Of a DNA stretch of 64,000 nt, positions 1 to 64,000 are shown in pieces. Made by a program: the position numbers and the translations under genes. How positions within the stretch are numbered: the stretch's first letter is position 1; each line of letters starts with the position of its first letter. This DNA comes from Deltaproteobacteria bacterium (GTDB lineage: Bacteria > Desulfobacterota > Dissulfuribacteria > Dissulfuribacterales > UBA5754). The notes beneath the pieces were generated by a model. It worked only from the letters and a program-made list of their open reading frames with translations. It did not search any database and had not been told where the DNA came from. Location: positions 64,652 to 128,651 of the forward strand of contig JAINCN010000021.1 of the NCBI GenBank assembly GCA_036574075.1, in the 5' to 3' direction.

Positions 1-120
1 CATATCCGCAAGGGTCACTCCCTCGACCTCGCCGCAGAAACCCCTCGGGTTTCCCTTAGGAAACGGGAAATCCCCGCATCCCTTTGGAATATCCAGAGTC
101 ACCCTCGAGGCAGCGTTCAT
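1..120 (-). CDS. hypothetical protein, 5' end only (continues off the left edge)
   Basis: The ATG at 120-118 overlaps the TGA stop of the upstream CheB-like gene (ATGA at 117-120). The frame MNAASRVTLDIPKGCGDFPFPKGNPRGFCGEVEGVTLADM stays open to position 1. No motif recognised. Confidence 0.3.
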   Translation of the reverse strand, partial: MNAASRVTLDIPKGCGDFPFPKGNPRGFCGEVEGVTLADM

Positions 121-1244
121 GGCCTGCTCCACTCCTGGATGACCGCTACGAGTTCGGGCAGGAGCCCAGAGCGGGCCTCCACGGCATCCATGACGCTGCG
201 GACGAGGAAAGGAGAAAGGCAGGTATCGGGCCGCTGGACCCAGATCCTCCCCCCTATACGCTCGACTTCCCGGGCCCCGGAGACCCCCTCTTGCAAATCC
301 CCTGAAAGATAGATGGCCAACGTCCCTTCGCTGAAGTGTTCGCTTGCGGAAAAGAGAAGGAGATCCAGGGGGCCTTCGCGATCAGAGAGATTCGTGCGTC
401 TGGTCACCCGCAGGGTCAGTCTGTCCCCAATTTGCTCAAAGGAGGAAATTTCGTCAGCAGATACGAAATAGGCACATCCTCGCTGGATCACGTCCCGGTC
501 ACGGACTCTCCTGAGGGGAAAGGGGGTATATGTCTGGAGATATTCGATAAAAGAATCGAGATACTGGCTAGACATACCAGCTACGACGATGATTGGCTCG
601 CGGGGCGGTACGGTAAAGGCCGGGAAAAGGCCCAGAAGCGAGGCGTATCCGCCAGTGGATGTCCCAATGACGGACACCCCGGCGGGATATCCCGTTTTCC
701 CTGCTGCTTCGAAAGACGGCGACCTAACGGCCGACCTTCCGAGTCTAAGGTAACGTGCAGCCCCCATGCTCACACCTGCAGCCCTCTTCACCTTCATTCT
801 CAGGACAGTCTTCTGCGCTTCCAGGTCCTCGCCTGATTCCTGGGACGGCTTCTGGAAAAAATCAACCGCGCCATAACGCAGGGCGTCAAATGTGATCCGT
901 GCGCCTTCCGAGGTAAAGGCGCTCACCATGAGGGCAGGCAACGGAGAACGTATCATGATGTGCTTGAGGAGGGTGATGCCGCTCATGCCAGGCATATTTA
1001 CATCAAGCGTACACACATCGACGTCACACCGGGCAAGTCTATCCATGGCCGATTGGCCGCTCATGGCCGTTCCGACCACCTGGATCTCGTCGTCATCCGA
1101 AAAGATCCTCTCAAGTACCTTGCACATCAAGGGTGAGTCATCCACGATGAAGACCCGTGTCCTTTTCCCTTTCTCCGGCCGAACAGTCGCGTCTGCAGCG
1201 CACTCCATGCAAGTCCTCCTCATATGCCTTATGAGATATGGCAA
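117..1244 (-). CDS. CheB-like response regulator (REC plus methylesterase-like domain; triad His apparently absent)
   Basis: 375-aa ORF. N-terminal receiver: VFIVDDSPLMCKVLERIF...CTLDVNMPGMSG...KP. C-terminal domain has a GTSTGG nucleophile-type motif, as in CheB GASTGG. AGM occupies the position where CheB has QHM. Confidence 0.8.
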   Translation of the reverse strand: MPYLIRHMRRTCMECAADATVRPEKGKRTRVFIVDDSPLMCKVLERIFSDDDEIQVVGTAMSGQSAMDRLARCDVDVCTLDVNMPGMSGITLLKHIMIRSPLPALMVSAFTSEGARITFDALRYGAVDFFQKPSQESGEDLEAQKTVLRMKVKRAAGVSMGAARYLRLGRSAVRSPSFEAAGKTGYPAGVSVIGTSTGGYASLLGLFPAFTVPPREPIIVVAGMSSQYLDSFIEYLQTYTPFPLRRVRDRDVIQRGCAYFVSADEISSFEQIGDRLTLRVTRRTNLSDREGPLDLLLFSASEHFSEGTLAIYLSGDLQEGVSGAREVERIGGRIWVQRPDTCLSPFLVRSVMDAVEARSGLLPELVAVIQEWSRP

Positions 1245-2230
1245 GGTCCGTCAGACCCCAGGCCCGTCCTCCCACAGGCCGACAGATAAAGCCTGCGCCC
1301 AAAGGCGCCTATCCTTGCCGACACGTCCCTGTCCACGACAAAACGCCTTGCAAGGGGATCGAAGACGTTTCCATCCGCTCCCTCCACGCCGAGCCGGACG
1401 AACATAACGGGCGGATCCGGGCGACAGGAAAGATTCCGTGCGTACTCGATGAAATCAAAGAAGGTCTCTTTGAGACGGAAGCATCCCCCCCCATTCGCTT
1501 CTATTCCCCTAAAACGTGCCCATGGGGCGAGGTAGCAACCGGCCACGCAAATCTCGTCGATCTCTGTGCAACAATACACGGGCCATGCGAAAACATCCTT
1601 GAGTCCAGCCCCGTAGGACCTGACGAGTTCCGGCACCATGTCGAGATGGGCCAAAACCGCAAGGGGCAGGTTTACATCCAGCTGGGAAAGGATCCTCATG
1701 AACTCCGCAGCACCGCCCTTGCCAACCGCTATCACGACCACCCCTGCTGCATGGTGATCCCTCCATCCCCTATCGCCAGCATGGAGGTGCAATCGGGCGC
1801 GCCTGATCTGGGCCGGCTCCACACCGGCGGCGATTTTCACGATCCGGGCCAGGGACTCGGCCTGTTCGTGGATATCGAGGGAGATGGTCCCGGAGGGTTT
1901 TGGGAAAAAATCCACGGCCCCGAGCCTCAGGGCATCCAGGGTGATTGCGCTCCTGTGGGCAAGTCCGCTCACCATGACCACGGGTTTGGGATACCTCACC
2001 ATGATATGCTTCATGGCCGTGATCCCGTCCATGACGGGCATGTCCACGTCAAGGGTGATGACATCAGGGTCGAGAATGGCGACCGCCTCCAAGGCCTCGA
2101 GCCCGTGCCGTGCCACACCCGCAACCTCTATCTCATTATCTCTCGAAAGGATCTCCACGAGGGCGCGCCTCATGAAGGAGGTATCGTCCACAACAAGTAC
2201 ACGGATCTTGCGTGCTGGCGCCTCAGGCAT
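1229..2230 (-). CDS. CheB-like response regulator paralog with degenerate active site (nucleophile Ser replaced)
   Basis: 333-aa ORF. Receiver: RVLVVDDTSFMRRAL...ITLDVDMPVMDG...KP. The C-terminal domain aligns by eye to the CheB fold, but the nucleophile motif is IAVGKGG (no Ser). AHLD and GADG-like positions are retained. It overlaps the next gene by 16 nt. Confidence 0.75.
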   Translation of the reverse strand: MPEAPARKIRVLVVDDTSFMRRALVEILSRDNEIEVAGVARHGLEALEAVAILDPDVITLDVDMPVMDGITAMKHIMVRYPKPVVMVSGLAHRSAITLDALRLGAVDFFPKPSGTISLDIHEQAESLARIVKIAAGVEPAQIRRARLHLHAGDRGWRDHHAAGVVVIAVGKGGAAEFMRILSQLDVNLPLAVLAHLDMVPELVRSYGAGLKDVFAWPVYCCTEIDEICVAGCYLAPWARFRGIEANGGGCFRLKETFFDFIEYARNLSCRPDPPVMFVRLGVEGADGNVFDPLARRFVVDRDVSARIGAFGRRLYLSACGRTGLGSDGPCHIS

Positions 2231-3092
2231 TGAGCACCCCCGACCATTGCTCTATGAGAAGGTCCTTGTCCTGGCGGAGGCGAAGGGCGATCTTCTTTAC
2301 CGTCTCTGGAGCGAGCCCGAGGGATCTCGGAACGAGCACCTTGTCCACCTCGCCATTTATGGTCCAACCGATGCCGAGTTTCTGACACAGGACATCGGCG
2401 AGAAATACTACGCCTACGGCGACCTCGTGGCATCCTGCTCCCTGGGGTCTGTGGTGATAGCGAAGGACATTCGCGAAAAAATCGCTGAGCCCCCACGAGG
2501 CGGCGAGATAGGCCCCAAGCTCGCCGTGGGTGAGTCCGAAGCGTTCCTCGGCCTCGATGAGGGTGATGCCATCCCTCTCCCTGATAGCAAGGATTTCTCC
2601 CAGTTCGTCAGGGAAATACCGGCAGAGGAGAAATCTCCCCAGGTCGTGTATGAGCCCGGCGGTGAAGATTTCGTTAGCATCCACGCCGGGCATGTTTTCT
2701 GCGATCATCTTTGAGGCCTTCGCAACCCCGATGGAGTGGAGCCATAGATCCCGCACGGCGAATCCCTCCATGTCTGCATACCCGGAAAACGCGGATATCA
2801 AAGACAGTCCGATGACGAGGTTTCTGACCTCCTCGAGGCCAAGCACCACTACCGCACGGGCAACGCTGTTGATCCTGCCGGCACCACCGTAGTACGGGGA
2901 GTTCGCAAGGCGGAGGATCTTCATGGTAAGGACGGGATCCTGCGCGACGATCCGTTCAATGTCGAGGGCTGTAGTGCTCTCCATGTCGAGAACATCAAGG
3001 ACCTGGTGGAACGTATGGGGAATCGGAGGAAGATCTTCCCGCAGGTCGAGCCGCTCCGTGTAGGAAACCCCCATGGACATGGACGAGCCCAT
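2223..3092 (-). CDS. HDOD domain-containing signalling protein
   Basis: 289-aa ORF. Typical HDOD N-terminus LPPIPHTFHQVLDVLDMESTTALDIERIVAQDPVLTMKILRLANSPYYG...VARAVVVLGLEEVRNL and HD-like HDLG. Overlaps the downstream CheB-like gene by 8 nt. Confidence 0.8.
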   Translation of the reverse strand: MGSSMSMGVSYTERLDLREDLPPIPHTFHQVLDVLDMESTTALDIERIVAQDPVLTMKILRLANSPYYGGAGRINSVARAVVVLGLEEVRNLVIGLSLISAFSGYADMEGFAVRDLWLHSIGVAKASKMIAENMPGVDANEIFTAGLIHDLGRFLLCRYFPDELGEILAIRERDGITLIEAEERFGLTHGELGAYLAASWGLSDFFANVLRYHHRPQGAGCHEVAVGVVFLADVLCQKLGIGWTINGEVDKVLVPRSLGLAPETVKKIALRLRQDKDLLIEQWSGVLNA

Positions 3093-3492
3093 CCCTTCTC
3101 ATGGATTTACCACTATTATCGACAGGGACGCGCCAGGACTTGAGAAGGGAGCGGATCGTGGCGGCCCTGCGCAAAAACCTGGTCGTTTCGGCCCCAAAAA
3201 ACGGGCAGGACTGATCACACTGCAAAAACCTCGAAATCTGATCCCACTCAAAAAGCCCTAGATGCAAGGCGCGAAATTTTCCAGGAATGAGGAGGGCGAA
3301 TCACGATTCGCCCCTACAGCGTACGCCGCATGGGCTGGAAAATTGAAGCAACGCCGCGAGAATCGGGTTTTTGAGCGGGATCAGGACTTAATCTTCCCCG
3401 CTTGGCTGTTCGATAAGAAAAATAACCCGCACCAGGGACCGGCATCACACGGGCCAACTCCACTCGAGAGGATCCATCCAAGGCAGGAACAA

Positions 3493-3897
3493 ATGAGCGA
3501 TTTTGTCCTTACCATACCTGTTCTCGAAAAGACCCGACGCGAGATCGAGAGCCACCTCATCGACGCAGGGGCACACACGGTCCTCATCGTAGACCAGGCA
3601 GGCAATATCATCACAAGCTGCGGCAAGACCAACAACAGCATCCAGGACTTCACATCCCTTGCCGCACTCACAGCGGCAAACTTTGCCGCGACCTCCCAGA
3701 TCGCCAGGCTCATCGGGGAGGACGACTTTTCCCTCCTTTTTCACAAGGGGAAAAAGGACAGCATCCATTTCACCCGACTCGGAGACGACTTCATCCTCGT
3801 CACTATCTTCGGGGATGACGTCTCCCTCGGCATCATTCGGCTCAAGATCTCTGAACTCATACATAGACTGTCTTCCATCCTCGGGATCAGCGTCTGA
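3493..3897 (+). CDS. mglB: Roadblock/LC7 family protein, MglB-like (putative GAP of MglA)
   Basis: Internal ATG at 3493 of the 3262-3897 ORF. Sequence MSDFVLTIPVLEKTRREIESHLIDAGAHTVLIVDQAGNIITSCG...FTSLAALTAANFAATSQIARLIG is Roadblock/LC7-like. The stop is 2 nt before the mglA start, matching the mglB-mglA order in Myxococcus. Confidence 0.8.
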   Translation: MSDFVLTIPVLEKTRREIESHLIDAGAHTVLIVDQAGNIITSCGKTNNSIQDFTSLAALTAANFAATSQIARLIGEDDFSLLFHKGKKDSIHFTRLGDDFILVTIFGDDVSLGIIRLKISELIHRLSSILGISV

Positions 3898-3899
3898 CC

Positions 3900-4523
3900 A
3901 TGGCCCTTATCGATCTGAGCAAGAAGGAAGTCCACTGCAAGATCGTCTACTACGGCCCGGGACGATGCGGGAAGACGACCAACCTCATCTATATCTATAA
4001 CGCTATGAGCGAAAAGACCCGGGGAAAGATGCTCACTATCGAGACAAAGGGAGACCGGACCCTGTTTTTCGATCTCCTGCCCATCAAACTCGGAAAGGTG
4101 GCAGGCTTTGACATCCGCATACAGCTCTACACTGTCCCGGGCCAGAGCATCTACGAGGCAACGCGAAAACTCGTCCTAAAGGGTGTGGACGGGATAGTTT
4201 TCGTGGCCGATTCCCTCAAAATCAGACAGCGCAAAAACATCGACAGCCTCCTCGAACTCACTCAGAACCTGAAGGAACTAAACCGCACCCCCTCCGAGAT
4301 TCCCCTTGTGCTCCAATACAACAAACGTGATCTCGTCACCTCGCCCATACCGACCCTCAGCATCGAGGAACTCGAGCGTGACCTCAACAACGGGCGGCGC
4401 CTCCCCTTTTTTGAGGCGGCGGCGATCAAGGGTATAGGGGTCTTTGAGACACTAAAGGAAATCAGCAAACAGACGGTCAGGCACGTGGCGAACAAGCATC
4501 TCTTCACCAAACCGTCTGGATGA
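3900..4523 (+). CDS. mglA: Ras-like small GTPase MglA
   Basis: 207-aa ORF. P-loop KIVYYGPGRCGKTTNL, MglA-specific switch II LYTVPGQ (instead of DxxGQ), NKRD guanine-specificity motif, LKGVDGIVFVADS. Close by eye to M. xanthus MglA. Confidence 0.92.
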   Translation: MALIDLSKKEVHCKIVYYGPGRCGKTTNLIYIYNAMSEKTRGKMLTIETKGDRTLFFDLLPIKLGKVAGFDIRIQLYTVPGQSIYEATRKLVLKGVDGIVFVADSLKIRQRKNIDSLLELTQNLKELNRTPSEIPLVLQYNKRDLVTSPIPTLSIEELERDLNNGRRLPFFEAAAIKGIGVFETLKEISKQTVRHVANKHLFTKPSG

Positions 4524-4565
4524 CTAATGCCACGCCAAAGGGGATTACGCCCTGAAGGAGTTTCC

Positions 4566-6236
4566 ATGAACGATAACACACCCATCCGTGACCAGGACGA
4601 TTTTCTAAATGAAATCGATGGATCGATCGACGCCCTTTTCGTTCCGACTCGACATATCGAGATCGATGCCCTGACAAACGAGATAAGAGAAAAGACGCCA
4701 CCGAACGATCCCTCCTCCGATGCATCCCCATCCCATCTGGAGGCCCATTCACCTGAAAACAGGGCTTCAGATACCCCCCTGACCCTCGAGCTGGAACCGG
4801 AGCCGGCATCCACGCCTGAGCAAGGCCCAAAGGAAGTCCCTTACGGAGACAACGGCCCAGCCCAAGAGGTGACTTCTTCGCTCAGCTCCCTTGACAGGCT
4901 CCGCCAAGGCATCCTTTCCATCGATTGGGAGATCTCGGACACCACTCTCAAGGAGGTGGAGCAATCCCTCGAGGCGATCGGCTCCAACGGGGCCTTTGCC
5001 GATTCAGCTGGGGCCCTTGGCATCATCGCCCTTCTCAAGGGTATATCCATGCAGCTCCGGAAGGATGTGTCCTCCCCCTCGACCCATATCGTTCGCGCCC
5101 TTCAGAAAGGGCTTACCGGGCTCGTCTCCATTGCAGAAGGACCGCCTGAAGACAGGGAAAAACGGATAGCCGCTCTCAGGGAAGAGCTCGAAAAGGTCAT
5201 GTTTCCCGCATCCGGCTTGGATATCGCCGAATCCGGCAGTACCCCCCAGGCCCCAGAACTGCAAAAAACCACTCCGCCACAGGGCGTTGACGCCATCTCG
5301 CTTGACATCGAACTGGAAGACGCCATCGATAAGGCCATACAGCCAAAAGCCGACACAAAGCCGATTATCGAGGCCCCTTTGCACCCCGTATCATCTGGCC
5401 CGCTGACTCAGGGTCTCTCCGCCTGCGTCCCCCCCCCACTCCTTACGCCGACCGAAACCATAGCCCATCCAGAGGGTGTCCTCGAGGCGGCCATCCTGGA
5501 ACACATCTCCCGCCTTAATAGGTGGATCGAGGGCATCCAGCCTATAGAAAGGCTTTTCTCCTCGACACGGGGCATGGAAAAGCTCAGCGCCTTCCATGCT
5601 AGGCTCATAGGAGACATGAGGCGCGAACGGGATCGCCTCGCTGGCATACTCGAAGGGAAAACTTATCAGGCGCCTGAACCCTCCTCCGCAGCACCTTCGC
5701 ATCCATCCGCCCCTGCAGCTCCTGTCAAATCGACGCAACCTGCCTCCCCATCCCCCTTGCCATGGAAAAATCTATGCGTCGTTTCCGGAAAAGAGGGCCT
5801 TATCGCACTGGTCCCTGAGGAAATCGCCTTTTCCGGCCCAAGCCCGTGGTGGGTCAGGCGCAAGGCATTTAAAGCCCGGAGCTTCCCCCTGAGGATGCTC
5901 AAACCCTGGCCATGGTCCCGCCTGAACACGCTTTTTACCGGAGAACTCGGAGAACTCGACGCCTCCGCCCTCTCATCAGCCGAGTTTCCCGTCCATCCGC
6001 TCACGCTCTCAGGAGAAAATGGCCCTGCGATTCCTCGGCGGCCCCACATCCTTGTCCTTTACGCACAAGGACGCGGATTGATCCTCTTTCTTGCAGTAGG
6101 CCCGAGGCCTTTTGCCCTCACGTCCGAATGGAGCTGGAATCCAGGCGATTCGTCCGAATCCGGCCCCATTGCCGGAGAACTCAGGCGCGGGGGGGAAGCC
6201 ATTCCTGTTCTGTCCGTCCGGAAAATCCTTACATAG
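4566..6236 (+). CDS. hypothetical Pro/Ser/Glu-rich protein with possible C-terminal CheW-like domain
   Basis: Strong SD GAAGGAG (4554-4560) lies 5 nt before the ATG at 4566; the ORF track starts at 4527. The long acidic/proline-rich linkers have no recognisable family. The last ~150 aa (LCVVSGKEGLIALVPEEIAF...PHILVLYAQGRGLILFLAVGP...IAGELRRGGEAIPVLSVRKIL) resemble the CheW beta-barrel pattern. Confidence 0.6.
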   Translation: MNDNTPIRDQDDFLNEIDGSIDALFVPTRHIEIDALTNEIREKTPPNDPSSDASPSHLEAHSPENRASDTPLTLELEPEPASTPEQGPKEVPYGDNGPAQEVTSSLSSLDRLRQGILSIDWEISDTTLKEVEQSLEAIGSNGAFADSAGALGIIALLKGISMQLRKDVSSPSTHIVRALQKGLTGLVSIAEGPPEDREKRIAALREELEKVMFPASGLDIAESGSTPQAPELQKTTPPQGVDAISLDIELEDAIDKAIQPKADTKPIIEAPLHPVSSGPLTQGLSACVPPPLLTPTETIAHPEGVLEAAILEHISRLNRWIEGIQPIERLFSSTRGMEKLSAFHARLIGDMRRERDRLAGILEGKTYQAPEPSSAAPSHPSAPAAPVKSTQPASPSPLPWKNLCVVSGKEGLIALVPEEIAFSGPSPWWVRRKAFKARSFPLRMLKPWPWSRLNTLFTGELGELDASALSSAEFPVHPLTLSGENGPAIPRRPHILVLYAQGRGLILFLAVGPRPFALTSEWSWNPGDSSESGPIAGELRRGGEAIPVLSVRKILT

Positions 6237-6254
6237 CCTGCTGGTATCATTGCC

Positions 6255-8570
6255 ATGAATCCTGAATCCATTAAAGCCCTTTTGTACGAGGCGGATCTTT
6301 ACGCCAGCCAAGGCCTCATCTCCGAGGCCCGTCAACTCTATGAAGAACTCCTCGCAAAGGCCGTAAACTATCCACCTCCCCTTGCCACGACCATCAAACA
6401 GAGGCTGGAGGCCCTCACAGGCACACGGACGCAGGCCGTTTCTGCCAACGGCCGCAATCGTCCCGCCCACGATGAAACGGATCGCCATCTCCAGAATGCC
6501 ATCGGCCTCATGGAAGCCGGCTTCCACCGAGAGGCCGTGAGCGAACTCAAGCTCATCCTCGACAAGGGTTATCCCAATGGGGAAATCCATCTCATGATCG
6601 CCGAGGCATATCTCGCCTCCAATCTTCCTTTCGATGCGGTGGATCACTTAGGAGAGGCACTGAAGGACACAAAACTCTCCCCAGAAAAACGCATGGAATG
6701 CCTCTACCGTGCCGCCATCATCCATGAGCAGCTCGGTATGATACCCCAGGCCATAGAAAAATTGAGGCAGATCGTGAGGATCGACCCCGGCTACAGAAAT
6801 TGCCGGGAGCGGCTGGACGGACTGACGCAAAGCGCCCAGAAATTCGGCCAGTACTATCCCCTGATCGCCAAAAATCTCCTGCAGGAAAGCCAGCTCGAGG
6901 AGGCGCGAAGCGCCGCTCGGGCAGGGGGAAAAACCATCGAATCCATCCTTATGACGAGATTTTCTATCGAAAAGGAGGAAATCGGCCGGGCGCTCAGCGA
7001 ATATTACCGCGTACCTTTTATCGAGTTTAACGAGCTCGAGGTGGGAACGGCGCCCGCCTGCATCAAGGGGGTCAAGGAACACTTCTTCCGGGCCAACACC
7101 TGTGTCCCTATCAAGGAAGAACGGGATGTCCTGCTCGTGGCACTCGACAACCCGAACGACCTCGTCAAGATCGACAACATAAAGCGCGTCCTCAAGGCCT
7201 CCCAGTTCGAATTCGCTGTGGCCCTAAAGGAAGACATCGACAAGTTCATCGACTTTTATTTCGGAAAGCTCAGCCTGGGTGGGAAGCAAGGAAACGTCTT
7301 CGATCAGCTGGAGATTTCCGAAGGGGAGGAGGTGGAGACGGATGATGAGGCATCCGACGCATCTGAAGCCGACAGCGTGGTTGTCCAGATGGCGAACACT
7401 ATCATCGAGGACGCCTTTGCAAAAAACGCCTCAGATATCCACATCGAGTCCCTAACCGGGAGGCGGGGGGCTGGAATCCGTCTGAGGATAGACGGCGACT
7501 GCATCCATTACCAGAACGTCCCCTATGAATACAAGCATGCCCTCATCTCCCGCATCAAGATCATGTCATCCCTTGACATCGCGGAAAAGAGGCTCCCTCA
7601 GGACGGAAAGATCAAATTCAAGACGCGACAGGGAAAGACCATCGAACTCCGGGTGGCGACCCTTCCCACCATAGAAGGCAACGAGGACGTGGTCCTTCGT
7701 ATCCTATCGGCATCTGAGGCTATGCCCCTCGACAAGATCGGCCTCATGCCGGATAACCTGGCGGCACTAAAGGATATCCTTGCCATGCCGTACGGCCTCA
7801 TCCTCGTAGTCGGCCCCACGGGTTCTGGAAAGACCACCACACTTCATGCCGCCCTCGGCCACATCAACCGCCCTGAAAAGAAGATCTGGACCGCAGAGGA
7901 TCCCGTGGAAATCGTCCAGGAAGGGCTCCGCCAGGTCCAGGTGAAGCCGGCTATAGGGCTAACATTCGCCCGGGTCCTTAGGGCATTTCTCAGGGCCGAC
8001 CCCGACGTCATCATGGTGGGTGAGACCCGGGATGAAGAAACGGCTACTACCGTTATCGAGGCCTCTCTCACCGGACACCTGGTCTTTTCCACACTCCACA
8101 CGAACTCAGCACCCGAGACGGTCACCCGGCTCCTCGGGATGGGCATGGACCCCTTCAACTTCTCGGACGCACTCCTCGGGATCCTTGCCCAGCGACTTGT
8201 AAAACGCCTCTGCACCAAGTGCAAGGAACCCTACACACCGGACAAGGACGAGATCCAACGACTCATAACGGAATACGGCTCGCACCCATCGAGGCCCCTC
8301 GATCCATCCCGATTCGCATCGGCGACTCTCTACCGGGCGAAGGGCTGCCCATTCTGTAACAACACAGGCTACAAGGGGCGCCTTGCCATCCACGAACTCC
8401 TCATTTCGAACGACGAGTTGAAGAGGCTCATTCAGGAAAAGAGACCGGTCTACGAGATCGCGGATGCCGCCCTGAGGGCGGGCATGCTCACCTTGAAGCA
8501 GGACGGCATCCTGAAGATCCTTTCCGGCGACACCGATATCAAACAGGTCCGCTCGGCATGCATCAAGTAG
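6255..8570 (+). CDS. GspE/PilB-family type IV pilus / T2SS assembly ATPase with N-terminal TPR extension
   Basis: 771-aa ORF. About 200 aa of N-terminal TPR-like repeats (LYASQGLISEARQLYEELL, MEAGFHREAVSELKLIL, GMIPQAIEKLRQIVRIDP). Then a GspE_N-like region, Walker A GPTGSGKTTTL, Asp/His boxes, and a tetracysteine motif CTKCKEPY...CPFCNNTGYKGR. Confidence 0.9.
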   Translation: MNPESIKALLYEADLYASQGLISEARQLYEELLAKAVNYPPPLATTIKQRLEALTGTRTQAVSANGRNRPAHDETDRHLQNAIGLMEAGFHREAVSELKLILDKGYPNGEIHLMIAEAYLASNLPFDAVDHLGEALKDTKLSPEKRMECLYRAAIIHEQLGMIPQAIEKLRQIVRIDPGYRNCRERLDGLTQSAQKFGQYYPLIAKNLLQESQLEEARSAARAGGKTIESILMTRFSIEKEEIGRALSEYYRVPFIEFNELEVGTAPACIKGVKEHFFRANTCVPIKEERDVLLVALDNPNDLVKIDNIKRVLKASQFEFAVALKEDIDKFIDFYFGKLSLGGKQGNVFDQLEISEGEEVETDDEASDASEADSVVVQMANTIIEDAFAKNASDIHIESLTGRRGAGIRLRIDGDCIHYQNVPYEYKHALISRIKIMSSLDIAEKRLPQDGKIKFKTRQGKTIELRVATLPTIEGNEDVVLRILSASEAMPLDKIGLMPDNLAALKDILAMPYGLILVVGPTGSGKTTTLHAALGHINRPEKKIWTAEDPVEIVQEGLRQVQVKPAIGLTFARVLRAFLRADPDVIMVGETRDEETATTVIEASLTGHLVFSTLHTNSAPETVTRLLGMGMDPFNFSDALLGILAQRLVKRLCTKCKEPYTPDKDEIQRLITEYGSHPSRPLDPSRFASATLYRAKGCPFCNNTGYKGRLAIHELLISNDELKRLIQEKRPVYEIADAALRAGMLTLKQDGILKILSGDTDIKQVRSACIK

Positions 8571-8611
8571 GGAAAAACAGGCCTATCCGTCGCCCAGGCG
8601 AAGGCCGGCTC

Positions 8612-8643
8612 CAGGGCGGCGCATGGAGAATTGCACCGCCCTG
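8612..8643. terminator. hairpin between convergent genes (possible bidirectional terminator)
   Basis: CAGGGCGGCGCA (8612-8623) pairs with TGCACCGCCCTG (8632-8643): a 12-bp stem with 1 mismatch and an 8-nt loop. It lies between the ATPase stop (8570) and the pilin stop (8699). No clear U-tract. Confidence 0.4.
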
Positions 8644-8698
8644 AACCCAGAGCCAGCCCTCTGATTGGCTATTGCGACCACTTCAATCCTGCCATGCA

Positions 8699-9289
8699 TC
8701 AGAATCGTATGTATAAGCTAGCGATGTTTCCGGAAGCCGGTGCGTAGGCAGCAGTTGCCACCACGGAACCCGTGTCATAGACGGCGTCATCGAGCTTGGT
8801 GTCTATCTCGAGGGCTACATCCCAAGGCAGGTTATCCAGTCTGAACCAGTGGTTCGGGGTGGCTGCAGCCGGTGGGGGATCCGTCCAGTAAAGAACGATG
8901 ATGTCACCGAATGGGTGCCTGGGCAGGGTGTTTGGCGTTCTGTCGTAATTTCCGGAGATGATCTCGGCGAGCTGGAGGTCCCGGAAGAGCCACAGGTATT
9001 CGTTTCCGTTGATCTGACCGTCTCCGTTTCCGGCGTTGTCATCATTGGCCGGGATCGTGTTACCGGCCCCTCCCAGGGCCTCGTCTCCTGGGTATTGGCC
9101 GTACCTGTCATAAAAGGTGAGGACCGCTGCCCTTATGCCGTCCACCTGTGCAATGGTCTTTTTGACCTTGGCCTGCTGGATGAGGGCCTGCCCCTTCATG
9201 ACCGCCCCGAGTATGAGCCCGATAATCACAAGTACCATGGCCAACTCTACCAGCGTGAATCCCCTCTGCCCTTTCATGATGCGTTCCAT
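8699..9289 (-). CDS. prepilin-type N-terminal cleavage/methylation domain protein (candidate major pilin/pseudopilin)
   Basis: 196-aa ORF. Leader MERIMKGQRG followed by FTLVELAMVLVIIGLILGA (G-1/F+1/E+5 class III signal). SD AAGGAGG lies upstream. Confidence 0.85.
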   Translation of the reverse strand: MERIMKGQRGFTLVELAMVLVIIGLILGAVMKGQALIQQAKVKKTIAQVDGIRAAVLTFYDRYGQYPGDEALGGAGNTIPANDDNAGNGDGQINGNEYLWLFRDLQLAEIISGNYDRTPNTLPRHPFGDIIVLYWTDPPPAAATPNHWFRLDNLPWDVALEIDTKLDDAVYDTGSVVATAAYAPASGNIASLYIRF

Positions 9290-9354
9290 TTCCTTCGTAC
9301 CTCCTTTTTTTGATATTTGGATGGTTCGGATGCCATCCTGATATTCTTAGATAC

Positions 9355-10647
9355 TTATCGGTCTCGGACCCCTGTTGCTGTAAAACTCACTTGGCAGTCA
9401 CCATCTGCATCGGCCGATGCAGCCTGGCTGTAGGTTATTGTTGTCCGGGGTTGGAAGTTACAGGTTCCTAGTCTCGAGAATTGCTGGATGCTTCCCCCGC
9501 TGTTGAGACGCATCGAGTCGGTCGTGATCTCGCGGTTGTGACCGATATCATCCCTGCAGTGCCCATTATTGAACAGGAAGTCTGCCGTGAATCTCGTGAA
9601 GTTCCAGACCCTGATGCCCTGCGGGCACATCTGTGGCTGGCATGAGCCTGGATTTGAGCCTGCTGGATTGATGGTAATGACGAAATTCTTCGAGGCAATG
9701 TTGTCGTTTTCCCCGGATGGGTCGTTGTTGTCCCGGACGAAGATCCTCACAGGATATGTGCTCGATGTCCCCGCGGCAGGTGTGCCTTGGATGACGAGGC
9801 TTTTCGCCTGTCCCCAGGCGGCAGTGCCCTCGTCGGCGTGTGCGCAGTCCGAGCTCGTGGCGTTCGGGGTCAGGGAAAGTCCGTCGGGAACATCGCCCTG
9901 CACACTCCACTGCACACACCACTTGTACTCATTGCCGTCGGTGGTCTCGAACGGAACCCCTCCGTCGGCGATTACCTCTGCCATGTAGCTGTTTCCCTCG
10001 GAGCCGAACGGAAGTTCGTTGTTTACGATCCTAAGGGCCGGACCCACGCATCCCGCCTTGATCCTGAGTTCGTCGAGGGTGATCCAGGTAACGAGATCGT
10101 CGAAGGATTCGTTTCTTGACATATCGGCGGAATAGCCGTCAAGGTCAGGCGTCCCTGTGTCCCAGACCCTGATGCAGGTCTTTCCGGCGGGGCACCCCGC
10201 GAAGGCCCCTGTTCCCAACTGGATGTTCATGTTCTCGCCGCCGCTTGCAAGCACGAAGGCGGCGTTCTGGACGATGCGCGGGGTCGTGCATGCGGGGTCG
10301 GCCCCGCACTGGATGACCGACAACCCCGTGCTACTCCTCCCGCAGATATCAGGGGTGGTAAGGAGGCCGTCCGGGACGTAGAGAAGGTCCTTTTTCCATG
10401 AATCGCCCATGGTGCGGGCCACTGACGGGATCTCGGCCAAGGTGGGGATCTCCTTGTGTAGGGCGGCGTAGCTTACCACCCCTTCGGCAGCAGCGGCAAG
10501 GGTGTCTTTGGTCTCGTTCGTCTTTATCCGCTTGATCATGGGGCTGATCATGCCGGCACCAAGACCTGTCAGGATCCCGATGACAACAAGGATGATCGCC
10601 ATCTCGATAAGGGTGAACCCAGCATTTCGGGTGCGGTATGTTGGCAT
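9355..10647 (-). CDS. large pilin-like protein: prepilin N-terminus fused to Cys-rich and Ig-like (He_PIG-type) domains
   Basis: 430-aa ORF. MPTYRTRNAG/FTLIEMAIILVVIGILTG prepilin signal. Internal segment LRIVNNELPFGSEGNSYMAEVIADGG...DGLSLTPN...LVIQGTPAAGTSSTYPVRIFVRDNND matches the putative-Ig-domain pattern. About 14 Cys residues. Confidence 0.8.
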   Translation of the reverse strand: MPTYRTRNAGFTLIEMAIILVVIGILTGLGAGMISPMIKRIKTNETKDTLAAAAEGVVSYAALHKEIPTLAEIPSVARTMGDSWKKDLLYVPDGLLTTPDICGRSSTGLSVIQCGADPACTTPRIVQNAAFVLASGGENMNIQLGTGAFAGCPAGKTCIRVWDTGTPDLDGYSADMSRNESFDDLVTWITLDELRIKAGCVGPALRIVNNELPFGSEGNSYMAEVIADGGVPFETTDGNEYKWCVQWSVQGDVPDGLSLTPNATSSDCAHADEGTAAWGQAKSLVIQGTPAAGTSSTYPVRIFVRDNNDPSGENDNIASKNFVITINPAGSNPGSCQPQMCPQGIRVWNFTRFTADFLFNNGHCRDDIGHNREITTDSMRLNSGGSIQQFSRLGTCNFQPRTTITYSQAASADADGDCQVSFTATGVRDR

Positions 10648-10648
10648 T

Positions 10649-11461
10649 TCAGTGGCCCTCCCTTGTCATTGTTTTGGCAAGTTCCAGGTTGTACCTGATG
10701 TCTTCGTCGTCAGGGGCAATACTTATGGCCTCCTCGAGGATCTTCCTCGCCTCGTCTGGTCTTTTCAGCATGATCAAGGTGGCTGCAAGGTTGTTACCGA
10801 TCACCGGGTCTTTTTCCCGGCGCCATGCGGCCTGGTAAATCCGGCAGGCCTCTTCGATCCTACCCTGGCTGATCATAGCCTGCGCCTCCATGACGTCTGG
10901 GATGGGAGTCTCCTCTGCCTCGCTCATTTGGGCCTTCTTTTGGCTGGCAGGCGCCTGAAGAGCGGTCAGCTTGTCGGGGATGCGGATCTCCGCATCGGGC
11001 AAAGGCGCCTTGGCCGGCGGTTCATCGACTGCAGGAAGCAGTTTTGTCTCTCTGGAGTCCCGGGTTCCGATCCCGGATCCGGATTCGGACGGTATCGAGG
11101 GTTTCGGATCGTTGGATGCCGGCATGGATGATGCTGGAGGAGCATCCGCCAGTTGCTGCTGAACAGGGGGTGATGACGAGGGAGGCGATCCGGCATCGTT
11201 TCGGATGGCCCTGTCTGACGTCTCTGTTGTCTGTAGAGGCCGGAGGGTCTCACTGTTCATGCGTAGTTTCGAGGTGTCGATCCCCGAGACCGCCACTATG
11301 GCCAGGATCCCTGCCCCTGCAATGACGCCTACTGCGATAGACGAAAGGATCCAGGGGCCCTTCCATCGCCTTTTGGTCCTTTCCCTGAGGGCGAAGGGGG
11401 GCGGGTCTGCGCCGTGTTTCCTGGCCTCTATCCGGGAGATGGCATCAAACAGCCTGCTCAT
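10649..11461 (-). CDS. membrane-anchored TPR protein (MshN-like pilus biogenesis component)
   Basis: 270-aa ORF. One TM segment (WILSSIAVGVIAGAGILAIVAV), a Pro/Ser-rich linker and C-terminal TPR repeats (GRIEEACRIYQAAW..., DEARKILEEAISIAPDD). Positioned between the secretin and the pilins. Confidence 0.65.
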   Translation of the reverse strand: MSRLFDAISRIEARKHGADPPPFALRERTKRRWKGPWILSSIAVGVIAGAGILAIVAVSGIDTSKLRMNSETLRPLQTTETSDRAIRNDAGSPPSSSPPVQQQLADAPPASSMPASNDPKPSIPSESGSGIGTRDSRETKLLPAVDEPPAKAPLPDAEIRIPDKLTALQAPASQKKAQMSEAEETPIPDVMEAQAMISQGRIEEACRIYQAAWRREKDPVIGNNLAATLIMLKRPDEARKILEEAISIAPDDEDIRYNLELAKTMTREGH

Positions 11462-13121
11462 GGCCCATGACCTGTATCTGGAAAATGATCACCAGCTCGA
11501 CACGCTGGGAAGATTCCACATTGTGCCTGAAAGCAGGACCGATCACGGGAAGGGAGCCCAGGACCGGCACACCTACCCTGTTTTCCTTCTTTTTGTCCTG
11601 GATGAGGCCTCCGAGCATGAGTATCTCACCCGGCCTGGCCCGTACTACTGTAGATGCCTCTCTCAGGTTGACCCGAGGGAAGGTATAGCGATTTCCTCCG
11701 GTGAATTCGCGCTCCTCGAGGGAGATGAGGTCGCTCTTTATGGGCACGATATGGAGGTTCACGGTCCCGTCTGCCTCTATGATGGGGGTGATCCCAAGGA
11801 GCACGCCATCGAAGATGGAGCTTATCTCCACGTTTGTATCGGTGGTGGTAAGGTTGTCCCCGGATGTGGTCTCCTGCTCAAGGCTCCTTAGATACGAGAC
11901 CGACTGGCCCACGCTTATGACTGCTGACTGACCGTTCATGGCCTTCAGCCTGGGGTTTGAGAGGGTCTTGAGTGTCCCGTATTCCTCAAGGGCCTTGAAC
12001 ATGAGGCCGACGTCATAATAGCGCTGGGAGAGGTTCAGGCCGTACAGGAAGCCCGACTCCGTGATGTTGCTCGTCATGGTGAAGAGGGCCCCGGTATCCT
12101 TGAGCGCGTCCTTGCTGATGGTGAGTTCAAGCCTCCTCCAGTCGATGCCAAGTTCGTGTCCCTTGGAGAGCTCCACCTCAATGATCTTGGCCTCGATGAG
12201 GACCTGCCTTCTGTATTTTTCCCTCAGCGCATCGAGGTATGTGGCGATCTCCTCAAGGATCCGCGGCCGGGCCCTCACGAGAAGGGTGCCGGTCTGGCGG
12301 TTCAGGAAAAAGGTCCCTTCCTCCCCAAGCCTGGCCTTCACGGCGTTTTCTATCCCTGTGTATATATCGGTGACCGCGTCGGTCGTCTGTCCGGAAAGCT
12401 CGAAGTCTCCAGTGAGCGGGGTGAGGACGTTTTCGCTCCCTTCGCCGCCGCCCCCTCCACCACCGCCGCTGCTCCTGCCACCGCCTCCCCCGAGGACATC
12501 ACCGCCCACGGTGAACCGTGACTGAGGGACCGTGCCCAGGAATTCCAGGTGAAAGAGCCTCTGCGAGGTCCCGTGTATGTAAATGGTGCCCTCAGAATAG
12601 CTCCAGGAGATGTCCATGGCCTTTGTGACAGAGTCCAGGACCTCGCGCACAGGCCGTTCCTGGTAAACGGCAGTGAGGGTAGTCTTGTCACCGAGCATCT
12701 CGTCCACCTCCGGCCCGATCATGAGGTTTGCGCCTGCAGCATGCGCAAGGGCGTGGAGGATGTTCTTGTAGTTTTCATCGACGAAGGTTATAGAGACGAA
12801 CTTCGCGTCGAGGGGGGTTATGGTCTTGAATCGCGGCTGAGCAGAAGAGAGGTTTTTCTTGTGTTCAGGCCTGGTATCGGCAGGGAAAGGGGCATTGAAC
12901 CCCGATTGCGCTCCCAGGTCTTCAGGCATGGGACGCTCGCCCGTGCCGCCCTGCTGCCTGGCGCTGTCAGGGTGAGGCCCCAACCCGGCATTCATAGGTG
13001 CGCAGGCAGAAAACAGTGCCACAGAAAGGGCAAGCGCAATAAAGGGCAGTCCGCTTGTAAAGGTCTTTAAGGCAGACAGTTGCCTGGGCCGTCCGACTAT
13101 GACGTTTCGATGATGTCTCAT
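11445..13121 (-). CDS. secretin (MshL/PilQ/GspD family outer-membrane channel)
   Basis: 558-aa ORF. Secretin core QVLIEAKIIEVELS...NPRLKAMNGQSAVISVGQ...GEILMLGGLIQDKKKENRVGVPVLGSLPVIGPAFR...ELVIIFQIQV. Contains a Gly-rich insert GGGGGRSSGGGGGGGGEGSE. Confidence 0.9.
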   Translation of the reverse strand: MRHHRNVIVGRPRQLSALKTFTSGLPFIALALSVALFSACAPMNAGLGPHPDSARQQGGTGERPMPEDLGAQSGFNAPFPADTRPEHKKNLSSAQPRFKTITPLDAKFVSITFVDENYKNILHALAHAAGANLMIGPEVDEMLGDKTTLTAVYQERPVREVLDSVTKAMDISWSYSEGTIYIHGTSQRLFHLEFLGTVPQSRFTVGGDVLGGGGGRSSGGGGGGGGEGSENVLTPLTGDFELSGQTTDAVTDIYTGIENAVKARLGEEGTFFLNRQTGTLLVRARPRILEEIATYLDALREKYRRQVLIEAKIIEVELSKGHELGIDWRRLELTISKDALKDTGALFTMTSNITESGFLYGLNLSQRYYDVGLMFKALEEYGTLKTLSNPRLKAMNGQSAVISVGQSVSYLRSLEQETTSGDNLTTTDTNVEISSIFDGVLLGITPIIEADGTVNLHIVPIKSDLISLEEREFTGGNRYTFPRVNLREASTVVRARPGEILMLGGLIQDKKKENRVGVPVLGSLPVIGPAFRHNVESSQRVELVIIFQIQVMGHEQAV

Positions 13122-13582
13122 GGGATCCTCTCTCCCGATCTTATGAAGATCGACTGTTCCCCAGTGTCCACGGTCACCCCGTTTCCAGTGATGGATTTTA
13201 TCCTTAGCCCGGCGATCTCCTGGCCCTCATGCAAGATGTTTCCCTCGATGATGCAGAAACGGTCCGATCCGGTCACGGCCACGAGGCCAAGACTCAGGTC
13301 ATGCGCGACCCCTTCAGGTTCGGGTGGGGCGACAGGGATCGGCCTTTGATCCAGAAAGCCGAAGGGGTCGAGGGCGCCGATCCCTTCGATCTCCGTCTTT
13401 TCGGGAGACGCGGGCGCAAGCGCGGCAGGAAGTTGGGGCATGGCCTGGAATCCACGCGGGTGAGAACGGTAGGCCTGGGCGTTGAAGAGCATGACGAGAA
13501 GCGCGGTTGCCGCAGCAATGAATCCCGCCATAGGCAGGCAGACCGCAATCCATCTGACCGCCGGGTTCATGGAGCGAGACAC
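13118..13582 (-). CDS. pilus assembly protein, PilP/MshK/GspC-like (weak)
   Basis: 154-aa ORF with an N-terminal TM segment (WIAVCLPMAGFIAAATALLVMLF) and a C-terminal beta-rich segment RFCIIEGNILHEGQEIAGLRIKSITGNGVTVD. Call rests on position upstream of the secretin. 4-nt overlaps on both sides. Confidence 0.45.
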   Translation of the reverse strand: MSRSMNPAVRWIAVCLPMAGFIAAATALLVMLFNAQAYRSHPRGFQAMPQLPAALAPASPEKTEIEGIGALDPFGFLDQRPIPVAPPEPEGVAHDLSLGLVAVTGSDRFCIIEGNILHEGQEIAGLRIKSITGNGVTVDTGEQSIFIRSGERIP

Positions 13583-14037
13583 AGGAGATACCCCCGTATG
13601 CGGTATTCGAGGTGTCTGTCATCGTTCGTTTCGCCGGCCATGGCAGTTTTGATCCCGGCCTTTGCAGGTTCTTTTCTCGATGCGGAGAAGGAGACGGGGA
13701 CGAATACGCGGTCAGGGGCGCGCAAGGCGGAAAGACGGAGGACAAGCTCTGTAAAGGGCACATCCTGAAGGGTCATCTCCGTCTCCTGCCAAACTATAGC
13801 CGGGTTAGAGGTGAGATCCGGAAACGCGCCGCTGGTCCGTTCATCTCTGTTGGCCACATGGCGTTCGATTTCAGAGATGAGCTGTTCCTCCTTCAGGACG
13901 GCATCGAGGCCTGAGGCGAGTTCCTGTCTTTCCTTCCATGCAGCGACAAAAAACCAGATGGCGACGCAAAGGATCGACACCATTGCGGTCTGAAAAACAA
14001 TGGTTCTTGTCGGAGGGATGGGAGGGCCGTGGTTCAC
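13567..14037 (-). CDS. pilus assembly protein, PilO/MshJ-like (weak)
   Basis: 156-aa ORF with one TM segment (IVFQTAMVSILCVAIWFFVAAW) followed by a coiled-coil-like region. Operon position only. Confidence 0.45.
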   Translation of the reverse strand: MNHGPPIPPTRTIVFQTAMVSILCVAIWFFVAAWKERQELASGLDAVLKEEQLISEIERHVANRDERTSGAFPDLTSNPAIVWQETEMTLQDVPFTELVLRLSALRAPDRVFVPVSFSASRKEPAKAGIKTAMAGETNDDRHLEYRIRGYLLCLAP

Positions 14038-15503
14038 TGGTTCATCCTCATAGCGCCATTGCCGCGCGGAGAAATCGTGCAGGAGAGCACGCCCTCGGAC
14101 GTCTCTTCGGTGTAGCGTCTTTGGACGCGTTCGATGTCAAAGGCTGTCTGGAGGTTATGGATCGCGGCGTCCATCCGCTCGTTCGCCTCGCTAAAGGACG
14201 CAGAGGTGACGAGTTCGATTGCGATTTCCACGGGTTGGGCCAAGAGGGTGGCCGGGTCGCTGGAAACGAGATCCTGACCGGCGCTGTTCGCCATCCTAAG
14301 AGCCGGGGACGCGGCGGCCTTTGTCTCCCCGGATCCCTGGAGACCTTGGACAGCCCGGTTCAGGTCCATTTTTTTGATCTTCACCCCGTCAGGGAGCCTG
14401 TTTGCGAGGGTGACAAGGATCTCGTCCAGCCCGTGCTCGGCCCTGGCCCTGTTCCAGATGGCTGCAAGACGTTCGCGGGCCTCCCGTTCCGGTTGCGGCG
14501 GGAGTGTCTCCTCGATGAGCCGTCTTTTTGCCTCAACTTCCCGGGTACGATTGGCCAGATCGGCCTCAAGGGAAGAGTTCGTCCGCGCAAGGACAAGGGT
14601 GCCCGCAAGCAAAAGGGCGATTGCAGGAAGCGCGGCAAGGCTCGCCCATTTTGATACCTTCCCGATCGCGTAGGCCATCTTCCAGTCTTTAGGCACGAGA
14701 TCGTAGGCCGGGTCGGCGAACGCCACACCAAAGAGGTCAGGATGATCGTCCACCAGAGAAGGGTCCTGGACGTCCAGGATGGAATCCCACGCCGGTTGCA
14801 GGATATTCCGGCCGCCGAGCATGGCTGGGCACGAGCGCCGTTGCGGGCCGGTGGCGATGAAATGGCTGATATCGAGATCGTACTGCCTACGGGCCGTCTG
14901 GCTGACCATGTCGAAGGTCTGGGCCAGCATCGACTCCCGGAGGGATCCGTCCGTGTCAAGGGGGACAATCTGGGCGTGGAGAAGGACCGCGCCTGAAACA
15001 ACCATGATTTCAAGGAGTTCTTTATGGAAGATGGCAACGAGGACAGGTTCCTGGGTGAGGCGTCCCACGAGCCCGGCGATCGAGGCATGGCTGGGGATAA
15101 GGCCCGTGAGCCTCCATTCGCGCGCGCCGTGGCCGAGTTCCAAAATGGGTGCTACATCGCTTTCAGGCAGGGTGAGGACGGAGAGAATCTGATTTCCTGA
15201 GGCAGTGGTGCCGAGGGCCTTTATGCGATGGGCCACAGCCTGGCCTTCCGGCCACAGACCGCTCTGGCGGATCCGCTCAAGGACGCGGAGATTGAGGATT
15301 TCTTGTTTCGTTTTCGGGAACACTTCCCTGAAGATATGGATCTTCCTTGACGGGATGGTAACGGTCACTTCACCTGCGTTTACAGGCGCAGGGCCATGGA
15401 TCTCCTCGATCTGTCCGAAAGACGGCCTGTTAGGCGGTCCAGTGACGCGGACCCTGAGCCACGTCCCTCTTTCCTTTCCGGGTTTTGCGTAAAAACGGCC
15501 CAT
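14034..15503 (-). CDS. fused PilM-like / PilN-like pilus assembly protein (MshI-like)
   Basis: Start moved to the ATG at 15503 (MGRFYAKPGKE...) because the upstream part of the 15641 ORF lies inside the repeat element. About 330 aa cytoplasmic domain, a TM segment (WASLAALPAIALLLAGTLVLA), then coiled-coil and periplasmic domains. Confidence 0.55.
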   Translation of the reverse strand: MGRFYAKPGKERGTWLRVRVTGPPNRPSFGQIEEIHGPAPVNAGEVTVTIPSRKIHIFREVFPKTKQEILNLRVLERIRQSGLWPEGQAVAHRIKALGTTASGNQILSVLTLPESDVAPILELGHGAREWRLTGLIPSHASIAGLVGRLTQEPVLVAIFHKELLEIMVVSGAVLLHAQIVPLDTDGSLRESMLAQTFDMVSQTARRQYDLDISHFIATGPQRRSCPAMLGGRNILQPAWDSILDVQDPSLVDDHPDLFGVAFADPAYDLVPKDWKMAYAIGKVSKWASLAALPAIALLLAGTLVLARTNSSLEADLANRTREVEAKRRLIEETLPPQPEREARERLAAIWNRARAEHGLDEILVTLANRLPDGVKIKKMDLNRAVQGLQGSGETKAAASPALRMANSAGQDLVSSDPATLLAQPVEIAIELVTSASFSEANERMDAAIHNLQTAFDIERVQRRYTEETSEGVLSCTISPRGNGAMRMNQ

Positions 15504-15538
15504 TCTGGTTCTTTCGGCCTCAAGGCGTTTGCAAGAAG

Positions 15539-15712
15539 CCTGAATCCGTGATCCTACGCCCGGGATATTTGTTTCGTGCGGCAAATAGCCCCCGTCCATT
15601 GGGGCAGATTTGCCGACAGCGCCCATCCATGGGCGCTTCACTCCACAAATACCCCGGCCGTAGGCTTATGGTGTGAAATCGAAAGGGTGAGTGCATATCT
15701 CACGGATTCAGG
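15539..15712 (+). mobile_element. MITE-like structured repeat, full copy 1 (174 bp)
   Basis: 13-bp terminal inverted repeats CCTGAATCCGTGA (15539-15551) and TCACGGATTCAGG (15700-15712). Flanked by the direct repeat AAGAAG (15533-15538 and 15713-15718). The interior has nested hairpins and is near-identical to the reverse complement of 47303-47477. Confidence 0.75.
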
Positions 15713-16602
15713 AAGAAGATGGGCAAAGCCGGCAGCATGCGCCGCATAAAGGCGAAAAGACCCCCCTGACATGGTTCAGGCAGGGTCTCTCGCGCGCGAG
15801 CGATGTGCTCTGCTCCGATTTTGTGCGATCCAGAGGCCGCGACCATGAGGAGCGAGCGGTCCATGAGCCTGTTTATAAGCCTGGGGATCCCGGATGTTGC
15901 CCGTTGGATGCGGCCGACGGCCCTTTGCGAGGGCTTGAGATCGGCCCTTCCCGCCCGGGCGAGCCTGAAAGCGATGTATTCTTCGGTCTCCGCCCTTGTC
16001 AGGGGGCGAAGCCGCTCCTGCACGACAACGCGCTGTGAGAGCTGGCGGAGACGCGGGTCTTCGAGGAGCCCTTCCAGCTCGGGTTGCCCCATGAGGACGA
16101 TCTGGAGGAGTTTCCGGGATGATGTCTCCACGTTTGACAGGAGGCGCAGCTGCTCCAGGGTCTCGACCGGGAGATCCTGGGCCTCGTCCACTATGATGAG
16201 AAGCTCCCTTCCTTGCCCTGCAAGTTCAAGGAGCCTCGTCTGGAAACGCCTGAGAAGCGTGCCCAGGTCTTCGCCATCCGCGTCACAGCCCATGTCGTCA
16301 AGTATCAGTCTCAGGAGACCAGGAGGGTCCACAGCAGGGGTAAGTACCAGGACCGGCACCTTTTGGGTCCCGATCTCCTGGAGAAGGAGCTTCAAAAGGA
16401 GTGTCTTTCCGGTGCCCGGAGGGCCGGTAAGCACCATGAAGCCCTCACCCCGCCCAATTCCGTATTTCAGTGCCTCCTTTGCGGCAATGTGGGGCCGCGC
16501 CGGATAAAAGAAGGCCGGGTCAGGAGAGAGACGAAAGGGCGCATCCCTGAATCCTAAGCACCCCAGATAGTCATCATGGATGGTCTCCGCCATATCTTTC
16601 AA
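15700..16602 (-). CDS. ExeA/MshM-family AAA ATPase
   Basis: 300-aa ORF. Walker A LTGPPGTGKTLLLK and Walker B LLIIVDEAQDL, with ExeA/GspA/MshM-like architecture. The last three codons and the TGA stop (LNP*) are encoded by the terminal inverted repeat of the element. Confidence 0.85.
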   Translation of the reverse strand: MKDMAETIHDDYLGCLGFRDAPFRLSPDPAFFYPARPHIAAKEALKYGIGRGEGFMVLTGPPGTGKTLLLKLLLQEIGTQKVPVLVLTPAVDPPGLLRLILDDMGCDADGEDLGTLLRRFQTRLLELAGQGRELLIIVDEAQDLPVETLEQLRLLSNVETSSRKLLQIVLMGQPELEGLLEDPRLRQLSQRVVVQERLRPLTRAETEEYIAFRLARAGRADLKPSQRAVGRIQRATSGIPRLINRLMDRSLLMVAASGSHKIGAEHIARARETLPEPCQGGLFAFMRRMLPALPIFFLNP

Positions 16603-16616
16603 GGCCCCCTTATCCC

Positions 16617-17819
16617 TTATTTGATGGAACCCATGAGGTCGTAGATAGGACCAAGGAGGCCGATCGCCATCAGGACCATTATGAGCCCGGCGAAAACGAG
16701 CAGGATCGGCTCGATCATCTTGGAGGTGGATTCGACGAGCTTGTCCACGCGCTTCATGGAGTACTCACCGAGGGATGAAAGCTGCCTTGAAAGGGCCCCG
16801 GTCTGTTCACCCACGGAGATCATGCGGATTACAAAGGGTTCGAAGAGTTTGGTGGACATGAAGGCCTCCGATATCTGCTGGCCTGATGCAATGCCGTCCC
16901 GGATCTTCCTGATGGCGTTTTTCATCCTTTCGGAATTGGTCGAGGTTTCCATGAGCTCGAGGGCCCTTTGGAACTGGATCCCTGCCCCAACGAGAAGGGC
17001 GAGGTTATCGAAGAAGAAGGCGAGGGATGCGGTGCGTATTACATTTCCTATGACTGGCGTGCGCTCGATGCAGGTACCAAGGAAGCTTTTAAGGCGCCTG
17101 TTGCGTCTCGATACAGCAGCGAGCCCTAAAATGGCAATGATCAAGAGGGGGGCGACAAACCACCACTGCCTGCAGAAGGAAGAAAATCCCATGAGGAGTC
17201 GAGTGGCCAGGGGGAGACTCGTTAACCCCATCTCCTTGAAGAGTCCAAGTATCTGGGGAAGGACGACTATCATCCAAAAGGCAAGTGCCCCAGTCATGGC
17301 CACAAACACCACTGATGGATACACCAAGGCCCGCTTTGTGTTGGACACGATATGTTCCACCTTCTCTATGTGGCGCGCCCCGTCTTCGAGCGTTTTGTCC
17401 AGGCGTCCTGTCTCTTCCCCGATACGGACCAGGGAGACCACGATGCTGGAAAAGACACCCTTGAGGCCATCCATGGTCTCGGACAGAGGATTGCCGACAT
17501 GGATTCCACGCAGGATCCTCTTGACGAGCAGCCTGAGGGCCGGGTCTCCCGGGGTCCCAGCGATGTCGGTGAGGGCCTGCCTGAGGGGGATCCCGCCTGC
17601 AAGCATTATGGAGATGTTCCTGAGAAGCTCTACCTTGGCAAGACGCTTGAGACGCCTTCGGCCGGCAAGGCGGGTGAAAAGGGAGACACGTCCGTAGTTA
17701 ACGAGGGTGAGGCCTTCGGCCCTGAGGCCTTCGTACATTGCCCCTACGGAGGGAAAGGACCCTATGTCCTTTCTCAATACCCCGGCATTGTCCATTGCCT
17801 CGTAGGAATATAAGGGCAT
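16617..17819 (-). CDS. type II secretion / type IV pilus platform protein (GspF/PilC/MshG family)
   Basis: 400-aa ORF with two GspF repeats and three TM regions. Motifs ...LAGGIPLRQAL... and ...LVGAGIQFQRALELM... Confidence 0.9.
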   Translation of the reverse strand: MPLYSYEAMDNAGVLRKDIGSFPSVGAMYEGLRAEGLTLVNYGRVSLFTRLAGRRRLKRLAKVELLRNISIMLAGGIPLRQALTDIAGTPGDPALRLLVKRILRGIHVGNPLSETMDGLKGVFSSIVVSLVRIGEETGRLDKTLEDGARHIEKVEHIVSNTKRALVYPSVVFVAMTGALAFWMIVVLPQILGLFKEMGLTSLPLATRLLMGFSSFCRQWWFVAPLLIIAILGLAAVSRRNRRLKSFLGTCIERTPVIGNVIRTASLAFFFDNLALLVGAGIQFQRALELMETSTNSERMKNAIRKIRDGIASGQQISEAFMSTKLFEPFVIRMISVGEQTGALSRQLSSLGEYSMKRVDKLVESTSKMIEPILLVFAGLIMVLMAIGLLGPIYDLMGSIK

Positions 17820-19465
17820 TATCCTACCACCCGCATAAATTCTTCTATGCTTGTCTCGCCCCGCGCCACCATCCGGAGGCCAGAGGCTGTCAGATCCGTA
17901 AATCCTTCAGCCCTTAATCTGTCTTCGATGTGCCAGAGCGGGACATCGTCGGCTATGAGTCGGGCCACTTCCTTGCTCACCTTAAATACCTCGCATATCG
18001 CGGACCTCCCGAGATAACCCTTGCCCTGGCATTCTGGACAGCCCCCGGCCTTGAAGTAATTGCCGTCAGGTGAAAGACCGTATCGTTCCAGGATCTCCCG
18101 TGACGGGGAATAGGGCTTTTTGCAGAACGGGCAGAGTTTTCGGATGAGCCGTTGCGATATGACGCCGGCAAGTGTGGATGCAAGGATGAAGGGCGATACG
18201 TTTAGGTCCTTGAGGCGGGCGATCGCCCCGATGGCAGTGGTGGTGTGGAGTGTGGACAGGACCAGGTGTCCGGTGAGTGCGGCTGTGGCTGCGAGGGAGG
18301 CGGTCTCCTCGTCCCTGATCTCGCCTACGAGGATGACGTCCGGGTCCTGCCGGAGGAAGGTCCGTATGGCGGACGCAAATGTATAGCCGGCCTTTTCGTT
18401 CACCTGGGTCTGGCGTATCATCGAATACTCGTACTCGATAGGATCCTCGACGGTGGTGATGTTCTTACCGATGGCGTCCTGTTCCTTGAGGGCAGCGTAA
18501 AGGGTCGTGGTCTTGCCACTCCCTGTGGGTCCGGTTATGAGGACCATGCCGTCAGGGCGGGCGAACAGGCTGCGAATGGTATCGAGCTGACTGCCCTCGA
18601 AGCCCAGGTCCCGGATCGTGACGTGGTCCGTGCCGCGCGACGGGAGAATACGCATGACCACATTTTCGCCGTGGTTGGTGAGGACCGTCGAGACCCGGAT
18701 GTCGTATACGCTTCCAAGGAACTCAAAGCCCATGCGTCCGTCCTGGGGCCTGCGCTGTTCAGCGATATCCATGCCAGAGCGGATCTTGATGGTGGAGACC
18801 AGGCGGTTGTGGAGGGCGAGAGGAAAGACATGGGCAGGAGACAGGACCCCGTCTATCCTCAGGATGATCCTTGACGAGAGGCTACTCGGGGTGAGGTGGA
18901 TATCCGTGGTCCTGTGGCTTACCGCGGCTGCAAGCAGGATGTCCAGTATCCGGTTGGCGTCGATGTCGGCCCCCTGGTCGATCCTCAGACGGGCTATGGC
19001 ATCCTCGATATACCTTTCAGGCGGGTTCTCCAGTAGATAATAAAACTGTTCAACGAGTCTTTTCAGGATGTTGCGACCTGCCACATGGATCGTCGGCGCA
19101 AGGCCCGTGATCCTGAACACCGTCTCGGCAGGCAGGGGATCGTAGGGATCGTGCACCGCGATATGGAGCCGACCGTCCTTCATCATGATGGGCAAGACGC
19201 ACTGCTGGCGGGCAACAGCGGCAGGGATCCTTTTCAGGAGCTCCATGTCAGGGGTGAAGGCCATGAGGTCGACGAAGGGTCTTCCTGCCTGTTCCGCGAT
19301 GACCCTCGCAAGGTCCGAATCTGAGACGAACCCGATACGGAGCAGGCAGTCCCCGAGCCGTTCTCCAGTCGCCTTCTGTTCGGTGAGGGCGAACTCGATC
19401 TGGTTCTCCCTGACAAGACCGCTCTCGAAGAGGAGTTTACCTATCTGTGGCCTGGGGCCTGGCAT
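17819..19465 (-). CDS. MshE-like GspE/PilB-family pilus assembly ATPase with N-terminal MshEN-type domain
   Basis: 548-aa ORF. Walker A GPTGSGKTTTL and tetracysteine CPFCKKPY...CPECQGKGYLGR. The N-terminus carries two 24-residue RLGxxLLxxGLVxxxxLxxxLxxQ-type motifs separated by 5 residues. Confidence 0.9.
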   Translation of the reverse strand: MPGPRPQIGKLLFESGLVRENQIEFALTEQKATGERLGDCLLRIGFVSDSDLARVIAEQAGRPFVDLMAFTPDMELLKRIPAAVARQQCVLPIMMKDGRLHIAVHDPYDPLPAETVFRITGLAPTIHVAGRNILKRLVEQFYYLLENPPERYIEDAIARLRIDQGADIDANRILDILLAAAVSHRTTDIHLTPSSLSSRIILRIDGVLSPAHVFPLALHNRLVSTIKIRSGMDIAEQRRPQDGRMGFEFLGSVYDIRVSTVLTNHGENVVMRILPSRGTDHVTIRDLGFEGSQLDTIRSLFARPDGMVLITGPTGSGKTTTLYAALKEQDAIGKNITTVEDPIEYEYSMIRQTQVNEKAGYTFASAIRTFLRQDPDVILVGEIRDEETASLAATAALTGHLVLSTLHTTTAIGAIARLKDLNVSPFILASTLAGVISQRLIRKLCPFCKKPYSPSREILERYGLSPDGNYFKAGGCPECQGKGYLGRSAICEVFKVSKEVARLIADDVPLWHIEDRLRAEGFTDLTASGLRMVARGETSIEEFMRVVG

Positions 19466-19539
19466 GGTTCTTGTCCTTTTTCCGTTTCAAGGAACGTATC
19501 GGAACCATGCGGTTTTTTCTGAAGGGGGTAGAAGGGATC

Positions 19540-20967
19540 TTACAATCGGCCCGGTTGATCGATCCTCCTCCTCTTCCCCCTTCGAAGATGGATGGCGAAA
19601 AAACCGTCCGGGCCAGCGGGTGCCGGCAGAATCTGGAGTTCGCCGGAACTGGTCGCATATCTCCTTGCTGGACTATCAAGTATCTCGTCCGCCGGCACCA
19701 CGGTCCATCCCGGATACCGGGCAAGGAATGCACGTATCACCTCTGAGGTTTCTTCCGGCTCAATGGTACAGGTGGCATAGACGATCCGGCCCCCAGGCGG
19801 GATGAGGGTGGCTGCGGCCTCAAGGATGGCCCTCTGCCTCTCTGCCATGCGGCCGAGGGATGCCTCGTCCCGGTTCCATTTGATGTCCGGATGCCGCCTG
19901 ATGACGCCGAGACCCGAACAGGGGGCATCCACCAGGATCCTATCGTAGGCGGGTACGGTTTGGGAGGCAACAAAGGCCTCCACCTCCGCCGGGGGAAGTA
20001 TCCGGATGGAACGGATCCCGAGCCGCGCCACGTTCTTTCGAAGGAGCCCGAGCCGGGAGGCCTTGGGGTCGAGAGCATCCACCTCTCCTTCATCCCCCAT
20101 GAGGGCCGCGATGTGTGTGGTCTTCCCTCCGAGCCCGGCGCAGGCATCAAGGATCCGCTCCCCAGGGCGCGGGTCAAGGAGAAAGGTCACGAGCTGGGCG
20201 CCCTCGTCCTGCACCACAAAAAGCCCATCTCTAAAGCCTGGAAGGTGGGAAGGGTTTCCTGTGAAGCCCTCGAGGATCACTGCATCCCGAGAATACATCC
20301 CCGGGACCGGATGAAGGCCGTGGGAAGCCAACCTCTCCAGGAAGCGGGCCCGCGAGATTCGAAGCGTGTTCACCCGCAGGACGAGAGGAGCGCGGCTGTT
20401 GTTGGCATGAAGTATGGCCAGGGCCGACTCCATTCCCCACCTCGCCACCCATCGCTTCACCATCCATGCCGGATGGGCAGTCAGGACAGCGAGCCTCTCC
20501 ACTGGGCAGAGGGCATCCAGGCCTTCCGGGATGCGCGCGGCCTCCATCCCCTGGGTCAAGCGCCGATCGGCAAGCCGTCTCAAAACCGCGTTTGAAAGGC
20601 CCTTGGCCCAGGCCAGACCCATCCTTCCGAGGCCGGCCACGCACTCGTTCACAGCCGCATACGGCGGGACCCGATCGAGAAAGAGGATCTGATATGCAGC
20701 TATCCTCAGGGCCGTTCTCACCTCCAGGGGGATATCGGGGCCCTTTTTCAGGTATCTGTCGACGTGCCAATCGAGGAGGGGAAGCCAGCGGACCACGCCA
20801 AAGACGATTTCCCTGACAAGCCCACGATCCCTTTCCTGGATGCCTGGGGGTATGCGGTCCTCTGCCATGGAGGCAAGGGAAGGCCGCCTTTCAGGCAGGG
20901 TCTTCTCCCAGGCTAAGAGGATTTCGGCGGACAGATCCCGCGCGGACCTACCCCCCAAGGCACACAC
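19540..20967 (-). CDS. rsmB: 16S rRNA (cytosine967-C5)-methyltransferase RsmB
   Basis: 475-aa ORF. NusB-like N-terminus, SAM-binding DACAGLGGKT, catalytic DAPCSG and TCT motifs. Canonical position after fmt. Confidence 0.9.
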   Translation of the reverse strand: MCALGGRSARDLSAEILLAWEKTLPERRPSLASMAEDRIPPGIQERDRGLVREIVFGVVRWLPLLDWHVDRYLKKGPDIPLEVRTALRIAAYQILFLDRVPPYAAVNECVAGLGRMGLAWAKGLSNAVLRRLADRRLTQGMEAARIPEGLDALCPVERLAVLTAHPAWMVKRWVARWGMESALAILHANNSRAPLVLRVNTLRISRARFLERLASHGLHPVPGMYSRDAVILEGFTGNPSHLPGFRDGLFVVQDEGAQLVTFLLDPRPGERILDACAGLGGKTTHIAALMGDEGEVDALDPKASRLGLLRKNVARLGIRSIRILPPAEVEAFVASQTVPAYDRILVDAPCSGLGVIRRHPDIKWNRDEASLGRMAERQRAILEAAATLIPPGGRIVYATCTIEPEETSEVIRAFLARYPGWTVVPADEILDSPARRYATSSGELQILPAPAGPDGFFAIHLRRGKRRRIDQPGRL

Positions 20968-21934
20968 CCGGTGAAATGGGCCTGCCTCTAAGAAAATCTC
21001 CTACCCGAAGCCTCTTTTTACCCGGATAGAGGATCTCCCTTACGCCGAGGATACCGTCGCCAGTGGCCACAAAAAGGCCGAGATCGTCTGCACGGACGAC
21101 CTCGCCGGGGACGGCCGCCTGGGTCTTTCCTTCTTCGATGAAGGGCCGAAAGAAGCGGACACGATTCCCATCGAGGAGGGTATAAGCGCCCGGCTCAGGG
21201 TCCATGGCCCGGATAAGGCAGGCGATTTTTTTGGAGGGAAGCGTCCAGTCGATGCAGGCGGTCTCGGGACGAATGGGTGGGGCGTATGTAATCCCCTCTT
21301 CCGGCTGGGGTTTCTCCGTGAGCCTGCCTTCTTCGAGGAGATCAAGGGCCTGGCGAAGAAGCCTGGCGCCGAGATCCGACATCCGGAGATAGAGCTCGCC
21401 GAAGGTCTCGTCAGGTCCGATCCCGATCACCCCGGTAAGGAGCATGGGGCCTGTGTCCATACCTGCATCCATGCGCATGATGGTGACCCCGGTCTCTTTC
21501 TCGCAGTTCATGATGGCCCACTGGATGGGAGCGGCCCCCCGATAGGCCGGCAGGAGGGATCCATGGACGTTTATCGGCATGATCCGCGGGACTTGGAGAA
21601 GGGCCGAAGGAAGGATCTGGCCGTAGGCAGCGACCACAAGTAGATCAGGCTCAAGGGCCTCCATCTCGGCAATGAATCCGGGGTCCCGGGCCCTCTCTGG
21701 CTGGAGGACCGGGATCTCCCTGGCAAGGGCGAACTCCTTCACTGGCGATGGCACCACCCGCCTTCCCCTCCCCTGCGGCCGGTCGGGCTGGGTGACCACG
21801 GCAAGTACCGCGTCCGGTCCTTCCACAAGGGCCTTGAGGCTTGGGACGGCAAAAACAGGCGTCCCCATGAAGACGATCCTGAACCTCGGATTTTGAGGCC
21901 TTGCAGCGCGATCATGACCCGGTGGTTTTTGCAT
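20948..21934 (-). CDS. fmt: methionyl-tRNA formyltransferase
   Basis: 328-aa ORF with RIVFMGTPVFAVPSL, NVHGSLLPAYRGAAPIQWAI and a C-terminal Fmt domain. Confidence 0.92.
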   Translation of the reverse strand: MQKPPGHDRAARPQNPRFRIVFMGTPVFAVPSLKALVEGPDAVLAVVTQPDRPQGRGRRVVPSPVKEFALAREIPVLQPERARDPGFIAEMEALEPDLLVVAAYGQILPSALLQVPRIMPINVHGSLLPAYRGAAPIQWAIMNCEKETGVTIMRMDAGMDTGPMLLTGVIGIGPDETFGELYLRMSDLGARLLRQALDLLEEGRLTEKPQPEEGITYAPPIRPETACIDWTLPSKKIACLIRAMDPEPGAYTLLDGNRVRFFRPFIEEGKTQAAVPGEVVRADDLGLFVATGDGILGVREILYPGKKRLRVGDFLRGRPISPGVCLGG

Positions 21935-21946
21935 GGTTTTGCCTCG

Positions 21947-22954
21947 CTACCTGCCCCCGCCGGTCCTGATCCTCGGGTCTGCAAGGGCGTAGCCCACGTC
22001 CGCAAGGAGGTTCCCGAGGAGGGTAAGGACGGCGACAATGACAAGATTCCCCATGAGCACAGGATAGTCTCTGGCCATGACACTCGTCCACATGAGCTGA
22101 CCGATGCCGGGTATGGCAAAGAGGGACTCGAAGATGACGCTTCCGCCGATGAGGCCCGGAAGCGAGAGGCCCAGGATGGTGATGAGGGGAAGGAGGGCGT
22201 TTCGTAGGGCGTGACGATAGACGACCACCCGCTCTGGAAGGCCCTTGGCCCGGGCCGTGGTGATGAAATCCTGCCGCAGGACCTCGAGCATGGAGCTTCG
22301 CATGTAGCGCGAGAGCCCGGCGAGCCCCCCGAGGGCCGAGACGAGGACCGGAAGGATGAGATGCCGCCCCCAGTCGAGGACCTTTTCAAGGGTTGTCATG
22401 CGATCGTAGCCCATGATGCTGTGAAGGCCGGAGATGGGAAGGAGGCCGAGATGCACCCCGAAAAGGAGCATGAGGAGGAGTGCGACCCAGAAGGCAGGGG
22501 CTGCATAGAAGACAAATACAAGGACCGTGGAAAACCGGTCGAAGATGCCTCCAGCACGTACTGCAGAGGCCACACCCAGGGGGATCGAAACCACAAGTAT
22601 CAGGGCGATGGACAGACAGTTCACGAGAAGGGTCACGGGCAGACGCTCCCGGATCTTGTCCCAGACCGGTCTTCTGTCCGCAGAAAACGAGGTCCCCAGG
22701 TCAAGGGTGAGAAGGCCCTTCAACCAGTGGACGTACTGGATGGGAAGCGGCCTGTCGAGCCCGTACTGGGCCCGAAGCCTCTCGCGCATCTCAGGGGTCA
22801 TCTTGGGGTTGAAATCCGCCTGAACGGCCATGGGCTCTCCAGGGGCAAGATGCATGACGAAAAACGAGATGAGCGTGATCCCAAAAAAGGTCGGGATCAT
22901 CACGAGAAGGCGCTTTCCGAGAAAGACGAAAAGGGGCATGGCATTAAGGCACAA
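21947..22954 (-). CDS. ABC transporter permease, peptide/nickel type (OppB/DppB-like)
   Basis: 335-aa ORF. N-terminus LLVMIPTFFGITLISFFVMHLAPGEP and an EAA-loop region ...TARAKGLPERVVVYRHALRNALLP... Confidence 0.88.
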   Translation of the reverse strand: MCLNAMPLFVFLGKRLLVMIPTFFGITLISFFVMHLAPGEPMAVQADFNPKMTPEMRERLRAQYGLDRPLPIQYVHWLKGLLTLDLGTSFSADRRPVWDKIRERLPVTLLVNCLSIALILVVSIPLGVASAVRAGGIFDRFSTVLVFVFYAAPAFWVALLLMLLFGVHLGLLPISGLHSIMGYDRMTTLEKVLDWGRHLILPVLVSALGGLAGLSRYMRSSMLEVLRQDFITTARAKGLPERVVVYRHALRNALLPLITILGLSLPGLIGGSVIFESLFAIPGIGQLMWTSVMARDYPVLMGNLVIVAVLTLLGNLLADVGYALADPRIRTGGGR

Positions 22955-24626
22955 GCGTTCGTTGTTCGCTGCGGGGCACCCACCAACGGATAAAATTATG
23001 GCTGATGCCAGCTGGCGCGGGCTCTATCCCCTGATAACGTTTATGGATGATGGGAAGTGCCATGGGGACATAGAGAAATGTGTAGGGCTGGTCCTCGGCG
23101 AGGATCTCCTGGATGCGGAAATATATCTTCCGCCTCTTTTCGCGGTCAAATGTCCGCCTTCCCTCGATCAACAACCGGTCCACCTCAGGGTTTGCATAGC
23201 CGATGAAATTGAGCTCCTTCGGGCCGGTCTTGGAGGAGTGCCAGATGTCGAAGATATCCGGGTCCTGCCCGATGGTCCAGCCGAGGAGCACGGCATCGAA
23301 CCGGCGCTTGTCGATGAAGTCGTTGATGAAGGCGGTCCACTCGAGGGTGCGGATCTTCATGTCGATCCCGATCTTTCCGAGCCGGTACTGGATGATCTGC
23401 GCGGACTTCTCGCGCAGGGGATTTCCCTGATTCGTGAGCAAGGTGAAGGAAAAGGGCCTGCCGTCCTTGTCGAGGATCCCGTCTCCATCCGTGTCATGCC
23501 AGCCGGCCTGGGCAAGGAGGGCCTTGGACTTCTCAGGATCATAGGGAAATGAGGGAACGTCCGGGTTGTAAAACCAGGCATCAGGCTTGTAGGGACCGGT
23601 GGCCACAACCCCGTAGCCAAGAAGCACACCGCGCACGATCTCTTCCTTGTCGATGGCGTGGGCGATGGCCTGCCGGACACGCCTGTCCGAAAAGAGTGGA
23701 CTCCTTAGATTGTAGCCCAGATACGTGTAGGAAAAGGACAGGTATTCGTATTTACGAAAATTGTTCCGGAAAAACGGGGTATCTGTCTGACGGTCGAACT
23801 GGATCGGGGACAGCCCCATCCAGTCGAGCCCTCCTGACTTGAGCTCGAGAAACATGGTCGCCGCATCCGGGATGATCCGCATGATGAAACGGTCAAGATA
23901 CGGCCTGCCCTCGAAATAGGTCCTGTTTGCCTCGAGCTCGATCCGCTCCTGCGTCTTCCACTCGGAGAGACAGAAAGGCCCAAGCCCCACTGGCCTGCGC
24001 CCAAAGGGACTCTTCGTGATGTCCTGGCCCTCAAGGAGATGCCGCGGCAGGACCACCAGGTTTCCCCAGGAGCTGAGGGCCGGGGCAAAGGGCTCTTTAT
24101 ACGTCACACGGAATGTATAAGGGTCCGGGGCCTCGGCCTTTTCCACCACCAGATAGTCGCCGGCATAAGCAGTCGGCGTCTTGGGATCCGTGATGGTCCG
24201 AAAACCGAAAAGGCAGTCTTCAGATGTGAATTCCACGCCATCAGCCCAGCGGACACCCTTGCGGAGGTGGAACGTGATGGTGAGTCCGTCTGGCGAGACC
24301 TCCCAGGACTCGGCCAGATCCCCGACCAGGTTGAGGTCCTTGTCGTACTTCACGAGGCCGTTAAAAATGAGGCCGGCGATCTCGTGGGACGTGGCGTCCG
24401 TCGAGAGCATGGGGATGAGGGTCGAGGCGTCGCCTATGGAGCCGGTGACGATGTATCCCCCGTAGTCGGGTGTCCCGGCACGGCCCGAAACGGTCTGTCC
24501 CATGATGGCAAGCGTCAAAAAAAGGGCAATAATGACCTTCATGACGTGCATTTGACCCAAGAATTGGGCGCGAGGCAAGGCCCGGAGCGGCGTTCCATCC
24601 ATATACACTGCGGCAAGGGCCGGCAT
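22944..24626 (-). CDS. ABC transporter substrate-binding protein, family 5 (peptide/nickel)
   Basis: 560-aa ORF with SBP_bac_5-like sequence throughout. A signal-peptide-like MKVIIALFLTLAIMG begins at internal Met residues (24551/24542), so the true start may lie downstream of 24626. Confidence 0.85.
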   Translation of the reverse strand: MPALAAVYMDGTPLRALPRAQFLGQMHVMKVIIALFLTLAIMGQTVSGRAGTPDYGGYIVTGSIGDASTLIPMLSTDATSHEIAGLIFNGLVKYDKDLNLVGDLAESWEVSPDGLTITFHLRKGVRWADGVEFTSEDCLFGFRTITDPKTPTAYAGDYLVVEKAEAPDPYTFRVTYKEPFAPALSSWGNLVVLPRHLLEGQDITKSPFGRRPVGLGPFCLSEWKTQERIELEANRTYFEGRPYLDRFIMRIIPDAATMFLELKSGGLDWMGLSPIQFDRQTDTPFFRNNFRKYEYLSFSYTYLGYNLRSPLFSDRRVRQAIAHAIDKEEIVRGVLLGYGVVATGPYKPDAWFYNPDVPSFPYDPEKSKALLAQAGWHDTDGDGILDKDGRPFSFTLLTNQGNPLREKSAQIIQYRLGKIGIDMKIRTLEWTAFINDFIDKRRFDAVLLGWTIGQDPDIFDIWHSSKTGPKELNFIGYANPEVDRLLIEGRRTFDREKRRKIYFRIQEILAEDQPYTFLYVPMALPIIHKRYQGIEPAPAGISHNFIRWWVPRSEQRTLVP

Positions 24627-24682
24627 CCTGCGCCCTTCTTCATGGATTGGGCATGCGGGAACGTTTAACTTTGTGAAAAAAA

Positions 24683-25861
24683 ATGTATAATCATTCCTTA
24701 TCCATGACCTCCGCCTTTGATGTCAACATCTTCCTGGACCTCGTCGACGACGCCGCCGATATGGTTCAGAGCGTCTCGCAAGATGGCAGATTCCTCTATG
24801 TCAACCGGACATGGCTGGATACCCTCGGCTACAGCCCTGAAGAATTAAAAGACCTGACCATCTTCGATGTCGTATCACCTGCCTGCCGCGAGATGTGCAT
24901 GGAAAGATTCAGGACGGTCATTTCTTCTCGCCAGGCCCACAGGGTAGAGGCGGAATTTCTCGCCAGGGACGGCCGCATCATCCCAGTAGAGGGCATGGTC
25001 CGGACACAGTTCCGGGAATGCAAGCCATTCGCCACGATCGGCATATTCCGGGACATCTCCGATCGCATCCGCATAGAAAGGGAACGCCGAAGGATCGAGG
25101 AACATGCACGGACGATAGAACACCTGGAGGCGATAGGCCGTTTTGCAGGGGGATTCGCGCACCATTTCAACAACCTCCTCATGGCCGTCCAGGGGAACAT
25201 CGATCTTGCCAAGAGATACGTCCAGCAATCCCCAAAGGCCCTCTGTCATCTTGAAAAGGCGGAAAACGCAATCTCCTCCGCCGTCCAGTTCTCGAGAGAA
25301 ATCCTTGCCTTTGCAAATATGGATGGGCACAGGAGATGGATCCAACTGGTTGAACTCGATTCCACGGTAGCCTCCATGATGGAGATACTTCGCAGCATTG
25401 TACCCAGCCCCATTTTGATACAGCATGAATCAATCGGCCCAGCCGCCACCATCCTGGCCGATCCGCAAGGACTCCGGATGCTCTGCTTCCACCTCGTTAT
25501 GAATGCACAGGAGGCCATCGGCGACAGGGAAGGCCGGATCACCGTCAGGACAGGCCGCATGCCTGCCCCAGGTGCGTCAGAACAAGAAGGATACTTCTTT
25601 GGGATCCTGGAAGAAAAAGATTACGCATTACTCGAGGTTGAGGACAACGGGGCGGGGATGTCGCCCGAGGTGATCCAGCACATCTTTGAGCCTTTCTACT
25701 CGACCAAGAACCCGTCTAGACAGGGAATCGGACTCTCCTCAGCGTATCGGTTCATCATGGACATGGATGGGGCTGTCTCCGTCAAGAGCAGTCCAGGGGC
25801 CGGCACCGTAATCCGCGTCTTTTTCCCTATGCGCACGGCCCCGGAACCCCCTGCCGATTAA
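24683..25861 (+). CDS. PAS domain sensor histidine kinase
   Basis: 392-aa ORF. PAS region (MVQSVSQDGRFLYVNRTWLDTLGYSPEEL), HisKA H-box FAGGFAHHFNNLLMAVQGN, and HATPase_c N/G boxes (EVEDNGAGM, GIGLS). An alternative start at 24704 is plausible. Confidence 0.88.
   Translation: MYNHSLSMTSAFDVNIFLDLVDDAADMVQSVSQDGRFLYVNRTWLDTLGYSPEELKDLTIFDVVSPACREMCMERFRTVISSRQAHRVEAEFLARDGRIIPVEGMVRTQFRECKPFATIGIFRDISDRIRIERERRRIEEHARTIEHLEAIGRFAGGFAHHFNNLLMAVQGNIDLAKRYVQQSPKALCHLEKAENAISSAVQFSREILAFANMDGHRRWIQLVELDSTVASMMEILRSIVPSPILIQHESIGPAATILADPQGLRMLCFHLVMNAQEAIGDREGRITVRTGRMPAPGASEQEGYFFGILEEKDYALLEVEDNGAGMSPEVIQHIFEPFYSTKNPSRQGIGLSSAYRFIMDMDGAVSVKSSPGAGTVIRVFFPMRTAPEPPAD
24686..24691 (+). promoter_or_regulatory. 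candidate -10 box (TATAAT) upstream of the PAS histidine kinase
   Basis: A perfect TATAAT at 24686-24691 is preceded by an A-rich tract and a weak -35 (TTTAAC, 24664-24669). It overlaps the first ATG (24683) of the ORF, which argues for the downstream ATG at 24704. Confidence 0.35.
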
Positions 25862-26512
25862 ATGGGCATGGACACAGACCCTGTGTTGCTCACCGCCCCT
25901 ACTTACCGGGAGATGGCGTCCTTCACCACCTTGATCGACGGGGCAAGGATCATGGCGCTCGTCTGTGGGGTCGGCCCTGCTGCCGCCGCCTGCGCCCTCA
26001 CTCGATTTCTCGAACGAAACCCCGTCCGGGCCGTCCTCCTTTGCGGCATAGGTGGGACATATCCCCGATCGGATCTCGGCATCGGAGATGTCGCCCTTGC
26101 CGGATCCGAGGTCTTGGCAGACCTGGGACGATGCACGGAATCCGGGATTATACCCCTTGATCTTGCCGGTGAGACGGCCCGCATCCGGTTCTTTATGGAG
26201 GACACGGCCCGTCGAATCCTTGGGTCTGTGCCTTCCGGCATTACCATCGCCCCCATGGCCACAGTCTCCTGCACAAGCGGGACGATGGAGCGGGCCGAAC
26301 TCATCGCCCGCCACACCGGGGCCTGGGTGGAAAACATGGAAGGCGCTGCGGCCGCCCATGTCTGCGCGGAATACGGCATCCCCCTTATCGAGCTTCGCGG
26401 AATAAGCAATGTGGCAGGCCATCCAGACAGATCTGGATGGCGGATCGACAAGGCCCTTGACAGCACTGCCAAGGCGGCCGAACGTATCCTGACCTCCCTG
26501 CTCAAAACATGA
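25862..26512 (+). CDS. mqnB: futalosine hydrolase (MqnB)
   Basis: 216-aa ORF of the PNP/MTA-nucleosidase fold (LLCGIGGTYP..., ENMEGAAAAHVC). Lies directly upstream of mqnD. The start follows the stop of the kinase gene immediately. Confidence 0.75.
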   Translation: MGMDTDPVLLTAPTYREMASFTTLIDGARIMALVCGVGPAAAACALTRFLERNPVRAVLLCGIGGTYPRSDLGIGDVALAGSEVLADLGRCTESGIIPLDLAGETARIRFFMEDTARRILGSVPSGITIAPMATVSCTSGTMERAELIARHTGAWVENMEGAAAAHVCAEYGIPLIELRGISNVAGHPDRSGWRIDKALDSTAKAAERILTSLLKT

Positions 26513-26523
26513 AATGATCGCAA

Positions 26524-27372
26524 ATGACACGTCCCCCCCTGACCCTTGGCATCTCTCCCTGCCCCAACGACACGTTCATATTTGACGCCCTCATCCACGG
26601 AAAGACGCCCTCTCCCGTTTCCATGGTCCCTGTAATCCGGGACGTGGAGGAGCTGAACGCACTGGTACTTGCCAGATCGATCGATGTGTGCAAGGTCTCC
26701 TTCGCCGTCCTCCTCTACTGCATGGACGACTACATCGTCCTTCGCTCCGGGGCGGCCCTCGGCAGGGGCTGCGGCCCCATCGTGGTCATGCGGGCGGGCA
26801 AAAAGAAACCGGCATTCAGTCAGGCACGGATCGCCATCCCCGGCCTCCACACCACTGCCGCCCTCCTCCTTCGGCTCTTCGCACCAGAGGTCCGAAAGAC
26901 CGTCCCAATGCATTTTGCGGACATCGCCCCTGCCGTGGCCCGAGGGGATGTGGATCTCGGGGTCATCATCCACGAAACCCGTTTCACCTATGAATCCCAC
27001 GGCCTTACCTGCGTCCAGGACCTCGGGGCATGGTGGGAGCAGGAAACTGGCCTTCCCATCCCCCTTGGCGGGATCGTGGCGCGCCGCTCCCTTGGACATG
27101 AACTCCTCTTGAAAATAGAAGAGGCCATTCGTGAAAGCCTCCGATTTGCCTGGAGAAACCCCGAAGAACCCTGGACATTCATTCGTGCCCATGCCCAGGA
27201 AACAGAAGAGGGCGTGATCCGGGGACACATCGGGCTATACGTGAACGCATTCACCCTCGACATGGGCGAAGAAGGCGGCCGGGCCGTCGAGTGCCTCTTT
27301 GAAAAGGCCCGGGGCCTCGGCCTCGCCACCTTGTCCATCCCTGGAGAGATTGCCCGGATATTGCATAAATAG
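26524..27372 (+). CDS. mqnD: 1,4-dihydroxy-6-naphthoate synthase (MqnD)
   Basis: 282-aa ORF. LTLGISPCPNDTFIFDALIHGK... is the typical MqnD N-terminus. Confidence 0.85.
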   Translation: MTRPPLTLGISPCPNDTFIFDALIHGKTPSPVSMVPVIRDVEELNALVLARSIDVCKVSFAVLLYCMDDYIVLRSGAALGRGCGPIVVMRAGKKKPAFSQARIAIPGLHTTAALLLRLFAPEVRKTVPMHFADIAPAVARGDVDLGVIIHETRFTYESHGLTCVQDLGAWWEQETGLPIPLGGIVARRSLGHELLLKIEEAIRESLRFAWRNPEEPWTFIRAHAQETEEGVIRGHIGLYVNAFTLDMGEEGGRAVECLFEKARGLGLATLSIPGEIARILHK

Positions 27373-27428
27373 GGACTATTCCAGTATCCTTCGACCTGAT
27401 TTTCATCCATGTGGAGTAATTCGCACCA

Positions 27429-28142
27429 ATGAATGGACACGGCGGCATCCTTTCCATGATCATGGGCTCAGGCCCCATGGTCCAGTTCGTCCTCTTTACT
27501 CTGATCTTCTTCTCCGTCCTCTGCTGGACCATCGTGATTGCCAAGGCCATCCGTTTTCGGCAGGCCAGAGGCGGAAACGCCGCCTTTCTCGACGCCTTCT
27601 CCGAAGGGGAGTCCCTGGGAAGATGCGGGAAAACCGCAAGAAACCTCCCCGAGTCCCCTATGGCCCAGGTGTATCTTGCCGGCTTCGAGGAACTTCGCCG
27701 ACTCCAGGAAGGCTCCAAGTCACGGCCCCTCGAGCCTGGAGTCTGGCTCGCGATCCTGGAGCGGAGCCTCCGAAAGGGGATCCAGGAGGAAGTCGCATCC
27801 CTTGAGCGACGCCTTCCGATCCTTGCCACCATCGGCAACTCCGCACCCTTCATCGGGCTCTTTGGAACGGTCTGGGGGATCATGAGGAGTTTCAGCGAGA
27901 TCGGGCTTCAGGGCTCTGCGAGCCTTGCCACCGTGGCCCCTGGGATCTCTGAGGCCCTCATTGCCACGGCCACGGGGCTTGCCGCGGCCATCCCCTCGGT
28001 CATCGCATACAACTTCTTCATGAGCGCCCTCTCCCGAATGGAGACCGAACTCCAGGGATTTGCCGGCGACTTCATGAACCTGGTGGAGCGAAGGCTTGCG
28101 CCCTCGAAATCCAGCCCCACACCATCAAGAGAGGCCGACTGA
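27429..28142 (+). CDS. tolQ: Tol-Pal system protein TolQ (MotA/TolQ/ExbB proton channel)
   Basis: 237-aa ORF with three TM segments. LATIGNSAPFIGLFGTVWGIM and ...GISEALIATATGLAAAIP motifs. Followed by tolR-tolA-tolB. Confidence 0.88.
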   Translation: MNGHGGILSMIMGSGPMVQFVLFTLIFFSVLCWTIVIAKAIRFRQARGGNAAFLDAFSEGESLGRCGKTARNLPESPMAQVYLAGFEELRRLQEGSKSRPLEPGVWLAILERSLRKGIQEEVASLERRLPILATIGNSAPFIGLFGTVWGIMRSFSEIGLQGSASLATVAPGISEALIATATGLAAAIPSVIAYNFFMSALSRMETELQGFAGDFMNLVERRLAPSKSSPTPSREAD

Positions 28143-28143
28143 G

Positions 28144-28596
28144 ATGGGTATGGGAACAGGGCCTGCGCCCAGAAGCGGCAGGCGCAACTATGTCTCCGAG
28201 ATCAACGTAACTCCCCTCGTGGATGTCATGCTCGTCCTTCTCATCATCTTCATGGTGACCGCCCCCATGATGACCAAGGGCCTCGACGTGAAACTCCCGG
28301 AGACCGCGGCCAAGCCCATTCCCCAGAAGAAGGAGCCGGTCATCATCACAGTCCGGGCCGACGGCGCAGTGATCCTCGGCAAGGCCCCGGTGGACCTCGA
28401 ATCTCTGAAGACGACCCTTGCCCGCATGAAGGAAAAGGGGCAGGCCGAACAGGTCCTCCTCAGGGCAGACAAGGAGGTCCCGTACGGTGTGGTAGCTGAG
28501 GTCATCGGCGCTACCCGCGAGGCCGGGATCGAGGATCTGGGGCTTGTCACCGAGCCACCGGAAGATGATGTCCAGGGGAAGCCCAAGCAAAAGTAG
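28144..28596 (+). CDS. tolR: Tol-Pal system protein TolR (ExbD/TolR family)
   Basis: ATG at 28144, 1 nt after the tolQ stop. EINVTPLVDVMLVLLIIFMV is the canonical ExbD/TolR TM segment containing the Asp. Confidence 0.88.
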   Translation: MGMGTGPAPRSGRRNYVSEINVTPLVDVMLVLLIIFMVTAPMMTKGLDVKLPETAAKPIPQKKEPVIITVRADGAVILGKAPVDLESLKTTLARMKEKGQAEQVLLRADKEVPYGVVAEVIGATREAGIEDLGLVTEPPEDDVQGKPKQK

Positions 28597-28603
28597 GGAA
28601 ACG

Positions 28604-29650
28604 ATGGATTACATCACCCCTTCGAACGAAAAATGGACCCTTGCGCTGGTGCTGGCGCTTGCCATCCATGTCCTTGTGGCAGGGTTCGCCGCCTTCGGCG
28701 TGGACCGATGGAGACGCTACGAGCCGGTCATGGCCTCCTCCACTGTGAGGCTGGTGGATCCCAAAAGCCTCTCCCCTGTCCCCGGGCCATCACACCCGGC
28801 CCGTCCTCCCCAGACCAGGACCCCGGCGGCACAGAAAGAGCACCCACGTCCGTCTCCGCCTGCTGTGGAGGCAAAGGCACCCAAGTCGGAACCCATGGTC
28901 CAGATCCCGGAAAAGAAACCCGAGCCAAAGCCTGCGCCCAAACCCGAACCAAAGCCTGAGCCCAAACCCGAGCCAAAGCCTGCGCCCAAACCCGAACCAA
29001 AGCCTGAGCCCAAACCCGAACCCAGACCCGAGAAGAAACAGGTATCTGTCAAGACCGAACCTGAAAGGCCTCTGAAAAAGGAGGAGAAACCAAAGCCCCC
29101 GCCCGAAAAACCAGCTGAGGGGCCTTCTTCCCCCAAGAACGAACAGAAACTCCTTTCCGAACGCCTCAAGTCCATACAGGAAAATGTCGCAGAAAAACAG
29201 GCTGATGAGATGCTCAAGGAAAGGCTCAGCTCCATACAGGGAAAGGCGGATGAGGAGATGCTCAATGAGAGGCTCCTCGCCCTACGGGGAAAGGTCGGAG
29301 ACGTAGGTGAGGACGTACCCCCAGGCGGCGAGAAAGGCCCTGCGGGAAGCAGTGAATTCTGCAACATCTATCCCTGCACAGAACTCTACGACCGCATCCG
29401 CGAGGCATGGATCCTTCCTGAGCAGCTCCTTGACACAAAGAATCTCGTCTGCGTCGTGGTGATAGTCCTCGACCAGAACGGGACCGTCCTTAACGCGTCC
29501 TTTGAAAAAAGATCAGGAAATCCCGTCTTCGACCAGTCCGCCATCAAGGCCGTGCGCGAGGCCCGCAGGCTACCGCCGCTGCCCCGGGCCCTTGGCATGG
29601 GCCCAGTGGAGATCGGGATCAGATTCCGTCCCGGTGAGGTGGGAACATGA
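28604..29650 (+). CDS. tolA: TolA-like protein (TM anchor, KPEP-repeat linker, TonB_C/TolA C-terminal domain)
   Basis: Start at ATG 28604 (MDYITPSNEKWTLALVLALAIHVLVAGF). Long (K/A)PEP repeats, Lys/Glu-rich helix and a C-terminal ...VVIVLDQNGTVLNASFEKRSGNPVFDQSAIKAVREA... domain. Confidence 0.8.
   Translation: MDYITPSNEKWTLALVLALAIHVLVAGFAAFGVDRWRRYEPVMASSTVRLVDPKSLSPVPGPSHPARPPQTRTPAAQKEHPRPSPPAVEAKAPKSEPMVQIPEKKPEPKPAPKPEPKPEPKPEPKPAPKPEPKPEPKPEPRPEKKQVSVKTEPERPLKKEEKPKPPPEKPAEGPSSPKNEQKLLSERLKSIQENVAEKQADEMLKERLSSIQGKADEEMLNERLLALRGKVGDVGEDVPPGGEKGPAGSSEFCNIYPCTELYDRIREAWILPEQLLDTKNLVCVVVIVLDQNGTVLNASFEKRSGNPVFDQSAIKAVREARRLPPLPRALGMGPVEIGIRFRPGEVGT
28919..29014 (+). repeat. perfect 2 x 48-bp tandem repeat (12-bp sub-period) encoding the PEPKPAPKPEPKPEPK linker of TolA
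   Basis: 28919-28966 is identical to 28967-29014 (CCCGAGCCAAAGCCTGCGCCCAAACCCGAACCAAAGCCTGAGCCCAAA). Confidence 0.9.
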
Positions 29651-30936
29651 TGAAGACCCTATATCGAACCGTTTTTCTCCTTTTCATTTCTGTCTGTTAC
29701 ATGGCCCATCCGGCCGAAGCCATCGTTTACATCGACATCACGGCGCCTGGCATGCGCCAGATACCCATAGCCGTCCCCTATCTCGACACCCTTCCGCGCA
29801 CCTTTGAAAACGACCTCGTTGGCCGCAAACTCGCCGAGGTCCTCTCGAACGACCTGACGTTCCACGGATTCTTCTCCGTCCTCGATCCCATGACCTACGG
29901 GGGCAGGGCAAATGCGGACTGGGGGCGCTACCGGCTCGATTTCCTCGTCACCGGGTCTGTCACGGCGAACGGAGACACCATCTCCGTAGACTGGCGACTC
30001 CTCGAGATGCCATCTCAAAAGGTGCTCGAGCAACGCAACTACACGGGAAAAAGCGGGGACTACCGGCGCATGGCCCACGAATTCTGTGACGTCATCATCA
30101 AGGCGATCACGGGAGAGCACGGCGTGAGCCTTTCAAAGATCGCCTTTGTCGGGAAAAACGGCGCGTTTAAGGACGTCTTTATAGCGGATTTCGACGGATA
30201 CGGCCCGGTCGCAGTCACATCCGACAAGTCCGCCACCCTATCTCCCAGGTTCTCACCTGACGGAAACCGCATCGCCTACACCTCTTACAGGAGTGGGAAA
30301 CCCCACCTCTACATCAAGGACCTCCGAAGTGGGAAGGTGACCAAGATCGCAGGCCATCCCGGCATCAACATCTCACCGGCCTGGCACCCGAACGGAGACC
30401 GCTTGGCCGTCTCTCTCAGCAAGGACGGGCAGCCAGACATATACGTCATCGATCTTCAAGGCAGGGTGCTCGAAAAGCTGACTGGCGGCATCGGGATGAA
30501 GGTCTCTCCCACCTGGTCCCCAGACGGCACGAGAATCGCGTATGTCTCTGACCAGTCCGGCTCACCGCAGATCTATGTCATGAATCTGGCTACCCGATCC
30601 TCCAAACGCATCACGCACTCGGGTGACTACAACACCGACCCCCAGTGGTCGCCCAAGGGAGACCGCATTGCATACGTCAGCAGGATCGGCGGGCGGTTCC
30701 AGATCATGACCATCTCTCCCGACGGAGGCGCGTTGACCCAGCTCACCTCCTCAGGTAGCAACGAAAACCCGGTATGGTCCCCTGACGGCCGTCTCATCCT
30801 CTTCACCTCGAACCGGTTTGGACCCAAGTCTCTCTTTGTCATGCTTGCAAACGGGGATGCCCAACGTATACTCATGAGGCACAATGGCCCCGTGAGCACC
30901 CCATCGTGGGGGCCCAACCGGTCTCAGGCACAATGA
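29647..30936 (+). CDS. tolB: Tol-Pal system beta-propeller protein TolB
   Basis: 429-aa ORF with a signal peptide, a TolB N-domain and repeated SP(R/A)WSPDG propeller blades. ATGA overlap with tolA. Confidence 0.92.
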   Translation: MMKTLYRTVFLLFISVCYMAHPAEAIVYIDITAPGMRQIPIAVPYLDTLPRTFENDLVGRKLAEVLSNDLTFHGFFSVLDPMTYGGRANADWGRYRLDFLVTGSVTANGDTISVDWRLLEMPSQKVLEQRNYTGKSGDYRRMAHEFCDVIIKAITGEHGVSLSKIAFVGKNGAFKDVFIADFDGYGPVAVTSDKSATLSPRFSPDGNRIAYTSYRSGKPHLYIKDLRSGKVTKIAGHPGINISPAWHPNGDRLAVSLSKDGQPDIYVIDLQGRVLEKLTGGIGMKVSPTWSPDGTRIAYVSDQSGSPQIYVMNLATRSSKRITHSGDYNTDPQWSPKGDRIAYVSRIGGRFQIMTISPDGGALTQLTSSGSNENPVWSPDGRLILFTSNRFGPKSLFVMLANGDAQRILMRHNGPVSTPSWGPNRSQAQ

Positions 30937-30993
30937 ACCAGCGGGAGGAACGCAATGCACATAAACATTCGACACATATCAGTCGGAAACCCC

Positions 30994-31794
30994 ATGTCTG
31001 CGCGATCTGTCCTTCTCTCTGCCACTGCCGTCATCTCTGCGGCCTTGATTCCTGGATGCGCCCCGGTCGAACAGATCGATCTCCTTGAAAGGCGGGTCAA
31101 CAGCCTCGCCCTCGAGCAGGCGACCCTCAGGCAGGAGGTGCTCGGCAAAAAGACGGAGGAGGGTGCGGTACAGTCCAATGTGGCAAGCATTGGAAACAGG
31201 ATCGACGTCCTTCAGTCTGAGATCCTCCGTATCAACGGGCAACTCGAACAGCTCGCCTACGCCAAGGAACAGGACCGAGCACGCATAGAGGCGCTCGAAC
31301 AGAAAATCTCCGGTGGACAGGCCCCTCCTCCCCCACCTGGCGAAACCGGACCGGTAACCGGCACAGTTCCCGGCGCACCACCTCATGCCGCGGCCCCACC
31401 GCCCGCCGCTGCCGCTCCTCCCGCCGAGCCCAACTATTACGAGCAGGGGGTCGCCTTTTTCAAGCAGGGCCAGCACAAGGACTCCATCAAGAGTTTTCAG
31501 GCCTATCTCGAAAAGAACCCCAAGGGTGATCTGGCGGACAACGCCTATTTCTGGATGGGGGAAAACGAGTTCAAACTCGAACGATACGAAGAGGCGATCC
31601 TCGATTACCAGAAACTCCTGGATGGATTCCCCAACAGCAACAAGGCCCCTGACGCCATGTACAAGCAGGGGCTCGCCTTCATGAAGCTGGGTGACCATGT
31701 TGGGGCGCGGATCGTTTTCCAGAAGCTCGTGAAAAAGTACCCGTCGAGTTCTCAGGCCGCCCAGGCAAAGGAACAGCTTGCGAAGCTGAAATGA
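30994..31794 (+). CDS. cpoB: CpoB/YbgF-like Tol-Pal-associated protein (coiled coil plus TPR), lipobox-like signal
   Basis: Start at ATG 30994 (MSARSVLLSATAVISAALIPGC...); the ORF track starts at 30955. N-terminal coiled coil (LLERRVNSLALEQATLRQE...) and C-terminal YbgF TPR block (YYEQGVAFFKQGQHKDSIKSFQAYLEKNPKGDLADNAYFWMGE...). Confidence 0.8.
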   Translation: MSARSVLLSATAVISAALIPGCAPVEQIDLLERRVNSLALEQATLRQEVLGKKTEEGAVQSNVASIGNRIDVLQSEILRINGQLEQLAYAKEQDRARIEALEQKISGGQAPPPPPGETGPVTGTVPGAPPHAAAPPPAAAAPPAEPNYYEQGVAFFKQGQHKDSIKSFQAYLEKNPKGDLADNAYFWMGENEFKLERYEEAILDYQKLLDGFPNSNKAPDAMYKQGLAFMKLGDHVGARIVFQKLVKKYPSSSQAAQAKEQLAKLK

Positions 31795-31878
31795 GGTATT
31801 GGGCCTTCTGACACCTCACATGCCGACCTGGCAAATTTGATGAAGGCGATCGGGCAAAACCGCGGTCGTAGCAACGCC

Positions 31879-32658
31879 TCATGAAACCGGGGTACGGGCT
31901 ACGGTCAGGACATGGACCTCCTTAACTCCGCCTTTCTTGAGGACCCTCGCGCACTCGGAGACGGTTGCGCCTGTCGTGTAGACGTCGTCCAATAAGGTCA
32001 CCCGCCTTATCCCATAGGGAATGGGGCGGACGAGGGCGAACGCCCCCCGCACGTTTCCAGCCCTCTCGACGGCGTCGAGCCCGGTCTGGGGCCGGGTGTC
32101 GCGAACCTTGGCGACAAGATCCACGCATACCATGTCGGCGGAGAAGATCCCCCGGGCGATCCTGAGAGACTGATTGAACCCGCGGGAACGAAGCCTGCGC
32201 GGATGCAGGGGGACCGGCACGACTAGGCCTGAAACACGCTCATCACGCGCATCAAGATCTTCCTTGACAAGGGAACAGATCGCCCGCAAGGCATGTCCAC
32301 AACCGGCATACTTGACCCGGTGAACGAGTTCCCGGACCGGTCCAGCAAAGAGGAAAAGGGACCGTGCCCTGTCATAATGGGGAGGTGACGAAAGGCACCT
32401 GCCGCAGACGTGATCCGTACCAAAAGGTCCGTCAAAGGGTTGTCCACAGCGAAGACAGATGGGAGAGACGATCCTCTCGACCGATTCTCTGCAGGCTGGG
32501 CAAAGTCTTCCCACCCTGGAATCCGCTATGGGTTTACCGCACGCAGCACACGTAGGTGGAAAGAGGCAATCAAGAAGATGGGCGAAGGCAGGGGAGAGGA
32601 GTCCCCTCAGCCCGTACCCTACATGGCGGCGGTAATGGCCGCTGCGAACTCCGAGCAC
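31879..32658 (-). CDS. ComF family protein (phosphoribosyltransferase domain)
   Basis: 259-aa ORF with N-terminal zinc-ribbon Cys pairs (CAACGKP...CPACRE, CLRCGQP...CGRC) and a C-terminal PRTase motif [13 protein letters not shown]. Confidence 0.85.
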
Positions 32659-33836
32659 CTCACCTCTGTCGCCCCGTCGATCTGACGGGCAAGGTCATAG
32701 GTCACGGTCTTTCTGAGGATGGCGGCCTCGATGGCCCTGCGGACAAGATCTGCGGCCTCCCTCCAGCCGAGGTAGTCAAGCATCATGGCCCCGGAAAGGA
32801 TGAGGGAGCCGGGGTTGACCTTGTCGAGCCCGGCGTACTTGGGGGCTGTCCCGTGGGTCGCCTCGAAGATGGCATAGCCGTCTCCGATGTTGGCGCCTGG
32901 CGCCATTCCAAGCCCTCCCACCTGGGCGGCCAGGGCGTCCGACATGTAGTCCCCGTTCAAGTTGGGCATGGCAAGGACGCTGTACTCCCGGGGCCGCAGG
33001 AGGATCTGCTGGAACATGGCATCCGCGATCCTATCCTTGATGACGACCTTTCCCTCCGGGACCTTTCCGCCGTAAGAGTTCCAAAGGTCTTCTTCCGAGA
33101 CTGCAACGTCTGCAAACTCCCGAGCGGCGAGTTCATAGCCCCAGGCCCGAAACGCACCTTCGGTGTACTTCATGATGTTGCCCTTGTGGACAAGGGTGAC
33201 ACTCGGCCGCCCCGTATCCAATGCGTATCGGATGGCCTTTCTAACAAGGCGTTCGGTCCCGAAACGGCTGATGGGTTTGATCCCGATCCCTGAGTCAGGA
33301 CGGATCCGGCAGCCCATCTCCTTCTCGAAAAAGGCAATGACCTTTCTCGCATCTTCGCTTTCCGCCTCCCACTCGATGCCGGCATAGACGTCCTCGGTGT
33401 TCTCCCGAAAGATCACCATGTCCACGGCCTCCGGGTGCTTGACCGGGGATGGGACACCACGAAAGTGACGGACCGGACGCACACAGGCATAGAGATCGAG
33501 CTCCTGGCGAAGGGTCACGTTGAGACTCCTGATTCCGCCGCCGACCGGGGTGGCAAGGGGCCCCTTGATGGCAACGACGTGCTCCCGAATGCTTGCAAGG
33601 GTCTCCTCGGGGAGCCACGACCCCGTCTCCTTGTAGGCCTTCTCACCGGCAAGGACCTCGACCCACGAGATCTTTTTTCCGCCGCCGTAGGCCTTTTCCA
33701 CGGCCCAATCGAGGACCAGTTTCGTGGCCTTCCAGATATCAGGCCCGATCCCGTCTCCCTCGATAAAGGGAACGATCGGGCAGTCAGGGACGTGGATCGA
33801 TCCGCCTTCGCCTATGGTAATCTTGCCTGGTTTCAT
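32619..33836 (-). CDS. icd: NADP-dependent isocitrate dehydrogenase
   Basis: 405-aa ORF with [32 protein letters not shown] and [27 protein letters not shown] motifs. Confidence 0.93.
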
Positions 33837-33972
33837 CCTGTTTCCTCCTTCTCAACCTAATCGCGGATCAAGGCACTTCGGGGGATCGTAATCGTGAGCG
33901 GTGCCGTGATGGTCCTGCACCAGAACGGTGAACCCGCTCCGGGGCAGGACTGGCCCCACGAACAAGAACGAT

Positions 33973-34914
33973 TCAGATCCCCTCGGCAGCCCTGTAGTAC
34001 GTCTTGCCTTCGAAATCCTCCTCGCGGACACGCCCTTGGGCAAGAAGCCCTGTGATCACCCTCGAGACGGCATCTTCGCCGCAGCCGAAAAGGTCAGCAA
34101 TCTCGTCCTGCCGCATGGGCCTTCGCAAAAGCATGTCGAGGATCTCCCGCTCGAGAAGGGGGTGAAACCCTTCTGCAAGACCCTTTTTGCTATCGACCAC
34201 GATCTCGATCGGGACACCGAGACCCTGCTGGAGAAATGCCCTCGCCTCCTCGAGCTCATGCCCGATGAGAGGACGGGCCCAGGAAACTGCCGGAGGCCTT
34301 GCCACTGTGTTGAGCTGAACCGCATCGGGGCGAATACGGGCATAGGCATGGCGCAGGGCGGTCAGATCTTCTTCCGTGTCGTTCACTCCCTTCACGAGCA
34401 GGGTCTCGAGCCATATCCTGCCTGCAAATTCCTTTCTCAAGGACTCGAGTCCGGAAACGATCCCCTCAAAATCTACACATAAAGCAGGGCGATCCACCCT
34501 TCTAAAACTCCTTGCCAAGGCCGCATCAAGAGAGGGAAGCACGATGTCGGCCGGCGCCACGTCCCGGCGGACGGCCGGATCGACAAACAGGGTGCCGTTC
34601 GTAAGCACAGTCAGGGGCCGGTCCGTCAACGCCCTTGCACACGCGAGGATCTTTCCAAGGGAGGCATGGAGGGTCGGCTCTCCAGAGGCAGTGATGGTGA
34701 GGGCATCGAATTCCACTCCACCCGCAATTACTTCATTGATTTCACGGCATATTTCTAAAACAGGGGTATATTCAGCACGCACGCAGGCATAGGTTTTCGT
34801 CGGCCCCAATTCACAGTATATACAGTTGAGGTTGCAGGTCTTGCGCGGAAGGATGTCCACCCCAAGTGAGCGGCCAAGTCTTCTTGATGGCACGGGACCA
34901 AAACAGAACTGCAT
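33973..34914 (-). CDS. radical SAM protein with C-terminal winged-helix-like region
   Basis: 313-aa ORF with CNLNCIYC (CxxxCxxC) near the N-terminus. The C-terminal ~60 aa (ILDMLLRRPMRQDEIADLFGCGEDAVSRVITGLLAQGRV) resemble a wHTH. Confidence 0.8.
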   Translation of the reverse strand: MQFCFGPVPSRRLGRSLGVDILPRKTCNLNCIYCELGPTKTYACVRAEYTPVLEICREINEVIAGGVEFDALTITASGEPTLHASLGKILACARALTDRPLTVLTNGTLFVDPAVRRDVAPADIVLPSLDAALARSFRRVDRPALCVDFEGIVSGLESLRKEFAGRIWLETLLVKGVNDTEEDLTALRHAYARIRPDAVQLNTVARPPAVSWARPLIGHELEEARAFLQQGLGVPIEIVVDSKKGLAEGFHPLLEREILDMLLRRPMRQDEIADLFGCGEDAVSRVITGLLAQGRVREEDFEGKTYYRAAEGI

Positions 34915-34931
34915 TGTCTCAGGCGGAGTCC

Positions 34932-35246
34932 ATGGCGGAGAGCGCGAAATTTACGAAAAAAGACCTCTTGTTCATCGGAACGAATGTCTTGATTACCATC
35001 CTCTTCACCCTGCGGCAAGGCCCTATGGAGACAGTGATCTGGGATATGGCCAAGCGACTTTGGGCATACGGGATTTACAGCCTCGCCACTGTTCTCATCA
35101 TCGTAGGACTTACGAAAAAGATGTTCAAATACGAACCCAACAGGGTCCGGATCGCCAGATGGGCCGCTATGCTCGCGGCCTTTGCAGCCGTCTCCCAGTT
35201 CATCCACGAGGCCGTGACAACAATCATCAAGGGGGCATCTCCGTGA
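34932..35246 (+). CDS. hypothetical small membrane protein
   Basis: ATG at 34932 within the 34866 ORF. 104 aa with about three hydrophobic segments. No recognisable family. Confidence 0.45.
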   Translation: MAESAKFTKKDLLFIGTNVLITILFTLRQGPMETVIWDMAKRLWAYGIYSLATVLIIVGLTKKMFKYEPNRVRIARWAAMLAAFAAVSQFIHEAVTTIIKGASP

Positions 35247-35661
35247 GGGCAACATCACCCGCCTCTCCGCACGCCACAGCCCGCATCATCTCCTGGGCGG
35301 TCATCCTTCTTCTTTTCCTCATCGTGCTGCTCGCGTGGGGTCTTGCCGCCGTATCCCTGCCCCATACCTCAGGGCCAGGGGGACTCCAGACGCCATTCAT
35401 CCTCCTTTCGGTCATCGTCGGGGGCCTCGCCCTCTTCTCCGGCATCCTCATCTGGCGCATCCAGGCCGTCTCCTCTTCGTATTCACGGGCCGTCGCCCTT
35501 TTCAGGGAGAGCCGCGAACGTTATCGGTTTCTTGCCGAAGCCCCCCTACCATCGGCATCATCCGTTTCACCATCCACGGAACACGTTTTGCCGACGTCAG
35601 TGGACATCGACAAGGCATCCTCCGGCATTTCCCAGGCCCATTGAAGGATCCATCTCCATGA
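35243..35661 (+). pseudogene. remnant of a membrane PAS sensor gene (2 TM plus start of PAS), frameshifted and 3'-truncated
   Basis: GTG at 35243 overlaps the previous stop (GTGA). Two TM segments are followed by ...FRESRERYRFLAEAP. After a C6 run (35541-35546), the PAS-like sequence continues in the -1 (= +2) frame (PTIGIIRFTIHGTRFADVSGHRQGILRHF) and stops at 35661 on top of the mltG start. Confidence 0.45.
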
Positions 35662-36773
35662 AGATTCTGAAAGACCTTTGGTGGCTTTTTCTCGGCTACG
35701 CCATATTCCTCGGGATTTATGAGTCCGCGCTCACCCTGGACCGGTGGATGGGGCCAAAGGAACCCGGCTCAAAAGTGACGATCACCATCTCTATCCCGCG
35801 GGGAACGGGGCTTGTGGAAATCGCCCGACTTCTCGAGGAAGAAGGGGCCATTGCTTCACGCCACGCACTGGTCCTTCTCGCCCTTTGGGAAGGAAAAGCG
35901 GGGAAGATTCAGGCGGGGGAGTACCTTTTTTCACCTGCCCAAAGCGTTTCCCAGATCCTTGATGATCTCGTGGCCGGAAACGTCCTCAAACACATGGTAA
36001 CGATCCCTGAAGGGTTCACCATGTTCGACATCGCCCGGCTCATAGAGGAGGCTGGACTGGTCTCCCAGGAGTCGTTTCTGTTTGCAGCCCGGGACCGTCG
36101 GCTTCTCAATGACCTCCATATCCCCGCTGAAAGCGCTGAGGGATTTCTCTTTCCGGACACGTATGCATTCACCAGGGATGTCACCGCAGAGTCCATGATC
36201 AGGACCATGGTCGGCCGATTTTGGGAAGTCTGGCAGGAGGATTTTGCACGTCTTGCCGAGGAACGCGACATCAGCGCACATGAGACCGTCACCCTCGCTT
36301 CCATCGTGGAAAAGGAGGCGGCAGTTGCCGAAGAAAGACCGCTCATCGCAAGCGTCTTCTGGAACCGGCTCCAAAAATCCATGCCTCTCCAGGCGGACCC
36401 GACCGTATCCTACGGCATCCTGGAAGAGGAAAGCGCCGCCCCGAAACGCGTCACTGCTTCACTCCTTCGGCACCATAGCCCATACAACACCTATCTCGTA
36501 AAGGGCCTTCCCCAAGGCCCCATCTCCAACCCCGGACGAGATTCCCTGCGCGCCGTCCTGCAGCCCGCACAGACCTCCTATCTCTTTTTCGTCTCCAAGG
36601 GAAACGGAAGGCACCATTTTTCCTCCACACTTAAGGAACACAACCAGGCGGTCTGGAGGTATCTCAAAAAACCGATGGATGAGACGAAATCCAAATCCGA
36701 TACGTCTCAGGAAGACAAGGGCGTCGATTCCTTCTCCTTTGGAGAAAAAACCGATTCAGAGGCTGCGAAGTGA
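35658..36773 (+). CDS. mltG: endolytic murein transglycosylase MltG (YceG family)
   Basis: ATG at 35658 inside the long 35343 ORF. TM segment, LysM-like region (ITISIPRGTGLVEIARLLEEEG), then GKIQAGEYLF, TLASIVEKEA, SVFWNRL, SPYNTY and GLPQGPISNPG motifs. Confidence 0.9.
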   Translation: MKILKDLWWLFLGYAIFLGIYESALTLDRWMGPKEPGSKVTITISIPRGTGLVEIARLLEEEGAIASRHALVLLALWEGKAGKIQAGEYLFSPAQSVSQILDDLVAGNVLKHMVTIPEGFTMFDIARLIEEAGLVSQESFLFAARDRRLLNDLHIPAESAEGFLFPDTYAFTRDVTAESMIRTMVGRFWEVWQEDFARLAEERDISAHETVTLASIVEKEAAVAEERPLIASVFWNRLQKSMPLQADPTVSYGILEEESAAPKRVTASLLRHHSPYNTYLVKGLPQGPISNPGRDSLRAVLQPAQTSYLFFVSKGNGRHHFSSTLKEHNQAVWRYLKKPMDETKSKSDTSQEDKGVDSFSFGEKTDSEAAK

Positions 36774-37046
36774 TCTCCCCGGCTTAAAAGTGATACGTTT
36801 CCGTTTCCTGCACGGGAAAACGGCCCCAGACTTGGGGTTTCTAAAGACATCGGGACCGGACTCATGGACCTGAAAACTCCCGATTCCACGGATTTCCACC
36901 CGGTCTCCTGCAGAAAGTGCGCCCATGATGGCGTCAAAGACGATTTCGACCACGAGTCCCATATCGCCTCGGCTGATGTCTGTAAAATCCTTGCTCAAAC
37001 GATCTACGAGGTCCTTCTTTCGAAGGACCGTCCTGTCAGGGGACAT
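36756..37046 (-). CDS. HU/IHF family DNA-binding protein (IHF beta-like)
   Basis: 96-aa ORF with KKDLVDRLS...VVEIVFDAIMGALSAGDRVEIRGIGSFQV...RNPKSGA. Confidence 0.88.
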   Translation of the reverse strand: MSPDRTVLRKKDLVDRLSKDFTDISRGDMGLVVEIVFDAIMGALSAGDRVEIRGIGSFQVHESGPDVFRNPKSGAVFPCRKRKRITFKPGRSLRSL

Positions 37047-37980
37047 ATTCGTAGGAAAAAACTGTGGAAATCGGCGGGGCAGAGGCTACACCACCGGTAA
37101 GGACACCGGATAAAAGGGCAGAGACCTCCTCCCTGAGCATCTTCCGCAAGAGACGGAGACGATCTTCTTGCGGATAAACGACCTCCGGACGGCCGGTGAG
37201 CTTGGCGTATTCCGCACCCCTCTCGACGGCGCGCTCGAAACCTCCCAGTTCGTCCACAAGGCCCAGGTCAAGGGCCTGACTTCCGGAGAAGATCCGTCCG
37301 TCCGCCAGACGCTCCACGTCTTCCAGGGGGAGCCCTCGGCTTTCAGATACGGCAGAAATGAACTGGGTGTGGATGTCTTCCATGACCCCGGCAAGCACTT
37401 GGCGTTCCTGCTCTGTGATATCCCTTGTTATGGGAGAGAGGTCCTTCAGGTCTCCGCTTTTTATGACCGTTGTGCTGATGCCGATCTTGTCGAGAAGAGG
37501 GCCGATATTGGGAAGCTTCATGATTACGCCGATGCTCCCGGTGACGGTCCCAGGATTGGCGACGATGTGTCGGGCGCCAAGAGCGGCGTAGTATCCGCCG
37601 GACGCCGCCATGGAGGCAAGGGACGCAACCACGGGCTTTTCCGCATCCACGGCCCGTATCTCTTCGTACAGCTCCTGGGATGCGCCCACAGCCCCGCCAG
37701 GGCTGTCGATCCGGACTATCACGGCCTTGATGTCCGAGGCATCCCGGAAATCGCGCAGCATCTCGAGATAAGGCTCTACATCGGCGATCATGCCCGTGAT
37801 CTCCACGACCCCGATGCCTTGTCCGGAGGGCACAGGCCTCTCACCCACCGACCGCACGATCCATATGAAAAGGAGGGTGATAAAGAGAAATCCGAGGATC
37901 GTAAGGCCCCCGATAGTGGCCAGGACCGTCGTTAGGAGGCTCCGAGGCCGCTGCCTATCGTTTACATCCAAATCCGTCAC
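37036..37980 (-). CDS. sppA: signal peptide peptidase SppA, 36K type
   Basis: 314-aa ORF with a TM anchor, AVIVRIDSPGGAVGASQEL, and MAASGGYYAALGARHIVANPGTVTGSIGV (catalytic Ser region). Confidence 0.9.
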   Translation of the reverse strand: MTDLDVNDRQRPRSLLTTVLATIGGLTILGFLFITLLFIWIVRSVGERPVPSGQGIGVVEITGMIADVEPYLEMLRDFRDASDIKAVIVRIDSPGGAVGASQELYEEIRAVDAEKPVVASLASMAASGGYYAALGARHIVANPGTVTGSIGVIMKLPNIGPLLDKIGISTTVIKSGDLKDLSPITRDITEQERQVLAGVMEDIHTQFISAVSESRGLPLEDVERLADGRIFSGSQALDLGLVDELGGFERAVERGAEYAKLTGRPEVVYPQEDRLRLLRKMLREEVSALLSGVLTGGVASAPPISTVFSYEYVP

Positions 37981-38026
37981 GTTTTCCCTTCTCCTTCAGG
38001 CCTCTTTCACCTCGGCCCAAGTCCGT

Positions 38027-39826
38027 TCAGGAACGGCTGTTTCCGCGATGGACGAGTTCCTCCTGCAAAAGGCTGCCAATAGTCGCCCCTCCCTTGTTGC
38101 CTCGGGCCGATGAATACTCTGCGAACATTGCGCGTTCCTCGTCCTCGCCTATCCTCTTGATGGAAAGCCCGATGCGCCGCTCAAGGGGGGCTACATGGAT
38201 CACCTTTGCCGTCACCTCCGCCCCGGTCTCATACATGCCGACAGGGGTTTTCACCTTGCCTGGCCCGATTTCGGAGACATGGATCAGCCCTTCGACACCA
38301 TCCTCGATCTCGACAAAGACCCCGAAGTCGGTCACGTTCGTGACCTTTCCTGTCACAAGGGAACCAATAGGGTATCTGTCCGTAACCGACTGCCAGGGAT
38401 CCGGGGTAAGCTGTTTCACGCCCAGGGAAAATCTCTCTTTTTCGGCGTCGATATGGAGCACGACTGCCTGAATGACGTCCCCCTTCTTGTAGAGATCTCC
38501 CGGATGCTTGATGCGCTTGCTCCATGAAAGATCCGAGATGTGAACGAGTCCGTCTATGCCCTCCTCGATCCCGATAAAGATACCAAAATCCGTAACGTTC
38601 TTGACCGTGCCCTCGATGACAGTCCCGACTGGATAGCGTTCGTGGAGAAGTTCCCACGGATTGGGCTCGATCTGCTTTAGACCAAGGGAGATCCTTCGGG
38701 AGGCGGGGTCCACTTTGAGGACTACGGCCTGCACGTGATCCCCAGGCTTGAGGAGCTGGGAAGGATGCCTGATCCTTTTCGTCCAGGACATCTCGGAGAT
38801 GTGGACGAGACCCTCCACCCCCTCCTCTAATTCGATGAATGCACCATAGTCGGTCAGGCTCACCACCTTCCCCTCCACACGGGAGGCGACTGGATATTTT
38901 TCCTCGACTCGGAGCCAGGGGTCCTCAGTGAGCTGCTTTACCCCCAGGGAGACCTTTTCCGTGACAGGGTCGAATTGGAGGACCTTGACCTTCACAGAGT
39001 CGCCGACATGGAAACGCTTGGAAGGATGCTCAGTCCGCCCCCACGAGATATCAGTTACGTGGAGAAGACCATCAATTCCGCCAAGATCGACGAATACCCC
39101 GTAATCAGTGATGTTCTTGACGATGCCGTCTCTGACCTGGTCGACGGAAAGGGTCGAAAGGGTCTTCTCCTTTTGCTTCTCCCTCTCCCGCTCGATCAAG
39201 GAACGGCGCGAAACGACCACATTTTCCCGCCTGCGGTTACACTTGATGACAAGGCACTCCATAGCCTGACCAATAACGGAATCAGGATCGGCTACAGGGC
39301 GTAAATCCACCTGGGAAAGGGGAAGAAAGGCCTTCACCCCTGTGGCCGCATCCCCGATGATGAAGGAATACCCTCCCTTGACCCGGGCAACGGGCCTTCC
39401 CGAAACAGGTATCTGGTTTTCGTATGCAGCGATGATCTGCTCCCAGGCCCGGTTCCTCACCAACTTAGAATAGGAGAAAATCCGGATGCCCTCCGAAGGC
39501 CTCCATCTGTCGATGAGGAGTTCAATGCTCTGACCGGGTGCCACGGTCAAGGTACCGTCTTCGGCGAGAAACTCCGAGATCGGGATCTGCGCCTCGGTCT
39601 TGTAACCGACGTCCACCATGACTGTGTCCCGGTCGTACCGAACGACCTTGCCCTGTATGACTTCCCCTTCCTGAAAATCCTGGAAACTCTCCTCGAAAAG
39701 GGTTTCAAACTGGCTCATGTCCCCCGATTCCTCTGATGATGCTGATGGGGGGGCGTTTTGTTCGGCCTCCTTGCCGGAGGCCGGTTCTTGGGTATGCTCC
39801 TGGGTTACCTGATCCACTTTGTCCAT
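38027..39826 (-). CDS. rpsA: 30S ribosomal protein S1
   Basis: 599-aa ORF with six S1 domains (repeated G.V..VTD.G.FV.....GL.H.SE). FETLFEESF N-terminal signature. A shorter start at 39718 is possible. Confidence 0.93.
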   Translation of the reverse strand: MDKVDQVTQEHTQEPASGKEAEQNAPPSASSEESGDMSQFETLFEESFQDFQEGEVIQGKVVRYDRDTVMVDVGYKTEAQIPISEFLAEDGTLTVAPGQSIELLIDRWRPSEGIRIFSYSKLVRNRAWEQIIAAYENQIPVSGRPVARVKGGYSFIIGDAATGVKAFLPLSQVDLRPVADPDSVIGQAMECLVIKCNRRRENVVVSRRSLIEREREKQKEKTLSTLSVDQVRDGIVKNITDYGVFVDLGGIDGLLHVTDISWGRTEHPSKRFHVGDSVKVKVLQFDPVTEKVSLGVKQLTEDPWLRVEEKYPVASRVEGKVVSLTDYGAFIELEEGVEGLVHISEMSWTKRIRHPSQLLKPGDHVQAVVLKVDPASRRISLGLKQIEPNPWELLHERYPVGTVIEGTVKNVTDFGIFIGIEEGIDGLVHISDLSWSKRIKHPGDLYKKGDVIQAVVLHIDAEKERFSLGVKQLTPDPWQSVTDRYPIGSLVTGKVTNVTDFGVFVEIEDGVEGLIHVSEIGPGKVKTPVGMYETGAEVTAKVIHVAPLERRIGLSIKRIGEDEERAMFAEYSSARGNKGGATIGSLLQEELVHRGNSRS

Positions 39827-39924
39827 TGACCAAACTCTCCCTGTAAGTAAAGTATTTTTTTATACCAAGTGGGGGAATAAACTTCAACGTCGCCCTCAAA
39901 AATGCCACGGAATGGCCACAAGGC

Positions 39925-40611
39925 ATGACAAACAGTCACAAACCATGGGCAATCTGTCTTGTGAGCGGCGGCCTCGACAGTTGTGTCGCCGCCGCCATTG
40001 CTGATGAGACCTGCCGCCTCGCCTTTCTGCACGTAAACTATGGACAAAGGACAGAAAAACGGGAACTCGAAGCCTTTCGCGCCATAGCCGATCACTACCG
40101 CGTCCAGGAACGCCTCGAGACATCCATCTCATATCTCCGTGAGATCGGCGGATCGGCCCTGACTGACTGGCGCATCGCTGTTCCCCCGGGAAATCCCGCC
40201 AGAGAAGGGATACCGGCCACCTATGTCCCCTTCCGAAACACCCACCTCATCGCCATCGCCGTATCCTGGGCCGAGGTCTTAGGGGCGCGCTTCATCTATA
40301 TCGGAGCGACCGAGATGGACAGCTCCGGATACCCGGATTGCCGCGCTGCCTATTTCCAGGCATACAACCGGCTCATCGAGGAGGGGACAAAGCCGGGTAC
40401 ATCCATCCGGATCGTGACCCCGCTTTTACACCTCGACAAGGCCGGGGTCGTGCGCGAAGGCATCAAAAGGGCGGCCCCCCTTCACCTCACGTGGTCGTGT
40501 TATGCCCAAGAGGATAAGGCCTGTGGTCGCTGCGACTCCTGTCTCCTCAGACTCAAGGGCTTTCGGGAGGCCGGCGTCAAAGACCCTGTCCCCTACAGTA
40601 CAAAAACATGA
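39925..40611 (+). CDS. queC: 7-cyano-7-deazaguanine synthase QueC
   Basis: 228-aa ORF with PP-loop VSGGLDSCV and a C-terminal zinc Cys cluster CYAQEDKACGRCDSC. Confidence 0.92.
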   Translation: MTNSHKPWAICLVSGGLDSCVAAAIADETCRLAFLHVNYGQRTEKRELEAFRAIADHYRVQERLETSISYLREIGGSALTDWRIAVPPGNPAREGIPATYVPFRNTHLIAIAVSWAEVLGARFIYIGATEMDSSGYPDCRAAYFQAYNRLIEEGTKPGTSIRIVTPLLHLDKAGVVREGIKRAAPLHLTWSCYAQEDKACGRCDSCLLRLKGFREAGVKDPVPYSTKT

Positions 40612-41081
40612 GCCCTCACCAAAAACCAAACACCAACCCCTTAAAAGACCTCTCCACAGAGGGCACAGAGAACACAGAGAAAACCTATTTCATTAGCATG
40701 AAAAAGATATTTTCCTGCCGGTGCTGCGGGCACTGCTGTCACGGAGCAAGCACGGTCTCACTCACGCAGCGCGAGATCGAACGGATCGCAGCCTATCTCT
40801 CCCTGACCGTTGAGACGATGCGTTCCCGATACCTCGTCCAAAAGGGGACCCGCACTGAGATGAAGGTCGTAGATGGGCATTGCATATTCTTCGGGGAAGA
40901 CGGGCTCTGCGCCATCCATCCCGTCAAACCCTTTCCGTGCAGGCAGTGGCCTCTGCACCCGAGCATCCTTGATGACCGGCAGGCGTGGGAAGCGATCCGG
41001 ACGGACTGCCCGGGGTTCGAGCGGAACGCCACGTACGAGGATGCATGTAAACTGGTGAGGAACACACGCCATGGATCTTGA
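40608..41081 (+). CDS. YkgJ-family (CxxCxxCC) zinc/iron-chelating cysteine cluster protein
   Basis: 157-aa ORF with ATGA overlap to queC. CRCCGHCC motif plus a later C...C pair. An alternative start at 40698 (MKKIFSCRCCG) is possible. Confidence 0.75.
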   Translation: MSPHQKPNTNPLKDLSTEGTENTEKTYFISMKKIFSCRCCGHCCHGASTVSLTQREIERIAAYLSLTVETMRSRYLVQKGTRTEMKVVDGHCIFFGEDGLCAIHPVKPFPCRQWPLHPSILDDRQAWEAIRTDCPGFERNATYEDACKLVRNTRHGS

Positions 41082-41877
41082 AACACTCAAGACGAAGGTC
41101 TTTGTGAGCTGCCCCTATTCATTGCTCGTCACCACGTATCTGGACCGTATCAGGACCGAACGCCTCCAACCCGAAATCAGCCTGAATGATGGGTCCCTCG
41201 ACTCCTACACACTGCGAAGTTTTGCCGAAACGGCCCGGATCCTTGCCGAAGAAGGGCTTTCCTGTACGTTTCACGCCCCATTCCTGGATCTTTCCCTCGG
41301 GGCGATCGATCCAAAGGTCAGGCGGGTCACACAAGACCGGCTTGAATACACCCTGGAGATCGCCAGGATCTTCGGAGCGCGAAGCGTCGTCTGTCACACC
41401 GGGTTCGACCATCGGCACTACGGACCCTACACAAAGGCCTGGATAAAAAACGCGGTCCTGACCCTCCTCCCACTTACGGACCAGGCATCGTCTGCGGATA
41501 TCCCGATCATGCTCGAAAACGTCTTCGAACTGGATCCTTCGATCCATGCAGAGATCTTTACGCACATTCCGTCTCCGCACTTGGGATTCTGCCTGGACCT
41601 GGGGCACCAGACGGTCTTTTCCCGATCTGATCTTGCCACATGGATGAATGCATGCGGCAGGCGTCTCGGTCATGTCCATCTCCACGACAACCGGGGAGAA
41701 TGGGACGAACACCTTACCATGGGATCAGGGATCCTCGATTTCGACGCCCTCTTCTCTCGGCTCAAAGAGGATGGCCTCTACCCCATCCTCACCATCGAGG
41801 CCCACCGCTCGGAGGACATACTGCCGTCACTTGCCGCCCTTTCCAGCCTCCTCGATCGTTATCCCATCGGGCCGTGA
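41071..41877 (+). CDS. sugar phosphate isomerase/epimerase (xylose isomerase-like TIM barrel) family protein
   Basis: 268-aa ORF with the pattern FHAPF...VCHTG...MLEN...CLDLGH...HLHDN, typical of AP_endonuc_2 TIM barrels. Confidence 0.7.
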   Translation: MDLETLKTKVFVSCPYSLLVTTYLDRIRTERLQPEISLNDGSLDSYTLRSFAETARILAEEGLSCTFHAPFLDLSLGAIDPKVRRVTQDRLEYTLEIARIFGARSVVCHTGFDHRHYGPYTKAWIKNAVLTLLPLTDQASSADIPIMLENVFELDPSIHAEIFTHIPSPHLGFCLDLGHQTVFSRSDLATWMNACGRRLGHVHLHDNRGEWDEHLTMGSGILDFDALFSRLKEDGLYPILTIEAHRSEDILPSLAALSSLLDRYPIGP

Positions 41878-41983
41878 CCCTTATGGGACGCGGAGTCAGG
41901 GGGCTATTTGCCCTGTCTGCCCTGTCTACCGAAAGACTGGCTCACGATACAAATGCCCCGGCCGCCGGATTATCGCAAAAAAC

Positions 41984-42012
41984 TTGCACCCGCAACGACT
42001 ACAGGTTAAATA
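41984..42012 (+). promoter_or_regulatory. candidate sigma70-type promoter of rpmB
   Basis: TTGCAC (41984-41989), a 17-nt spacer, then TAAATA (42007-42012), about 40 nt upstream of the rpmB ATG. SD GAGGAG at 42039-42044. Confidence 0.45.
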
Positions 42013-42052
42013 TTTCCTTTCTTATCGGTCAACGAAACGAGGAGAATGAACC

Positions 42053-42247
42053 ATGGCCAAGACATGTGAAATATGCGGGAAAGGTCCTGTGACAGGTTGC
42101 AACGTGAGCCATGCCAACAACCACACAAAGAGACGATGGATCCCCAATCTTCAGCGGGTCAAGGCAGTGGTGGACGGTAAAACCTGTCACATCCGTGTCT
42201 GCACCCGCTGCCTCCGCTCTGGAACGGTCGTAAAGAAGGTCTCCTGA
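42053..42247 (+). CDS. rpmB: 50S ribosomal protein L28
   Basis: 64-aa ORF: [34 protein letters not shown]... Confidence 0.93.
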
Positions 42248-42257
42248 AAACCGAGTC

Positions 42258-42273
42258 GGCAGATCTGCCTTTT
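42258..42273 (+). terminator. weak hairpin plus T-run after rpmB
   Basis: Perfect palindrome GGCAGATCTGCC (42258-42269) followed by TTTT (42270-42273). Lies between convergent rpmB and relA/spoT. Confidence 0.35.
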
Positions 42274-42287
42274 GAGCGGGTTCGGTG

Positions 42288-44429
42288 TTACGAGGCGAAG
42301 ACCCGCCCCACCTGCCTAACCCCTTCCACACGCCGGATATTAGAAAAGACCCGGTTCAGGTGGGTGGAGTCGTTCACCTCGATCACGAAGTGGAAAATGG
42401 CCACGCCCTCGGGCTTGGTGGTGACATGAGCCTTAATTATATTCGACTCCCCCGCACTGATGGCGTTGGAAACCGCAGCAAGCATCCCCTTTTTGTCCTC
42501 GGCCCATACCCGAATCCTGACCGGATAGCCTCGTGGCTGGACCGGGGCCCAGCTCACGTCGACCTGACGATCGGAATCGAGATTCTTCACGTTCGGACAC
42601 TGTTCACTGTGAACGGTCACCCCTTTTCCGCGCGTAATGTAACCGATGACGTATTCTCCGGGTATGGGGGTGCAGCACCGCGCTAGATGGATCATGATGT
42701 CATCCATGCCCTGGATGAGGATCCCCCGGCCTGTCGGCCTTTCCGCTTCCGCAACGACCTTGGCCTCCGGAAGAGGCGGGACCTCTTCAGCAGGCCCTTC
42801 CTTGACGAATTTGCGGACGATCTGAATCGGAGAGACCTTTCCATAACCCACTGCGATCAGAAGATCCTCCACCGTCTTGAAGGAAAACATCCGGGCGGCA
42901 TCTGCCCCCTTTTCCTTCAAAAACTCGGCGAAGTCGATTTGGTGTTTCCGGAACTCGCGTGAGCAGAGATCCCGTCCGAGGGCGAGACCTTTTTCTCTCT
43001 CCTCCGCATGGATCCACTGGCGGATACGGGCAAGGGCCTTACTCGTCTTGGCGAGCTTGAGCCAGTCCCGGCTCGGTACGTGATGAGGTGACGTCACGAT
43101 CTCCACCACGTCCCCATTCTGGAGCACGTAGTTGAGGGGAACGAGACGTCCGTTGACCTTGGCTCCGGAACAGTGATGGCCGACCTCGGTGTGGACCCCG
43201 TAGGCGAAATCTATGGGTGTGGCCCCCCGGGGAAACTCCTTCACATCTCCCTGGGGGGTAAAGACATAGACCTCGTTTGGAAAGAGATCCATCTTTACAG
43301 ACTCGAGAAACTGCCTCGGGTCTTCTAATTCCTTCTGCCACTCGATGAGTTGATTGAGCCAATCGAACGAATGCTGCCTCTCCTTTGTGACGATCTCCCC
43401 TTCTTTGTAAAGCCAGTGGGCAGCTATACCCTCGCGGGCCACCCTGTCCATCTCCTCGGTGCGGATCTGGACCTCCATCCGCTCCCCGTACGGCCCGATC
43501 ACCGTGGTGTGGAGTGACTGGTACATATTGGCCTTGGGGAGGCTGATGTAGTCCTTGAATCGGCCTGGAACCTGCCTCCAGAGGGAGTGTATGAGTCCGA
43601 GGGCCTCGTAACACTCCTGAGGGGTATGAAGGATGATCCTGAAGGCTATGAGGTCATAGATCTCGTCGATCGTCACATTTCTGAGCCTCATCTTGCGAAA
43701 TATGCTGAAGAGGTGCTTCGGACGGCCAAGGACCCGGCCCGACAGGCCGTATTCGGCCAGTTTCCGCGCGATGATCTCCTTGACCTCCTCTACGTAGGCC
43801 TTCCTTTCACCGAGCCGCTCCTCAACCGCGGCCTTGAGGCTACGGTATTCATCCGGGTAGAGGTGTTCGAAGGCGAAATCCTCGAGCTCGCGCTTGATCC
43901 AGTCGATACCGAGCCGACCCGCAAGTGGTGCGTAGATGTCGAGGGTCTCCCTGGCGATGTCCGCCCGCTTTTGTTCCTTCTGAAATCCGAGGGTCCGCAT
44001 GTTGTGGAGCCGGTCGGCCAGCTTAACAAGAAGGACCCGGATGTCCTTGGACATGGCCAGAATCATCTTGCGGATGTTGTCCGCCTGCTTCTGGATCCGG
44101 CTTTGGACATGGATCTTGGAAAGTTTCGTGACCCCGTCCACGATCCTGGCCACATCAGGGCCGAACAGGTCCTCAATGGTCTCTATGGTCGCGAGGGTAT
44201 CCTCGACGGTGTCATGCAGAAGGCCCGCTGCGATGCTCGCGGTATCGAGCTTGAGCTGGGCAAGGATATGGGCCACGGCAAGCGGGTGGGACAGGTAAGG
44301 CTCTCCGGAGAGCCTCACTTGCCCTGCATGCACCTGGGCGGAATAGACGTAGGCCTTTTCAACGAGGGCGGTATCCGCCGTGGGCGAATAGGAGTGAATC
44401 TGGTCGATGATCTCGTTGATACGTATCAT
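42288..44429 (-). CDS. relA: bifunctional (p)ppGpp synthetase/hydrolase (RelA/SpoT homolog)
   Basis: 713-aa ORF with an HD domain (HPLAVAHIL...LHDTVEDT), synthetase domain (YQSLHTTV), and TGS and ACT C-terminal domains. Confidence 0.93.
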   Translation of the reverse strand: MIRINEIIDQIHSYSPTADTALVEKAYVYSAQVHAGQVRLSGEPYLSHPLAVAHILAQLKLDTASIAAGLLHDTVEDTLATIETIEDLFGPDVARIVDGVTKLSKIHVQSRIQKQADNIRKMILAMSKDIRVLLVKLADRLHNMRTLGFQKEQKRADIARETLDIYAPLAGRLGIDWIKRELEDFAFEHLYPDEYRSLKAAVEERLGERKAYVEEVKEIIARKLAEYGLSGRVLGRPKHLFSIFRKMRLRNVTIDEIYDLIAFRIILHTPQECYEALGLIHSLWRQVPGRFKDYISLPKANMYQSLHTTVIGPYGERMEVQIRTEEMDRVAREGIAAHWLYKEGEIVTKERQHSFDWLNQLIEWQKELEDPRQFLESVKMDLFPNEVYVFTPQGDVKEFPRGATPIDFAYGVHTEVGHHCSGAKVNGRLVPLNYVLQNGDVVEIVTSPHHVPSRDWLKLAKTSKALARIRQWIHAEEREKGLALGRDLCSREFRKHQIDFAEFLKEKGADAARMFSFKTVEDLLIAVGYGKVSPIQIVRKFVKEGPAEEVPPLPEAKVVAEAERPTGRGILIQGMDDIMIHLARCCTPIPGEYVIGYITRGKGVTVHSEQCPNVKNLDSDRQVDVSWAPVQPRGYPVRIRVWAEDKKGMLAAVSNAISAGESNIIKAHVTTKPEGVAIFHFVIEVNDSTHLNRVFSNIRRVEGVRQVGRVFAS

Positions 44430-46132
44430 CGGGCCAAAAGACTGGATACCCTCTCAGGCACCTCAACCATGGGACACATGACCACATCCCCGCTTCTCCG
44501 CTCACGTATCTCCACGATCCCGTCTGCCAGGAGCTTTCCCAAGGTTACCCGGACCGGGACCCCTATGAGGTCAGCGTCCTTGAACTTTACGCCCGGACGC
44601 AGATTCCGGTCGTCCAGGAGGACCTGGAAACCTGCCTGGGTAAGGGCGTGCGAGATCTCTTCTGCTGCCTGAATGTGCGCCGGATCCTCGGCCTTGACAG
44701 GGCAGACGATGACATCGAAAGGGGCGATCGGCCGGGGGAAGATGATGCCGTTTGCGTCGTGGTTCTGCTCGATGGCAGCGGCGAGCGTACGCCCGACCCC
44801 TATGCCGTAACAGCCCATGATGATGGGCCTCTCGGTCCCGTTCTCATCCAGGAACCGGGCCCCCATGGCCTCGCTGTATGCAGTGCCGAGCTTGAAGACG
44901 TGGCCGACCTCGATCCCCCGACGGATCTCGATCCGTCCGCCGCAGCGAGGACAGGGGTCATGGACCGTGATATTCCGGATGTCGGCGGTCTCAGGAACAG
45001 GAAGATCCCGGCCCCAGACGAGCCCGACGATATGATAGTCCTCTTCGCCAGCCCCTGCGACAAATCCATCCATGGAAAGGCAGGCGGGATCTGCTACTAT
45101 ACGCACACCGGAAAGCCCCACTGGACCAACAAAGCCGGGTATGACCCCTGCGGCAAGCCTCACCTCCTCGTCCGAGGCGAGCCGGATCTCCTCGACCCCG
45201 AGAAAACGGCCGAGCTTGATCTCGTTGATCTCGTGATCCCCTCTGACAAGGGCAGCGACCGGCCCCTTTTCCGTTATGAAGATGAGGGTCTTGACGATCC
45301 GGTCGGGCGGGATACCGAGAAACCCGGAAACCTCCTCTATGCTACGCTTGCCTGGGGTCGAGACCTTGCGCGCCTCCTCACGGGATTCAGAGGAAACCCG
45401 AGGCGGCAGGGAGGAAACGACCTGGGCGAGCTCTACATTCGAGGCGTAGGGGCAAGCGGTACAGCAGGCGATGGAATCCTCGCCGGTCTCGGCCATGACC
45501 ATGAACTCGTGGGAGGCATGTCCGCCGATGGTCCCCGTGTCCGCCTCCACGGGTCGGTAATCAAGCCCGCATCTCTCAAAGATCCGGCAATAGGCGTCGT
45601 ACATGGCCCGGTAAGTCAGATCGAGCCCCTCGTCGTCCACGTCAAAGCTGTAGGCGTCCTTCATGAGGAATTCCCGCCCCCGCATGAGCCCGAAACGCGG
45701 CCGGATCTCGTCCCGGAACTTGGTCTGGATCTGGTAGAAGACAAGGGGAAGATCACGGTAGGACCGGACCTCGCGCCGGACGAGATCCGTTATGACCTCC
45801 TCGTGGGTAGGGCCGAGACAGAACGGCCGGTCGTGCCTGTCCGTGAAGCGAAGGAGTTCACGGCCGTATTTCTCCCACCTGCCGCTCTCCTGCCAGAGCT
45901 CCGCAGGCTGGACCATGGGCATGAGGAGCTCTTGCGCCCCGACCGCGTCCATCTCCTCGCGGATGATAGACTCTATCTTTCGAAGGGAGCGGAGCCCGAG
46001 GGGCAGGTACGTATAGAGCCCGGAGGCAAGACGCCTGATCATGCCCGCCCGGAGCATGAGCTGATGGGAAATCACCTCCGCGTCCGCGGGTACCTCCTTG
46101 ACCGTCGGAAGGAAAAAACGGGAATATCTCAT
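44426..46132 (-). CDS. proS: proline--tRNA ligase
   Basis: 568-aa ORF with class II motifs, bacterial-type ProRS with an editing insertion. FLPTVKEVPADAEVISHQLMLRAG N-terminus. Confidence 0.93.
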   Translation of the reverse strand: MRYSRFFLPTVKEVPADAEVISHQLMLRAGMIRRLASGLYTYLPLGLRSLRKIESIIREEMDAVGAQELLMPMVQPAELWQESGRWEKYGRELLRFTDRHDRPFCLGPTHEEVITDLVRREVRSYRDLPLVFYQIQTKFRDEIRPRFGLMRGREFLMKDAYSFDVDDEGLDLTYRAMYDAYCRIFERCGLDYRPVEADTGTIGGHASHEFMVMAETGEDSIACCTACPYASNVELAQVVSSLPPRVSSESREEARKVSTPGKRSIEEVSGFLGIPPDRIVKTLIFITEKGPVAALVRGDHEINEIKLGRFLGVEEIRLASDEEVRLAAGVIPGFVGPVGLSGVRIVADPACLSMDGFVAGAGEEDYHIVGLVWGRDLPVPETADIRNITVHDPCPRCGGRIEIRRGIEVGHVFKLGTAYSEAMGARFLDENGTERPIIMGCYGIGVGRTLAAAIEQNHDANGIIFPRPIAPFDVIVCPVKAEDPAHIQAAEEISHALTQAGFQVLLDDRNLRPGVKFKDADLIGVPVRVTLGKLLADGIVEIRERRSGDVVMCPMVEVPERVSSLLAR

Positions 46133-46147
46133 GGGAAAACGCCTCTC

Positions 46148-47251
46148 CTATTTTGATGGACCAGAAGCCCGACGTTCGCGCAGGACCTCTTCAACCTCAT
46201 GCCAGAAGGCATCAAGGAGATCCTCCTCCTTCACCTTTCGTACGATCCTCTCACCCCGGAAGATGATCCCCACCCCTTTGCCCCCTGCCACACCCACATC
46301 CGCCTCCCGGGCCTCGCCTGGTCCGTTCACGACACAGCCCATGACCGCTATCTTGATGGGTTCGGCAATGGCCCTTGCCCGCTCCTCGACAGAACGCGCA
46401 AGGGAAAAGAGGTCGATCTCGCAGCGGCCGCACGTGGGGCAGGAAATTATTTCCGGGCCACGCTGCCGAATCTTCAGTGCACGCAGGATCTCATAGGCAA
46501 CGGCGACCTCTTCTACAGGGTCCCTGGTGAGGGAGACCCGAAAGGTATCCCCGATCCCCTCCCGAAGGAGCCCGCCGATGGCGATGGCGCTCTTTACCGT
46601 CCCGGGGATGAGACCGCCGGCCTCGGTGACACCGAGGTGGAGGGGGAAATCTGTCCGTTGGGAGAGAAGCCCATAGGCCTCCAGGGTGGTGAGAACATCG
46701 GAGGACTTGATGGAGATCTTGATAGCCTCCCAACCCCTTTCCACGATAAGGCCAACGTTTCGCAGGGCGCTTTCCACAAGGGCCTCGGGGGTTCCCCCCC
46801 CATATTTTGTGCGGATGTCCTTCTCGAGGGACCCGGCGTTGACCCCGACCCGGATAGGCACGCCCCGCTCCTTGGCCGCATCGACGACGCGGGAAAGCCT
46901 TTCCGCCCCTCCGATGTTTCCTGGATTGATGCGGATCCCGTCAGCCCCGGCCTGGATGGAGGCGACTGCAAGACGCCAGTCGAAGTGGATGTCTGCAATC
47001 AAAGGCACAGAAATTGCTTTCTTGATCTCTGAAATCGCTGCAGCAGCAGCACCGTCCAGCACCGCCACCCTGACGATCTCGCATCCGACCTCCTCGAGAC
47101 GCCGGATCTGGGCAACCGTCGCGGAGATGTCCCGAGTGTCCGTGTTGGTCATGGACTGGACGACGACCGGGTTGTCGCCTCCTATGGCGACAGGACCGAC
47201 ATGAATGACACGGGTCTTTTTCCGAAGGGCTGAAAGGCGTGGCGTTGACAT
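46148..47251 (-). CDS. ispG: 4-hydroxy-3-methylbut-2-en-1-yl diphosphate synthase (IspG/GcpE)
   Basis: 367-aa ORF with VVVQSMTNTDT, RINPGNIG and SCPTCGRC...GCVVNGPGE motifs. Confidence 0.93.
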   Translation of the reverse strand: MSTPRLSALRKKTRVIHVGPVAIGGDNPVVVQSMTNTDTRDISATVAQIRRLEEVGCEIVRVAVLDGAAAAAISEIKKAISVPLIADIHFDWRLAVASIQAGADGIRINPGNIGGAERLSRVVDAAKERGVPIRVGVNAGSLEKDIRTKYGGGTPEALVESALRNVGLIVERGWEAIKISIKSSDVLTTLEAYGLLSQRTDFPLHLGVTEAGGLIPGTVKSAIAIGGLLREGIGDTFRVSLTRDPVEEVAVAYEILRALKIRQRGPEIISCPTCGRCEIDLFSLARSVEERARAIAEPIKIAVMGCVVNGPGEAREADVGVAGGKGVGIIFRGERIVRKVKEEDLLDAFWHEVEEVLRERRASGPSK

Positions 47252-47302
47252 GAAAGGGCATGATATATCAAAGCTATATCACAGGCAATGAATGGAATTA
47301 TC

Positions 47303-47477
47303 CCTGAATCCGTTGAGATATGAACTTAACTTGGCAATTTTTCACAATAAGCCGACGTTCGGGGTATTTGTGAAGTGAGGCGCCCATGGACGGGCGCCGT
47401 CGGCAAATCTGCCCCCATGGATGGGGGCTATTTGCCGCACGGAACAAATACCCCGAACGTCGGCTCACGGATTCAGG
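47303..47477 (-). mobile_element. MITE-like structured repeat, full copy 2 (175 bp, inverted relative to copy 1)
   Basis: Terminal inverted repeats CCTGAATCCGTTGA (47303-47316) and TCACGGATTCAGG (47465-47477). Flanked by the direct repeat TTATC (47298-47302 and 47478-47482). A perfect 21-bp long-range stem GCCGACGTTCGGGGTATTTGT/ACAAATACCCCGAACGTCGGC encloses two hairpins. Confidence 0.75.
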
Positions 47478-47502
47478 TTATCACCATAGCGAGGTATCGA
47501 CC

Positions 47503-48078
47503 ATGAAAATCACACCCGAAATCGCCTCCCTGCTCGCAAAAAAGGGCACATCCTCACCTGCCGGCGAGGCCCCCAAAACCTCGGCGCAAAACTTCGTTGC
47601 ATTCTTCGAAAAGGCCCTCGCCAGCGAGGGCCCCTTTCCGTACAAGGGGTGCTCCGAACCCTCCCCACTCCTTGTCCCTCCATCGGAGACAGACGCACCT
47701 CCACAGACCTCCGCCCAGCACCTCGTCCATTTTTTCCGCAACGCCCTCGCGTACGAGTCGGCCTCCCTGGCCCCTGCCCCACCATCCCCTGACCCTGACA
47801 CAGCAGAATCATCCGGGCTCAGCCCGACCCAGACAGCCTCCCTTGCCGTTTTGGATCGAACGCTCTCTCTCCTTGACAGGATAGAGGGTCTCCTGATAGA
47901 CCAAAACAAAACATCATCATCGGATCTCGTGTCCGCCATCCGGGAAGGGGTGGAAGACCTGCGAGAACTGCGAGACCGGCTCGACCCTGCCGACCCCCTC
48001 CGGGAACAGATGGACGCGATCGGGGCCCTTGCCTATACGGAATCGGAAAAGGTAACACGGGGTGACTACGACACCTGA
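47503..48078 (+). CDS. hypothetical protein (Pro/Ser-rich, internal sequence repeat)
   Basis: ATG at 47503 is preceded by GAGG (47491-47494). 191 aa with internal repeat KTSAQNFVAFFEKALASE / QTSAQHLVHFFRNALAYE. No family recognised. Confidence 0.5.
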   Translation: MKITPEIASLLAKKGTSSPAGEAPKTSAQNFVAFFEKALASEGPFPYKGCSEPSPLLVPPSETDAPPQTSAQHLVHFFRNALAYESASLAPAPPSPDPDTAESSGLSPTQTASLAVLDRTLSLLDRIEGLLIDQNKTSSSDLVSAIREGVEDLRELRDRLDPADPLREQMDAIGALAYTESEKVTRGDYDT

Positions 48079-48229
48079 GAAGAAAAGGCGCATACCCGTC
48101 ATCGCCATCACCGGTTTTGGCTATTATGCGGAGGAGCTCGCCCACGAAAAGAAGGCCGACGCCATCCTAAGTAAACCGTTCGATGTCCAGCAGCTAAAAG
48201 AGACCGTCTCGGGTTTCCTCGAAAAATAA
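48062..48229 (+). pseudogene. receiver (REC) domain C-terminal fragment, probable gene remnant
   Basis: A short frame reads ...KKRRIPVIAITGFGYYAEELAHEKKADAILSKPFDVQQLKETVSGFLEK*. This is the beta4-alpha4-beta5-alpha5 part of a response-regulator receiver, including the conserved T and KP. No REC N-terminal half (DD pair, phospho-acceptor Asp) appears upstream in any frame. Confidence 0.5.
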
Positions 48230-48254
48230 CGGCCTTCTCCCGCCCCCCTTTCTC

Positions 48255-48767
48255 GTGGACTGCACGCAGATCTTTACAGGGCTCGCAGCGAGCCTCGTTC
48301 TTTCCCTCCTTGGACTCGTCGGAACCATCCTTCCCGCCCTGCCAGGGACTTCGCTCATACTCGCGGGCATCCTTGCCTACGGCCTCATGGCGGGCTTTTC
48401 CCGCCTCACTCCCGGCTTTCTCGCTGGCGAATTCGTGCTCACCTGCATCACCTTCCTCGTGGACTACATCGCAACGGCCTATGGGACACGGAGGGCCGGA
48501 GGCTCGCGGGCCGCGGTCTGGGGGGCGGTGGCCGGGACCTTTCTCGGCCTTCTGGCCGGTCCTTGGGGGCTCATCCTCGGCCCTCTCCTCGGGGCGGTTG
48601 CCGGCGAGCTCCTCATGGGAAAGGAACTGGCCGATGCCTTCCGCTCCGGGGTGGGGAGCTTTCTCGGTTTCCTTGGAGGGACCGTGGTCAAGCTCTTCAT
48701 TGCAGGCATCATGATCGCCTGGTTCCTCTGGAGGATCGGGCCTGACGTAAACGCCTGCATGCCCTGA
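48255..48767 (+). CDS. DUF456-like membrane protein
   Basis: 170-aa ORF with a GTG start. Four to five TM segments and Gly-rich LGLLAGPWGLILGPLLGAVAGELL, typical of the DUF456 family. Confidence 0.7.
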   Translation: MDCTQIFTGLAASLVLSLLGLVGTILPALPGTSLILAGILAYGLMAGFSRLTPGFLAGEFVLTCITFLVDYIATAYGTRRAGGSRAAVWGAVAGTFLGLLAGPWGLILGPLLGAVAGELLMGKELADAFRSGVGSFLGFLGGTVVKLFIAGIMIAWFLWRIGPDVNACMP

Positions 48768-48780
48768 AACGGCGGAATCC

Positions 48781-49737
48781 ATGCCATCTGACCATATCCC
48801 GGACATATCGGTCGTCATCCCCGTTTATAACGAGGCAGAAAACCTCATCCCCCTCGTCCACGCCGTAAGAGATGCCCTGACGCCAGAGCAGATGTCCTTC
48901 GAGGTCCTCCTTGTGGACGACGGGAGCACGGATGGAAGCGCCGAAATACTAAAGGACCTGGCACGAAAGTTTCCCGAGGTCAGGGCCGTGATCCTTCGCC
49001 GAAACTTCGGGCAGAGCGCGGCAATGACCGCGGGCTTCGACCATGCCAGGGGCAGGATCCTTATCTCCATGGACGGGGACCTACAAAACGACCCGAAGGA
49101 CATCCCGAGGATCGTCTCCCGCCTCAATGAAGGCTACGACCTGGTGAGCGGATGGAGGCGGGACAGAAAGGATCCTTTTCTCTCTCGAAGGCTCCCATCG
49201 ATCCTCGCAAATCGGATCATCGGAATGGCCACCGGGGTGAGGCTCCACGACTATGGATGCTCCCTCAAGGCATACAGGCGTGAGGTGACGGACAACCTCC
49301 TCCTCTACGGGGAACTCCACCGGTTCATCCCGGTGCTCGCCGATCTCTACGGAGTGAAGATAGCGGAGATGGAGGTCACCCACCATCCGCGGACAAAAGG
49401 CAGGAGCAAGTACGGTATCGGCAGGACCTACCGCGTCCTCCTCGACCTCCTCCTCATGCTCTTTTTTCGGCGCTTCGCCACCCGTCCGCTTCAGTTCTTC
49501 GGCCTGAGCGGAGGAGCGCTCTTTCTTGGCGGATTCGCCATCGAGAGCTATCTCGCGTGGGTAAAGCTCTGGCTCGGCGAGGACATCGGCTCGCGCCCGC
49601 TCCTCCTTCTCGGAGCACTTCTCATCATCACGGGCATCATGCTCTTCGGTACCGGACTCATCGCCGAACTCGTGATCCGTACCTACTACGAGGCCACAGG
49701 GAAACGGATCTACTCCGTCCGGGAGATCCTCGAGTGA
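48781..49737 (+). CDS. family 2 glycosyltransferase (polyprenyl-phosphate sugar synthase, ArnC/GtrB/DPM1-like)
   Basis: 318-aa ORF with SVVIPVYNEAENL, LLVDDGSTDGS and MDGDLQNDP (DxD). Two C-terminal TM helices. Confidence 0.88.
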   Translation: MPSDHIPDISVVIPVYNEAENLIPLVHAVRDALTPEQMSFEVLLVDDGSTDGSAEILKDLARKFPEVRAVILRRNFGQSAAMTAGFDHARGRILISMDGDLQNDPKDIPRIVSRLNEGYDLVSGWRRDRKDPFLSRRLPSILANRIIGMATGVRLHDYGCSLKAYRREVTDNLLLYGELHRFIPVLADLYGVKIAEMEVTHHPRTKGRSKYGIGRTYRVLLDLLLMLFFRRFATRPLQFFGLSGGALFLGGFAIESYLAWVKLWLGEDIGSRPLLLLGALLIITGIMLFGTGLIAELVIRTYYEATGKRIYSVREILE

Positions 49738-50675
49738 CCACGACACGTGCAAAATGGGGCCTGCGGGCCCGAATCGTATTGAGTTGCGCCCTCATCGCCT
49801 GGTTCCTTGCGTGGGCAGAGCCTGCGAACGTGATCGGGATCCTGAAGGCCATCCCCATCTGGTGCTGGTGCTCTGCCTTCCTCCTCCATCTTTTCTCCCA
49901 GATCGTAAGTGCGTTCAGGTGGCGCGCCGTCTCCCTCTGCATGGGGATCGACGGAACAGCAAAGACCTTTCTCGGCGTCTATTTCATCGGGATGTTCTTC
50001 AACCTCTTTTTGCCCACAAGCATCGGTGGAGACGTGGTCAAGGCCGTCATGATCGGAAGAGACGAGGGACGCGTGGTCCTGTCGGCCGCAAGCGTACTCG
50101 CAGACCGCCTCCTCGGCATCCTTGCCATGTTTATCCTTGGGGCCATCGCCCTCTGCGCGAGACCCGATCTCCTGGGCGAGCCCTTCCGCACCCTGCTCCT
50201 CTGCACCGGCTCCGCCTCGCTTGCGCTCGTCCTTTTCGCACCGCTTCTTCACTCCTGGCTGCAACCCCGGCTCCCCACCCTTGCAGAGAGGACCTCCAGG
50301 CTCCTTGCCGTCTGGAGGGACCCATGCGGCCTCTTCGAGGCATTCTGCCTCTCCCTTGTGGTCCAACTCACAGGCACAGGCATACTCCCCATTCTGGGAA
50401 AGGGGATCGGAATCGATGTGGCACCACCCGTCTATTACATGGTCTTTCCTTTCATCGCCCTTGCGACCTTTTTTCCCTTCAGCATAAACGGGATCGGCAT
50501 CCGCGAAGGGGGCTTCATCTCTCTCCTCGCCCTGTACCATGTGCCATCAGACGCCGCCCTTACACTGAGTCTCGCCTTTTTCGGCATCCATGTCATGGAA
50601 GGCCTACTCGGAGGGATCGTCTATGCGACCGGATTCCACAAACGCCCGTGCACTGCCCCCACACCATGTCCGTGA
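49734..50675 (+). CDS. flippase-like / lysylphosphatidylglycerol-synthase-TM-region family membrane protein
   Basis: GTG at 49734 overlaps the GT2 stop (GTGA). About 313 aa, polytopic, with the ...FRWRAV...GVYFIGMFFNLFLPTSIGGDVVKA... signature. Confidence 0.7.
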   Translation: MTTTRAKWGLRARIVLSCALIAWFLAWAEPANVIGILKAIPIWCWCSAFLLHLFSQIVSAFRWRAVSLCMGIDGTAKTFLGVYFIGMFFNLFLPTSIGGDVVKAVMIGRDEGRVVLSAASVLADRLLGILAMFILGAIALCARPDLLGEPFRTLLLCTGSASLALVLFAPLLHSWLQPRLPTLAERTSRLLAVWRDPCGLFEAFCLSLVVQLTGTGILPILGKGIGIDVAPPVYYMVFPFIALATFFPFSINGIGIREGGFISLLALYHVPSDAALTLSLAFFGIHVMEGLLGGIVYATGFHKRPCTAPTPCP

Positions 50676-52183
50676 CAAAGGACCCTTGGACACGGCGATT
50701 CATCGCCCTCCTCCTCTTCCTCCTCGGCCTTCGCATCCTCTTTCTCCTTGTCGCCCCCCTTGATCTCTCCCCTGACGAGGCCTACTACTGGGACTGGTCG
50801 AGAAGGCCAGACTGGGGGTATTACAGTAAGCCTCCCATGGTCGCATGGATCATCTGGGCCTCGACCTCCCTCCTTGGAGACACGGCCTTTTCCGTGCGCC
50901 TCCCGGCCGCCCTCCTCGCCACAGGATCCCTCGTCCCTGTCTATCTCCTCGCATGCCGTCTCTTCGGAGGCAGGGCGGCCTTCTTCTCGGCGCTCGGGGC
51001 GGCAGTCATGCCTGGGACAGCGGTACTTGGCCTTGCCATGACCATAGATCCCCCCCTTGTCTTTGCCTGGTCCATTGCCATGTATGCCTTCTGGCAGGCC
51101 GCGGACGGCCGGGACAGACCCATTTGGTGGATCGCAACCGGGCTTGCCTGCGGCCTCGGGCTCCTCTCCAAACAGACCATGGCGGCCTTTGCCTTCCTTG
51201 CCCTCATATTCCTCATCCTCACGCCCGGCCCCCGCTCGGCCCTCAAGGGTCCGTGGCCATACGCAGCAGTGGCCCTTGCCGCATCCTGCCTCATACCGGT
51301 CTGCCTCTGGAACATGGGGCATGGGTGGATAACCCTCGAACACACCGCCCACCACTTCGATCCCCATAAACAGACCTTTCTTTCCGTGACAAGCGTCCTC
51401 TCCTTCCTGGGATCCCAGGCCGGCGTCGTCTCCCCCATCCTCTTTTTCCTCATCCTGGCCGCAGGATCCGTCCTCCTCGTCCGTATCCGGTCCCTTGCCC
51501 CGGAGACGAGATATCTTTTCGTCATGAGCTGTCTTCCCCTTCTGGGGATCACGGTCCTTGCCCTTCGCCAGGACATCAACGCCAATTGGCCCGCCCCCTT
51601 TTACCTGGCGGCCCCCATCCTTTTGGCCGGACTCTTTTCCAGAAACGGGCAGGATCTCATGCCCCTGCTTTATCCACTGCGAAGGCTTTACATTCCGGGC
51701 ATCCTCCTCGGCGCCACCCTCACCGCCATCCTCTTCGCCTCCCCCTGGGCGGTTTCCATTTTTGGGATCGATGGGAAGAAAATGGATCCCACCGTCCGGC
51801 TGCGTGGATGGAAAACGCTCGGAGAAAGGATCGGCGCCGTCATCGACACCTTCCCAAATGGCGAAAAACCCTTTCTCCTCGGGGTCAGAAGACAGGTGAC
51901 GAGCGAGCTTGCCTTCTACTCTCCGGGCCGACCGCGGACCTACCGATGGACGCCGTCTCCCCACAAGGTCAAGACACAGTACGAACTCTGGCCGAATCCC
52001 ATGGAGGATGGTCTTGCGGGAAAGGACGCCCTCATCGTCCTGGACGAAAGGGACCGGCTCCCCCAAGGGCTTGCGGCGAGTTTTGAAATGGTCGAGGACC
52101 TGGGCAGAATCCGCATCCCCTTGGGCAGACACGGCGAACGAACCTACCGTCTCTATATGGGTAGGGTACTCCGCTCCTGGTGA
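50666..52183 (+). CDS. ArnT/PMT-like family 39 glycosyltransferase (polyprenyl-phosphate-dependent)
   Basis: ATG at 50666 inside the 809-aa ORF. LDLSPDEAYYWDWSRRPDWGYYSKPPMVAW is the GT39/ArnT-type first-loop motif. About 12 TM segments and a C-terminal soluble domain. Confidence 0.85.
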   Translation: MSVTKDPWTRRFIALLLFLLGLRILFLLVAPLDLSPDEAYYWDWSRRPDWGYYSKPPMVAWIIWASTSLLGDTAFSVRLPAALLATGSLVPVYLLACRLFGGRAAFFSALGAAVMPGTAVLGLAMTIDPPLVFAWSIAMYAFWQAADGRDRPIWWIATGLACGLGLLSKQTMAAFAFLALIFLILTPGPRSALKGPWPYAAVALAASCLIPVCLWNMGHGWITLEHTAHHFDPHKQTFLSVTSVLSFLGSQAGVVSPILFFLILAAGSVLLVRIRSLAPETRYLFVMSCLPLLGITVLALRQDINANWPAPFYLAAPILLAGLFSRNGQDLMPLLYPLRRLYIPGILLGATLTAILFASPWAVSIFGIDGKKMDPTVRLRGWKTLGERIGAVIDTFPNGEKPFLLGVRRQVTSELAFYSPGRPRTYRWTPSPHKVKTQYELWPNPMEDGLAGKDALIVLDERDRLPQGLAASFEMVEDLGRIRIPLGRHGERTYRLYMGRVLRSW

Positions 52184-52186
52184 CGA

Positions 52187-53053
52187 TCACTCAAGGCGAA
52201 AGACTACTGACGTCTCGCACCAGACCGGGACAGACCGTCCACGGAACCTGCCCGGCCGGAACTGCCAGCGCGGGACCACGTCCCGGACGGCCTCATCAAA
52301 GACACCTGACGGGGAACCTTCCACTATGCGGACGGATTGGACATGTCCGGACTCGTCCACGAGAAAACGGACACGAACCTCTCCGGTCAGATTCCTTCTG
52401 CGGGCCGCCAGGGGATAATGGGGGGCTGGACGGTGAACGGCCACAGGGGGCGTGTCCACTACACGCTCCTCAAAGCCGCCCTCAACAGGGAGTACGTCGT
52501 CAGACCTGGCCGCACCGCCCGAACCCGAAACCGCCGGGTCAGGCGCGGTTTCCGCGTGTCCGGTCAGCCCTCCGGCGGAGGGGGCTTGGTCTGCAGGAAA
52601 GGGATCCGTCTTTGGTCCTTCTGATGGATCGGGGTCGATCTTCTGAGGCGTGGACGGAAGAGCCGGCGCAACGGGATTCGCATCCCTTTTGGCCACTGGC
52701 GCAGGCCTTGGGCGGGATGGGGAAGTGCGCTGCCTGACCCGGGCACGGGCTGGGGTTTCCTGCGGCCTTGCCTCCGTACGCGGCAAGACCTGGGGTGTGG
52801 ACTGAGGGCCCGACTGATGCCCGATCTCGCAGATGCGGACAAAAAGGGGGCGCCCCGGACCGGGCGGGACAGAAAACTCCATGTGCCATCGAAACAAGAC
52901 CCCAGCCAGGAACGCATGTGCCACCGCAGCGACAAGGAATGCCGCCAGCCATGGTTCCCGAAAGGATGACGAACGCCCTTCGCCTTCTTCGCTCAGGTAT
53001 GCCCTGGGGCCTGAAATGGTGCATGGATCTTCGATGTCGTCCCAATAAGACAT
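52187..53053 (-). CDS. TonB family protein
   Basis: 288-aa ORF with an N-terminal TM segment, a Pro-rich spacer and a C-terminal TonB_C domain (PHYPLAARRRNLTGEVRVRFLVDESGHVQSVRIVEGSPSGVFDEAVRDVV..WQFRP). Confidence 0.88.
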   Translation of the reverse strand: MSYWDDIEDPCTISGPRAYLSEEGEGRSSSFREPWLAAFLVAAVAHAFLAGVLFRWHMEFSVPPGPGRPLFVRICEIGHQSGPQSTPQVLPRTEARPQETPARARVRQRTSPSRPRPAPVAKRDANPVAPALPSTPQKIDPDPSEGPKTDPFPADQAPSAGGLTGHAETAPDPAVSGSGGAARSDDVLPVEGGFEERVVDTPPVAVHRPAPHYPLAARRRNLTGEVRVRFLVDESGHVQSVRIVEGSPSGVFDEAVRDVVPRWQFRPGRFRGRSVPVWCETSVVFRLE

Positions 53054-53132
53054 GATCTCGATGAAAAACCCTTAGGAATTCGGGGCACGATTTTTAAAAA
53101 AATAACACAAAAGACAAAACCCGGCACATTCC

Positions 53133-53172
53133 CCTCCCACAAATACCCTGGCCGTAGGCTCACGGATTCAGG
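53133..53172 (-). mobile_element. truncated copy (solo end) of the MITE-like repeat
   Basis: CTCCCACAAATACCCTGGCCGTAGGCTCACGGATTCAGG matches one arm plus the terminal inverted repeat of copies 1 and 2. The rest of the element is absent. Confidence 0.6.
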
Positions 53173-53234
53173 ACATTGATAGAAAGGAAGCCAGGTTTTC
53201 GGAACTTGAATAAACTGCTATAGATAGGAACGGT

Positions 53235-53276
53235 CACGGTACCTGAGGAGGAAACCACGGTACCTGAGGAGGAAAC
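53235..53276 (+). repeat. 2 x 21-bp perfect tandem duplication containing the Shine-Dalgarno of divIVA
   Basis: CACGGTACCTGAGGAGGAAAC occurs at 53235-53255 and again at 53256-53276, immediately before the ATG at 53278. Confidence 0.9.
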
Positions 53277-53277
53277 C

Positions 53278-53895
53278 ATGGATCTGACTCCAAACGAGAT
53301 CCTCGAACATGAATTCGAGATCAGATTTCGGGGATACGATCGGGACGAAGTCCGCGCATATCTCGAGGAGATCGCCTCCCAGCTCACGGCCCTGCTCAAG
53401 GAGCGAAACGCGCTCAAGGGGCACTTGGCCACGCTCAGGGCCCAGGTGGACGAGCTCAAAAAACGGGATGAAGAGGTACGTATAGCCCTGACCACGGCCC
53501 ATTCCGTTTCAGAGGAGCTCAAACGCCAGTCCGAAAAGGAGGCCGAACTCATCGTGGAAAGGGCAAGGCTCGATGCAGAGCGCATTGTAGCCGACGCGCA
53601 CCGGGAGGCCGTTGTCCTTGAAGACCGAATCCGCGCCCTTAGAAGGCTAAAGAGGGAGACCATACACCGGATCCGGTCCCATGTGGAGGGATATCTTCGG
53701 ATCCTCGACGAGGAGGCACTCCCCGGGGAAGAAATCGACTCCCTCCTCCATGTCACCGCAACTGAGGCCCGTTCCCTCCAGGACTCGCCTCCTGTCCTCG
53801 AAGGTCCAGAAAAGACCCAAACACCTATGCATGGGCTTCCCGAGTCCTGGCAGGAGCGCCCTGACGACGAGAAAGACACCCCTGTCACGTCGTAA
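53278..53895 (+). CDS. DivIVA domain-containing protein
   Basis: 205-aa ORF. MDLTPNEILEHEFEIRFRGYDRDEVRAYLEEIA... is the canonical DivIVA N-terminus, followed by coiled coil. Confidence 0.9.
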   Translation: MDLTPNEILEHEFEIRFRGYDRDEVRAYLEEIASQLTALLKERNALKGHLATLRAQVDELKKRDEEVRIALTTAHSVSEELKRQSEKEAELIVERARLDAERIVADAHREAVVLEDRIRALRRLKRETIHRIRSHVEGYLRILDEEALPGEEIDSLLHVTATEARSLQDSPPVLEGPEKTQTPMHGLPESWQERPDDEKDTPVTS

Positions 53896-53949
53896 GGAGC
53901 CGGTAGATCTCAGGGACTTTCTGTGAGAGCCGGGAGACATCGTCCACGA
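53868..53949 (+). repeat. 82-bp direct repeat, copy 1 (upstream of kup)
   Basis: 81/82 identical to 55960-56041. It includes the last 8 codons and the stop of the divIVA-like gene. Confidence 0.9.
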
Positions 53950-53983
53950 GGATGTCTTCCACCCAAAGAAGGACTTCAAATTT

Positions 53984-55951
53984 ATGCACTTGTCCCCATC
54001 AGACGACATGCGCCCGTTAGCGCATGTTCCTGCCCAAACCGCTCCCCCGGAAGCCATCGGTCCCGACCTCCATAGCAACCCGTTACGAAAAACGCTCATC
54101 CTGTCCATGGGGGCGTTGGGCGTGGTATTCGGCGACATCGGCACGAGCCCCCTGTACACCGTGAGGGAATGCTTCCACGGTTCCCACGCGGTGGCCCTCA
54201 CCCCAGTCAACATCCTCGGCGTCATGTCCTTGATCTTCTGGTCACTCATGATTGTGGTCACCGTCAAATATGTGATCTTCATCTTGAGGGCGGACAACGA
54301 CGGTGAAGGGGGTATCTTCGCCCTTACCTCCCTGTTTTTAGGCAAAGGCGGCAAGGAGGTCTCGCAAGAGATAGTGAAGAAGCTCGTCACCCTGGCGATC
54401 TTCGGAGCCGCCCTTCTTTATGGAGACGGCCTCATCACGCCGGTGATATCCGTCCTCTCTGCGGTGGAAGGCCTCAATGTAGCCACCCGGGCAGCCGAAC
54501 CTTTCGTCCTCCCGATTGCATGCGGCATCCTGCTCGGCTTGTTCCTGTTCCAGAGCCAGGGGACAGAGCGCATCGGCAAGGTCTTCGGCCCCATCATGCT
54601 TTTCTGGTTTTGCTCCCTCGCCATCCTCGGGCTTTCGGAGGTGGTGAAAACGCCCAAGATTCTGGCAGCCCTGGACCCACGCTATGGAGTCGCTTTCTTT
54701 GCCGAAAACCGCCTCCACGGCTTGGTGGTCCTCGGCTCGGTGGTGCTTTGCATTACCGGTGGCGAGGCGCTTTATGCGGATCTAGGGCATTTCGGCCGGA
54801 GTGCAATACGTCTTTCCTGGACCATATTGGTATTCCCGGCCCTTTTGCTCAATTATTTCGGTCAAACCGCGCTCCTCCTGGAAGTTCCGGAGGCGGCCGC
54901 CAACCCCTTTTATGGCCTGGTCCCTAAGGTCCTTCTCTATCCCATGGTCGCCATGGCCACCATGGCCACGGTCATAGCCTCCCAAGCCATGATCACCGGG
55001 GTGTACTCCATCACCCAGCAGGCCATCCAGCTCGGCTATCTCCCTAGGCTACAGATCAGGCATACCTCGGTCGATACAAAGGGACAGATCTTCATGCCGT
55101 GGGTGAATACCGTCATGATGCTCGGCTGCCTTGCCCTCGCCCTCTCCTTCAAGGAGTCCAGCCGGCTTGCCTCGGCCTATGGCATCGCGGTCACCGCCAC
55201 CATGGCCATCACCAGTCTCATCTTTTTTTTCGTCACACGCCACAATTGGAAATGGCCAGCCTGGAAGGCGCTTTCGCTCTGCGTCATCCTGCTTTTCGTC
55301 GATCTTTCATATCTCGGCGCCAATCTTCTTAAGTTTTTCCATGGCGGCTGGTTTGCCGTGGCTGTGGCCGCGATCCTGACGGTGATCATGGTCACCTGGC
55401 GGGATGGCCGGGCCATCTTGGCAAGGCGCTTTGCGGATGAGCAAATCCCTGTGGAGATCATCCTGAATGACATCAAAACCTATAACCTCATCCGCACCCC
55501 AGGCACCGCCGTCTTTCTCGCGATTTCACCGGTCGGCACCCCCCGGGTCCTCCTGCACCTTCTCAAACACACCGAGTCCCTGCCCGAAAGAATCGTTCTT
55601 CTGTCCATCGTTTCTTCAGGCAACACCCCTTATGTAGCCCGGGAAAAACATCTTGCGATCACACACCTCGGGCAGGGTTTCCACCGCATCGTGGCCTATT
55701 ATGGTTTCATGCAAACCCCTTCTGTCCCGGAGATTCTGGAAATCGCAACGGCGCACGGCCTTGATCTGGATATTTACTCCACGTCCTTTTATCTCAGCCG
55801 TGAAACCCTCATCTGCAGCGGAAAGGGGGAAATGTCCTCCTGGCGCAAACAGATTTTTGCCTACCTCTCCCGCAACGCGTGGAACGTTTCCACCTACTTC
55901 GGCATACCCCCCAACCGGGTGGTGGAACTCGGCATCCAAGTGGAAATCTGA
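53984..55951 (+). CDS. kup: potassium uptake transporter Kup (KUP/HAK/KT family)
   Basis: 655-aa ORF with ALGVVFGDIGTSPLY, GGEALYADLGHFG, about 12 TM segments and a cytoplasmic C-terminal domain. Confidence 0.93.
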   Translation: MHLSPSDDMRPLAHVPAQTAPPEAIGPDLHSNPLRKTLILSMGALGVVFGDIGTSPLYTVRECFHGSHAVALTPVNILGVMSLIFWSLMIVVTVKYVIFILRADNDGEGGIFALTSLFLGKGGKEVSQEIVKKLVTLAIFGAALLYGDGLITPVISVLSAVEGLNVATRAAEPFVLPIACGILLGLFLFQSQGTERIGKVFGPIMLFWFCSLAILGLSEVVKTPKILAALDPRYGVAFFAENRLHGLVVLGSVVLCITGGEALYADLGHFGRSAIRLSWTILVFPALLLNYFGQTALLLEVPEAAANPFYGLVPKVLLYPMVAMATMATVIASQAMITGVYSITQQAIQLGYLPRLQIRHTSVDTKGQIFMPWVNTVMMLGCLALALSFKESSRLASAYGIAVTATMAITSLIFFFVTRHNWKWPAWKALSLCVILLFVDLSYLGANLLKFFHGGWFAVAVAAILTVIMVTWRDGRAILARRFADEQIPVEIILNDIKTYNLIRTPGTAVFLAISPVGTPRVLLHLLKHTESLPERIVLLSIVSSGNTPYVAREKHLAITHLGQGFHRIVAYYGFMQTPSVPEILEIATAHGLDLDIYSTSFYLSRETLICSGKGEMSSWRKQIFAYLSRNAWNVSTYFGIPPNRVVELGIQVEI

Positions 55952-55959
55952 GTAGGCGC

Positions 55960-56041
55960 CGAGAAAGACACCCCTGTCACGTCGTAAGGAGCCGGTAGAT
56001 CTCCGGGACTTTCTGTGAGAGCCGGGAGACATCGTCCACGA
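55960..56041 (+). repeat. 82-bp direct repeat, copy 2 (downstream of kup)
   Basis: 81/82 identical to 53868-53949. The single difference is CTCAGGG versus CTCCGGG. Confidence 0.9.
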
Positions 56042-56101
56042 TGACATAGTTCACCTCGCCTGACATGTGCGGGAGATATTCGTGGGCCTCCCTGTCGAGC
56101 G

Positions 56102-56587
56102 TTATACAGAAGGGTCGCACGCCCTGCTCTCTGGCCTCGAAGAGGGGGACGAGGGTCTCCTTTGGTTTAAGAAAATCTTTTTGATCGTTTGGCGGGTCCT
56201 CGCCTCCACGACGAGGCTGTCAAACTCGGCACGCGGGACCCATCGCGCATCGAGGGCGTCATCCCGGGCTTCAGGTTCCCCGCCCTGATATGACGCGCAG
56301 ACATAAACTACAAGATAGTGGTAGAGGATACCTCCGCTTCCGTCTTCATAGAGGGCATCAACGGCAGTAAGCACCCTCTCAGCCTGGACCGATACACCGG
56401 TCTCCTCCCTTACCTCGCGCTCCGCTGCCTCCAGGATGGTCTCCCCAAGTCGCATCTTCCCCCCTGGAAGGGACCAGGTCTTTAGGGCAGGCGGCGTCCC
56501 GCGCAGGACCATGAGGATCTCTCCGTCCCGTTCCACGAGCACGGCAACCGCCGGAACGGGCCGTTCAGGATAAGAATGGGGAGGCAT
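56102..56587 (-). CDS. NUDIX hydrolase
   Basis: 161-aa ORF with Nudix box GGKMRLGETILEAAEREVREETGV. Confidence 0.9.
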   Translation of the reverse strand: MPPHSYPERPVPAVAVLVERDGEILMVLRGTPPALKTWSLPGGKMRLGETILEAAEREVREETGVSVQAERVLTAVDALYEDGSGGILYHYLVVYVCASYQGGEPEARDDALDARWVPRAEFDSLVVEARTRQTIKKIFLNQRRPSSPSSRPESRACDPSV

Positions 56588-56667
56588 GCTGTTTTGAATC
56601 GGGATGAAAGGGGCCTGATGTGATCATGTCCTTGAAGACCCGGCGTATGCTGCTAAAGTTAGTCACC

Positions 56668-57615
56668 ATGACAGGAAAAAACAAATTGCGACTCGCCCTT
56701 CTTGCCGGAGGACGCTCGGCCGAACGAGAGGTATCACTTGCCGGCGCCCGGGTGGTCTCCGCGGCCCTCGACCCAGAACGCTACCATGTCCGCATGTACG
56801 ATCCTGCAACGGATCTCGAGCGCCTGGTCCACGACTCGTCACAGATTGACGCCGCCTTCATCCTCCTCCATGGCCGATTCGGGGAAGACGGGACGATCCA
56901 GGGCCTCCTCGACCTCTTAGACATCCCATACCAGGGCTCAGGTGTTTTGGGTAGCGCCCTCGCCATGGACAAACACCTCTCAAAGGTCATCTACCGCGAG
57001 GCAGGCATCCCCACACCTGCCTGGCTCCTGACAGAAAAGGACTCACCCCTTACCCATGAAGAGATAAGGCAAAGGCTCGGCCTTCCGGTCATGGTGAAGC
57101 CAGCGACACAGGGCTCGAGCGTCGGTATAACCAAGGTCTCGAGTCCCGAGGATGTCACCAGGGCCCTCGAGAAGGCCTTTTCCTTCGACCCCCGCGTGGT
57201 CGTCGAGGCCTTTGTCCCCGGCCGGGAGATCACTGGCGGAATCCTTGGGACAAGGCCCCCGACTCCCCTTCCCCTGGTAGAGATCACACCCGGAGAGGGA
57301 TTCACCTTTTTTGACTATGAGGCCAAATACCGACATGGGGCCAGCCGGGAAACCTGTCCCGCGGATCTTACCCCTGATATCACCCATAAGGCACAGGGAC
57401 TCGCCCTTGCCGCCCATAAGGCCCTCCAGCTCACCGGCTACAGCCGGACCGACATGATCCTCTCCCCGGCTGGAGGGCTCTTCGTTCTCGAGACAAACAC
57501 CATCCCAGGCATGACCGAGACGAGCCTCTTTCCGCTGGCAGCGCGGGCCGCGGGCATCACCTTCGGAGAACTCCTCGACCAGCTCATAGAAATGGCACTC
57601 GAGGGCAGGTCCTGA
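56668..57615 (+). CDS. ddl: D-alanine--D-alanine ligase
   Basis: Start chosen at ATG 56668 (MTGKNKLRLALLAGGRSAEREVSL); the ORF track starts at 56620. ATP-grasp motifs throughout and C-terminal LETNTIPGMTETSL. Confidence 0.9.
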   Translation: MTGKNKLRLALLAGGRSAEREVSLAGARVVSAALDPERYHVRMYDPATDLERLVHDSSQIDAAFILLHGRFGEDGTIQGLLDLLDIPYQGSGVLGSALAMDKHLSKVIYREAGIPTPAWLLTEKDSPLTHEEIRQRLGLPVMVKPATQGSSVGITKVSSPEDVTRALEKAFSFDPRVVVEAFVPGREITGGILGTRPPTPLPLVEITPGEGFTFFDYEAKYRHGASRETCPADLTPDITHKAQGLALAAHKALQLTGYSRTDMILSPAGGLFVLETNTIPGMTETSLFPLAARAAGITFGELLDQLIEMALEGRS

Positions 57616-57700
57616 AAGAGGCCTAATAGAGAAATGCCCCTCCTGACGCCCCTGGTCCACGGCGATAGGACTCAGGATGGTGACATCTGACCGCTTTGTG

Positions 57701-57728
57701 TTGATTTTTGGATTTTCGAAACTACAAT
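57701..57728 (+). promoter_or_regulatory. candidate sigma70-type promoter of argS
   Basis: TTGATT (57701-57706), a 16-nt spacer, then TACAAT (57723-57728), about 60 nt upstream of the argS ATG. Confidence 0.4.
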
Positions 57729-57788
57729 ATCTGAACCCGCGCCGTTCTCCTTTTCCATACCACTGGGGCAGCCCATAAGGATCTTGAC

Positions 57789-59453
57789 ATGTCAGACCGA
57801 GTTCGTGCCGCTCTCGAGGCATGCTACCGGGAGGCCGTGTCTCGGGGTTTCTTCCCCGAAACACCTATCCCGTCCTCCCATCAGATCGTTCCGTCGAAAC
57901 AGACCGAACATGGTGATTTTGCTAGCAATCTCGCCCTTATCCTCGCGCCTGTTCTCAAAAGGCCACCTCGGTCCATCGCCGAGACCCTCAAGGGCCTTTT
58001 GACAAACGATCCGCTCTTCGAACGGGTGGACGTGGCAGGTCCGGGGTTCATCAATTTTTTTGTCTCCAAGGATGCATGGACCCAGCAGGCCGCATCCATC
58101 TATGCCCAAGGAGATCAATACGGAGAGTCCCAGGAAGGGAAAGGGAAAAGGGTCCTCGTGGAGTTTGTGAGCGCAAACCCTACAGGCCCCTTGCACGTAG
58201 GGCATGGCAGGGGGGCGGCGGTCGGCGACAGTCTCGCCCGCATCCTTAAGGCAGCGGGCTATCGAGTCGAGACCGAGTATTACATCAACGACGTCGGAAA
58301 CCAGATGAGGACCCTCGGCTCCTCGGTCTATCTCCGCTATCAGGAGATTCTGGGCCGGACGATCGAGTTTCCTCCAGACTATTACCAGGGGGATTATATC
58401 CGGGATATTGCAAACAAGATCCTGGTGGAACAAGGCGAACGATACCGGGATGTCCCCTTAGAGGAATGTCTGCCGTTCTTCACGTCCGAGGCCGTGCGGG
58501 AGATCTCAAGGGGCATCCGCAAGGACCTCGAAGACTTCGACGTATCCTTCGATTCCTGGTTCAGCGAGGCCCGCCTCCATGAGGAAGGCATCGTGGAACA
58601 GACCATCCGTGAACTCCGGGATGCAGGGTACATCTATGAACAGGACGGGGCCTTGTGGTTCCGGACCACCGCCTTCGGTGACGAAAAGGACCGGGTCGTC
58701 AGGCGTTCGAACGGCGTCCTCACCTACTTCGCCGCGGACATGGCCTATCATCGCCACAAGCTCGAAAGGGGATACGACATCCTCGTGGACATCTGGGGCG
58801 CGGACCACCATGGATATGTCCCCCGTATCAGCGCCGTCGTCCAGGCCCTCGGACACGATAGTTCAAGGCTCCGTGTCCTCCTTGTCCAGTTCGTGAGCCT
58901 GATCGAGGGAGGGGTCTCAAAGGGGATGTCCACCCGCTCTGGGGAGTTCGTCACCCTGAGGGCCGTCCTGGATGACGTGGGCCCGGATGCGGCGAGATTC
59001 TTTTTCCTTATGAGAAAGGCGGACAGCCATCTTGACTTCGATCTGGATCTTGCGAGGAAACAGGGCCAGGAAAATCCCGTCTATTACGTCCAATATGCCC
59101 ATGCACGCCTTGCGAGTGTGGCCAGAAATGCCCAAAAGGCTGGCTACCTCCCCCTCGCGCCTGAAAACGTGGATACGAGTCGGCTCAGCGGGGCGGACGA
59201 CATCGCGCTCATCAAGCTTCTCGACGCCTTTCCGCGGACGGTCGCAGAGAGCGCACGCGCCATGGAACCCCACCGCGTCAGCTTCTACCTCACAGAGCTT
59301 GCCTCATTCTTCCACGGCTATTACACGAGAAATCGTTTTATTAGTGACGACCCCGATCTCACCCGGGCGAGACTCCTCCTCGCCGAGGCGACCCGCCGTG
59401 TCATCCGCAAAGGCCTCGGCCTTCTCGGGGTCTCGGCACCCACTCACATGTAA
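57789..59453 (+). CDS. argS: arginine--tRNA ligase
   Basis: 554-aa ORF with a class I HIGH region (SANPTGPLHVGHGR), an MSTRSG (KMSKS-like) motif and a DALR anticodon-binding C-terminus. Confidence 0.93.
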   Translation: MSDRVRAALEACYREAVSRGFFPETPIPSSHQIVPSKQTEHGDFASNLALILAPVLKRPPRSIAETLKGLLTNDPLFERVDVAGPGFINFFVSKDAWTQQAASIYAQGDQYGESQEGKGKRVLVEFVSANPTGPLHVGHGRGAAVGDSLARILKAAGYRVETEYYINDVGNQMRTLGSSVYLRYQEILGRTIEFPPDYYQGDYIRDIANKILVEQGERYRDVPLEECLPFFTSEAVREISRGIRKDLEDFDVSFDSWFSEARLHEEGIVEQTIRELRDAGYIYEQDGALWFRTTAFGDEKDRVVRRSNGVLTYFAADMAYHRHKLERGYDILVDIWGADHHGYVPRISAVVQALGHDSSRLRVLLVQFVSLIEGGVSKGMSTRSGEFVTLRAVLDDVGPDAARFFFLMRKADSHLDFDLDLARKQGQENPVYYVQYAHARLASVARNAQKAGYLPLAPENVDTSRLSGADDIALIKLLDAFPRTVAESARAMEPHRVSFYLTELASFFHGYYTRNRFISDDPDLTRARLLLAEATRRVIRKGLGLLGVSAPTHM

Positions 59454-59473
59454 CAGGAGGTCCTTGACCTGCC

Positions 59474-60352
59474 ATGACACAACCCCCTCAAAAAAAAGGA
59501 AAGATCCAGTTTCAGTTGGGATGGGGAGGGCTTTTCGCCGTCTTCGCAACGAGCGTCTGCGTCCTTCTATGGGTCTTCATCCTCGGATTCTGGGCGGGCC
59601 AGAAGGTAATGCACCGGGGATCACCCCCGTCATTGCCGGAGACCCAGACATCCATCCCCGCTGAGCAGTCTGCACCCCCCATACCGCCACCGACACATGA
59701 AGCCCTGCCTCCGGTGGCTCCCACTTCCCCTCCGAAGGCTCCCACTTCCCCTCCGAAGGCTCTTACGTCCCCTCCGGAGGCTCCCACTTCCCCCCCGGAG
59801 GCGCCAGCCCCTGAACCGCCTCCAGCGCAAGATGCCGAGGTGTCACGGGAGACCACAAAAGAGACCCTCCCCCCGCCGGCACCTGCCTCACCCGTTGCAA
59901 GGCCCGCACCCGAGACTCCCAAGGAAATCCCGCCTCCACCAGTTGAGACGAAACGCCCTTCAGTAAGCCCCCCACCTCCTGCGCAGCCAACCCCGCAGTC
60001 CGCCTCAACTCCCGTTGAGACGAAACGCCCTTCGGTAAGCCCTCCACCTCCTGCGCAGCCAACCCCGCAGTCCGCCTCAACTCCCGCAAAGACAAAAGAT
60101 ACGGCTGTCGGGACCTATTTCACCCTACAGATCGCCTCCTTCAAGGATCGTGCCCAGGCGGAACATGCGGCCCAAAACTGGGCTGACAAGGGGTACCGGG
60201 CACGTGCAACAGGTGTGGACCTCGGGGCCAAAGGCACGTGGTACCGCGTCTATATCGGGCGATTCGAAACGCTTGACGAGGCCAAGGCCTTTGAGAGGAT
60301 CATCTCCAAAAAGGAAGGGATCAAGGCGTATATCGTCTCTGTAAAGGACTGA
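59474..60352 (+). CDS. SPOR domain-containing protein (septal peptidoglycan binding)
   Basis: 292-aa ORF with a TM anchor, a long Pro-rich repetitive linker and a C-terminal SPOR domain (YFTLQIASFKDRAQAEHAAQNWADKGYRARAT...WYRVYIGRFETLDEAKAF). Confidence 0.88.
   Translation: MTQPPQKKGKIQFQLGWGGLFAVFATSVCVLLWVFILGFWAGQKVMHRGSPPSLPETQTSIPAEQSAPPIPPPTHEALPPVAPTSPPKAPTSPPKALTSPPEAPTSPPEAPAPEPPPAQDAEVSRETTKETLPPPAPASPVARPAPETPKEIPPPPVETKRPSVSPPPPAQPTPQSASTPVETKRPSVSPPPPAQPTPQSASTPAKTKDTAVGTYFTLQIASFKDRAQAEHAAQNWADKGYRARATGVDLGAKGTWYRVYIGRFETLDEAKAFERIISKKEGIKAYIVSVKD
59717..59800 (+). repeat. 4 x 21-bp tandem repeat (APTSPPK/E heptads) in the SPOR protein linker
   Basis: Units lie at 59717-59737, 59738-59758, 59759-59779 and 59780-59800. 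The first two are identical (GCTCCCACTTCCCCTCCGAAG). Confidence 0.85.
59942..60085 (+). repeat. 2 x 72-bp tandem duplication (VETKRPSVSPPPPAQPTPQSASTP) in the SPOR protein linker
   Basis: 59942-60013 versus 60014-60085 differ at 2 of 72 positions, both synonymous (TCA/TCG, CCC/CCT). Confidence 0.9.
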
Positions 60353-60357
60353 TCCCT

Positions 60358-60810
60358 ATGATCCGCAAGGCAAAGATCACGGACGTCAATGAGATCCATG
60401 CCATCCTCACCCATTTTGGGCAAAAGGGCCTCCTCCTTCCCCGGTCACGAAGTGAACTTTATGACCAGCTCAGGGATTTTACCGTATATGAAACCGATGA
60501 AGGACATATAGCCGGCTGCACGGCCCTCCACATCTGCTGGGAGGACCTTGCCGAGATCCGCTCCCTGGCTGTACTGGAAGGGCACCAGGGCAAGGGGATA
60601 GGCCGAAGGCTCGTCCAGGAGTGTCTCTCCGAGGCGATCGCCATCGGCATCTATCGGGTCTTCACTCTCACGTATCAGCAAGGATTCTTCCTGCGTCTCG
60701 GATTCCGGATCGTGGACAAGTCTCTCCTTCCACATAAGGTATGGTCCGACTGCATCAAGTGCCCCAAATTCCCGGACTGCGACGAAACCGCCATGTTGAT
60801 GGAGATCTAA
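60358..60810 (+). CDS. GNAT family N-acetyltransferase (short ArgA-like amino-acid acetyltransferase)
   Basis: 150-aa ORF with acetyl-CoA motif A LAVLEGHQGKGIGRRLV. Lies in an arginine-related neighbourhood (argS, argJ). Confidence 0.8.
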   Translation: MIRKAKITDVNEIHAILTHFGQKGLLLPRSRSELYDQLRDFTVYETDEGHIAGCTALHICWEDLAEIRSLAVLEGHQGKGIGRRLVQECLSEAIAIGIYRVFTLTYQQGFFLRLGFRIVDKSLLPHKVWSDCIKCPKFPDCDETAMLMEI

Positions 60811-60813
60811 TCC

Positions 60814-63354
60814 ATGATCAATGCCGTAATCTCTCGAATATTCGGGACCAAACACGAGCGGGAAATCAAGAAGCTCTCTCCCCTCGTGGACCAGATAAAC
60901 AGCCATGAATCCGCGATCTCGTCCCTCTCAGATCCGGAGCTTCAGGCAAAGACCGCCGAGTTCAAAGAAAGGATCGAAAAAGGCGAGTCACTCGACTCCC
61001 TTCTGCCAGAGGCATTTGCCGTGGTCCGGGAAGCGGCCCGTAGGACCCTGGGCATGCGGCACTACGACGTGCAGCTCATCGGCGGCATCGTCCTGCATCA
61101 GGGAAAGATCGCCGAGATGAAGACCGGCGAGGGAAAGACCCTCGTGGCCACCCTGCCCGTTTATCTAAACGCCCTCACGGGAAGGGGAGTCCATGTCGTT
61201 ACGGTAAACGACTACCTCGCCCGCCGGGACTCCGAATGGATGGGAAAGATCTACCGTTTTCTCGGTCTCGAGGTCGGAGTCATCGTCCACGGGCTCGACG
61301 ACCGGCAGAGAAAGGCCGCCTACGCAGCAGACATCACATACGGGACCAACAACGAATTCGGTTTCGATTACCTCCGGGACAACATGAAGTTTTCCCTTGA
61401 TCAGATGGTCCAGAGGGACTTCCACTACGCCATCGTGGACGAGGTAGACAGCATCCTCATAGACGAGGCCCGGACACCCCTCATCATCTCGGGACCGTCG
61501 GAACAATCCACGGACCTCTACTACCGGGTGAACCAGATCATTCCGAAACTCGTCAGGGACGAGCACTTCACCGTGGACGAAAAGGCACGTTCCGTCACCC
61601 TGACGGAAGAGGGCATAGGAAGGGTGGAAAGGCTCCTCGGCGTGGATAACATCTACGCCGCCGGCCAGACCGAACTTCTCCACCATGTTGAGCAGGCGCT
61701 CAAGGCCCACGCCCTTTTTCAGCGGGACGTGGACTACATCGTCAAAGACGGCCAGGTCATCATTGTAGATGAGTTTACGGGACGGCTCATGCCAGGACGG
61801 CGGTACAGCGAAGGTCTCCACCAGGCCCTCGAGGCAAAGGAGGGGGTCAAGATCGAGAGCGAGAACCAGACCCTTGCCTCCATCACCTTCCAGAACTACT
61901 TCCGCATGTATGAAAAGCTCGCCGGCATGACCGGCACCGCCGAGACCGAGGCCGAGGAATTCGCCAAGATCTACCGGCTTGACGTGGTCGTGATCCCCCC
62001 TAACAAGCCCATGATACGCCAGGACCTTCCTGATCTTGTCTTCAGAACGAAAAAAGAGAAGTTTGCAGCGGCTGCAAAAAAGGTCAAGGCCCTCCACGAA
62101 AAGGGGCAGCCCGTCCTCGTGGGGACGACGAACGTCGAGACCTCCGAACACTTCTCATCCATCCTGAAGGGCATGGGCATCCCCCACGAGGTCCTGAACG
62201 CCAAGTACCACGAACGTGAGGCAGAGATCGTGGCCCATGCAGGTGAGCGCGGAAGGGTCACCATCGCGACCAACATGGCGGGCCGCGGCACCGACATCGT
62301 CCTCGGCCCCGGAGTAGTCGAGCTCGGCGGGCTTCACATACTTGGGACCGAACGCCACGAATCGCGCCGCATCGACAACCAGCTCCGTGGACGTTCCGGA
62401 CGCCAGGGCGACCCAGGCTCGTCCCAATTCTATCTCTCCCTTGAGGACGATCTCCTCCGCATCTTTGGCTCCGACAGGATCTCCGGCATCATGGAAAAGC
62501 TCGGCATGGAGGAAGGGGAGCCCATCGAACACCCTATGCTCACAAAGGCCATCGAAAACGCCCAGCGAAAGGTGGAGGCCAGAAACTTCGAGATCAGAAA
62601 GCACCTCCTCGAATACGACGACGTAATGAACAAGCAGCGTGGGGTCATCTACTCCCAGAGGCGTCAGATACTCAAGGGCGAAAACCTTCGAGAAGAGATC
62701 TTCGGCTTCATAGACGACATCTCTTCCTCCCTTGCCTCTACATACGCAGACGAAAAGACCCGTCCCTCCGATTGGGACTGGAAGGCGCTCGAGGAACGTC
62801 TCATCGGCCAATTCGGCGTGGCATATACCTTCACACCCGAAGAAAAGGAAACAGCCCAACCAAAAGGCCTCAGGGAGCGTATCGCCAGTCTTCTCAAAGA
62901 GGCATATGCCGCTCAGGTCGAACGGTTCGGGGATGAGGCCATGGCCTCGATCGAGCGTTACGTCATGCTCCAGAACCTGGACACCTTCTGGAAGGACCAC
63001 CTCCTCAACATGGATCACCTCCGCGAGGGTATCGGTCTCAGGGGATACGGCCAAAGGGACCCCCTCCAGGAATACAAGCGGGAGGGATACGATCTCTTCA
63101 TGGCCATGATCGAGGGCTTTCGTATGGAGACGGTCGGGATCCTACTGAGGATCCAGCCCGCACCTGCCAACGAGGCCAGGATCGAGGAACTCGAGGAGAA
63201 AAGAAAACGTGAGCAGGGGCGTATCACCTTCAACCGCGAGGGGGACCAGACGCAAAAACCTGCACATAGGACCTCTGACAAGATAGGACGAAACGCACCG
63301 TGCCCATGCGGAAGCGGGAAGAAGTACAAAAAATGCTGCGGTCGTCGGGTATAG
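60814..63354 (+). CDS. secA: preprotein translocase ATPase SecA
   Basis: 846-aa ORF with [15 protein letters not shown] (Walker A), [19 protein letters not shown] (DEAD-like) and a C-terminal zinc finger [14 protein letters not shown]. Confidence 0.95.
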
Positions 63355-63355
63355 C

Positions 63356-64000
63356 ATGAAGATCCCCGGATTTCTCGCATCCGCCGTACCAGCAGGCATA
63401 AAATATCAAAACCGGCTCGACCTCGGCCTCATCCTTTCCCGCGTCCCCGCGGTTATTGCCGGGGTCTTCACCACGAACGCCGTAAAGGCAGCCCCGGTCA
63501 TTGCCGGGATCGAAAGGATCGCCCATGGCCCATCGTATGCACGGGCGATCGTCGTGAACAGCGGAAACGCCAACGCATGCACGGGCGATCAGGGCATGAA
63601 AGACGTGGAAACAACGGCTCGACACGTGGCCCAGTCCCTCGGGATAGAGCCGAGGGATGTCCTCGTGTCATCCACAGGGGTAATCGGACGCCCCCTGCCC
63701 ATGGAAAGGATCAAGGCCGCCATCCCTAAGCTCGTTGCCGGACTCTCCGAGGACGGCCTGGAGCAGGTTGCCAAGGCCATCCTCACAACGGATCTCGTCC
63801 CAAAGACGGCGATCCGGCAGATCCGCATCCGCGGCACGAGCGTGACCATCGGGGGGATCGCCAAGGGCTCGGGCATGATCGCGCCGTCCATGGGCCCACC
63901 TCATGCGACCATGCTCGCATTCCTCATGACCGACGCTGACCTTGATCCCGCTTGGGCCCGGGCTGCCCTGGCCAGGACGACCGATGCCACATTCAACCGC
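63356..64000 (+). CDS. argJ: bifunctional ornithine acetyltransferase / N-acetylglutamate synthase ArgJ (3' end off window)
   Basis: ATG at 63356, 1 nt after the secA stop, with the frame open to the window end. MKIPGFLASAVPAGIKYQNRLDLGLI...VFTTNAVKAAPV...VVNSGNANACTG...GIAKGSGMIAPSM...ATMLAFLMTDA includes the ArgJ self-cleavage region ATML. Confidence 0.88.
   Translation, partial: MKIPGFLASAVPAGIKYQNRLDLGLILSRVPAVIAGVFTTNAVKAAPVIAGIERIAHGPSYARAIVVNSGNANACTGDQGMKDVETTARHVAQSLGIEPRDVLVSSTGVIGRPLPMERIKAAIPKLVAGLSEDGLEQVAKAILTTDLVPKTAIRQIRIRGTSVTIGGIAKGSGMIAPSMGPPHATMLAFLMTDADLDPAWARAALARTTDATFNR

Follow-up and report, generated by a model that had tools for sequence, protein, structure and literature searches.

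Three CheB-like response regulators without the catalytic histidine in a CheA gene cluster next to MglA/MglB and pilus genes

CheB is the textbook example of a response regulator with an enzyme as output. The Frz pathway comprises the receptor FrzCD, the active CheR FrzF and the CheB FrzG, and its outputs are CheY-type receivers (FrzZ, FrzX, RomR), not CheB-fold proteins. According to two reports (PMC3441718, PMC7668184), this Che-type pathway of Myxococcus xanthus is tied to MglA/MglB and to the positioning of the type IV pilus ATPase. In the Pil-Chp system of Pseudomonas aeruginosa, ChpB demethylates and PilK methylates the receptor PilJ (PMC12129077). CheB itself is opened by phosphorylation (PMC8609364). 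In Synechocystis the PATAN-REC regulators PixE and PixG bind the N-terminal domain of PilB1 as well as PilC, and cyanobacterial PATAN genes are often adjoined by mglA/mglB (bioRxiv 10.1101/2021.06.11.447907).

The locus described here shares features with all of these systems. It lies at the left end of a stretch of 64,000 nucleotides, which was analysed as a whole and is called the window. Two response regulators, W1 and W2, and the start of a third paralogue are encoded there; the families to which they belong are called BL1 (W1), BL2 (W2) and BL3. The region beyond the left edge was probed via the Logan contig L001, which is identical to the source contig. The features are, in window positions:

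1..120, minus strand: first 40 codons of BL3, the third paralogue, PATAN/DUF4388 - REC - CheB-like, 477 aa, MEF3168304.1 (sequence and L001)
117..1208, minus strand: W2 (BL2), REC plus CheB-fold domain, 363 aa, MEF3168305.1, annotated as 'chemotaxis protein CheB' (ORF, Pfam, NCBIfam)
290..288, minus strand: W2 Glu307, equivalent to Asp286 of CheB
578..576, minus strand: W2 Gly211, equivalent to His190
659..657, minus strand: W2 Ser184, equivalent to Ser164
1004..1002, minus strand: W2 acceptor Asp69
1229..2230, minus strand: W1 (BL1), REC plus strongly diverged CheB-fold domain, 333 aa, MEF3168306.1, annotated as 'response regulator' (ORF, Pfam, NCBIfam)
1642..1640, minus strand: W1 Asp197, equivalent to His190
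1723..1721, minus strand: W1 Gly170, equivalent to Ser164
2050..2048, minus strand: W1 acceptor Asp61
2223..3092, minus strand: HDOD-domain protein of 289 aa, whose gene opens the operon (Pfam HDOD, 190 bits)
3093..3492, no strand: intergenic region flanked by the divergent HDOD operon and mglB
3493..3897, plus strand: MglB-like Roadblock/LC7 protein, about 134 aa (Pfam Robl_LC7)
3900..4523, plus strand: MglA-like small Ras-family GTPase, 207 aa (Pfam Ras/Arf)
4527..6236, plus strand: conserved protein of no assigned family, 569 aa
6255..8570, plus strand: TPR - MshEN - T2SSE (PilB/GspE-type) ATPase, 771 aa (Pfam T2SSE 396 bits, MshEN, TPR)
8699..19465, minus strand: Msh/T2SS-like pilus cluster (Pfam)

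The initial annotation had reported an adjacent pair of ORFs with REC and CheB-like domains, and both minus-strand ORFs were indeed found to match Pfam Response_reg and CheB_methylest (PF01339), W2 with 84 bits and W1 with 21.3 bits, i.e., under the 24-bit cut-off. The overlap that it had described between the two genes was rejected, since it hangs on a TTG start at 1244, to which the mechanical ORF of W2 reaches (375 aa). The ATG at 1208 is favoured; it has an AGGAGG 6 nt upstream, gives 363 aa as in the NCBI record MEF3168305.1, and leaves a gap of 20 nt to W1. The ATG of BL3 (120..118) shares bases with the W2 stop codon (ATGA), and the HDOD stop and the W1 start overlap by 8 nt. These start/stop overlaps suggest that translation within the operon may be coupled. 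A promoter scan of the intergenic region 3093..3492 revealed no sigma-70-like site.

The remainder of BL3 is located left of the window and is complete on L001, where precomputed Pfam matches are PatA_N, Response_reg and CheB_methylest. The arrangement of PATAN/DUF4388 followed by REC (PF14332 and PF00072) was found in BL3 only and not in W1 or W2, and PF14332 is carried by 120 of the 120 listed BL3 homologues. The operon order on L001 is HDOD, BL1, BL2, PATAN-BL3, CheY, CheA, and mglB, mglA, the gene without assigned family and the gene of the TPR-PilB-like ATPase are divergent from it. CheY (123 aa) and a CheA-CheW protein (913 aa, with Hpt, dimerisation, HATPase and CheW-like domains) are encoded directly downstream, 1.5 to 4.6 kb past the left edge of the window, so that in this gene set one kinase is common to four receivers. 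Thus, the earlier statement that no CheA, CheR or MCP is present holds for the window, while CheY and CheA-CheW are situated just outside of it. No MCP, CheR or CheW was detected in the 64-kb window, no CheR or MCP on L001, and no MCP or separate CheW in the 12 kb left of the window; this absence covers the window and L001, and a partner elsewhere in the genome is possible.

The fate of the catalytic triad was analyzed with phmmer against CheB (1A2O) and with profile-profile alignments. In W2, numbered as the 363-aa protein, Ser164, His190 and Asp286 correspond to S184, G211 and E307. The nucleophile motif GTSTGG is kept, the histidine is replaced by glycine and the aspartate by glutamate, as had been read by eye. 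The profile-profile comparison of W2 was made with 48 bona fide CheBs (probability 100%, E 3e-77). For W1, the hhalign probability against the same 48 proteins was also 100%, and the earlier reading survived for one of three residues: the Ser164 position is indeed a glycine (Gly170, in VGKGG). The histidine of the AHLD motif had been misplaced, because Asp197 pairs with His190 and His195 pairs with Thr188. The aspartate of the GADG motif pairs with the CheB segment QAGAWT, and the Asp286 loop is gone through a deletion of 14 residues (profile-profile alignment). Therefore, none of the three triad residues is found at the aligned positions of W1, and the catalytic histidine is absent from the aligned positions of W1, W2 and BL3 alike. 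All three proteins score below the cut-off of 293 bits of the NCBIfam CheB model NF001965 (W2 207 bits, W1 171 bits, BL3 117 bits).

These alignments bear directly on the proposal of complementary triads, i.e., that a heterodimer of W1 and W2 pools the serine of W2 with a histidine and an aspartate of W1 in a composite site. The pairing of BL1 and BL2 in nearly every complete locus, in both types of clusters described below, would fit a joint function of the two proteins. However, W1 has an aspartate at the His190 position and has lost the Asp286 loop, BL3 is also devoid of the histidine, and thus no paralogue can contribute it. The BL1 CheB-like domain has no conserved histidine anywhere; only Gly172, Arg179 and Cys232 are nearly invariant. 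Moreover, the catalytic cleft of CheB is built within one domain (1A2O), and the W2 serine is itself not conserved in 14/74 orthologues. A composite site is, thus, extremely improbable.

AlphaFold2 models were used to compare the predicted folds. The W2 model (pLDDT 91.2, pTM 0.90) has the CheB structures 1A2O and 6YMZ as closest PDB entries (TM 0.78-0.87 over about 350 columns), and its superposition on the closed-state 1A2O gave TM values of 0.82/0.85. For the W1 model (pLDDT 87.4, pTM 0.86), 6YMZ and 1A2O again came out closest, with E values around 1e-19 to 1e-20; its pLDDT was low at the deletion in the CheB-like domain. The C-terminal domain of W1 alone as query matched 2 proteins among 1.84 billion representatives, a number that measures its divergence and is not a census of the family. 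Such strong divergence, together with the low-pLDDT deletion, may mean that the W1 domain is a vestige in this genome.

In the receivers, the phospho-acceptor contexts LDVNMPGMSG and LDVDMPVMDG noticed before are present, and the sites are conserved across the homologues. The conserved residues are Asp15, Asp16, Asp61, Ser88 and Lys111 in W1 and Asp23, Asp24, Asp69, Ser96 and Lys120 in W2. The acceptor (Asp56) is invariant in the homologue sets of BL1, BL2 and BL3, and the acidic pair, the serine and the lysine are invariant or nearly so (alignments of 83 and 84 sequences). The identities of the receiver and the CheB-like domain were 0.65/0.27 for BL1 and 0.63/0.45 and 0.61/0.42 for the other two families, compared to 0.46/0.44 for true CheB. 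Judged from these alignments, the constraint on the formerly catalytic domain is relaxed, not lost.

This imbalance is largest in BL1, and it would be explained if the receivers alone mattered, draining or buffering CheA phosphoryl groups as competitors of CheY, with the CheB-like domains as decaying remnants. The deletion in W1, the near absence of relatives detectable with its C-terminal domain alone, and the presence of four receivers on one kinase would also be in line with such phosphate sinks. Yet one would expect a protein that is no more than a sink to drop the domain, like single-domain CheY sinks, while full-length CheB-like domains are held in all three families across Thermodesulfobacteriota and Gammaproteobacteria. 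In addition, their predicted folds are confident, and each family has conserved its own motif where the active site once lay (STGGY; GGxGG with one invariant Gly; Q[DE][IM], which is the BL1 motif in the His190 region). We, therefore, regard the sink explanation as rather unlikely.

Next, the homologues show that the loss of the triad is a property of the families and not a local accident. Among the closest relatives of W2, W1 and BL3, His190 was present in 1/121, 1/120 and 0/121 proteins, respectively. In BL3 the Ser164 position is glycine in 121/121. In BL1, aspartate or glutamate replaces His190 in 97/120, and Ser164 is retained in 3/120. None of the 74 BL2 orthologues has His190, the position being Gly, Ala or Arg; Ser164 is found in 60/74, with Thr, Gly or Ala in the other 14, and position 286 is variable (Gln, Glu, Asp, His, Lys). 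All of them have Gly166 and Gly287. As a control, about 55 bona fide CheBs went through this pipeline, and STGG/QHMP/MGxDG was recovered for each. The degenerate families reach cable bacteria and Gammaproteobacteria. A neighbour-joining tree of BL1, BL2, BL3 and true CheB yielded pure clades for BL2, BL3 and CheB, and BL1 did not form one clade; the method is crude, and no claim on a single origin is made. His-less CheB-like regulators are not described in the full-text literature searched, and an earlier mention in the Wuichet and Zhulin classification is possible. BL1, BL2 and BL3 are conserved, seemingly undescribed protein families.

The conservation within BL2 leads to another alternative, namely that W2, with its GxSTGG elbow and an acidic residue, has residual or altered activity and performs a His-independent hydrolysis, with BL1 and BL3 being regulatory. 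The serine in 60 of the 74 orthologues, the two invariant glycines and the close superposition of the W2 model on CheB would agree with this. Furthermore, a few BL2 proteins of a second cluster type (type A, see below) retain His190, and one (L012) has the full triad, so that inactivity is not universal in the wider BL2 family. On the other hand, a general base is missing, position 286 is widely variable, the serine is lost in 14 orthologues, and no CheR or MCP is nearby to supply a substrate. Catalysis by W2 is, in our view, quite improbable.

The difference from true CheB loci was also evident in the gene neighbourhood. A CheR gene within 10 kb was found in 1/27 degenerate loci versus 47/54 true-CheB loci. 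The initial annotation had stated that a canonical che operon immediately upstream would mark the two proteins as ordinary CheB paralogues. This is only half the case: CheA and CheY are there, but the cluster contains no CheR, MCP or intact CheB, and for this reason the BL proteins are not ordinary CheB paralogues. The CheY and CheA-CheW genes directly downstream and the database annotation of W2 would favour that view. It conflicts with the broken triads of all three paralogues, with scores far under the NCBIfam cut-off and with the bona fide CheBs, which all have Ser, His and Asp. We give it virtually no credence.

The module comprises ten genes, from HDOD to CheA-CheW and from MglB to the TPR-PilB-like ATPase, and is present in L001 and in at least five other genomes (L003, L009, L085, L086, L087), with differing flanks. 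The HDOD gene is equally placed in these five genomes, and the MglA-like gene is syntenic in the other module genomes. The mechanical ORF of mglB, which starts at 3262, is probably over-extended, because the Roadblock domain spans only residues 102-183 of the 211-aa ORF and homologues have 130-136 aa. The MglB-like protein reaches 56 bits with NCBIfam MglB, under the 200-bit cut-off. The MglA-like protein has the P-loop GPGRCGKT and TVPGQ where DxxGQ is expected, which agrees with TxxGQ, the MglA-type switch motif. The 569-aa protein has zero Pfam or NCBIfam matches; its orthologues in the five genomes have 514-577 aa and are always encoded between mglA and the pilB-like gene. A CheW-like C-terminus, seen by eye, was rejected, because a CheW HMM of 44 sequences found nothing at E<=1 and hhalign gave 0.24%. 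The TPR-MshEN-T2SSE ATPase scores 509 bits with NCBIfam PilB, under the cut-off of 676 bits. The adjoining Msh/T2SS-like cluster encodes two prepilin-type proteins, a TPR protein, a secretin, a T2SSB-like protein, an AAA_22 ATPase, a T2SSF platform protein and a second MshEN-T2SSE ATPase. This cluster, likely the machine that the module controls, is tied to the module by adjacency only, as the sequence past the pilB-like gene differs in the other genomes.

The type-A clusters have the order BL2-MCP-CheW-CheY-CheA-[BL3]-BL1-ParA-like and occur in Gammaproteobacteria, Methylococcales and cable bacteria. They share with the module the three degenerate families, CheA-CheW, CheY and the absence of CheR. 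They differ in that they encode an MCP and a CheW of their own plus a ParA-like ATPase with a zinc ribbon and usually lack HDOD, MglAB and PilB; in their BL2 proteins, position 190 is Tyr (sometimes His), and SEGG stands in place of STGG. Because MglAB and PilB are usually missing, the core role of the BL proteins may concern the kinase/receptor complex and not pili. In Dissulfurirhabdus thermomarina, MCP and CheW genes adjoin the module.

In comparison with CheB of Salmonella/E. coli (1A2O) and P. atrosepticum (6YMZ), the regulators have in common the REC-linker-CheB_methylest architecture, the predicted interdomain packing, the acceptor site and the company of CheA and CheY. They differ in the loss of His190 in three paralogues and of Ser164 in W1 and BL3, in the exchange of Asp286 by Glu in W2 and the deletion of its loop in W1, in sub-cut-off scores, in the lack of a CheR/MCP partner, and in an ex-catalytic domain that evolves faster than the receiver. 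BL3 resembles the cyanobacterial Tax/Pix PatA-type PATAN-REC proteins PixG and PixE in its PATAN and REC domains, in belonging to a Che-like operon free of CheR/CheB with a second CheY-type regulator, and in its adjoining PilB-type ATPase. Unlike these, BL3 has an extra CheB fold and two more CheB-like regulators at its side, MCP and CheW genes are missing from the cluster, and the hosts are sulfur-cycling Thermodesulfobacteriota, not cyanobacteria. Like Frz, the module combines a Che-type kinase and several response regulators with a genetic tie to the GTPase MglA and its Roadblock GAP MglB. Pil-Chp is comparable as a chemosensory pathway that acts on type IV pili, with response regulators of opposing effect and the CheB homologue ChpB; its methylation chemistry is absent here.

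Taken together, we moderately favour the explanation that the BL proteins are pseudo-esterase response regulators whose binding is switched by phosphorylation, in a pathway that works without methylation and steers pilus polarity. The initial annotation had already considered phospho-dependent pseudo-enzyme adaptors feeding into the HDOD, MglAB and pilus genes, and the conserved receivers, the near absence of His190 and the synteny of the module speak for such a mechanism. W1 and W2 would be the first two of three paralogous regulators in which a functional receiver is fused to an esterase-dead CheB fold. Co-transcribed with CheY and CheA-CheW, BL1, BL2 and BL3 would obtain phosphoryl groups from that kinase. 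As the cluster encodes neither a methyltransferase nor a methyl-accepting receptor, there would be nothing to demethylate, and the ex-catalytic domain would have become a binding module. The receiver would pack on the CheB-like domain as in CheB, and phosphorylation would free that domain. We infer that the output is aimed at the divergent polarity and pilus genes. The gene neighbourhood suggests that the TPR-MshEN-PilB-like ATPase may offer, in its N-terminal part, a docking site for the PATAN domain of BL3. BL1, BL2 and BL3 would bias either the pilus motor or the MglA/MglB switch, and the kinase would thereby set where or when the neighbouring Msh-type pilus assembles.

A broader proposal is more tentative. 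An ancient and conserved set of two to three pseudo-esterases derived from CheB (BL1, BL2 and PATAN-BL3) may have replaced CheR/CheB as phosphorylation-gated binders and may represent a new, methylation-free kind of chemosensory system. In one lineage it would have been wired to MglA/MglB and a dedicated TPR-PilB ATPase for the steering of an Msh-type pilus, and in a second one (Methylococcales, other Gammaproteobacteria, cable bacteria) it would operate with a receptor of its own plus a ParA-like ATPase.

If this is true, the CheB fold was turned into a non-catalytic signalling module in a large conserved set of proteins without the catalytic histidine or CheR, and chemosensory feedback or signalling without methylation would be possible. 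As BL proteins are annotated as "CheB", genome surveys would over-count methylation-competent pathways, also in cable bacteria and sulfur-disproportionating bacteria, the motility control of which is poorly understood. The linkage of MglA/MglB, PATAN and a PilB-type ATPase would offer a testable route from CheA to pilus polarity outside the myxobacteria.

A minus-strand operon at the left end of the window includes two neighbouring genes for proteins with a receiver and a CheB-fold domain, here called BL1 and BL2. An HDOD gene precedes them, and they are followed by a gene that is cut by the edge, BL3. A Logan contig that is identical to the window and extends further leftwards (L001) was found through the exact sequence of BL1. 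It revealed the order HDOD, BL1, BL2, BL3, CheY, CheA, followed by unrelated convergent genes. The features are:

2223 to 3092, minus strand, HDOD gene
1229 to 2230, minus strand, BL1, 333 aa
117 to 1208, minus strand, BL2, 363 aa from ATG (ORF 117 to 1244, 375 aa when read from TTG)
1 to 120, minus strand, first 40 codons of BL3, ATG at 120 to 118, the rest left of position 1
L001:3170-7719, left of position 1, directly after BL2: BL3 (PATAN (DUF4388)-REC-CheB-like, 477 aa), CheY (123 aa) and the CheA-CheW kinase (913 aa)

The HDOD gene overlaps BL1 by 8 nt, and the ATG of BL3 overlaps the stop codon of BL2. The initial annotation also had BL1 and BL2 overlapping, which requires the TTG start. 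An AGGAGG motif precedes the ATG at 1208 by 6 nt, and the NCBI record of the exact protein (MEF3168305.1) has 363 aa; thus, the gene spans 117 to 1208 and the overlap disappears. CheA contains Hpt, dimerisation, HATPase and CheW domains. In the window lineage (L001:4978-7719) an N-terminal region of about 470 residues precedes its dimerisation domain, with further Hpt-like segments suggested by eye; in Dissulfurirhabdus thermomarina CheA is preceded by a distinct protein of 201 aa that matches Hpt faintly (L087:12995-13600).

To place the catalytic triad of CheB (Ser164-His190-Asp286), homologue alignments of BL1 and BL2 (83 and 84 sequences) were compared by hhalign with a profile that combined the Salmonella CheB sequence of 1A2O with 48 bona fide CheBs from retrieved genomic loci. 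Profiles were used because phmmer aligned BL2 with 1A2O end to end, but BL1 only up to about residue 249. The hhalign probability was 100% (E 1e-73 and 3e-77). As had been read by eye, BL2 keeps the serine (Ser184, 363-aa numbering), has lost the histidine (Gly211) and has Glu307 at the Asp286 position. In BL1 the serine is indeed replaced, by Gly170 (phmmer and hhalign), but the histidine and aspartate that had been assigned to it could not be upheld: Asp197 occupies the His190 position, His195 pairs with CheB Thr188, and the loop with Asp286 is lost in a 14-residue deletion. The "GADG" of BL1 pairs with CheB "QAGAWT", and an independent MAFFT alignment with its closest relatives gave the same placement. 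BL3 has GGAGG for GASTGG, QDV for QHM and Glu at 286. As a control, the same extraction was run on the true CheBs of the retrieved loci, about 55 in number, and recovered STGG, QHMP and MGxDG in each; their sources include Enterobacter, Myxococcus, Gallionellaceae, Acidobacteriota and an archaeon.

A His190 equivalent is thus absent from all three paralogues, and therefore a Ser-His-Asp site cannot be restored by combining them in any way. The idea that BL1 and BL2 pool complementary triads in a heterodimer with a composite site fails on this point, and such a site is very improbable.

Homologue searches (E<=1e-5) yielded 885 clusters for BL2, 1960 for BL1 and 256 for BL3, and the statistics were derived from the best 120 each. 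The phosphoacceptor Asp was invariant in all three sets. Among BL2 orthologues His190 was found in 0/74, with Gly (57), Ala (7) or Arg (6) instead, while Ser164 was kept in 60/74 and position 286 was freely variable; residual catalysis by BL2 is regarded as quite unlikely. Among the best 120 of the 1960 BL1 clusters only 3 had Ser164, and 97 had Asp or Glu at position 190 within the motif Q[DE][IM]. In the best-scoring BL3 set, Gly was present at 164 in 121/121 and His at 190 in 0/121.

The receivers of BL1 to BL3 are conserved far more than the CheB-like domains, with mean pairwise identities of 0.65/0.27 (BL1), 0.63/0.45 (BL2) and 0.61/0.42 (BL3); true CheBs showed equal conservation in both domains (0.46/0.44). 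The BL1 CheB-like domain alone (184 aa; 1232 to 1783, minus strand) matched only itself and, weakly, one further protein, P0136 (E 8e-4), among 1.84 billion representatives, and the 14-residue deletion is also seen relative to its closest homologues. It is diverged far beyond its receiver. The weak conservation of the BL1 tail would suit the main rival explanation, i.e., that the receivers are phosphate sinks and the CheB-like tails vestigial. Against it, full-length domains with family-specific motifs were retained across phyla, and this explanation is considered rather unlikely.

AF2 models of BL1 and BL2 (pLDDT 87.4 and 91.2) had full-length CheB structures as top PDB matches. The BL2 model matched closed-state 1A2O with TM 0.82/0.85 and the isolated catalytic domains 3SFT and 1CHD with 0.89 and 0.81 (target-normalised TM), and thus in these models the CheB fold is predicted to persist despite the triad loss. 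In all three proteins an intact receiver is joined to a CheB-fold domain that lacks esterase chemistry.

Pfam detected Response_reg in both BL1 and BL2, whereas CheB_methylest scored 84 bits for BL2 and 21.3 bits for BL1, under the 24-bit cut-off. With the NCBI CheB subfamily model the scores were 207 (BL2) and 171 bits (BL1) at a threshold of 293 bits, and no curated NCBIfam model covers any of the three families.

The initial annotation had seen no CheA, CheR or MCP in the window. This holds for the window itself, where HMMs from 52, 49 and 44 sequences found no MCP, CheR or CheW in ORFs of at least 70 aa, but CheY and the CheA-CheW kinase lie just beyond its left edge. Pfam scans of 46 large ORFs revealed only housekeeping genes and no che genes in the remaining window (19540 to 63354). 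This part includes RsmB, a formyltransferase, an oligopeptide ABC transporter, a PAS histidine kinase, futalosine-type menaquinone genes, a Tol-Pal cluster, isocitrate/isopropylmalate dehydrogenase, ribosomal protein S1, QueC, RelA/SpoT, ProRS, GcpE and glycosyltransferases. CheR was present within 10 kb at 1/27 loci with degenerate genes (0/18 of those of at least 12 kb) and at 47/54 true-CheB loci (39/44). CheY and CheA share an operon with the BL genes, with no methylation partner nearby.

BL1 to BL3 are homologous to CheB by fold and architecture, but differ from the enzyme in His190, Asp286, the curated score and the CheR/MCP partners. By these enzyme-defining features they are not CheB, and that they are ordinary CheB paralogues is the most improbable reading of all.

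Four genes diverge from the operon, encoding an MglB-like Roadblock protein, an MglA-like GTPase, a 569-aa protein and a TPR-MshEN-PilB/GspE-type ATPase:

3262 to 3897, plus strand, mechanical mglB ORF, 211 aa
4527 to 6236, plus strand, 569-aa protein without Pfam or NCBIfam match
divergent from the operon, TPR-MshEN-PilB/GspE-type ATPase, 771 aa
8699 to 19465, minus strand, Msh/T2SS-like pilus cluster (Pfam), directly after the four genes

Compared with its homologues (130-136 aa), the mglB ORF has about 77 extra codons, and its Roadblock domain begins around residue 100; translation probably starts from the ATG at 3493. In the resulting 400-bp intergenic region no sigma-70-like match was found. 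The gene of the 569-aa protein (orthologues 514-577 aa) has a constant place between mglA and the pilB-like gene. Within this conserved protein, an N-terminal stretch, "IDxLFxPxxxIEID", and the C-terminal third are conserved. A resemblance of its C-terminus to CheW was tested for and rejected. The pilus cluster encodes two N-methyl prepilins, a TPR protein, a secretin, a T2SSB-like protein, an AAA_22 ATPase, a T2SSF platform and an MshEN-T2SSE ATPase. With this complete cluster next to the module, PilB/MshE-type ATPases are encoded twice at the locus; no such cluster adjoins the module in other genomes.

The order PilB-like, unknown, MglA, MglB divergent from HDOD, BL1, BL2, PATAN-BL3, (CheY), CheA-W was repeated at five more places with different flanks in each genome: Dissulfurimicrobium hydrothermale (complete genome), a Desulfobacterales MAG, two further assemblies and D. 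thermomarina, where CheW and a dCache MCP lie just beyond the pilB-like gene. The linkage to MglA/MglB, the PATAN domain and the PilB-type ATPase is thus conserved. At two loci (L086, L087) an NIR_SIR pair and DsrD are found at 17.5-20.5 kb, a few kb from the module; these dissimilatory sulfite reductase genes fit a sulfur-cycling Thermodesulfobacteriota host.

A survey with one genome per species and purpose-built HMMs revealed a second cluster type, type A, with the order BL2, MCP, CheW, CheY, CheA, [PATAN-BL3], BL1 and a ParA/MinD-like ATPase with N-terminal zinc ribbon. It occurs in Gammaproteobacteria, Methylococcales, Desulfobacterales and cable bacteria (Ca. Electrothrix, Ca. Electronema), at genome and metagenome loci L004, L008, L010-L022, L024 and L028, without CheR. 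BL1 and BL2 were found together in nearly all loci of sufficient length. His190 is among the residues kept in some type-A BL2 proteins (L004:2576-3643, L012:540-1640, L013:1106-2161); some have Ala/His/Asp at the triad positions, and that of L012 has the full Ser/His/Asp, yet SEGG in place of STGG. Such proteins could represent intermediates, or members of the otherwise degenerate family that are still active. Within the lineage of the window inactivation is thus complete; across the other branches it is not universal.

Full-text literature searches found no published description of the three families, although an earlier mention is possible. By analogy, the known pathways that appear most similar in working are the cyanobacterial Tax systems, which are also free of CheR and CheB and have PATAN-REC regulators, and the Myxococcus Frz-MglAB polarity circuit, which is alike in its working mode. 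Neither uses CheB-fold regulators, in contrast to this system.

In the proposed mechanism, CheA would phosphorylate CheY and the three BL receivers. As in CheB, whose two domains open upon phosphorylation (PMC8609364), this would bare the former cleft, which would now bind a partner instead of performing hydrolysis. The PATAN domain of BL3 could dock on the TPR-PilB ATPase in its N-terminal region, in analogy to the binding of PilB1 and PilC by PixE and PixG of Synechocystis (bioRxiv 10.1101/2021.06.11.447907). The full mechanism of binding and polarity is put forward with somewhat better than even confidence; its net output, via MglA/MglB, would set the pole or the timing of pilus assembly.

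Follow-up and report, generated by a model that had tools for sequence, protein, structure and literature searches.

RESULTS

Gene content of the locus. The window, that is, the whole 64,000-nt stretch of DNA analyzed here, carries on its plus strand, between positions 3493 and 8570, the genes mglB and mglA, a gene for a protein that we call X, and a gene for a PilB-type ATPase with an N-terminal TPR domain (TPR-PilB), separated by gaps of 2, 42, and 18 nt (Table 1). The ORF coordinates agree with the packing described in the initial annotation, and the identities that it had given to the four genes stand after comparison with Pfam and NCBIfam profiles and phmmer searches against PDB proteins. 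Judging by the gene spacing, mglB-mglA-X-TPR-PilB would be expressed as a single transcript. The catalytic motifs of both enzymes of the module, MglA and TPR-PilB, are intact. In the searchable literature, we found no account of such a cassette, in line with the earlier remark that its author knew of no characterized mglBA/CheW-like/TPR-PilB operon.

Table 1. Positions of the module, its subregions, and the flanking gene clusters in the window
Feature	Coordinates	Strand	Evidence or remark
PATAN-REC-CheB-like gene, 5' end	1..120	-	leaves the window; same-genome contig L055
REC-CheB-like protein, 363 aa	117..1208	-	Response_reg and CheB_methylest matches
REC protein with degenerate CheB-like C-terminal domain, 333 aa	1229..2230	-	Response_reg 8e-21
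HDOD-domain gene, first of the Che-like operon	2223..3092	-	Pfam HDOD 4e-56
mglB, Roadblock/LC7 GTPase-activating protein, 134 aa	3493..3897	+	Pfam Robl_LC7 1.1e-12
mglA, Ras-like small GTPase, 207 aa	3900..4523	+	1.9e-61 to M. xanthus MglA 6h17
X, 556 aa, kinase-less CheA-like scaffold by predicted fold	4566..6236	+	no Pfam/NCBIfam match
X N-terminal short motif, residues 10-42	4593..4691	+	F..EI(D/E)..IDxLF.P...IEIDPLTNE
X helical bundle, residues 104-212, Hpt/CheA-P1-like fold	4875..5201	+	pLDDT ~95
X helical hairpin, residues 302-362, two long antiparallel helices	5469..5651	+	pLDDT ~94
X C-terminal CheW/CheA-P5-like domain, residues 395-556	5748..6233	+	domain-only AF2 model
TPR-PilB, 771-aa type IV pilus extension-type ATPase with N-terminal TPR domain	6255..8570	+	
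TPR array of the ATPase, residues 1-190	6255..6824	+	TPR_2, TPR_19, TPR_6, TPR_14
Degenerate MshE-type c-di-GMP-binding motif region of TPR-PilB, residues 197-250	6843..7004	+	
MSHA-type pilus cluster, not a conserved part of the module	8699..19465	-	converges on TPR-PilB
MshG/PilC-like platform protein	16617..17819		within the MSHA-type cluster

MglB, MglA, and the ATPase. MglB matches its Myxococcus xanthus counterpart (6h5b; 5.9e-23 with phmmer), and the start that yields 134 aa agrees with the gene calls of relatives. MglA is ~60% identical to M. xanthus MglA, to which it aligns 1:1 over residues 1 to 194, and it displays the P-loop GPGRCGKT, the arginine finger DRTLFFD, TVPGQ, and NKRD; the P-loop, the intrinsic Arg finger (D/E)RTLFFD, TVPGQ, and NKxD are kept in 38 to 39 of 39 cassette MglAs. 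In TPR-PilB, Pfam places T2SSE at residues 371 to 765 (E of 1e-118) and MshEN at residues 251 to 337, and four TPR families exceed the Pfam cut-offs within residues 2 to 180, bearing out the TPR N terminus proposed initially; this array is retained in 12/12 aligned relatives. Residues 197 to 766 align to full-length M. xanthus PilB (3jc8, 1.8e-117) and to Geobacter PilB, and among structural-database relatives the type IVa pilus (T4aP) PilB proteins of Myxococcus/Geobacter score higher (396 bits) than GspE (341 bits). The protein lies under both NCBIfam equivalog cut-offs, that for PilB (509 bits against 675) and that for GspE. Of 41 family members, all have the Walker A and Walker B motifs and 40 have the Asp box, His box, and tetracysteine motifs. 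The NCBI label of this gene is only generic, and wrong (TadA). The c-di-GMP motif profile NF053729 gives TPR-PilB 18.4 bits against a cut-off of 38, and 58.9 bits to the 548-aa ATPase encoded nearby; in an alignment read by eye, the canonical Arg and Gly of the motif seem to be substituted in the TPR-PilB family.

Protein X. The ATG of X at position 4566 is preceded by a GAAGGAG ribosome-binding site. Neither Pfam nor NCBIfam matched X, there was no relevant Pfam match among 70 family members, and an exhaustive profile search of 1.84e9 proteins returned 69 representatives at E<1e-30 and 87 at E<1e-10; by these searches, X is a new, unannotated family. Its full-length AF2 model (mean pLDDT of 75) contains four confident regions joined by acidic, Pro-rich, disordered linkers. 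The initial annotation had guessed at a CheW-like domain, which the predicted fold upholds: the C-terminal domain modeled alone reaches a pLDDT of 89.7 and a pTM of 0.86, and its top 18 Foldseek matches in the PDB are all CheW or CheA-P5 (best E of 3.7e-4, probability 0.9-1.0), the probability falling to 0.1 or less beyond them, while at the sequence level this domain has no match to CheW.

The other three regions had gone unnoticed. The N-terminal motif is the best-conserved part of the family and is kept in miniature variants of X (mini-X); its core, [DE][IL][DE]x[AST]IDxLF, occurs also in the linker of the partner CheA. Among 455,000 residues of six-frame ORFs, matches to the strict core were limited to X proteins, a single other ORF, and two of the partner CheAs, and a looser form additionally picked up the remaining CheAs and one further ORF. 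The helical bundle, in which W121-E122 is invariant, finds CheA3 P1 (3kyj/3kyi, with 3kyj the best match), CheA P1 (1i5n, 2ld6, 2lp4, and 1tqg), and Hpt proteins in the PDB (Foldseek, TMt of 0.6-0.69), although the E-values behind this Hpt-like assignment are weak (0.04-0.6) and helical bundles are common. The family alignment reveals no conserved His column in the bundle region, and hhalign gives only a weak match between the bundle and P1 of the partner CheA. The hairpin, also retained in mini-X, has conserved residues including E328, G336, K339, L340, and R348, while its H313 is conserved in just 51/70; by analogy, it is possibly a P3-like dimerization element. Comparisons of X with the partner CheA at the profile level and with PDB sequences were not significant. 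On the strength of the models, X looks like a kinase-less CheA-like scaffold.

Conservation of the module. The module was followed through 54 related loci from Desulfobacterota MAGs and metagenomes, fetched via X or via the TPR region; the latter probe, independent of the X-based retrieval, brought in 41 metagenome loci. The cassette is present in all 54 loci. In all 46 testable loci, X immediately precedes the TPR-PilB gene, MglA is found in 29/29, and MglB, upstream of mglA, in 28/29, so that the genetic linkage of mglBA with TPR-PilB put forward initially is not a matter of chance. Gene order is 100% conserved across lineages in which X is down to ~25% identity, neither X without TPR-PilB nor TPR-PilB without X was met in the fetched loci, and the pairwise divergences of MglA, X, and TPR-PilB correlate (r of 0.87-0.94). 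Hence, mglB-mglA-X-TPR-PilB constitutes a conserved four-gene module that is co-inherited as a unit in Desulfobacterota. Two loci (L028 and L052) hold a minimal cassette of only MglA, a mini-X reduced to motif and hairpin, and TPR-PilB, which points to direct interplay among these three.

The divergent Che-like cluster. A Che-like gene cluster that the initial annotation had overlooked begins at the left edge of the window, divergent from the module. Such clusters, comprising CheA, CheY, PATAN-REC-pseudoCheB, REC-pseudoCheB, REC, and HDOD, are divergently encoded in about two-thirds of the loci; the HDOD gene is divergent in 14/22 loci with enough upstream DNA, and the 333-aa REC/CheB-like gene is kept in the clusters of relatives. 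In the latter protein, CheB_methylest matches weakly (2.5e-4) and the CheB active-site Ser is replaced (VGKGG). The 363-aa protein, the length of whose gene was taken from contig L055 of the same genome, retains GTSTGG and reads AGMS at the position of the catalytic His, making it probably a pseudo-esterase. On L055, the order is HDOD, REC, REC-CheB, PatA_N-REC-CheB (477 aa), CheY (123 aa), CheA (913 aa; Hpt, H-kinase_dim, HATPase_c, and CheW domains), and RlmN. The linkage of PATAN-REC to the module recurs in two different gene arrangements, and in loci L045-L051 PATAN-REC is fused to a Roadblock-like domain. About one-third of the loci have no adjoining Che cluster, and in some all that is left is a CheA relic in which Gln has replaced the phospho-His, suggesting that the chemosensory input is dispensable or encoded elsewhere.

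The neighboring pilus cluster. As described initially, the module converges on a pilus machine with its own ATPase. Besides a 548-aa MshE-type ATPase whose c-di-GMP motif is intact and a GspF/PilC platform protein, this MSHA-type cluster specifies an MshL-type secretin, which at 247 bits falls just short of its cut-off of 250, a T2SSB-like protein, an ExeA/MshM-like AAA protein, a TPR protein, two prepilin-like proteins, and two unknown proteins.

DISCUSSION

Proposed mechanism. The most likely role of the module is the spatial or temporal gating of a type IV pilus extension ATPase. The best model, which we give somewhat better than an even chance and in which we infer all of the interactions, is that the TPR-PilB motor is recruited or licensed by MglA-GTP and X under chemosensory/PATAN input. 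In this scheme, (i) MglA would alternate between its GTP- and GDP-bound states, MglB acting as the GAP; (ii) MglA-GTP would bind the N-terminal TPR domain of the ATPase, recruiting or licensing the motor at one cell pole; (iii) TPR-PilB would have lost the c-di-GMP motif through which its MshE/PilB relatives are regulated, and GTPase/TPR input would take the place of a nucleotide second messenger; (iv) X would serve as a dimeric, catalytically inert CheA-derived scaffold consisting of a His-less Hpt-like bundle, the hairpin, and the CheW-like domain; (v) the N-terminal motif that X has in common with the partner CheA would dock on a partner shared by both, most plausibly the peptide-binding TPR domain or, alternatively, a receiver domain; and (vi) the divergent Che-like phosphorelay, where present, would provide the sensory input that switches the module. 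In most genomes, the pilus machine served by TPR-PilB would be encoded elsewhere.

The strongest competing explanation, to which we assign a real though clearly minor likelihood, makes X rather than the TPR domain the direct partner of MglA, as an effector, a RomR/RomX-like adaptor, or a GEF, such that MglA-GTP would act on X and X on TPR-PilB, the motif of X being the ligand of the ATPase TPR groove. Short peptides are typical ligands of TPR domains, the motif is what X conserves best, the linkers of X are acidic, Pro-rich, and disordered, and the minimal cassette keeps MglA, the motif and hairpin of X, and TPR-PilB. RomX, which is small and helical and links a REC domain to MglA-GTP (bioRxiv 10.1101/2024.02.20.581209), sets a precedent; on the other hand, RomX is a monomeric three-helix bundle while the core of X is a two-helix hairpin, no similarity between the two was detected by Foldseek against the PDB or by PDB sequence comparison, and the MglA effectors in published precedents are TPR proteins.

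It is less probable still that TPR-PilB powers a process other than pilus motility, such as T2SS-like secretion, DNA uptake, or conductive pili, with MglAB and X merely localizing it. Scores under both equivalog cut-offs would fit this reading, as would the generic and mistaken database label, and none of the 23 loci tested shows linkage to pilT, pilC, or a pilin gene. Against it, the closest full-length relatives are the T4aP PilB proteins of Myxococcus/Geobacter rather than GspE, and the outputs known for MglA and for PATAN regulators are type IV pili (PMC11580455; bioRxiv 10.1101/2021.06.11.447907).

The idea in the initial annotation that one pilus is steered by two ATPases, which would here mean TPR-PilB and the MshE-type ATPase both driving the neighboring MSHA-type pilus with MglA and c-di-GMP as their respective inputs, is unsupported, and we consider it improbable. 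The two gene sets do converge across a 128-nt gap, the c-di-GMP motif is intact in one ATPase and degenerate in the other, and the adjacency is repeated in an 89%-identical relative (L001). Nevertheless, among the other loci, all 23 that carry 3 kb or more of downstream sequence lack it, one of them from a 78% relative in which Usp and TauE genes follow the ATPase, and the genes conserved downstream in other lineages are housekeeping genes. A fortuitous adjacency of four functionally unlinked genes has next to no probability and is effectively refuted by a gene order that survived the divergence of X and by the constant company of X and TPR-PilB.

Comparison with known systems. The proposed recruitment of TPR-PilB by MglA-GTP and X can be set against several described systems. 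In c-di-GMP-gated extension ATPases (Vibrio MshE and Clostridium PilB2; FimX-PilB), regulation acts at the N-terminal region, as it would in TPR-PilB, and the 548-aa ATPase in the window is of this MshE type, whereas TPR-PilB has a degenerate motif and a TPR domain instead. As with the cyanobacterial PatA-type (PATAN-REC) regulators, chemosensory-type PATAN-REC genes adjoin a PilB-type motor; in Synechocystis, a PATAN domain binds the PilB1 N-terminal domain and determines in which direction pili are assembled (bioRxiv 10.1101/2021.06.11.447907), and PATAN genes occasionally lie near mglA and mglB (PMC4316618). Unlike in cyanobacteria, PATAN-REC is fused here to a CheB-like pseudo-esterase or to the Roadblock-like domain, and it is found together with MglAB, X, and an ATPase extended by TPRs. 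X itself recalls Rhodobacter sphaeroides CheA3, a split CheA with P1 and P5 and no kinase domain: both would have an Hpt/P1-type bundle together with a CheW-like P5, do without P4, and operate beside a complete kinase CheA (PMC6829392, PMC2817712). CheA3, however, has a phosphorylatable His in P1 and a phosphatase region, while X has a bundle without a conserved His, the hairpin, a putative docking motif, and no detectable sequence similarity to CheA.

Two further parallels concern MglA. At the invasive pole of Bdellovibrio bacteriovorus, a hub of MglA, the TPR protein Bd2492 (pulled down with MglA), and RomR joins MglA and a TPR protein, as proposed here, in a polar process that depends on type IV pili (PMC3983030, PMC7668184), but there MglB is absent, the TPR protein is separate from the ATPase, and the genes are not in one operon. 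In M. xanthus, the pathway comprises MglA/MglB, SgmX, and PilB, together with FrzS, SopA, and input from Frz; SgmX, a TPR protein, is recruited there by MglA-GTP and is needed for polar PilB by a mechanism that is unknown (PMC11580455, PMC7519303, PMC7668184). The two systems share a Ras-like MglA with a Roadblock GAP, a chemosensory link, and, as modeled here, a TPR module acting downstream of MglA with PilB as the output (PMC11580455), the action of Frz on MglA resembling the Che-like input proposed here; TPR-PilB is also most similar to M. xanthus PilB, as MglA is close to its counterpart there. They differ in that the TPR region of TPR-PilB, likened to SgmX by domain type, spans ~190 aa and is fused to PilB, SgmX being a separate 14-TPR protein; that the genes are scattered in M. 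xanthus (PMC4316618) and form a single cassette here; and that the module has no linked RomR/RomX, FrzS, or SopA and has X as an obligatory member. The module is thus best modeled, by analogy, as a fused variant of the Myxococcus MglA-SgmX-PilB pathway, and a Rosetta-stone reading, with the TPR effector of MglA fused to PilB, would be consistent with the published work. Found in every sampled relative among bacteria of the sulfate-reducer type, the module probably determines where or when a type IV pilus motor turns on.

RESULTS

Conservation of a four-gene cassette

Four ORFs occupy positions 3493 to 8570 on the plus strand, separated by gaps of 2, 42 and 18 nt, and form the cassette mglB-mglA-X-tprPilB, where X denotes the product of the third gene and TPR-PilB the ATPase encoded by the fourth. 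Related loci were gathered in three independent ways: through homologues of X, by scanning GTDB genomes for an X pattern (8 Desulfobacterota MAGs), and by a metagenome scan using the TPR region of the ATPase alone (41 loci). The gene order is common to all retrieved loci, with X immediately 5' of TPR-PilB in 46/46, MglA present in 29/29 and MglB in 28/29. Moreover, pairwise comparisons show MglA, X and TPR-PilB diverging in step (correlation r = 0.87 to 0.94), X being the fastest evolving of the three (median identity, 28%). The genetic linkage noted in the initial annotation is upheld by these counts, and chance adjacency of the four genes is excluded.

Short variants of X (mini-X; 138 to 207 aa), which keep the N-terminal motif and the hairpin only, are found in three of the related loci: L021 (376-912), L028 (7348-7971) and L052 (1989-2405). 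L028 is without mglB, a transketolase gene preceding its mglA. Since mini-X variants exist and one of them stands in a locus without mglB, the irreducible unit appears to consist of MglA, the motif-plus-hairpin of X and TPR-PilB. The genes kept downstream of the cassette in other lineages were rejected as further members, being housekeeping genes (LigT, CinA, PgpA and LarC). Nothing usable came from promoter scans (sigma-70 and sigma-54) or from a terminator scan, and an Rfam scan of the window gave no matches.

Coordinates of the features discussed (positions in the window, or residues of X)
Feature	Position	Strand	Description
mglB (gene 1)	3493-3897	+	134 aa; Roadblock/LC7
mglA (gene 2)	3900-4523	+	207 aa; Ras-like GTPase
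X (gene 3)	4566-6236	+	556 aa; GAAGGAG ribosome-binding site ahead of ATG
TPR-PilB (gene 4)	6255-8570	+	771 aa; TPR + MshEN + T2SSE
REC-CheB-like gene	117-1208	-	
REC protein gene	1229-2230	-	Degenerate CheB-like domain
HDOD gene	2223-3092	-	Divergent to cassette
MSHA-type pilus cluster	8699-19465	-	Downstream of cassette
MshE-type ATPase of MSHA-type cluster	17819-19465	-	548 aa; intact c-di-GMP motif (58.9 bits; cut-off, 38)
X, N-terminal motif	residues 10-42		AF2 model
X, five-helix bundle	residues 104-212		AF2 model
X, two-helix hairpin	residues 302-362		AF2 model, confident
X, beta-rich domain	residues 395-556		AF2 model

MglB, MglA and the TPR-fused ATPase

The identities initially assigned to the four genes were recovered by domain and sequence searches, which found Robl_LC7, the MglA match, TPR and T2SSE, and the TPR array expected in the N-terminal 200 aa of the ATPase was confirmed by four Pfam TPR families scoring above cut-off. 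The first gene product scores 47.9 bits against Robl_LC7 (cut-off, 23; E = 1.1e-12), and by sequence no PDB entry is closer to it than M. xanthus MglB (5.9e-23); it falls under the cut-off of the NCBIfam equivalog NF052242, which is set high (56.3 versus 200 bits). Judged from these matches, it is an MglB-type Roadblock/LC7 protein and a putative GAP. The second gene product aligns end to end with M. xanthus MglA (6h17; 1.9e-61, residues 1-194) and matches Thermus MglA at 1.1e-54. It contains the P-loop GPGRCGKT, NKRD and the switch II sequence TVPGQ, with Thr for Asp and the catalytic Gln, and the P-loop and TVPGQ-type motifs are kept in 38 to 39 of the 39 cassette MglAs. The intrinsic arginine finger in switch I, DRTLFFD, matches the M. 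xanthus DRTLFFD (R53) in the 6h17 alignment and is present in all 39. The P-loop, TxxGQ, arginine finger, full-length similarity and an adjacent mglB, located 2 nt upstream, together mark gene 2 as a member of the MglA family at the sequence level.

In TPR-PilB, the T2SSE domain (Pfam E = 1.2e-118) is preceded by an MshEN domain at residues 251-337, and TPR repeats lie within residues 2-180, with scores above the Pfam cut-offs for TPR_2 (30.9; cut-off, 27), TPR_19 (30.3; 25), TPR_6 (28.9; 26.3) and TPR_14 (28.7; 23.5). The ATPases of relatives score for TPR too, as in the related locus L002 (TPR_2, 40 bits). Residues 197-766 cover full-length PilB in the alignments with the M. xanthus (3jc8; 1.8e-117) and Geobacter proteins, GspE being the poorer match; gene 4 thus encodes all of PilB, preceded by an additional TPR domain of ~190 aa at the N terminus. 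Walker A and Walker B occur in 41/41 family members; for the Asp box, His box and tetracysteine motifs the count is 40/41. No family scores higher than PilB, and T4aP PilBs are the closest relatives in the PDB; the score of 509.1 bits nevertheless lies below the cut-off of the NCBIfam PilB equivalog TIGR02538 (675.65 bits), and TPR-PilB is therefore described as PilB-like, without certification as a T4aP PilB orthologue. The MshEN c-di-GMP motif (NF053729) scores 18.4 bits against a cut-off of 38, which indicates that the c-di-GMP-binding motif is degenerate; the same model gives 58.9 bits on the neighboring 548-aa ATPase. Two homologue searches, with a profile of X and with the TPR region, were without yield, the latter returning nothing.

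The public labels of MEF3168309.1 (mglA; "GTPase domain-containing protein") and MEF3168311.1 (tprPilB; "Flp pilus assembly complex ATPase component TadA") are misleading; the labels given by NCBI in the "Deltaproteobacteria bacterium" MAG are GTPase domain-containing, hypothetical and "TadA."

X, a new family with a CheA-like predicted architecture

X has no match in Pfam or NCBIfam, and the relevant Pfam domains are absent from 70/70 family members. Close relatives of X are very few: a word-indexed search gave four, and an exhaustive search with a profile, over 1.84 billion representatives, found 69 with E < 1e-30, or 87 when the limit is E < 1e-10. X is a new, unannotated protein family. 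The AF2 model built from a 70-sequence alignment comprises four confident regions (see table) joined by acidic, Pro-rich disordered linkers. A second conserved short acidic motif (L.LELE, residues 72-77) lies within the first of these linkers.

In a Foldseek search of the PDB with the full model, CheW and CheA-P5 lead, and CheA-P1/Hpt comes first among the helical matches, led by the P1 domain of R. sphaeroides CheA3. Modeled separately (pLDDT, 89.7; pTM, 0.86), the beta-rich domain has CheW or CheA-P5 as its top 18 PDB matches, followed by a sharp drop (best E, 3.7e-4; TM-scores, ~0.45 to 0.58). The "possible CheW-like domain" suspected earlier is thus valid at the fold level, since nothing other than CheW and CheA-P5 stands among the top matches of this model. 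The likeness of X to CheA and CheW rests on predicted folds because proof at the sequence level failed: (i) the CheW profile (PF01584) gives no Pfam match in X or the 70 family members; (ii) hhalign of X against P5 of the partner CheA, encoded in the Che-like cluster divergent to the cassette, is not significant; (iii) when the X family is compared with the partner CheA by hhalign, the full-length probability is 31% and the domain-wise results are not significant; and (iv) the X profile finds only designed helical repeats among PDB sequences. The CheA-like assignment is accordingly one of structure and, where the bundle and the hairpin are concerned, provisional. The confidently predicted two-helix hairpin is a candidate counterpart of the P3 dimerisation hairpin of CheA. 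Taken as modeled, X would have the parts list of a CheA minus P2 and P4.

Other identities of X were considered. Homology to RomX or SopA was one of them; SopA has no known fold, whereas RomX is a three-helix bundle, and no similarity to RomX was found among the fold or sequence matches. A role in phosphotransfer is out: despite the P1-resembling fold of the bundle, an alignment of 70 sequences has no conserved His at residues 100-215, and H313 in the hairpin is present in just 51/70. HATPase_c (P4) has no match in X and none in the model between the hairpin and the CheW-like domain; with neither a conserved bundle His nor an HATPase domain, X is not a kinase or a phosphotransfer protein.

The core of the N-terminal motif, [DE][IL][DE]x[AST]IDxLF, recurs in the partner CheAs, within the linker that precedes P3. 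Run against the six-frame ORFs of every locus (455,000 residues in total), the strict form matches 34 X proteins, a single other ORF and two of the partner CheAs, and nothing else; a looser form adds the remaining CheAs and one further unrelated ORF. The sole strict match outside X and CheA (DLDLAIDDLF; L030, 15298-16017, plus strand) is a 239-aa ORF with no Pfam domain, ~5 kb downstream of the cassette in that related locus. The N-terminal motif of X may resemble the CheY-P-binding peptides of FliM and CheZ.

Genomic surroundings of the cassette

Beyond the window edge, the divergent Che-like operon upstream of the cassette continues on a contig of the same genome (L055) with genes for PATAN-REC-CheB-like, CheY and a 913-aa CheA proteins; MCP, CheW and CheR genes are absent from this operon. 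Its three REC-CheB-like paralogues are the two listed in the table and one at 3170-4603 of L055. CheB catalytic residues are replaced in both window paralogues (His in the first, 117-1208; Ser in the second), and the methylesterase fold seems, by these residues, to be reused as a non-catalytic module. The HDOD gene is divergent to the cassette in 14/22 loci, around a dozen of which have more of the Che-like cluster as well. What remains of the Che cluster in one lineage is an N-terminal CheA part of ~270 aa with the phospho-His changed to Gln (NMQSIKG), divergent and upstream of mglB (L007, 7880-8680; also L015, L016, L023, L024 and L035); the relic in L007 adjoins a MASE1/HD-GYP-like gene. 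A divergent subclade has a fifth gene after the ATPase (L050, 10539-11747; also L045, L047, L048 and L051), encoding REC, PATAN (DUF4388) and a weak Roadblock/LC7 match.

The MSHA-type cluster downstream encodes, besides its MshE-type ATPase, two prepilin-like proteins, a TPR protein, an MshL-type secretin, an ExeA/MshM-like AAA protein and a GspF/PilC platform protein. The view that this neighboring pilus machine is the cassette's own was not borne out: among 23 other loci with at least 3 kb of downstream DNA, none has pilus-machine genes beside the cassette, which rules it out comparatively as the cognate machine. The adjacency is confined to this window and an 89% relative (L001), a 78% relative having Usp/TauE genes at the same position; the association is lineage specific, and the machine served by TPR-PilB would usually be encoded elsewhere. 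Three proteins of the cluster (13118-13582, 13567-14037 and 14034-15641) have no NCBIfam match and no family-level assignment, the best that Pfam offers being a T2SSB match under threshold for the first. The ATPase and prepilin genes converge across a gap of 128 nt, which contains an inverted repeat, CAGGGCGG ... CCGCCCTG (8612-8643; 8-bp stem, 16-nt loop); this repeat lacks a T-run, and the terminator scan did not pick it up. The remainder of the window (22 to 64 kb) is housekeeping; a 441-aa ORF with no Pfam match (25903-27228, minus strand) lies there between a PAS histidine kinase gene and Tol-Pal genes.

DISCUSSION

A tentative reading, which we consider possible rather than probable, is that the cassette is a self-contained polarity engine: a chemosensory-array scaffold would have lost its kinase, giving rise to X, and would have been co-opted along with MglA and MglB to dock and switch a pilus extension motor via the TPR domain fused to it. 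The mechanism that we propose, somewhat more likely than not, has several parts: (i) by analogy, MglA-GTP would engage the TPR extension of the PilB-type motor, for which the MglA-binding TPR proteins SgmX and Bd2492 are a precedent (PMC7519303, PMC7668184, PMC3983030), and this binding would recruit or license the motor; (ii) MglB would be the GAP that switches MglA off; (iii) X would be a dimeric, inert, CheA-like scaffold, whose N-terminal motif would tether the motor or a receiver protein and whose Hpt-like and CheW-like domains would connect to the Che-like phosphorelay; (iv) PATAN-REC proteins may provide a second, phosphorylation-dependent input on the ATPase N terminus. A switch to other regulatory inputs would fit the loss of the c-di-GMP motif in TPR-PilB. 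Chief among the alternatives to part (i) is one that places X between MglA and the TPR domain. For the PATAN-REC input, two precedents exist: mglA/mglB genes were noted earlier near PATAN genes (PMC4316618), and in Synechocystis PATAN domains bind the N-terminal domain of PilB1 (bioRxiv 10.1101/2021.06.11.447907). The recurring PATAN-REC link at the cassette matches both, and the known PATAN/MglAB genomic association is hereby extended to a defined motor.

In Myxococcus, the way in which MglA and its TPR effector SgmX deliver PilB to the base of the pilus is stated to be an unsettled point, and direct contact between SgmX and PilB has not been detected (PMC11580455). A natural, widely conserved TPR-PilB fusion tied to mglBA offers a compact four-protein system for testing the step from MglA/TPR to PilB. 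If the polarity-engine reading is true, (i) the fusion would be Rosetta-stone evidence for direct contact between an MglA-effector TPR and PilB, (ii) this contact would be the missing step of the Myxococcus SgmX-to-PilB pathway, and (iii) X would represent a new class of CheA-derived adaptors linking two-component and small-GTPase signaling. Resembling a CheA stripped of its kinase, X suggests a route by which chemosensory scaffolds may be recruited into GTPase-based polarity control. The database annotations "hypothetical," "TadA" and "GTPase domain-containing" are corrected by this analysis.

To conclude, we found no description of the TPR-PilB fusion or of the mglB-mglA-X-tprPilB cassette in the searchable literature, and, by analogy, we rate the cassette as a probable variant of the known MglA-TPR-PilB type with a new protein family inside. 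The closest analogue of X is the split CheA3 (PMC6829392). The cassette is taken to work similarly to the Myxococcus MglA-SgmX-PilB pathway; unlike that pathway, it is compacted into one predicted operon, its TPR is fused to the motor, and it has an obligatory new protein, the putative scaffold X.

What the first reader, a model, noticed from the sequence alone, without database searches (positions are those of the whole stretch)
4566..6236. Family-less 556-aa protein downstream of mglA with a possible cryptic CheW-like C-terminus
Most of the protein is low-complexity acidic/Pro/Ser linker interrupted by short helical islands (for example LSSLDRLRQGILSIDWEISDTTLKEVEQSLEAIG and EHISRLNRWIEGIQPIERLF). 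The final ~150 aa show a CheW-like succession of beta-strand motifs: LCVVSGKEGLIALVPEEIAF, then a basic/aromatic loop, then PHILVLYAQGRGLILFLAVGP, then IAGELRRGGEAIPVLSVRKIL. A CheW-like docking domain on a disordered scaffold, encoded between mglA and a pilus ATPase, could couple the CheB-like regulators to the GTPase/ATPase module. It has a strong SD (GAAGGAG) at 4554-4560, so it is very likely expressed.
Basis: inference. Interest (0 to 1): 0.55.

Follow-up and report, generated by a model that had tools for sequence, protein, structure and literature searches.

The report
Kinase-less CheA-like scaffold beside MglA
This unannotated 556-residue protein is predicted to end in a CheW-like docking domain and to contain a histidine-less CheA-P1-like helical bundle, and it is always encoded directly after the polarity GTPase pair MglB/MglA, so it is probably a non-enzymatic adaptor that links a Ras-like switch to a pilus motor.

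Summary
ORF 4566-6236(+) encodes 556 aa, has the stated Shine-Dalgarno site, and matches no Pfam or NCBIfam model. NCBI calls it "hypothetical protein".

An AlphaFold2 model of residues 392-556 (pLDDT 87) finds only CheW or CheA-P5 structures as its top 17 PDB matches. A profile-profile comparison with CheW scores far above shuffled controls.

Two corrections:
- Only about 32% of the protein is disordered linker, not most of it.
- The "helical islands" are a 109-aa five-helix bundle that resembles the CheA P1/Hpt domain but has no conserved histidine, and a 62-aa helical hairpin.

The order is P1-like, hairpin, P5-like, with no kinase (P4) domain. The closest known layouts are the CheA-derived scaffolds CheA3 and FimL.

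The family has at least 87 cluster representatives, and every genome hit is in Desulfobacterota. All 27 fetched loci show the order mglB-mglA-X-TPR/MshEN/PilB-like ATPase wherever the contig is long enough. Distant relatives keep mglB-mglA-X. The adjacent CheB-like genes keep their receiver residues but lack the esterase triad.

Best reading: a non-catalytic adaptor between MglA/MglB, receiver proteins and the pilus ATPase. The fold and the synteny are shown; the binding partners are inferred.

The parts
4554..4560 (+). Shine-Dalgarno sequence GAAGGAG, 5 nt upstream of the ATG at 4566
   Evidence: Read directly from the sequence
4566..6236 (+). ORF X: 556 aa plus stop. It starts 42 nt after the mglA stop and ends 18 nt before the ATPase start, an operon-like spacing
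   Evidence: Exact match to NCBI MEF3168310.1 'hypothetical protein'
4593..4691 (+). N-terminal conserved motif, residues 10-42 (F13, I17, I21, D22, L24, F25, P27, then IEIDPLTxE at 31-39). Modelled as a helix plus two short strands
   Evidence: Column counts over 86 members. pLDDT about 80. Detected in about 74 of 150 collected sequences
4701..4874 (+). Linker 1, residues 46-103: disordered, Pro/Ser/acid-rich, with the conserved acidic motif LTLELE at residues 72-77
   Evidence: pLDDT < 50; composition; motif conservation
4875..5201 (+). Five-helix bundle, residues 104-212, resembling CheA P1/Hpt. Signature L[TS][LI][ED]WE at 117-122. The position equivalent to CheA His48 (residue 136) is variable
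   Evidence: pLDDT about 95. Foldseek ranks 8-21 (except rank 10, a CheW) are CheA P1 or designs derived from P1. hhalign against E. coli P1 scores 22.3 versus a null of 9.4+/-1.7. No conserved His
5202..5468 (+). Linker 2, residues 213-301: disordered, with the acidic motif LDIELE
   Evidence: pLDDT < 50
5469..5654 (+). Helical hairpin, residues 302-363 (helices 302-333 and 338-363; motif T-x-G-M-E-K-L-x-x-F at the turn). It sits where CheA has P3 but shows no sequence similarity to P3. It is repeated 2-3 times in some members
   Evidence: pLDDT about 95. hhalign against CheA P3 equals the null. Repeats
5655..5753 (+). Linker 3, residues 364-396: Pro/Ser-rich. It occupies the place where CheA has its kinase (P4) domain
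   Evidence: No HATPase_c hit
5754..6233 (+). C-terminal CheW/CheA-P5-like double beta-barrel domain, residues 397-556
   Evidence: AF2 pLDDT 87.2, pTM 0.83. Foldseek top 17 all CheW/CheA-P5. hhalign score 29.5 versus a null of 10.7+/-1.9, 0 of 200 shuffles
5847..5978 (+). Family-specific helical insert within the CheW-like fold, residues about 428-471. It carries the most conserved signature, FPLKxLKxWPWSKL...G.L (L445, K446, P449, W450, G459, L461, L469 in >= 90% of members)
   Evidence: hhalign aligns only residues 468-555 to CheW 60-150, so the preceding segment is longer than in CheW
3496..3897 (+). mglB-like Roadblock/LC7 gene (start codon uncertain; the ORF extends to 3262)
   Evidence: PF03259 E=1e-12; NCBIfam MglB E=4e-15, below the family cut-off
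3900..4523 (+). mglA (Ras-like polarity GTPase)
   Evidence: E=1.9e-61 to M. xanthus MglA structures over the full length
6255..8570 (+). PilB/GspE-type ATPase, 771 aa, with N-terminal TPR repeats and an MshEN domain
   Evidence: T2SSE E=1e-118, MshEN 2e-13, TPR hits; PilB/GspE models
2223..3092 (-). HDOD-domain gene, divergently transcribed
   Evidence: PF08668 E=4e-56. Syntenic in about 13 related loci
117..2230 (-). Two REC-CheB-like genes (117-1244 and 1229-2230). The receiver residues are intact but the methylesterase triad is degenerate
   Evidence: Pfam. Alignment to E. coli CheB, whose recalled sequence was checked against 1a2o

Best explanation
X is a non-catalytic modular adaptor, probably derived from CheA. 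It has four folded or conserved parts joined by three flexible Pro/Ser/acid-rich linkers that carry short acidic motifs:
- a conserved N-terminal peptide motif;
- a P1/Hpt-like five-helix bundle without the phospho-accepting histidine;
- a helical hairpin;
- a CheW/P5-like double beta-barrel with a family-specific conserved insert.

X has no kinase domain, so it cannot signal by phosphotransfer. It most likely acts by binding.

Proposed mechanism (inferred):
- The Hpt-like bundle is the module most widely co-inherited with mglB-mglA. It docks MglA (or MglA/MglB) and/or the receiver domains of the neighbouring pseudo-CheB/CheY-like regulators, as Hpt domains dock receivers and as RomX bridges a receiver to MglA-GTP.
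- The CheW-like domain and the N-terminal motif tether this complex to the TPR-MshEN-PilB-like ATPase or to a polar assembly.
- The result is that the GTPase state and the receiver phosphorylation state together decide where or when the pilus motor is active.

Shown: the folds, the absence of the His and of the kinase domain, the size of the family, and the synteny. Inferred: every binding partner and the output.
For: Fold of the C-terminus:
- AF2 pLDDT 87.2, pTM 0.83.
- Foldseek top 17 hits are all CheW or CheA-P5, followed by a sharp drop.
- Sequence profile against a 9-sequence CheW/P5 profile: score 29.5 (P=4e-4) versus column-shuffled 10.7+/-1.9, maximum 18.7, 0 of 200 shuffles reaching it. 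The register matches the CheW core residues: L61->L469 (61/62), P67->P475 (58/62), G99->G504 (50/62), D103->D/E510 (50/62), G133->G537 (61/62).
- CheW is the only Pfam family that recurs among members, although weakly.

Mid domain:
- In the full-length model, all 21 top Foldseek hits are CheW/P5, CheA P1, or designed proteins that are CheA-P1 derivatives by sequence. TM-scores normalised to the target are 0.58-0.69 for most P1 hits.
- hhalign against E. coli P1 aligns 111 columns collinearly (P1 residues 14-126). Score 22.3 versus a null of 9.4+/-1.7, 0 of 150 shuffles.

No catalysis:
- No HATPase_c hit, and only 33 residues lie between the hairpin and the CheW-like domain.
- The His48-equivalent position varies among E, K, D and S.

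Linkage:
- mglB-mglA-X-ATPase is present in all 27 loci where the contig allows. X is 24-30% identical across them, versus 70-79% for MglA and 53-65% for the ATPase.
- Distant relatives, including proteins with only duplicated mid domains, still follow mglB-mglA directly.
- HDOD plus 2-4 REC-CheB-like genes lie upstream in about 13 loci. A PATAN-REC-CheB-like gene and a CheY-like gene are also present in L003.
- The CheB-like proteins keep the receiver residues but lack the Ser/His/Asp triad. The locus therefore looks like a set of chemosensory-derived binding proteins.

Precedents from the literature:
- CheA3 = Hpt + degenerate domains + CheW (PMC10542144).
- FimL = a ChpA N-terminal homologue that holds the receiver protein PilG at the pole (PMC10519157).
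- RomX bridges RomR-REC and MglA-GTP (bioRxiv 10.1101/2024.02.20.581209).
- MglA-SgmX(TPR)-PilB axis (PMC7519303, PMC7668184).
- PATAN receivers bind PilB1 (bioRxiv 10.1101/2021.06.11.447907).
Against: - No interaction was tested; all partners are inferred from gene order and from analogy.
- Neither domain reaches significance against Pfam or PDB sequences.
- Foldseek E-values are modest: 3e-4 for P5 and 0.03-0.3 for P1. TM-scores normalised to the query are about 0.45-0.50.
- Helical bundles give non-specific matches. The A7 profile's best PDB sequence hits are designed helical repeat proteins.
- The hairpin has no detectable similarity to CheA P3 and is tandemly repeated in some members. This weakens a strict P1-P3-P5 homology.
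- The column-shuffle null destroys local secondary-structure patterns and is therefore lenient.
- HDOD and CheB-like genes are absent within 8 kb in about 7 loci. The ATPase is absent next to some distant members. Not all proposed partners are therefore universal.
Confidence: 0.55

Rival explanations
1. X is a true chemosensory-array component. Its CheW-like domain would insert into receptor/CheA arrays encoded elsewhere in the genome, as CheW, CheV or ParP do. It would tether MglA/MglB and the pilus ATPase to those arrays, or the arrays to a pole.
For: CheW/P5 fold. The layout of N-terminal partner peptide, Pro-rich linker and C-terminal CheW-like domain mirrors ParP, which integrates into arrays through MCP and CheA contacts (PMC5706961). 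The receiver domains of the neighbouring CheB-like proteins are phosphorylatable, so a kinase must exist somewhere.
Against: No MCP, CheA, CheW or CheR was found among the ORFs scanned in window 1-31 kb, among the ten flanking ORFs scanned in L003, or in the called genes of the looked-up contigs; the only CheW-like signal in the window or any fetched locus was one weak tblastn hit with E. coli CheW in L004. The CheW hallmark Arg62/Gly63 is not conserved: residue 470 is K26/S9/R7 of 62, and residue 471 is G in 14 of 62. The segment that carries receptor-contact residues in CheW (statement from general knowledge) is replaced or extended by a family-specific WPW insert. The adjacent CheB-like proteins lack the esterase triad, which argues against methylated receptors as partners.
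Confidence: 0.2
2. X is a regulator of the MglA cycle rather than an effector or scaffold. It would act as an exchange factor or polar recruitment factor analogous to RomR/RomX, or as a co-GAP with MglB.
For: The strictest and most widespread linkage is mglB-mglA-X, even where the ATPase is missing. The helical-bundle domain is the common denominator. RomX is a helical bundle that binds MglA-GTP and a receiver domain, and RomR has Pro-rich and acidic disordered regions (bioRxiv 10.1101/2024.02.20.581209).
Against: The RomX structure 8ZNA is not among the top 50 Foldseek hits; the bundle resembles Hpt (five helices), not the three-helix RomX fold. This reading gives the conserved CheW-like domain no role. 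There is no biochemical evidence.
Confidence: 0.15
3. The CheW-like and Hpt-like resemblances are convergent or incidental. X would be simply a lineage-specific disordered polar hub or structural protein with no functional relation to chemosensory proteins.
For: No significant sequence match to any curated family. Fast evolution: 24-30% identity where the neighbours are 53-79%. Foldseek E-values are modest and TM-scores about 0.45-0.69.
Against: Two different domains of the same protein independently retrieve two different domains of the same known protein, CheA, in the same N-to-C order, to the exclusion of everything else in the top 21 hits. Profile scores exceed every shuffle for both domains. 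The locus is rich in other chemosensory-derived domains: REC-CheB-like, CheY-like and PATAN-REC.
Confidence: 0.08

Closest known systems
CheA3 of Cereibacter (Rhodobacter) sphaeroides (non-autophosphorylating CheA paralogue: Hpt ... CheW domain)
   Same: An N-proximal Hpt/P1 domain and a C-terminal CheW/P5 domain in one polypeptide that cannot autophosphorylate. The CheA3 P1 structure (3kyj/3kyi) is the best P1-type Foldseek match. The architecture is described in PMC10542144.
   Different: CheA3 keeps the phospho-accepting His in its first Hpt and keeps degenerate P2, P3 and HATPase domains. It works with CheA4 inside a cytoplasmic chemoreceptor array that controls flagella. X has no conserved His and no kinase remnant (a 33-aa linker instead). 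It is undetectable by Pfam, and it sits with MglA/MglB and a PilB-like ATPase with no receptors nearby.
FimL of Pseudomonas/Acinetobacter (ChpA N-terminus homologue, scaffold of the Pil-Chp system)
   Same: A kinase-less derivative of a CheA-type protein. It acts by binding a receiver protein (PilG) and a polar hub, and thereby influences recruitment of the PilB extension ATPase (PMC10519157).
   Different: To my knowledge FimL has no CheW-like domain, and it is not linked to MglA/MglB. Sequence or structural relatedness to X was not tested here.
CheW / CheA-P5 / CheV coupling domains (Pfam PF01584)
   Same: The same two-barrel fold and the same order of core residues.
   Different: Below Pfam detection. 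The Arg62/Gly63 hallmark is not conserved. There is an extra helical insert of about 25 aa with the WPW signature. The domain is fused to long linkers and helical domains. No receptor or kinase genes are nearby.
ParP (Vibrio/Pseudomonas array-tethering protein)
   Same: A modular design of N-terminal partner-binding peptide, Pro-rich linker and C-terminal CheW-like domain. It links a nucleotide-dependent positioning protein (ParC) to a larger assembly (PMC5706961).
   Different: ParP's partner is a ParA-type ATPase and its target is a true chemoreceptor array. X additionally has the Hpt-like bundle and the hairpin, and its partner by synteny is a Ras-like GTPase. Homology was not tested.
MglA partners in Myxococcus: SgmX (TPR effector that activates T4P) and RomR/RomX
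   Same: A functional niche: proteins that connect MglA-GTP to the PilB side of the pilus machine or to receiver domains (PMC7519303, PMC7668184, bioRxiv 10.1101/2024.02.20.581209).
   Different: No fold similarity was detected. Here the TPR repeats are fused to the ATPase itself, and X has chemosensory-type folds.

Membership tests
CheW-like domain (CheW / CheA-P5 / CheV; Pfam PF01584) | Fold of two intertwined five-stranded beta-barrel subdomains | tested here: met
   AF2 model pLDDT 87.2, pTM 0.83, with 11 strands. Foldseek top 17 are all CheW/CheA-P5, probability 1.00-0.82, then <= 0.08. Reproduced with the full-length model.
CheW-like domain (CheW / CheA-P5 / CheV; Pfam PF01584) | Significant match to the curated profile PF01584 | tested here: not met
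   0 hits for the query up to E=10. Only 3 of 86 family members match, best E=0.016. PDB sequence profile searches found no CheW.
CheW-like domain (CheW / CheA-P5 / CheV; Pfam PF01584) | Profile-profile sequence similarity in the structural register | tested here: inconclusive
   hhalign P=4e-4 to 8e-4, with probability only 24-36% against a thin CheW profile. It covers CheW 56-152, the second two-thirds of the domain. The score of 29.5 exceeds all 200 column shuffles (maximum 18.7). HHpred against a deep CheW profile was not available.
CheW-like domain (CheW / CheA-P5 / CheV; Pfam PF01584) | Conserved NLRG motif (E. coli CheW Arg62/Gly63) and core Gly/Pro/Asp positions | tested here: not met
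   Core positions are kept: L469 61/62, P475 58/62, G504 50/62, D/E510 50/62, G537 61/62. The Arg62 equivalent (residue 470) is K26/S9/R7/A6 and the Gly63 equivalent (residue 471) is G in 14 of 62.
CheW-like domain (CheW / CheA-P5 / CheV; Pfam PF01584) | Operates with chemoreceptors (MCP) and CheA | not testable with these tools
   None were found among the ORFs scanned in window 1-31 kb or in the flanks of L003, and none in the called genes of the looked-up contigs (9, 10, 67-71); tblastn with E. coli CheW gave only one weak hit, in L004. The rest of each genome could not be searched.
CheA histidine kinase | HATPase_c (P4) kinase domain, present in all CheA by definition (PMC10542144) | tested here: not met
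   No HATPase_c hit in the query or the family. Only a 33-residue Pro/Ser linker lies between the hairpin and the CheW-like domain.
CheA histidine kinase | P1/Hpt helical bundle | tested here: met
   Residues 104-212 form five helices with pLDDT about 95. Foldseek ranks 8-21 (except rank 10, a CheW) are CheA P1 or P1-derived designs, most with target-normalised TM 0.58-0.69. hhalign aligns 111 collinear columns with P=1.3-1.7e-3, above all 150 shuffles. This is fold-level support; the sequence evidence is weak.
CheA histidine kinase | Phospho-accepting histidine (E. coli His48) in helix B of P1 | tested here: not met
   The aligned position is residue 136 (Glu in the query) and is E15/K11/D11/S10 across 86 members. 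There is no conserved His anywhere in the domain.
CheA histidine kinase | P3 dimerisation hairpin | tested here: inconclusive
   A confident two-helix hairpin lies at the equivalent position (residues 302-363). hhalign against E. coli P3 equals the shuffled background (9.5 versus 9.2+/-1.9). The module is repeated 2-3 times in about 19 members.
RomX-like MglA-GTP adaptor (three-helix bundle, PDB 8ZNA) | RomX fold | tested here: not met
   8ZNA is absent from the top 50 Foldseek PDB hits of the full-length model. The bundle has five helices and matches Hpt.
MglA/MglB module (context of the finding) | Upstream genes are true MglA and a Roadblock GAP | tested here: met
   MglA: E=1.9e-61 over the full length to M. 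xanthus MglA. Roadblock/LC7 PF03259 E=1e-12; NCBIfam MglB E=4e-15, below the family cut-off.

The most novel reading that the evidence does not exclude
X would be the hub of a receptor-free, kinase-free module assembled from relics of a chemosensory pathway. The relics are a pseudo-CheA (P1-like and P5-like, with no His and no P4) and pseudo-CheB proteins (phosphorylatable receivers fused to dead esterases). This module would have been rewired onto the MglA/MglB Ras-like switch so that GTPase state and receiver phosphorylation are integrated directly on a TPR-MshEN-PilB-type pilus motor. That would be a previously undescribed physical link between chemotaxis-type scaffolding and small-GTPase polarity control. 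It would be widespread in Desulfobacterota, with mid-domain-only relatives serving MglA/MglB elsewhere.
Probability: 0.3. Interest if true: 0.75.

Novelty: new variant of a known kind. Interest (0 to 1): 0.62.

Why it matters
How small Ras-like GTPases such as MglA are wired to chemosensory input and to the pilus motor is known in detail only for Myxococcus. There the link is indirect (Frz, then RomR/RomX and MglA, then SgmX and PilB), and the genes are scattered.

Here a whole candidate pathway sits in one conserved gene block, and the unknown middle gene has chemosensory-type docking folds. If the predicted contacts are real, the locus offers three things:
- a compact, testable model for coupling a GTPase switch and receiver phosphorylation to a type IV-like pilus ATPase;
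- a definition for a currently unannotated family (at least 87 clusters at 50% identity) that standard annotation misses;
- another example, alongside CheA3 and FimL, of CheA domains reused as pure scaffolds.

It also shows that the Hpt-like 'LTLEWE' bundle is a recurrent companion of MglA/MglB. That could help to identify MglA partners in other phyla.

Tried and rejected
Searches that gave nothing useful:
- Pfam-A and NCBIfam on the query and on the C-terminus alone: no hit.
- PDB sequence profile searches with the 5-sequence and 62-sequence C-terminal alignments: nothing relevant. The only hits were weak MoaE and nanobody matches at E>0.1, judged to be chance.
- PDB profile search with the mid-domain alignment: dominated by designed helical repeat proteins through composition, with CheA P1 only at E=0.93. 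Not informative.
- The search for homologous proteins with the query found only 4 relatives. The exhaustive representative search was needed to reveal the family.
- The search for homologous proteins with a CheW alignment returned almost only E. coli-like CheW. The CheW profile therefore stayed thin (Neff about 2.5), which limited hhalign power.
It worked with the 15 closest sequences, but through a single N-terminal peptide pattern, so the 25 genome loci are biased towards members that have that motif.
- Pfam on 10 proteins with weak or partial profile matches (mid-domain-only, mid-mid or mid-C architectures): no family.

Ideas tested and dropped:
- The hairpin as the CheA P3 dimerisation domain: no sequence signal, and it is repeated in some members. 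Kept only as a positional analogy.
- A phosphorylatable Hpt: rejected, no conserved His.
- A RomX-like fold: not among the hits.
- A canonical CheW gene in the window or loci: only one weak hit, in L004.
- A PilZ or other beta-barrel identity for the C-terminus: no such Foldseek hits.
- The alternative start at ATG 4527: not supported by homologue N-termini or by the NCBI model.
Full report
**1. The observation**

The ORF list shows an open frame from 4527 to 6236 on the + strand. The ATG at 4566 is preceded by GAAGGAG at 4554-4560 and gives 556 residues plus a stop. The same 556-aa sequence is deposited at NCBI as MEF3168310.1, "MAG: hypothetical protein [Deltaproteobacteria bacterium]".

The protein has no hit in Pfam-A or NCBIfam up to E=1, and the C-terminal 165 residues alone have none up to E=10.

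The neighbours are as described:
- 3900-4523 is a true MglA, with E=1.9e-61 over its full length to the M. xanthus MglA structures and with the TVPGQ and DRTLFFD motifs.
- 3496-3897 is a Roadblock/LC7 (MglB-type) protein.
- 6255-8570 is a 771-aa PilB/GspE-type ATPase with N-terminal TPR repeats and an MshEN domain.
- HDOD and two REC-CheB-like genes lie on the opposite strand upstream.
- A complete MSHA/T2SS-like pilus cluster lies on the minus strand from 8.7 to 19.5 kb: pseudopilins, a TPR protein, secretin, an AAA_22 ATPase, T2SSF and a second MshEN-T2SSE ATPase.
- Beyond 19.5 kb, the next ten ORFs (to about 31 kb) include housekeeping, transport and Tol-Pal-type genes and a PAS histidine kinase; none is a chemosensory or pilus gene.

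**2. X belongs to a real but unannotated family**

The word-indexed search found only four relatives (89, 78, 28 and 28% identity). An exhaustive HMM search of 1.84 billion cluster representatives, using the 5-sequence alignment, found 149 proteins at E<=1e-3, 87 at E<=1e-10 and 69 at E<=1e-30.

Alignments show four conserved blocks separated by variable linkers:
- an N-terminal motif (F13, I17, I21, D22, L24, F25, P27, IEIDPLTxE at 31-39);
- a mid domain with the signature L[TS][LI][ED]WE (W121 in 74 and E122 in 76 of about 77 occupied rows);
- a hairpin with the motif TxGxEKLxxF;
- a C-terminal domain with CPW...FPLKxLKxWPWSKL...G.L...LPV...LY...G...LD...W.P...G.L...IPV.

Sub-HMM searches over the 150 collected sequences give these architectures:

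| Architecture | Count |
|---|---|
| N-mid-hairpin-C | 51 |
| mid-C | 23 |
| mid alone | 19 |
| mid-mid | 12 |
| hairpin repeated 2-3 times | about 19 |

**3. Structure**

*C-terminus.* AlphaFold2 was run on residues 392-556 with the 62-sequence alignment. It gave pLDDT 87.2 and pTM 0.83, with eleven strands and short helices.

Foldseek against the PDB returned CheA-P5 or CheW as all of its first 17 hits. These include 6s1k_A (3.3e-4), 8c5v_A, 3ur1_A, 9a72_B, 2ch4, 4jpb_A (TM 0.60 on the target), 2qdl, 1k0s and 2ho9. Probabilities are 1.00 to 0.82, and from rank 18 they fall to 0.08 or less.

*Sequence-level support.* hhalign of the family profile against a thin CheW/P5 profile aligns residues 468-555 with CheW 56-152 (P=4e-4 to 8e-4). 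The CheW sequences were E. coli CheW, verified against 2ho9, plus T. maritima and Caldanaerobacter CheW, E. coli CheA-P5 and five enterobacterial CheW. The score of 29.5 compares with 10.7+/-1.9 (maximum 18.7) for 200 column-shuffled profiles and 10.8 for the reversed profile.

In that register the CheW core residues are kept: L61/L469, P67/P475, G99/G504, D103/D-or-E510 and G133/G537. The hallmark Arg62/Gly63 is not kept: residue 470 is K26/S9/R7 and residue 471 is G in 14 of 62.

The stretch between the first strands and the LPV motif is about 25 residues longer than in CheW. It carries the family's best-conserved signature, LKxWPWSKL. The fold is therefore CheW-like, but the surface has probably been re-specified (inference).

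*Full length.* The full-length model (86-sequence alignment, pLDDT 76) has these parts:

| Residues | Feature | pLDDT |
|---|---|---|
| 10-42 | helix plus two short strands | about 80 |
| 46-103 | disordered | < 50 |
| 104-212 | five-helix bundle | about 95 |
| 213-301 | disordered | < 50 |
| 302-363 | helical hairpin | about 95 |
| 364-396 | linker | mostly < 60 |
| 397-556 | CheW-like domain | about 90 |

The linkers add up to 180 residues (32%) and are rich in Pro, Ser and acidic residues.

**4. A second CheA-type domain**

Foldseek with the full-length model again lists CheW/P5 first (ranks 1-7 and 10). Ranks 8-21 otherwise are CheA P1/Hpt domains: CheA3 P1 of R. sphaeroides (3kyj/3kyi, TM 0.66 on the target), 8c5v_C, 2lp4, 1i5n A-D (up to 0.69), 2ld6 and 1tqg. 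The remaining entries in that range are 7t2y and 3u3b.

A phmmer search with E. coli CheA shows that 3u3b/2lch, 7t2y/7t03 and 6fes are designed proteins derived from CheA P1 (E=1e-7, 2e-5 and 2e-9). The recalled CheA sequence was verified as identical to 6s1k_A in the same call. All 21 top structural neighbours of X are therefore CheA- or CheW-related.

hhalign of the mid-domain profile against E. coli P1 aligns 111 columns collinearly (P1 residues 14-126; P=1.3-1.7e-3). The score is 22.3 versus 9.4+/-1.7 (maximum 15.6) for 150 shuffles. The whole-protein profile also picks this region as its best match to full-length CheA.

The position aligned with the phospho-accepting His48 is residue 136 (Glu). 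It varies among E, K, D and S across the family, and no His is conserved anywhere in the domain.

The hairpin sits where CheA has P3, but it shows no sequence similarity to P3 (9.5 versus a null of 9.2). No HATPase_c domain exists. X is therefore not a CheA, because HATPase_c is present in all CheA (PMC10542144). It has a collinear P1-like ... P5-like layout.

**5. Genomic linkage**

The two metagenomic relatives at 28% identity lie in (HDOD)-Roadblock-MglA-X-TPR/MshEN/T2SSE blocks.

A scan of one genome per GTDB species found 25 loci, all in Desulfobacterota MAGs or isolates: Desulfobulbia, Desulfobacterales, Thermodesulfobacteriaceae and Dissulfuribacterales. This scan used a single N-terminal peptide pattern, so it is biased towards members that have that motif.

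tblastn with the window's proteins shows mglB-mglA-X-ATPase in every locus where the contig extends far enough. Identities are 70-79% for MglA, 51-70% for MglB, 53-65% for the ATPase, and only 24-30% for X. The one exception is the 78% sister genome.

HDOD plus two to four REC-CheB-like genes lie upstream on the other strand in about 13 loci, and are absent within 8 kb in about 7. In L003 the upstream operon also encodes a DUF4388(PATAN)-REC-CheB-like protein and a single-domain CheY-like receiver.

Distant members keep the link to the GTPase pair:
- P0069 (three hairpins): mglB-mglA-X-ATPase.
- P0091 and P0099: Roadblock-MglA-X without the ATPase.
- P0124 (two mid domains, no CheW-like domain): directly after an MglB-like and an MglA-like gene.
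- P0089: not linked.

The invariant association is thus mglB-mglA-X. The Hpt-like bundle is the domain most broadly shared among these MglA/MglB-adjacent proteins.

**6. The neighbours are also "dead" chemosensory parts**

The three CheB-like proteins were aligned to E. coli CheB, whose recalled sequence was checked against 1a2o. All three retain the receiver residues (DD, Asp56, Ser/Thr, Lys109) but not the Ser164/His190/Asp286 triad:

| Protein | Ser164 | His190 | Asp286 |
|---|---|---|---|
| 117-1244 | kept | Gly | Glu |
| 1229-2230 | Lys | Asp at the aligned position | region missing |
| PATAN-REC-CheB of L003 | Pro | Asp | Glu |

No MCP, CheA, CheW or CheR was found among the ORFs scanned in the first 31 kb of the window, among the ten ORFs scanned in the flanks of L003, or in the called genes of the contigs looked up (9, 10, 67-71). 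A tblastn with E. coli CheW against the window and loci L001-L027 gave only one weak hit, in L004.

**7. How it most likely works**

*Shown:* X is a multi-domain protein with two chemosensory docking folds, no catalytic histidine, no kinase, flexible linkers and conserved short motifs. It is co-inherited with MglB/MglA and, in Desulfobacterota, with a TPR-MshEN-PilB-like ATPase and often with phosphorylatable pseudo-CheB proteins.

*Inferred:* X is an adaptor.
- Hpt domains are receiver-binding modules. FimL, a kinase-less homologue of the ChpA N-terminus, holds the receiver PilG at the pole and so influences PilB recruitment (PMC10519157).
- RomX is a helical bundle that bridges a receiver domain and MglA-GTP (bioRxiv 10.1101/2024.02.20.581209).
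- By analogy, the Hpt-like bundle of X would bind MglA (or MglA/MglB) and/or the receiver domains.
- The CheW-like domain, with its WPW insert, and the N-terminal IEIDPLT motif would bind the ATPase or a polar structure. The ATPase's TPR repeats recall SgmX, the TPR effector that connects MglA-GTP to T4P activation (PMC7519303, PMC7668184). CheW-like domains are known docking modules, as in ParP (PMC5706961).
- PATAN-receiver proteins bind PilB1 in Synechocystis (bioRxiv 10.1101/2021.06.11.447907), and MglA/MglB genes have been noted near PATAN genes (PMC4316618). This supports the idea that the block controls a pilus motor.

I put about 0.55 on this scaffold reading, 0.2 on integration into true chemoreceptor arrays, 0.15 on a primary role as an MglA regulator, and under 0.1 on an incidental resemblance.

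**8. Comparison with known systems and novelty**

The closest architecture is CheA3 of C. sphaeroides: Hpt ... CheW with non-functional intervening domains (PMC10542144). CheA3 keeps its His, keeps degenerate P2/P3/P4 domains and works in a receptor array. FimL and ParP are functional analogues.

The survey of prokaryotic Ras-like GTPases describes variable neighbourhoods for Group 1 MglA and mentions PATAN, but no protein like X (PMC4316618). Full-text searches for CheW-like together with MglA found no description of such a family.

I classify X as a new variant of a known kind: a CheA/CheW-derived, kinase-less scaffold attached to a Ras-like GTPase module. It is interesting to specialists because it suggests a direct physical bridge between chemosensory-type scaffolding and MglA polarity control. 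The function is still unproven.

Noticed in passing
window 117-1244(-), 1229-2230(-); L003 2302-3747(-): The REC-CheB-like proteins keep all receiver phospho-acceptor residues but lack the methylesterase Ser164/His190/Asp286 triad. They are probably pseudo-esterases used as phosphorylation-controlled binding modules.
   Followed up: partly
L003 1924-2295(-) and 2302-3747(-), corresponding to DNA just beyond the left edge of the window: The divergent operon continues with a DUF4388 (PATAN)-REC-CheB-like protein and a single-domain CheY-like receiver. PATAN receivers are known PilB1 binders in cyanobacteria.
   Followed up: partly
window 6255-8570(+) versus 17819-19465(-): The locus has two MshEN-T2SSE ATPases. 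One is a canonical MshE-like protein inside the MSHA/T2SS-like cluster (8.7-19.5 kb, minus strand). The other is a 771-aa paralogue with N-terminal TPR repeats that is co-transcribed with mglB-mglA-X. In other genomes the TPR-ATPase block is not next to the pilus cluster within 8 kb.
   Followed up: partly
P0124 (L030 2362-4731), P0141, P0092 and about 9 further sequences with the same mid-mid architecture: Proteins with only the Hpt-like 'LTLEWE' bundle, often duplicated and without the CheW-like domain. P0124 is encoded directly after MglB-like and MglA-like genes. The bundle may be a general MglA/MglB-associated module.
   Followed up: partly
P0086 (5466 aa): A giant protein matched the profile in 25 separate stretches, the best-scoring one over profile positions 114-186 (part of the mid domain). 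A stricter mid-domain HMM did not recover it, so it may be a repetitive helical protein matching by composition.
   Followed up: no
window 4656-4673, 4779-4796, 5301-5318 (residues 31-36 IEIDAL, 72-77 LTLELE, 246-251 LDIELE): Short alternating hydrophobic/acidic motifs recur in the N-terminal region and in both long linkers. The pattern occurs about 4 times more often in family members than in shuffled sequences (1.13 versus 0.27 per protein). They may be short linear binding motifs.
   Followed up: partly
family members P0069, P0015, P0018, P0023 and others: The helical hairpin module (query residues 302-363) is tandemly repeated two or three times in about 19 of the collected sequences.
   Followed up: no
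window 4527-4565: An in-frame upstream ATG would add 13 residues (MPRQRGLRPEGVS). It has no Shine-Dalgarno site and is not supported by homologue N-termini or by the NCBI gene model.
   Followed up: yes
window 6861-7001 (ATPase residues about 203-249): The MshE-type c-di-GMP-binding motif model matches only weakly (NF053729 E=0.0014, below the cut-off). By eye the first RLGxx motif looks degenerate. Whether this ATPase still binds c-di-GMP is unclear.
   Followed up: no
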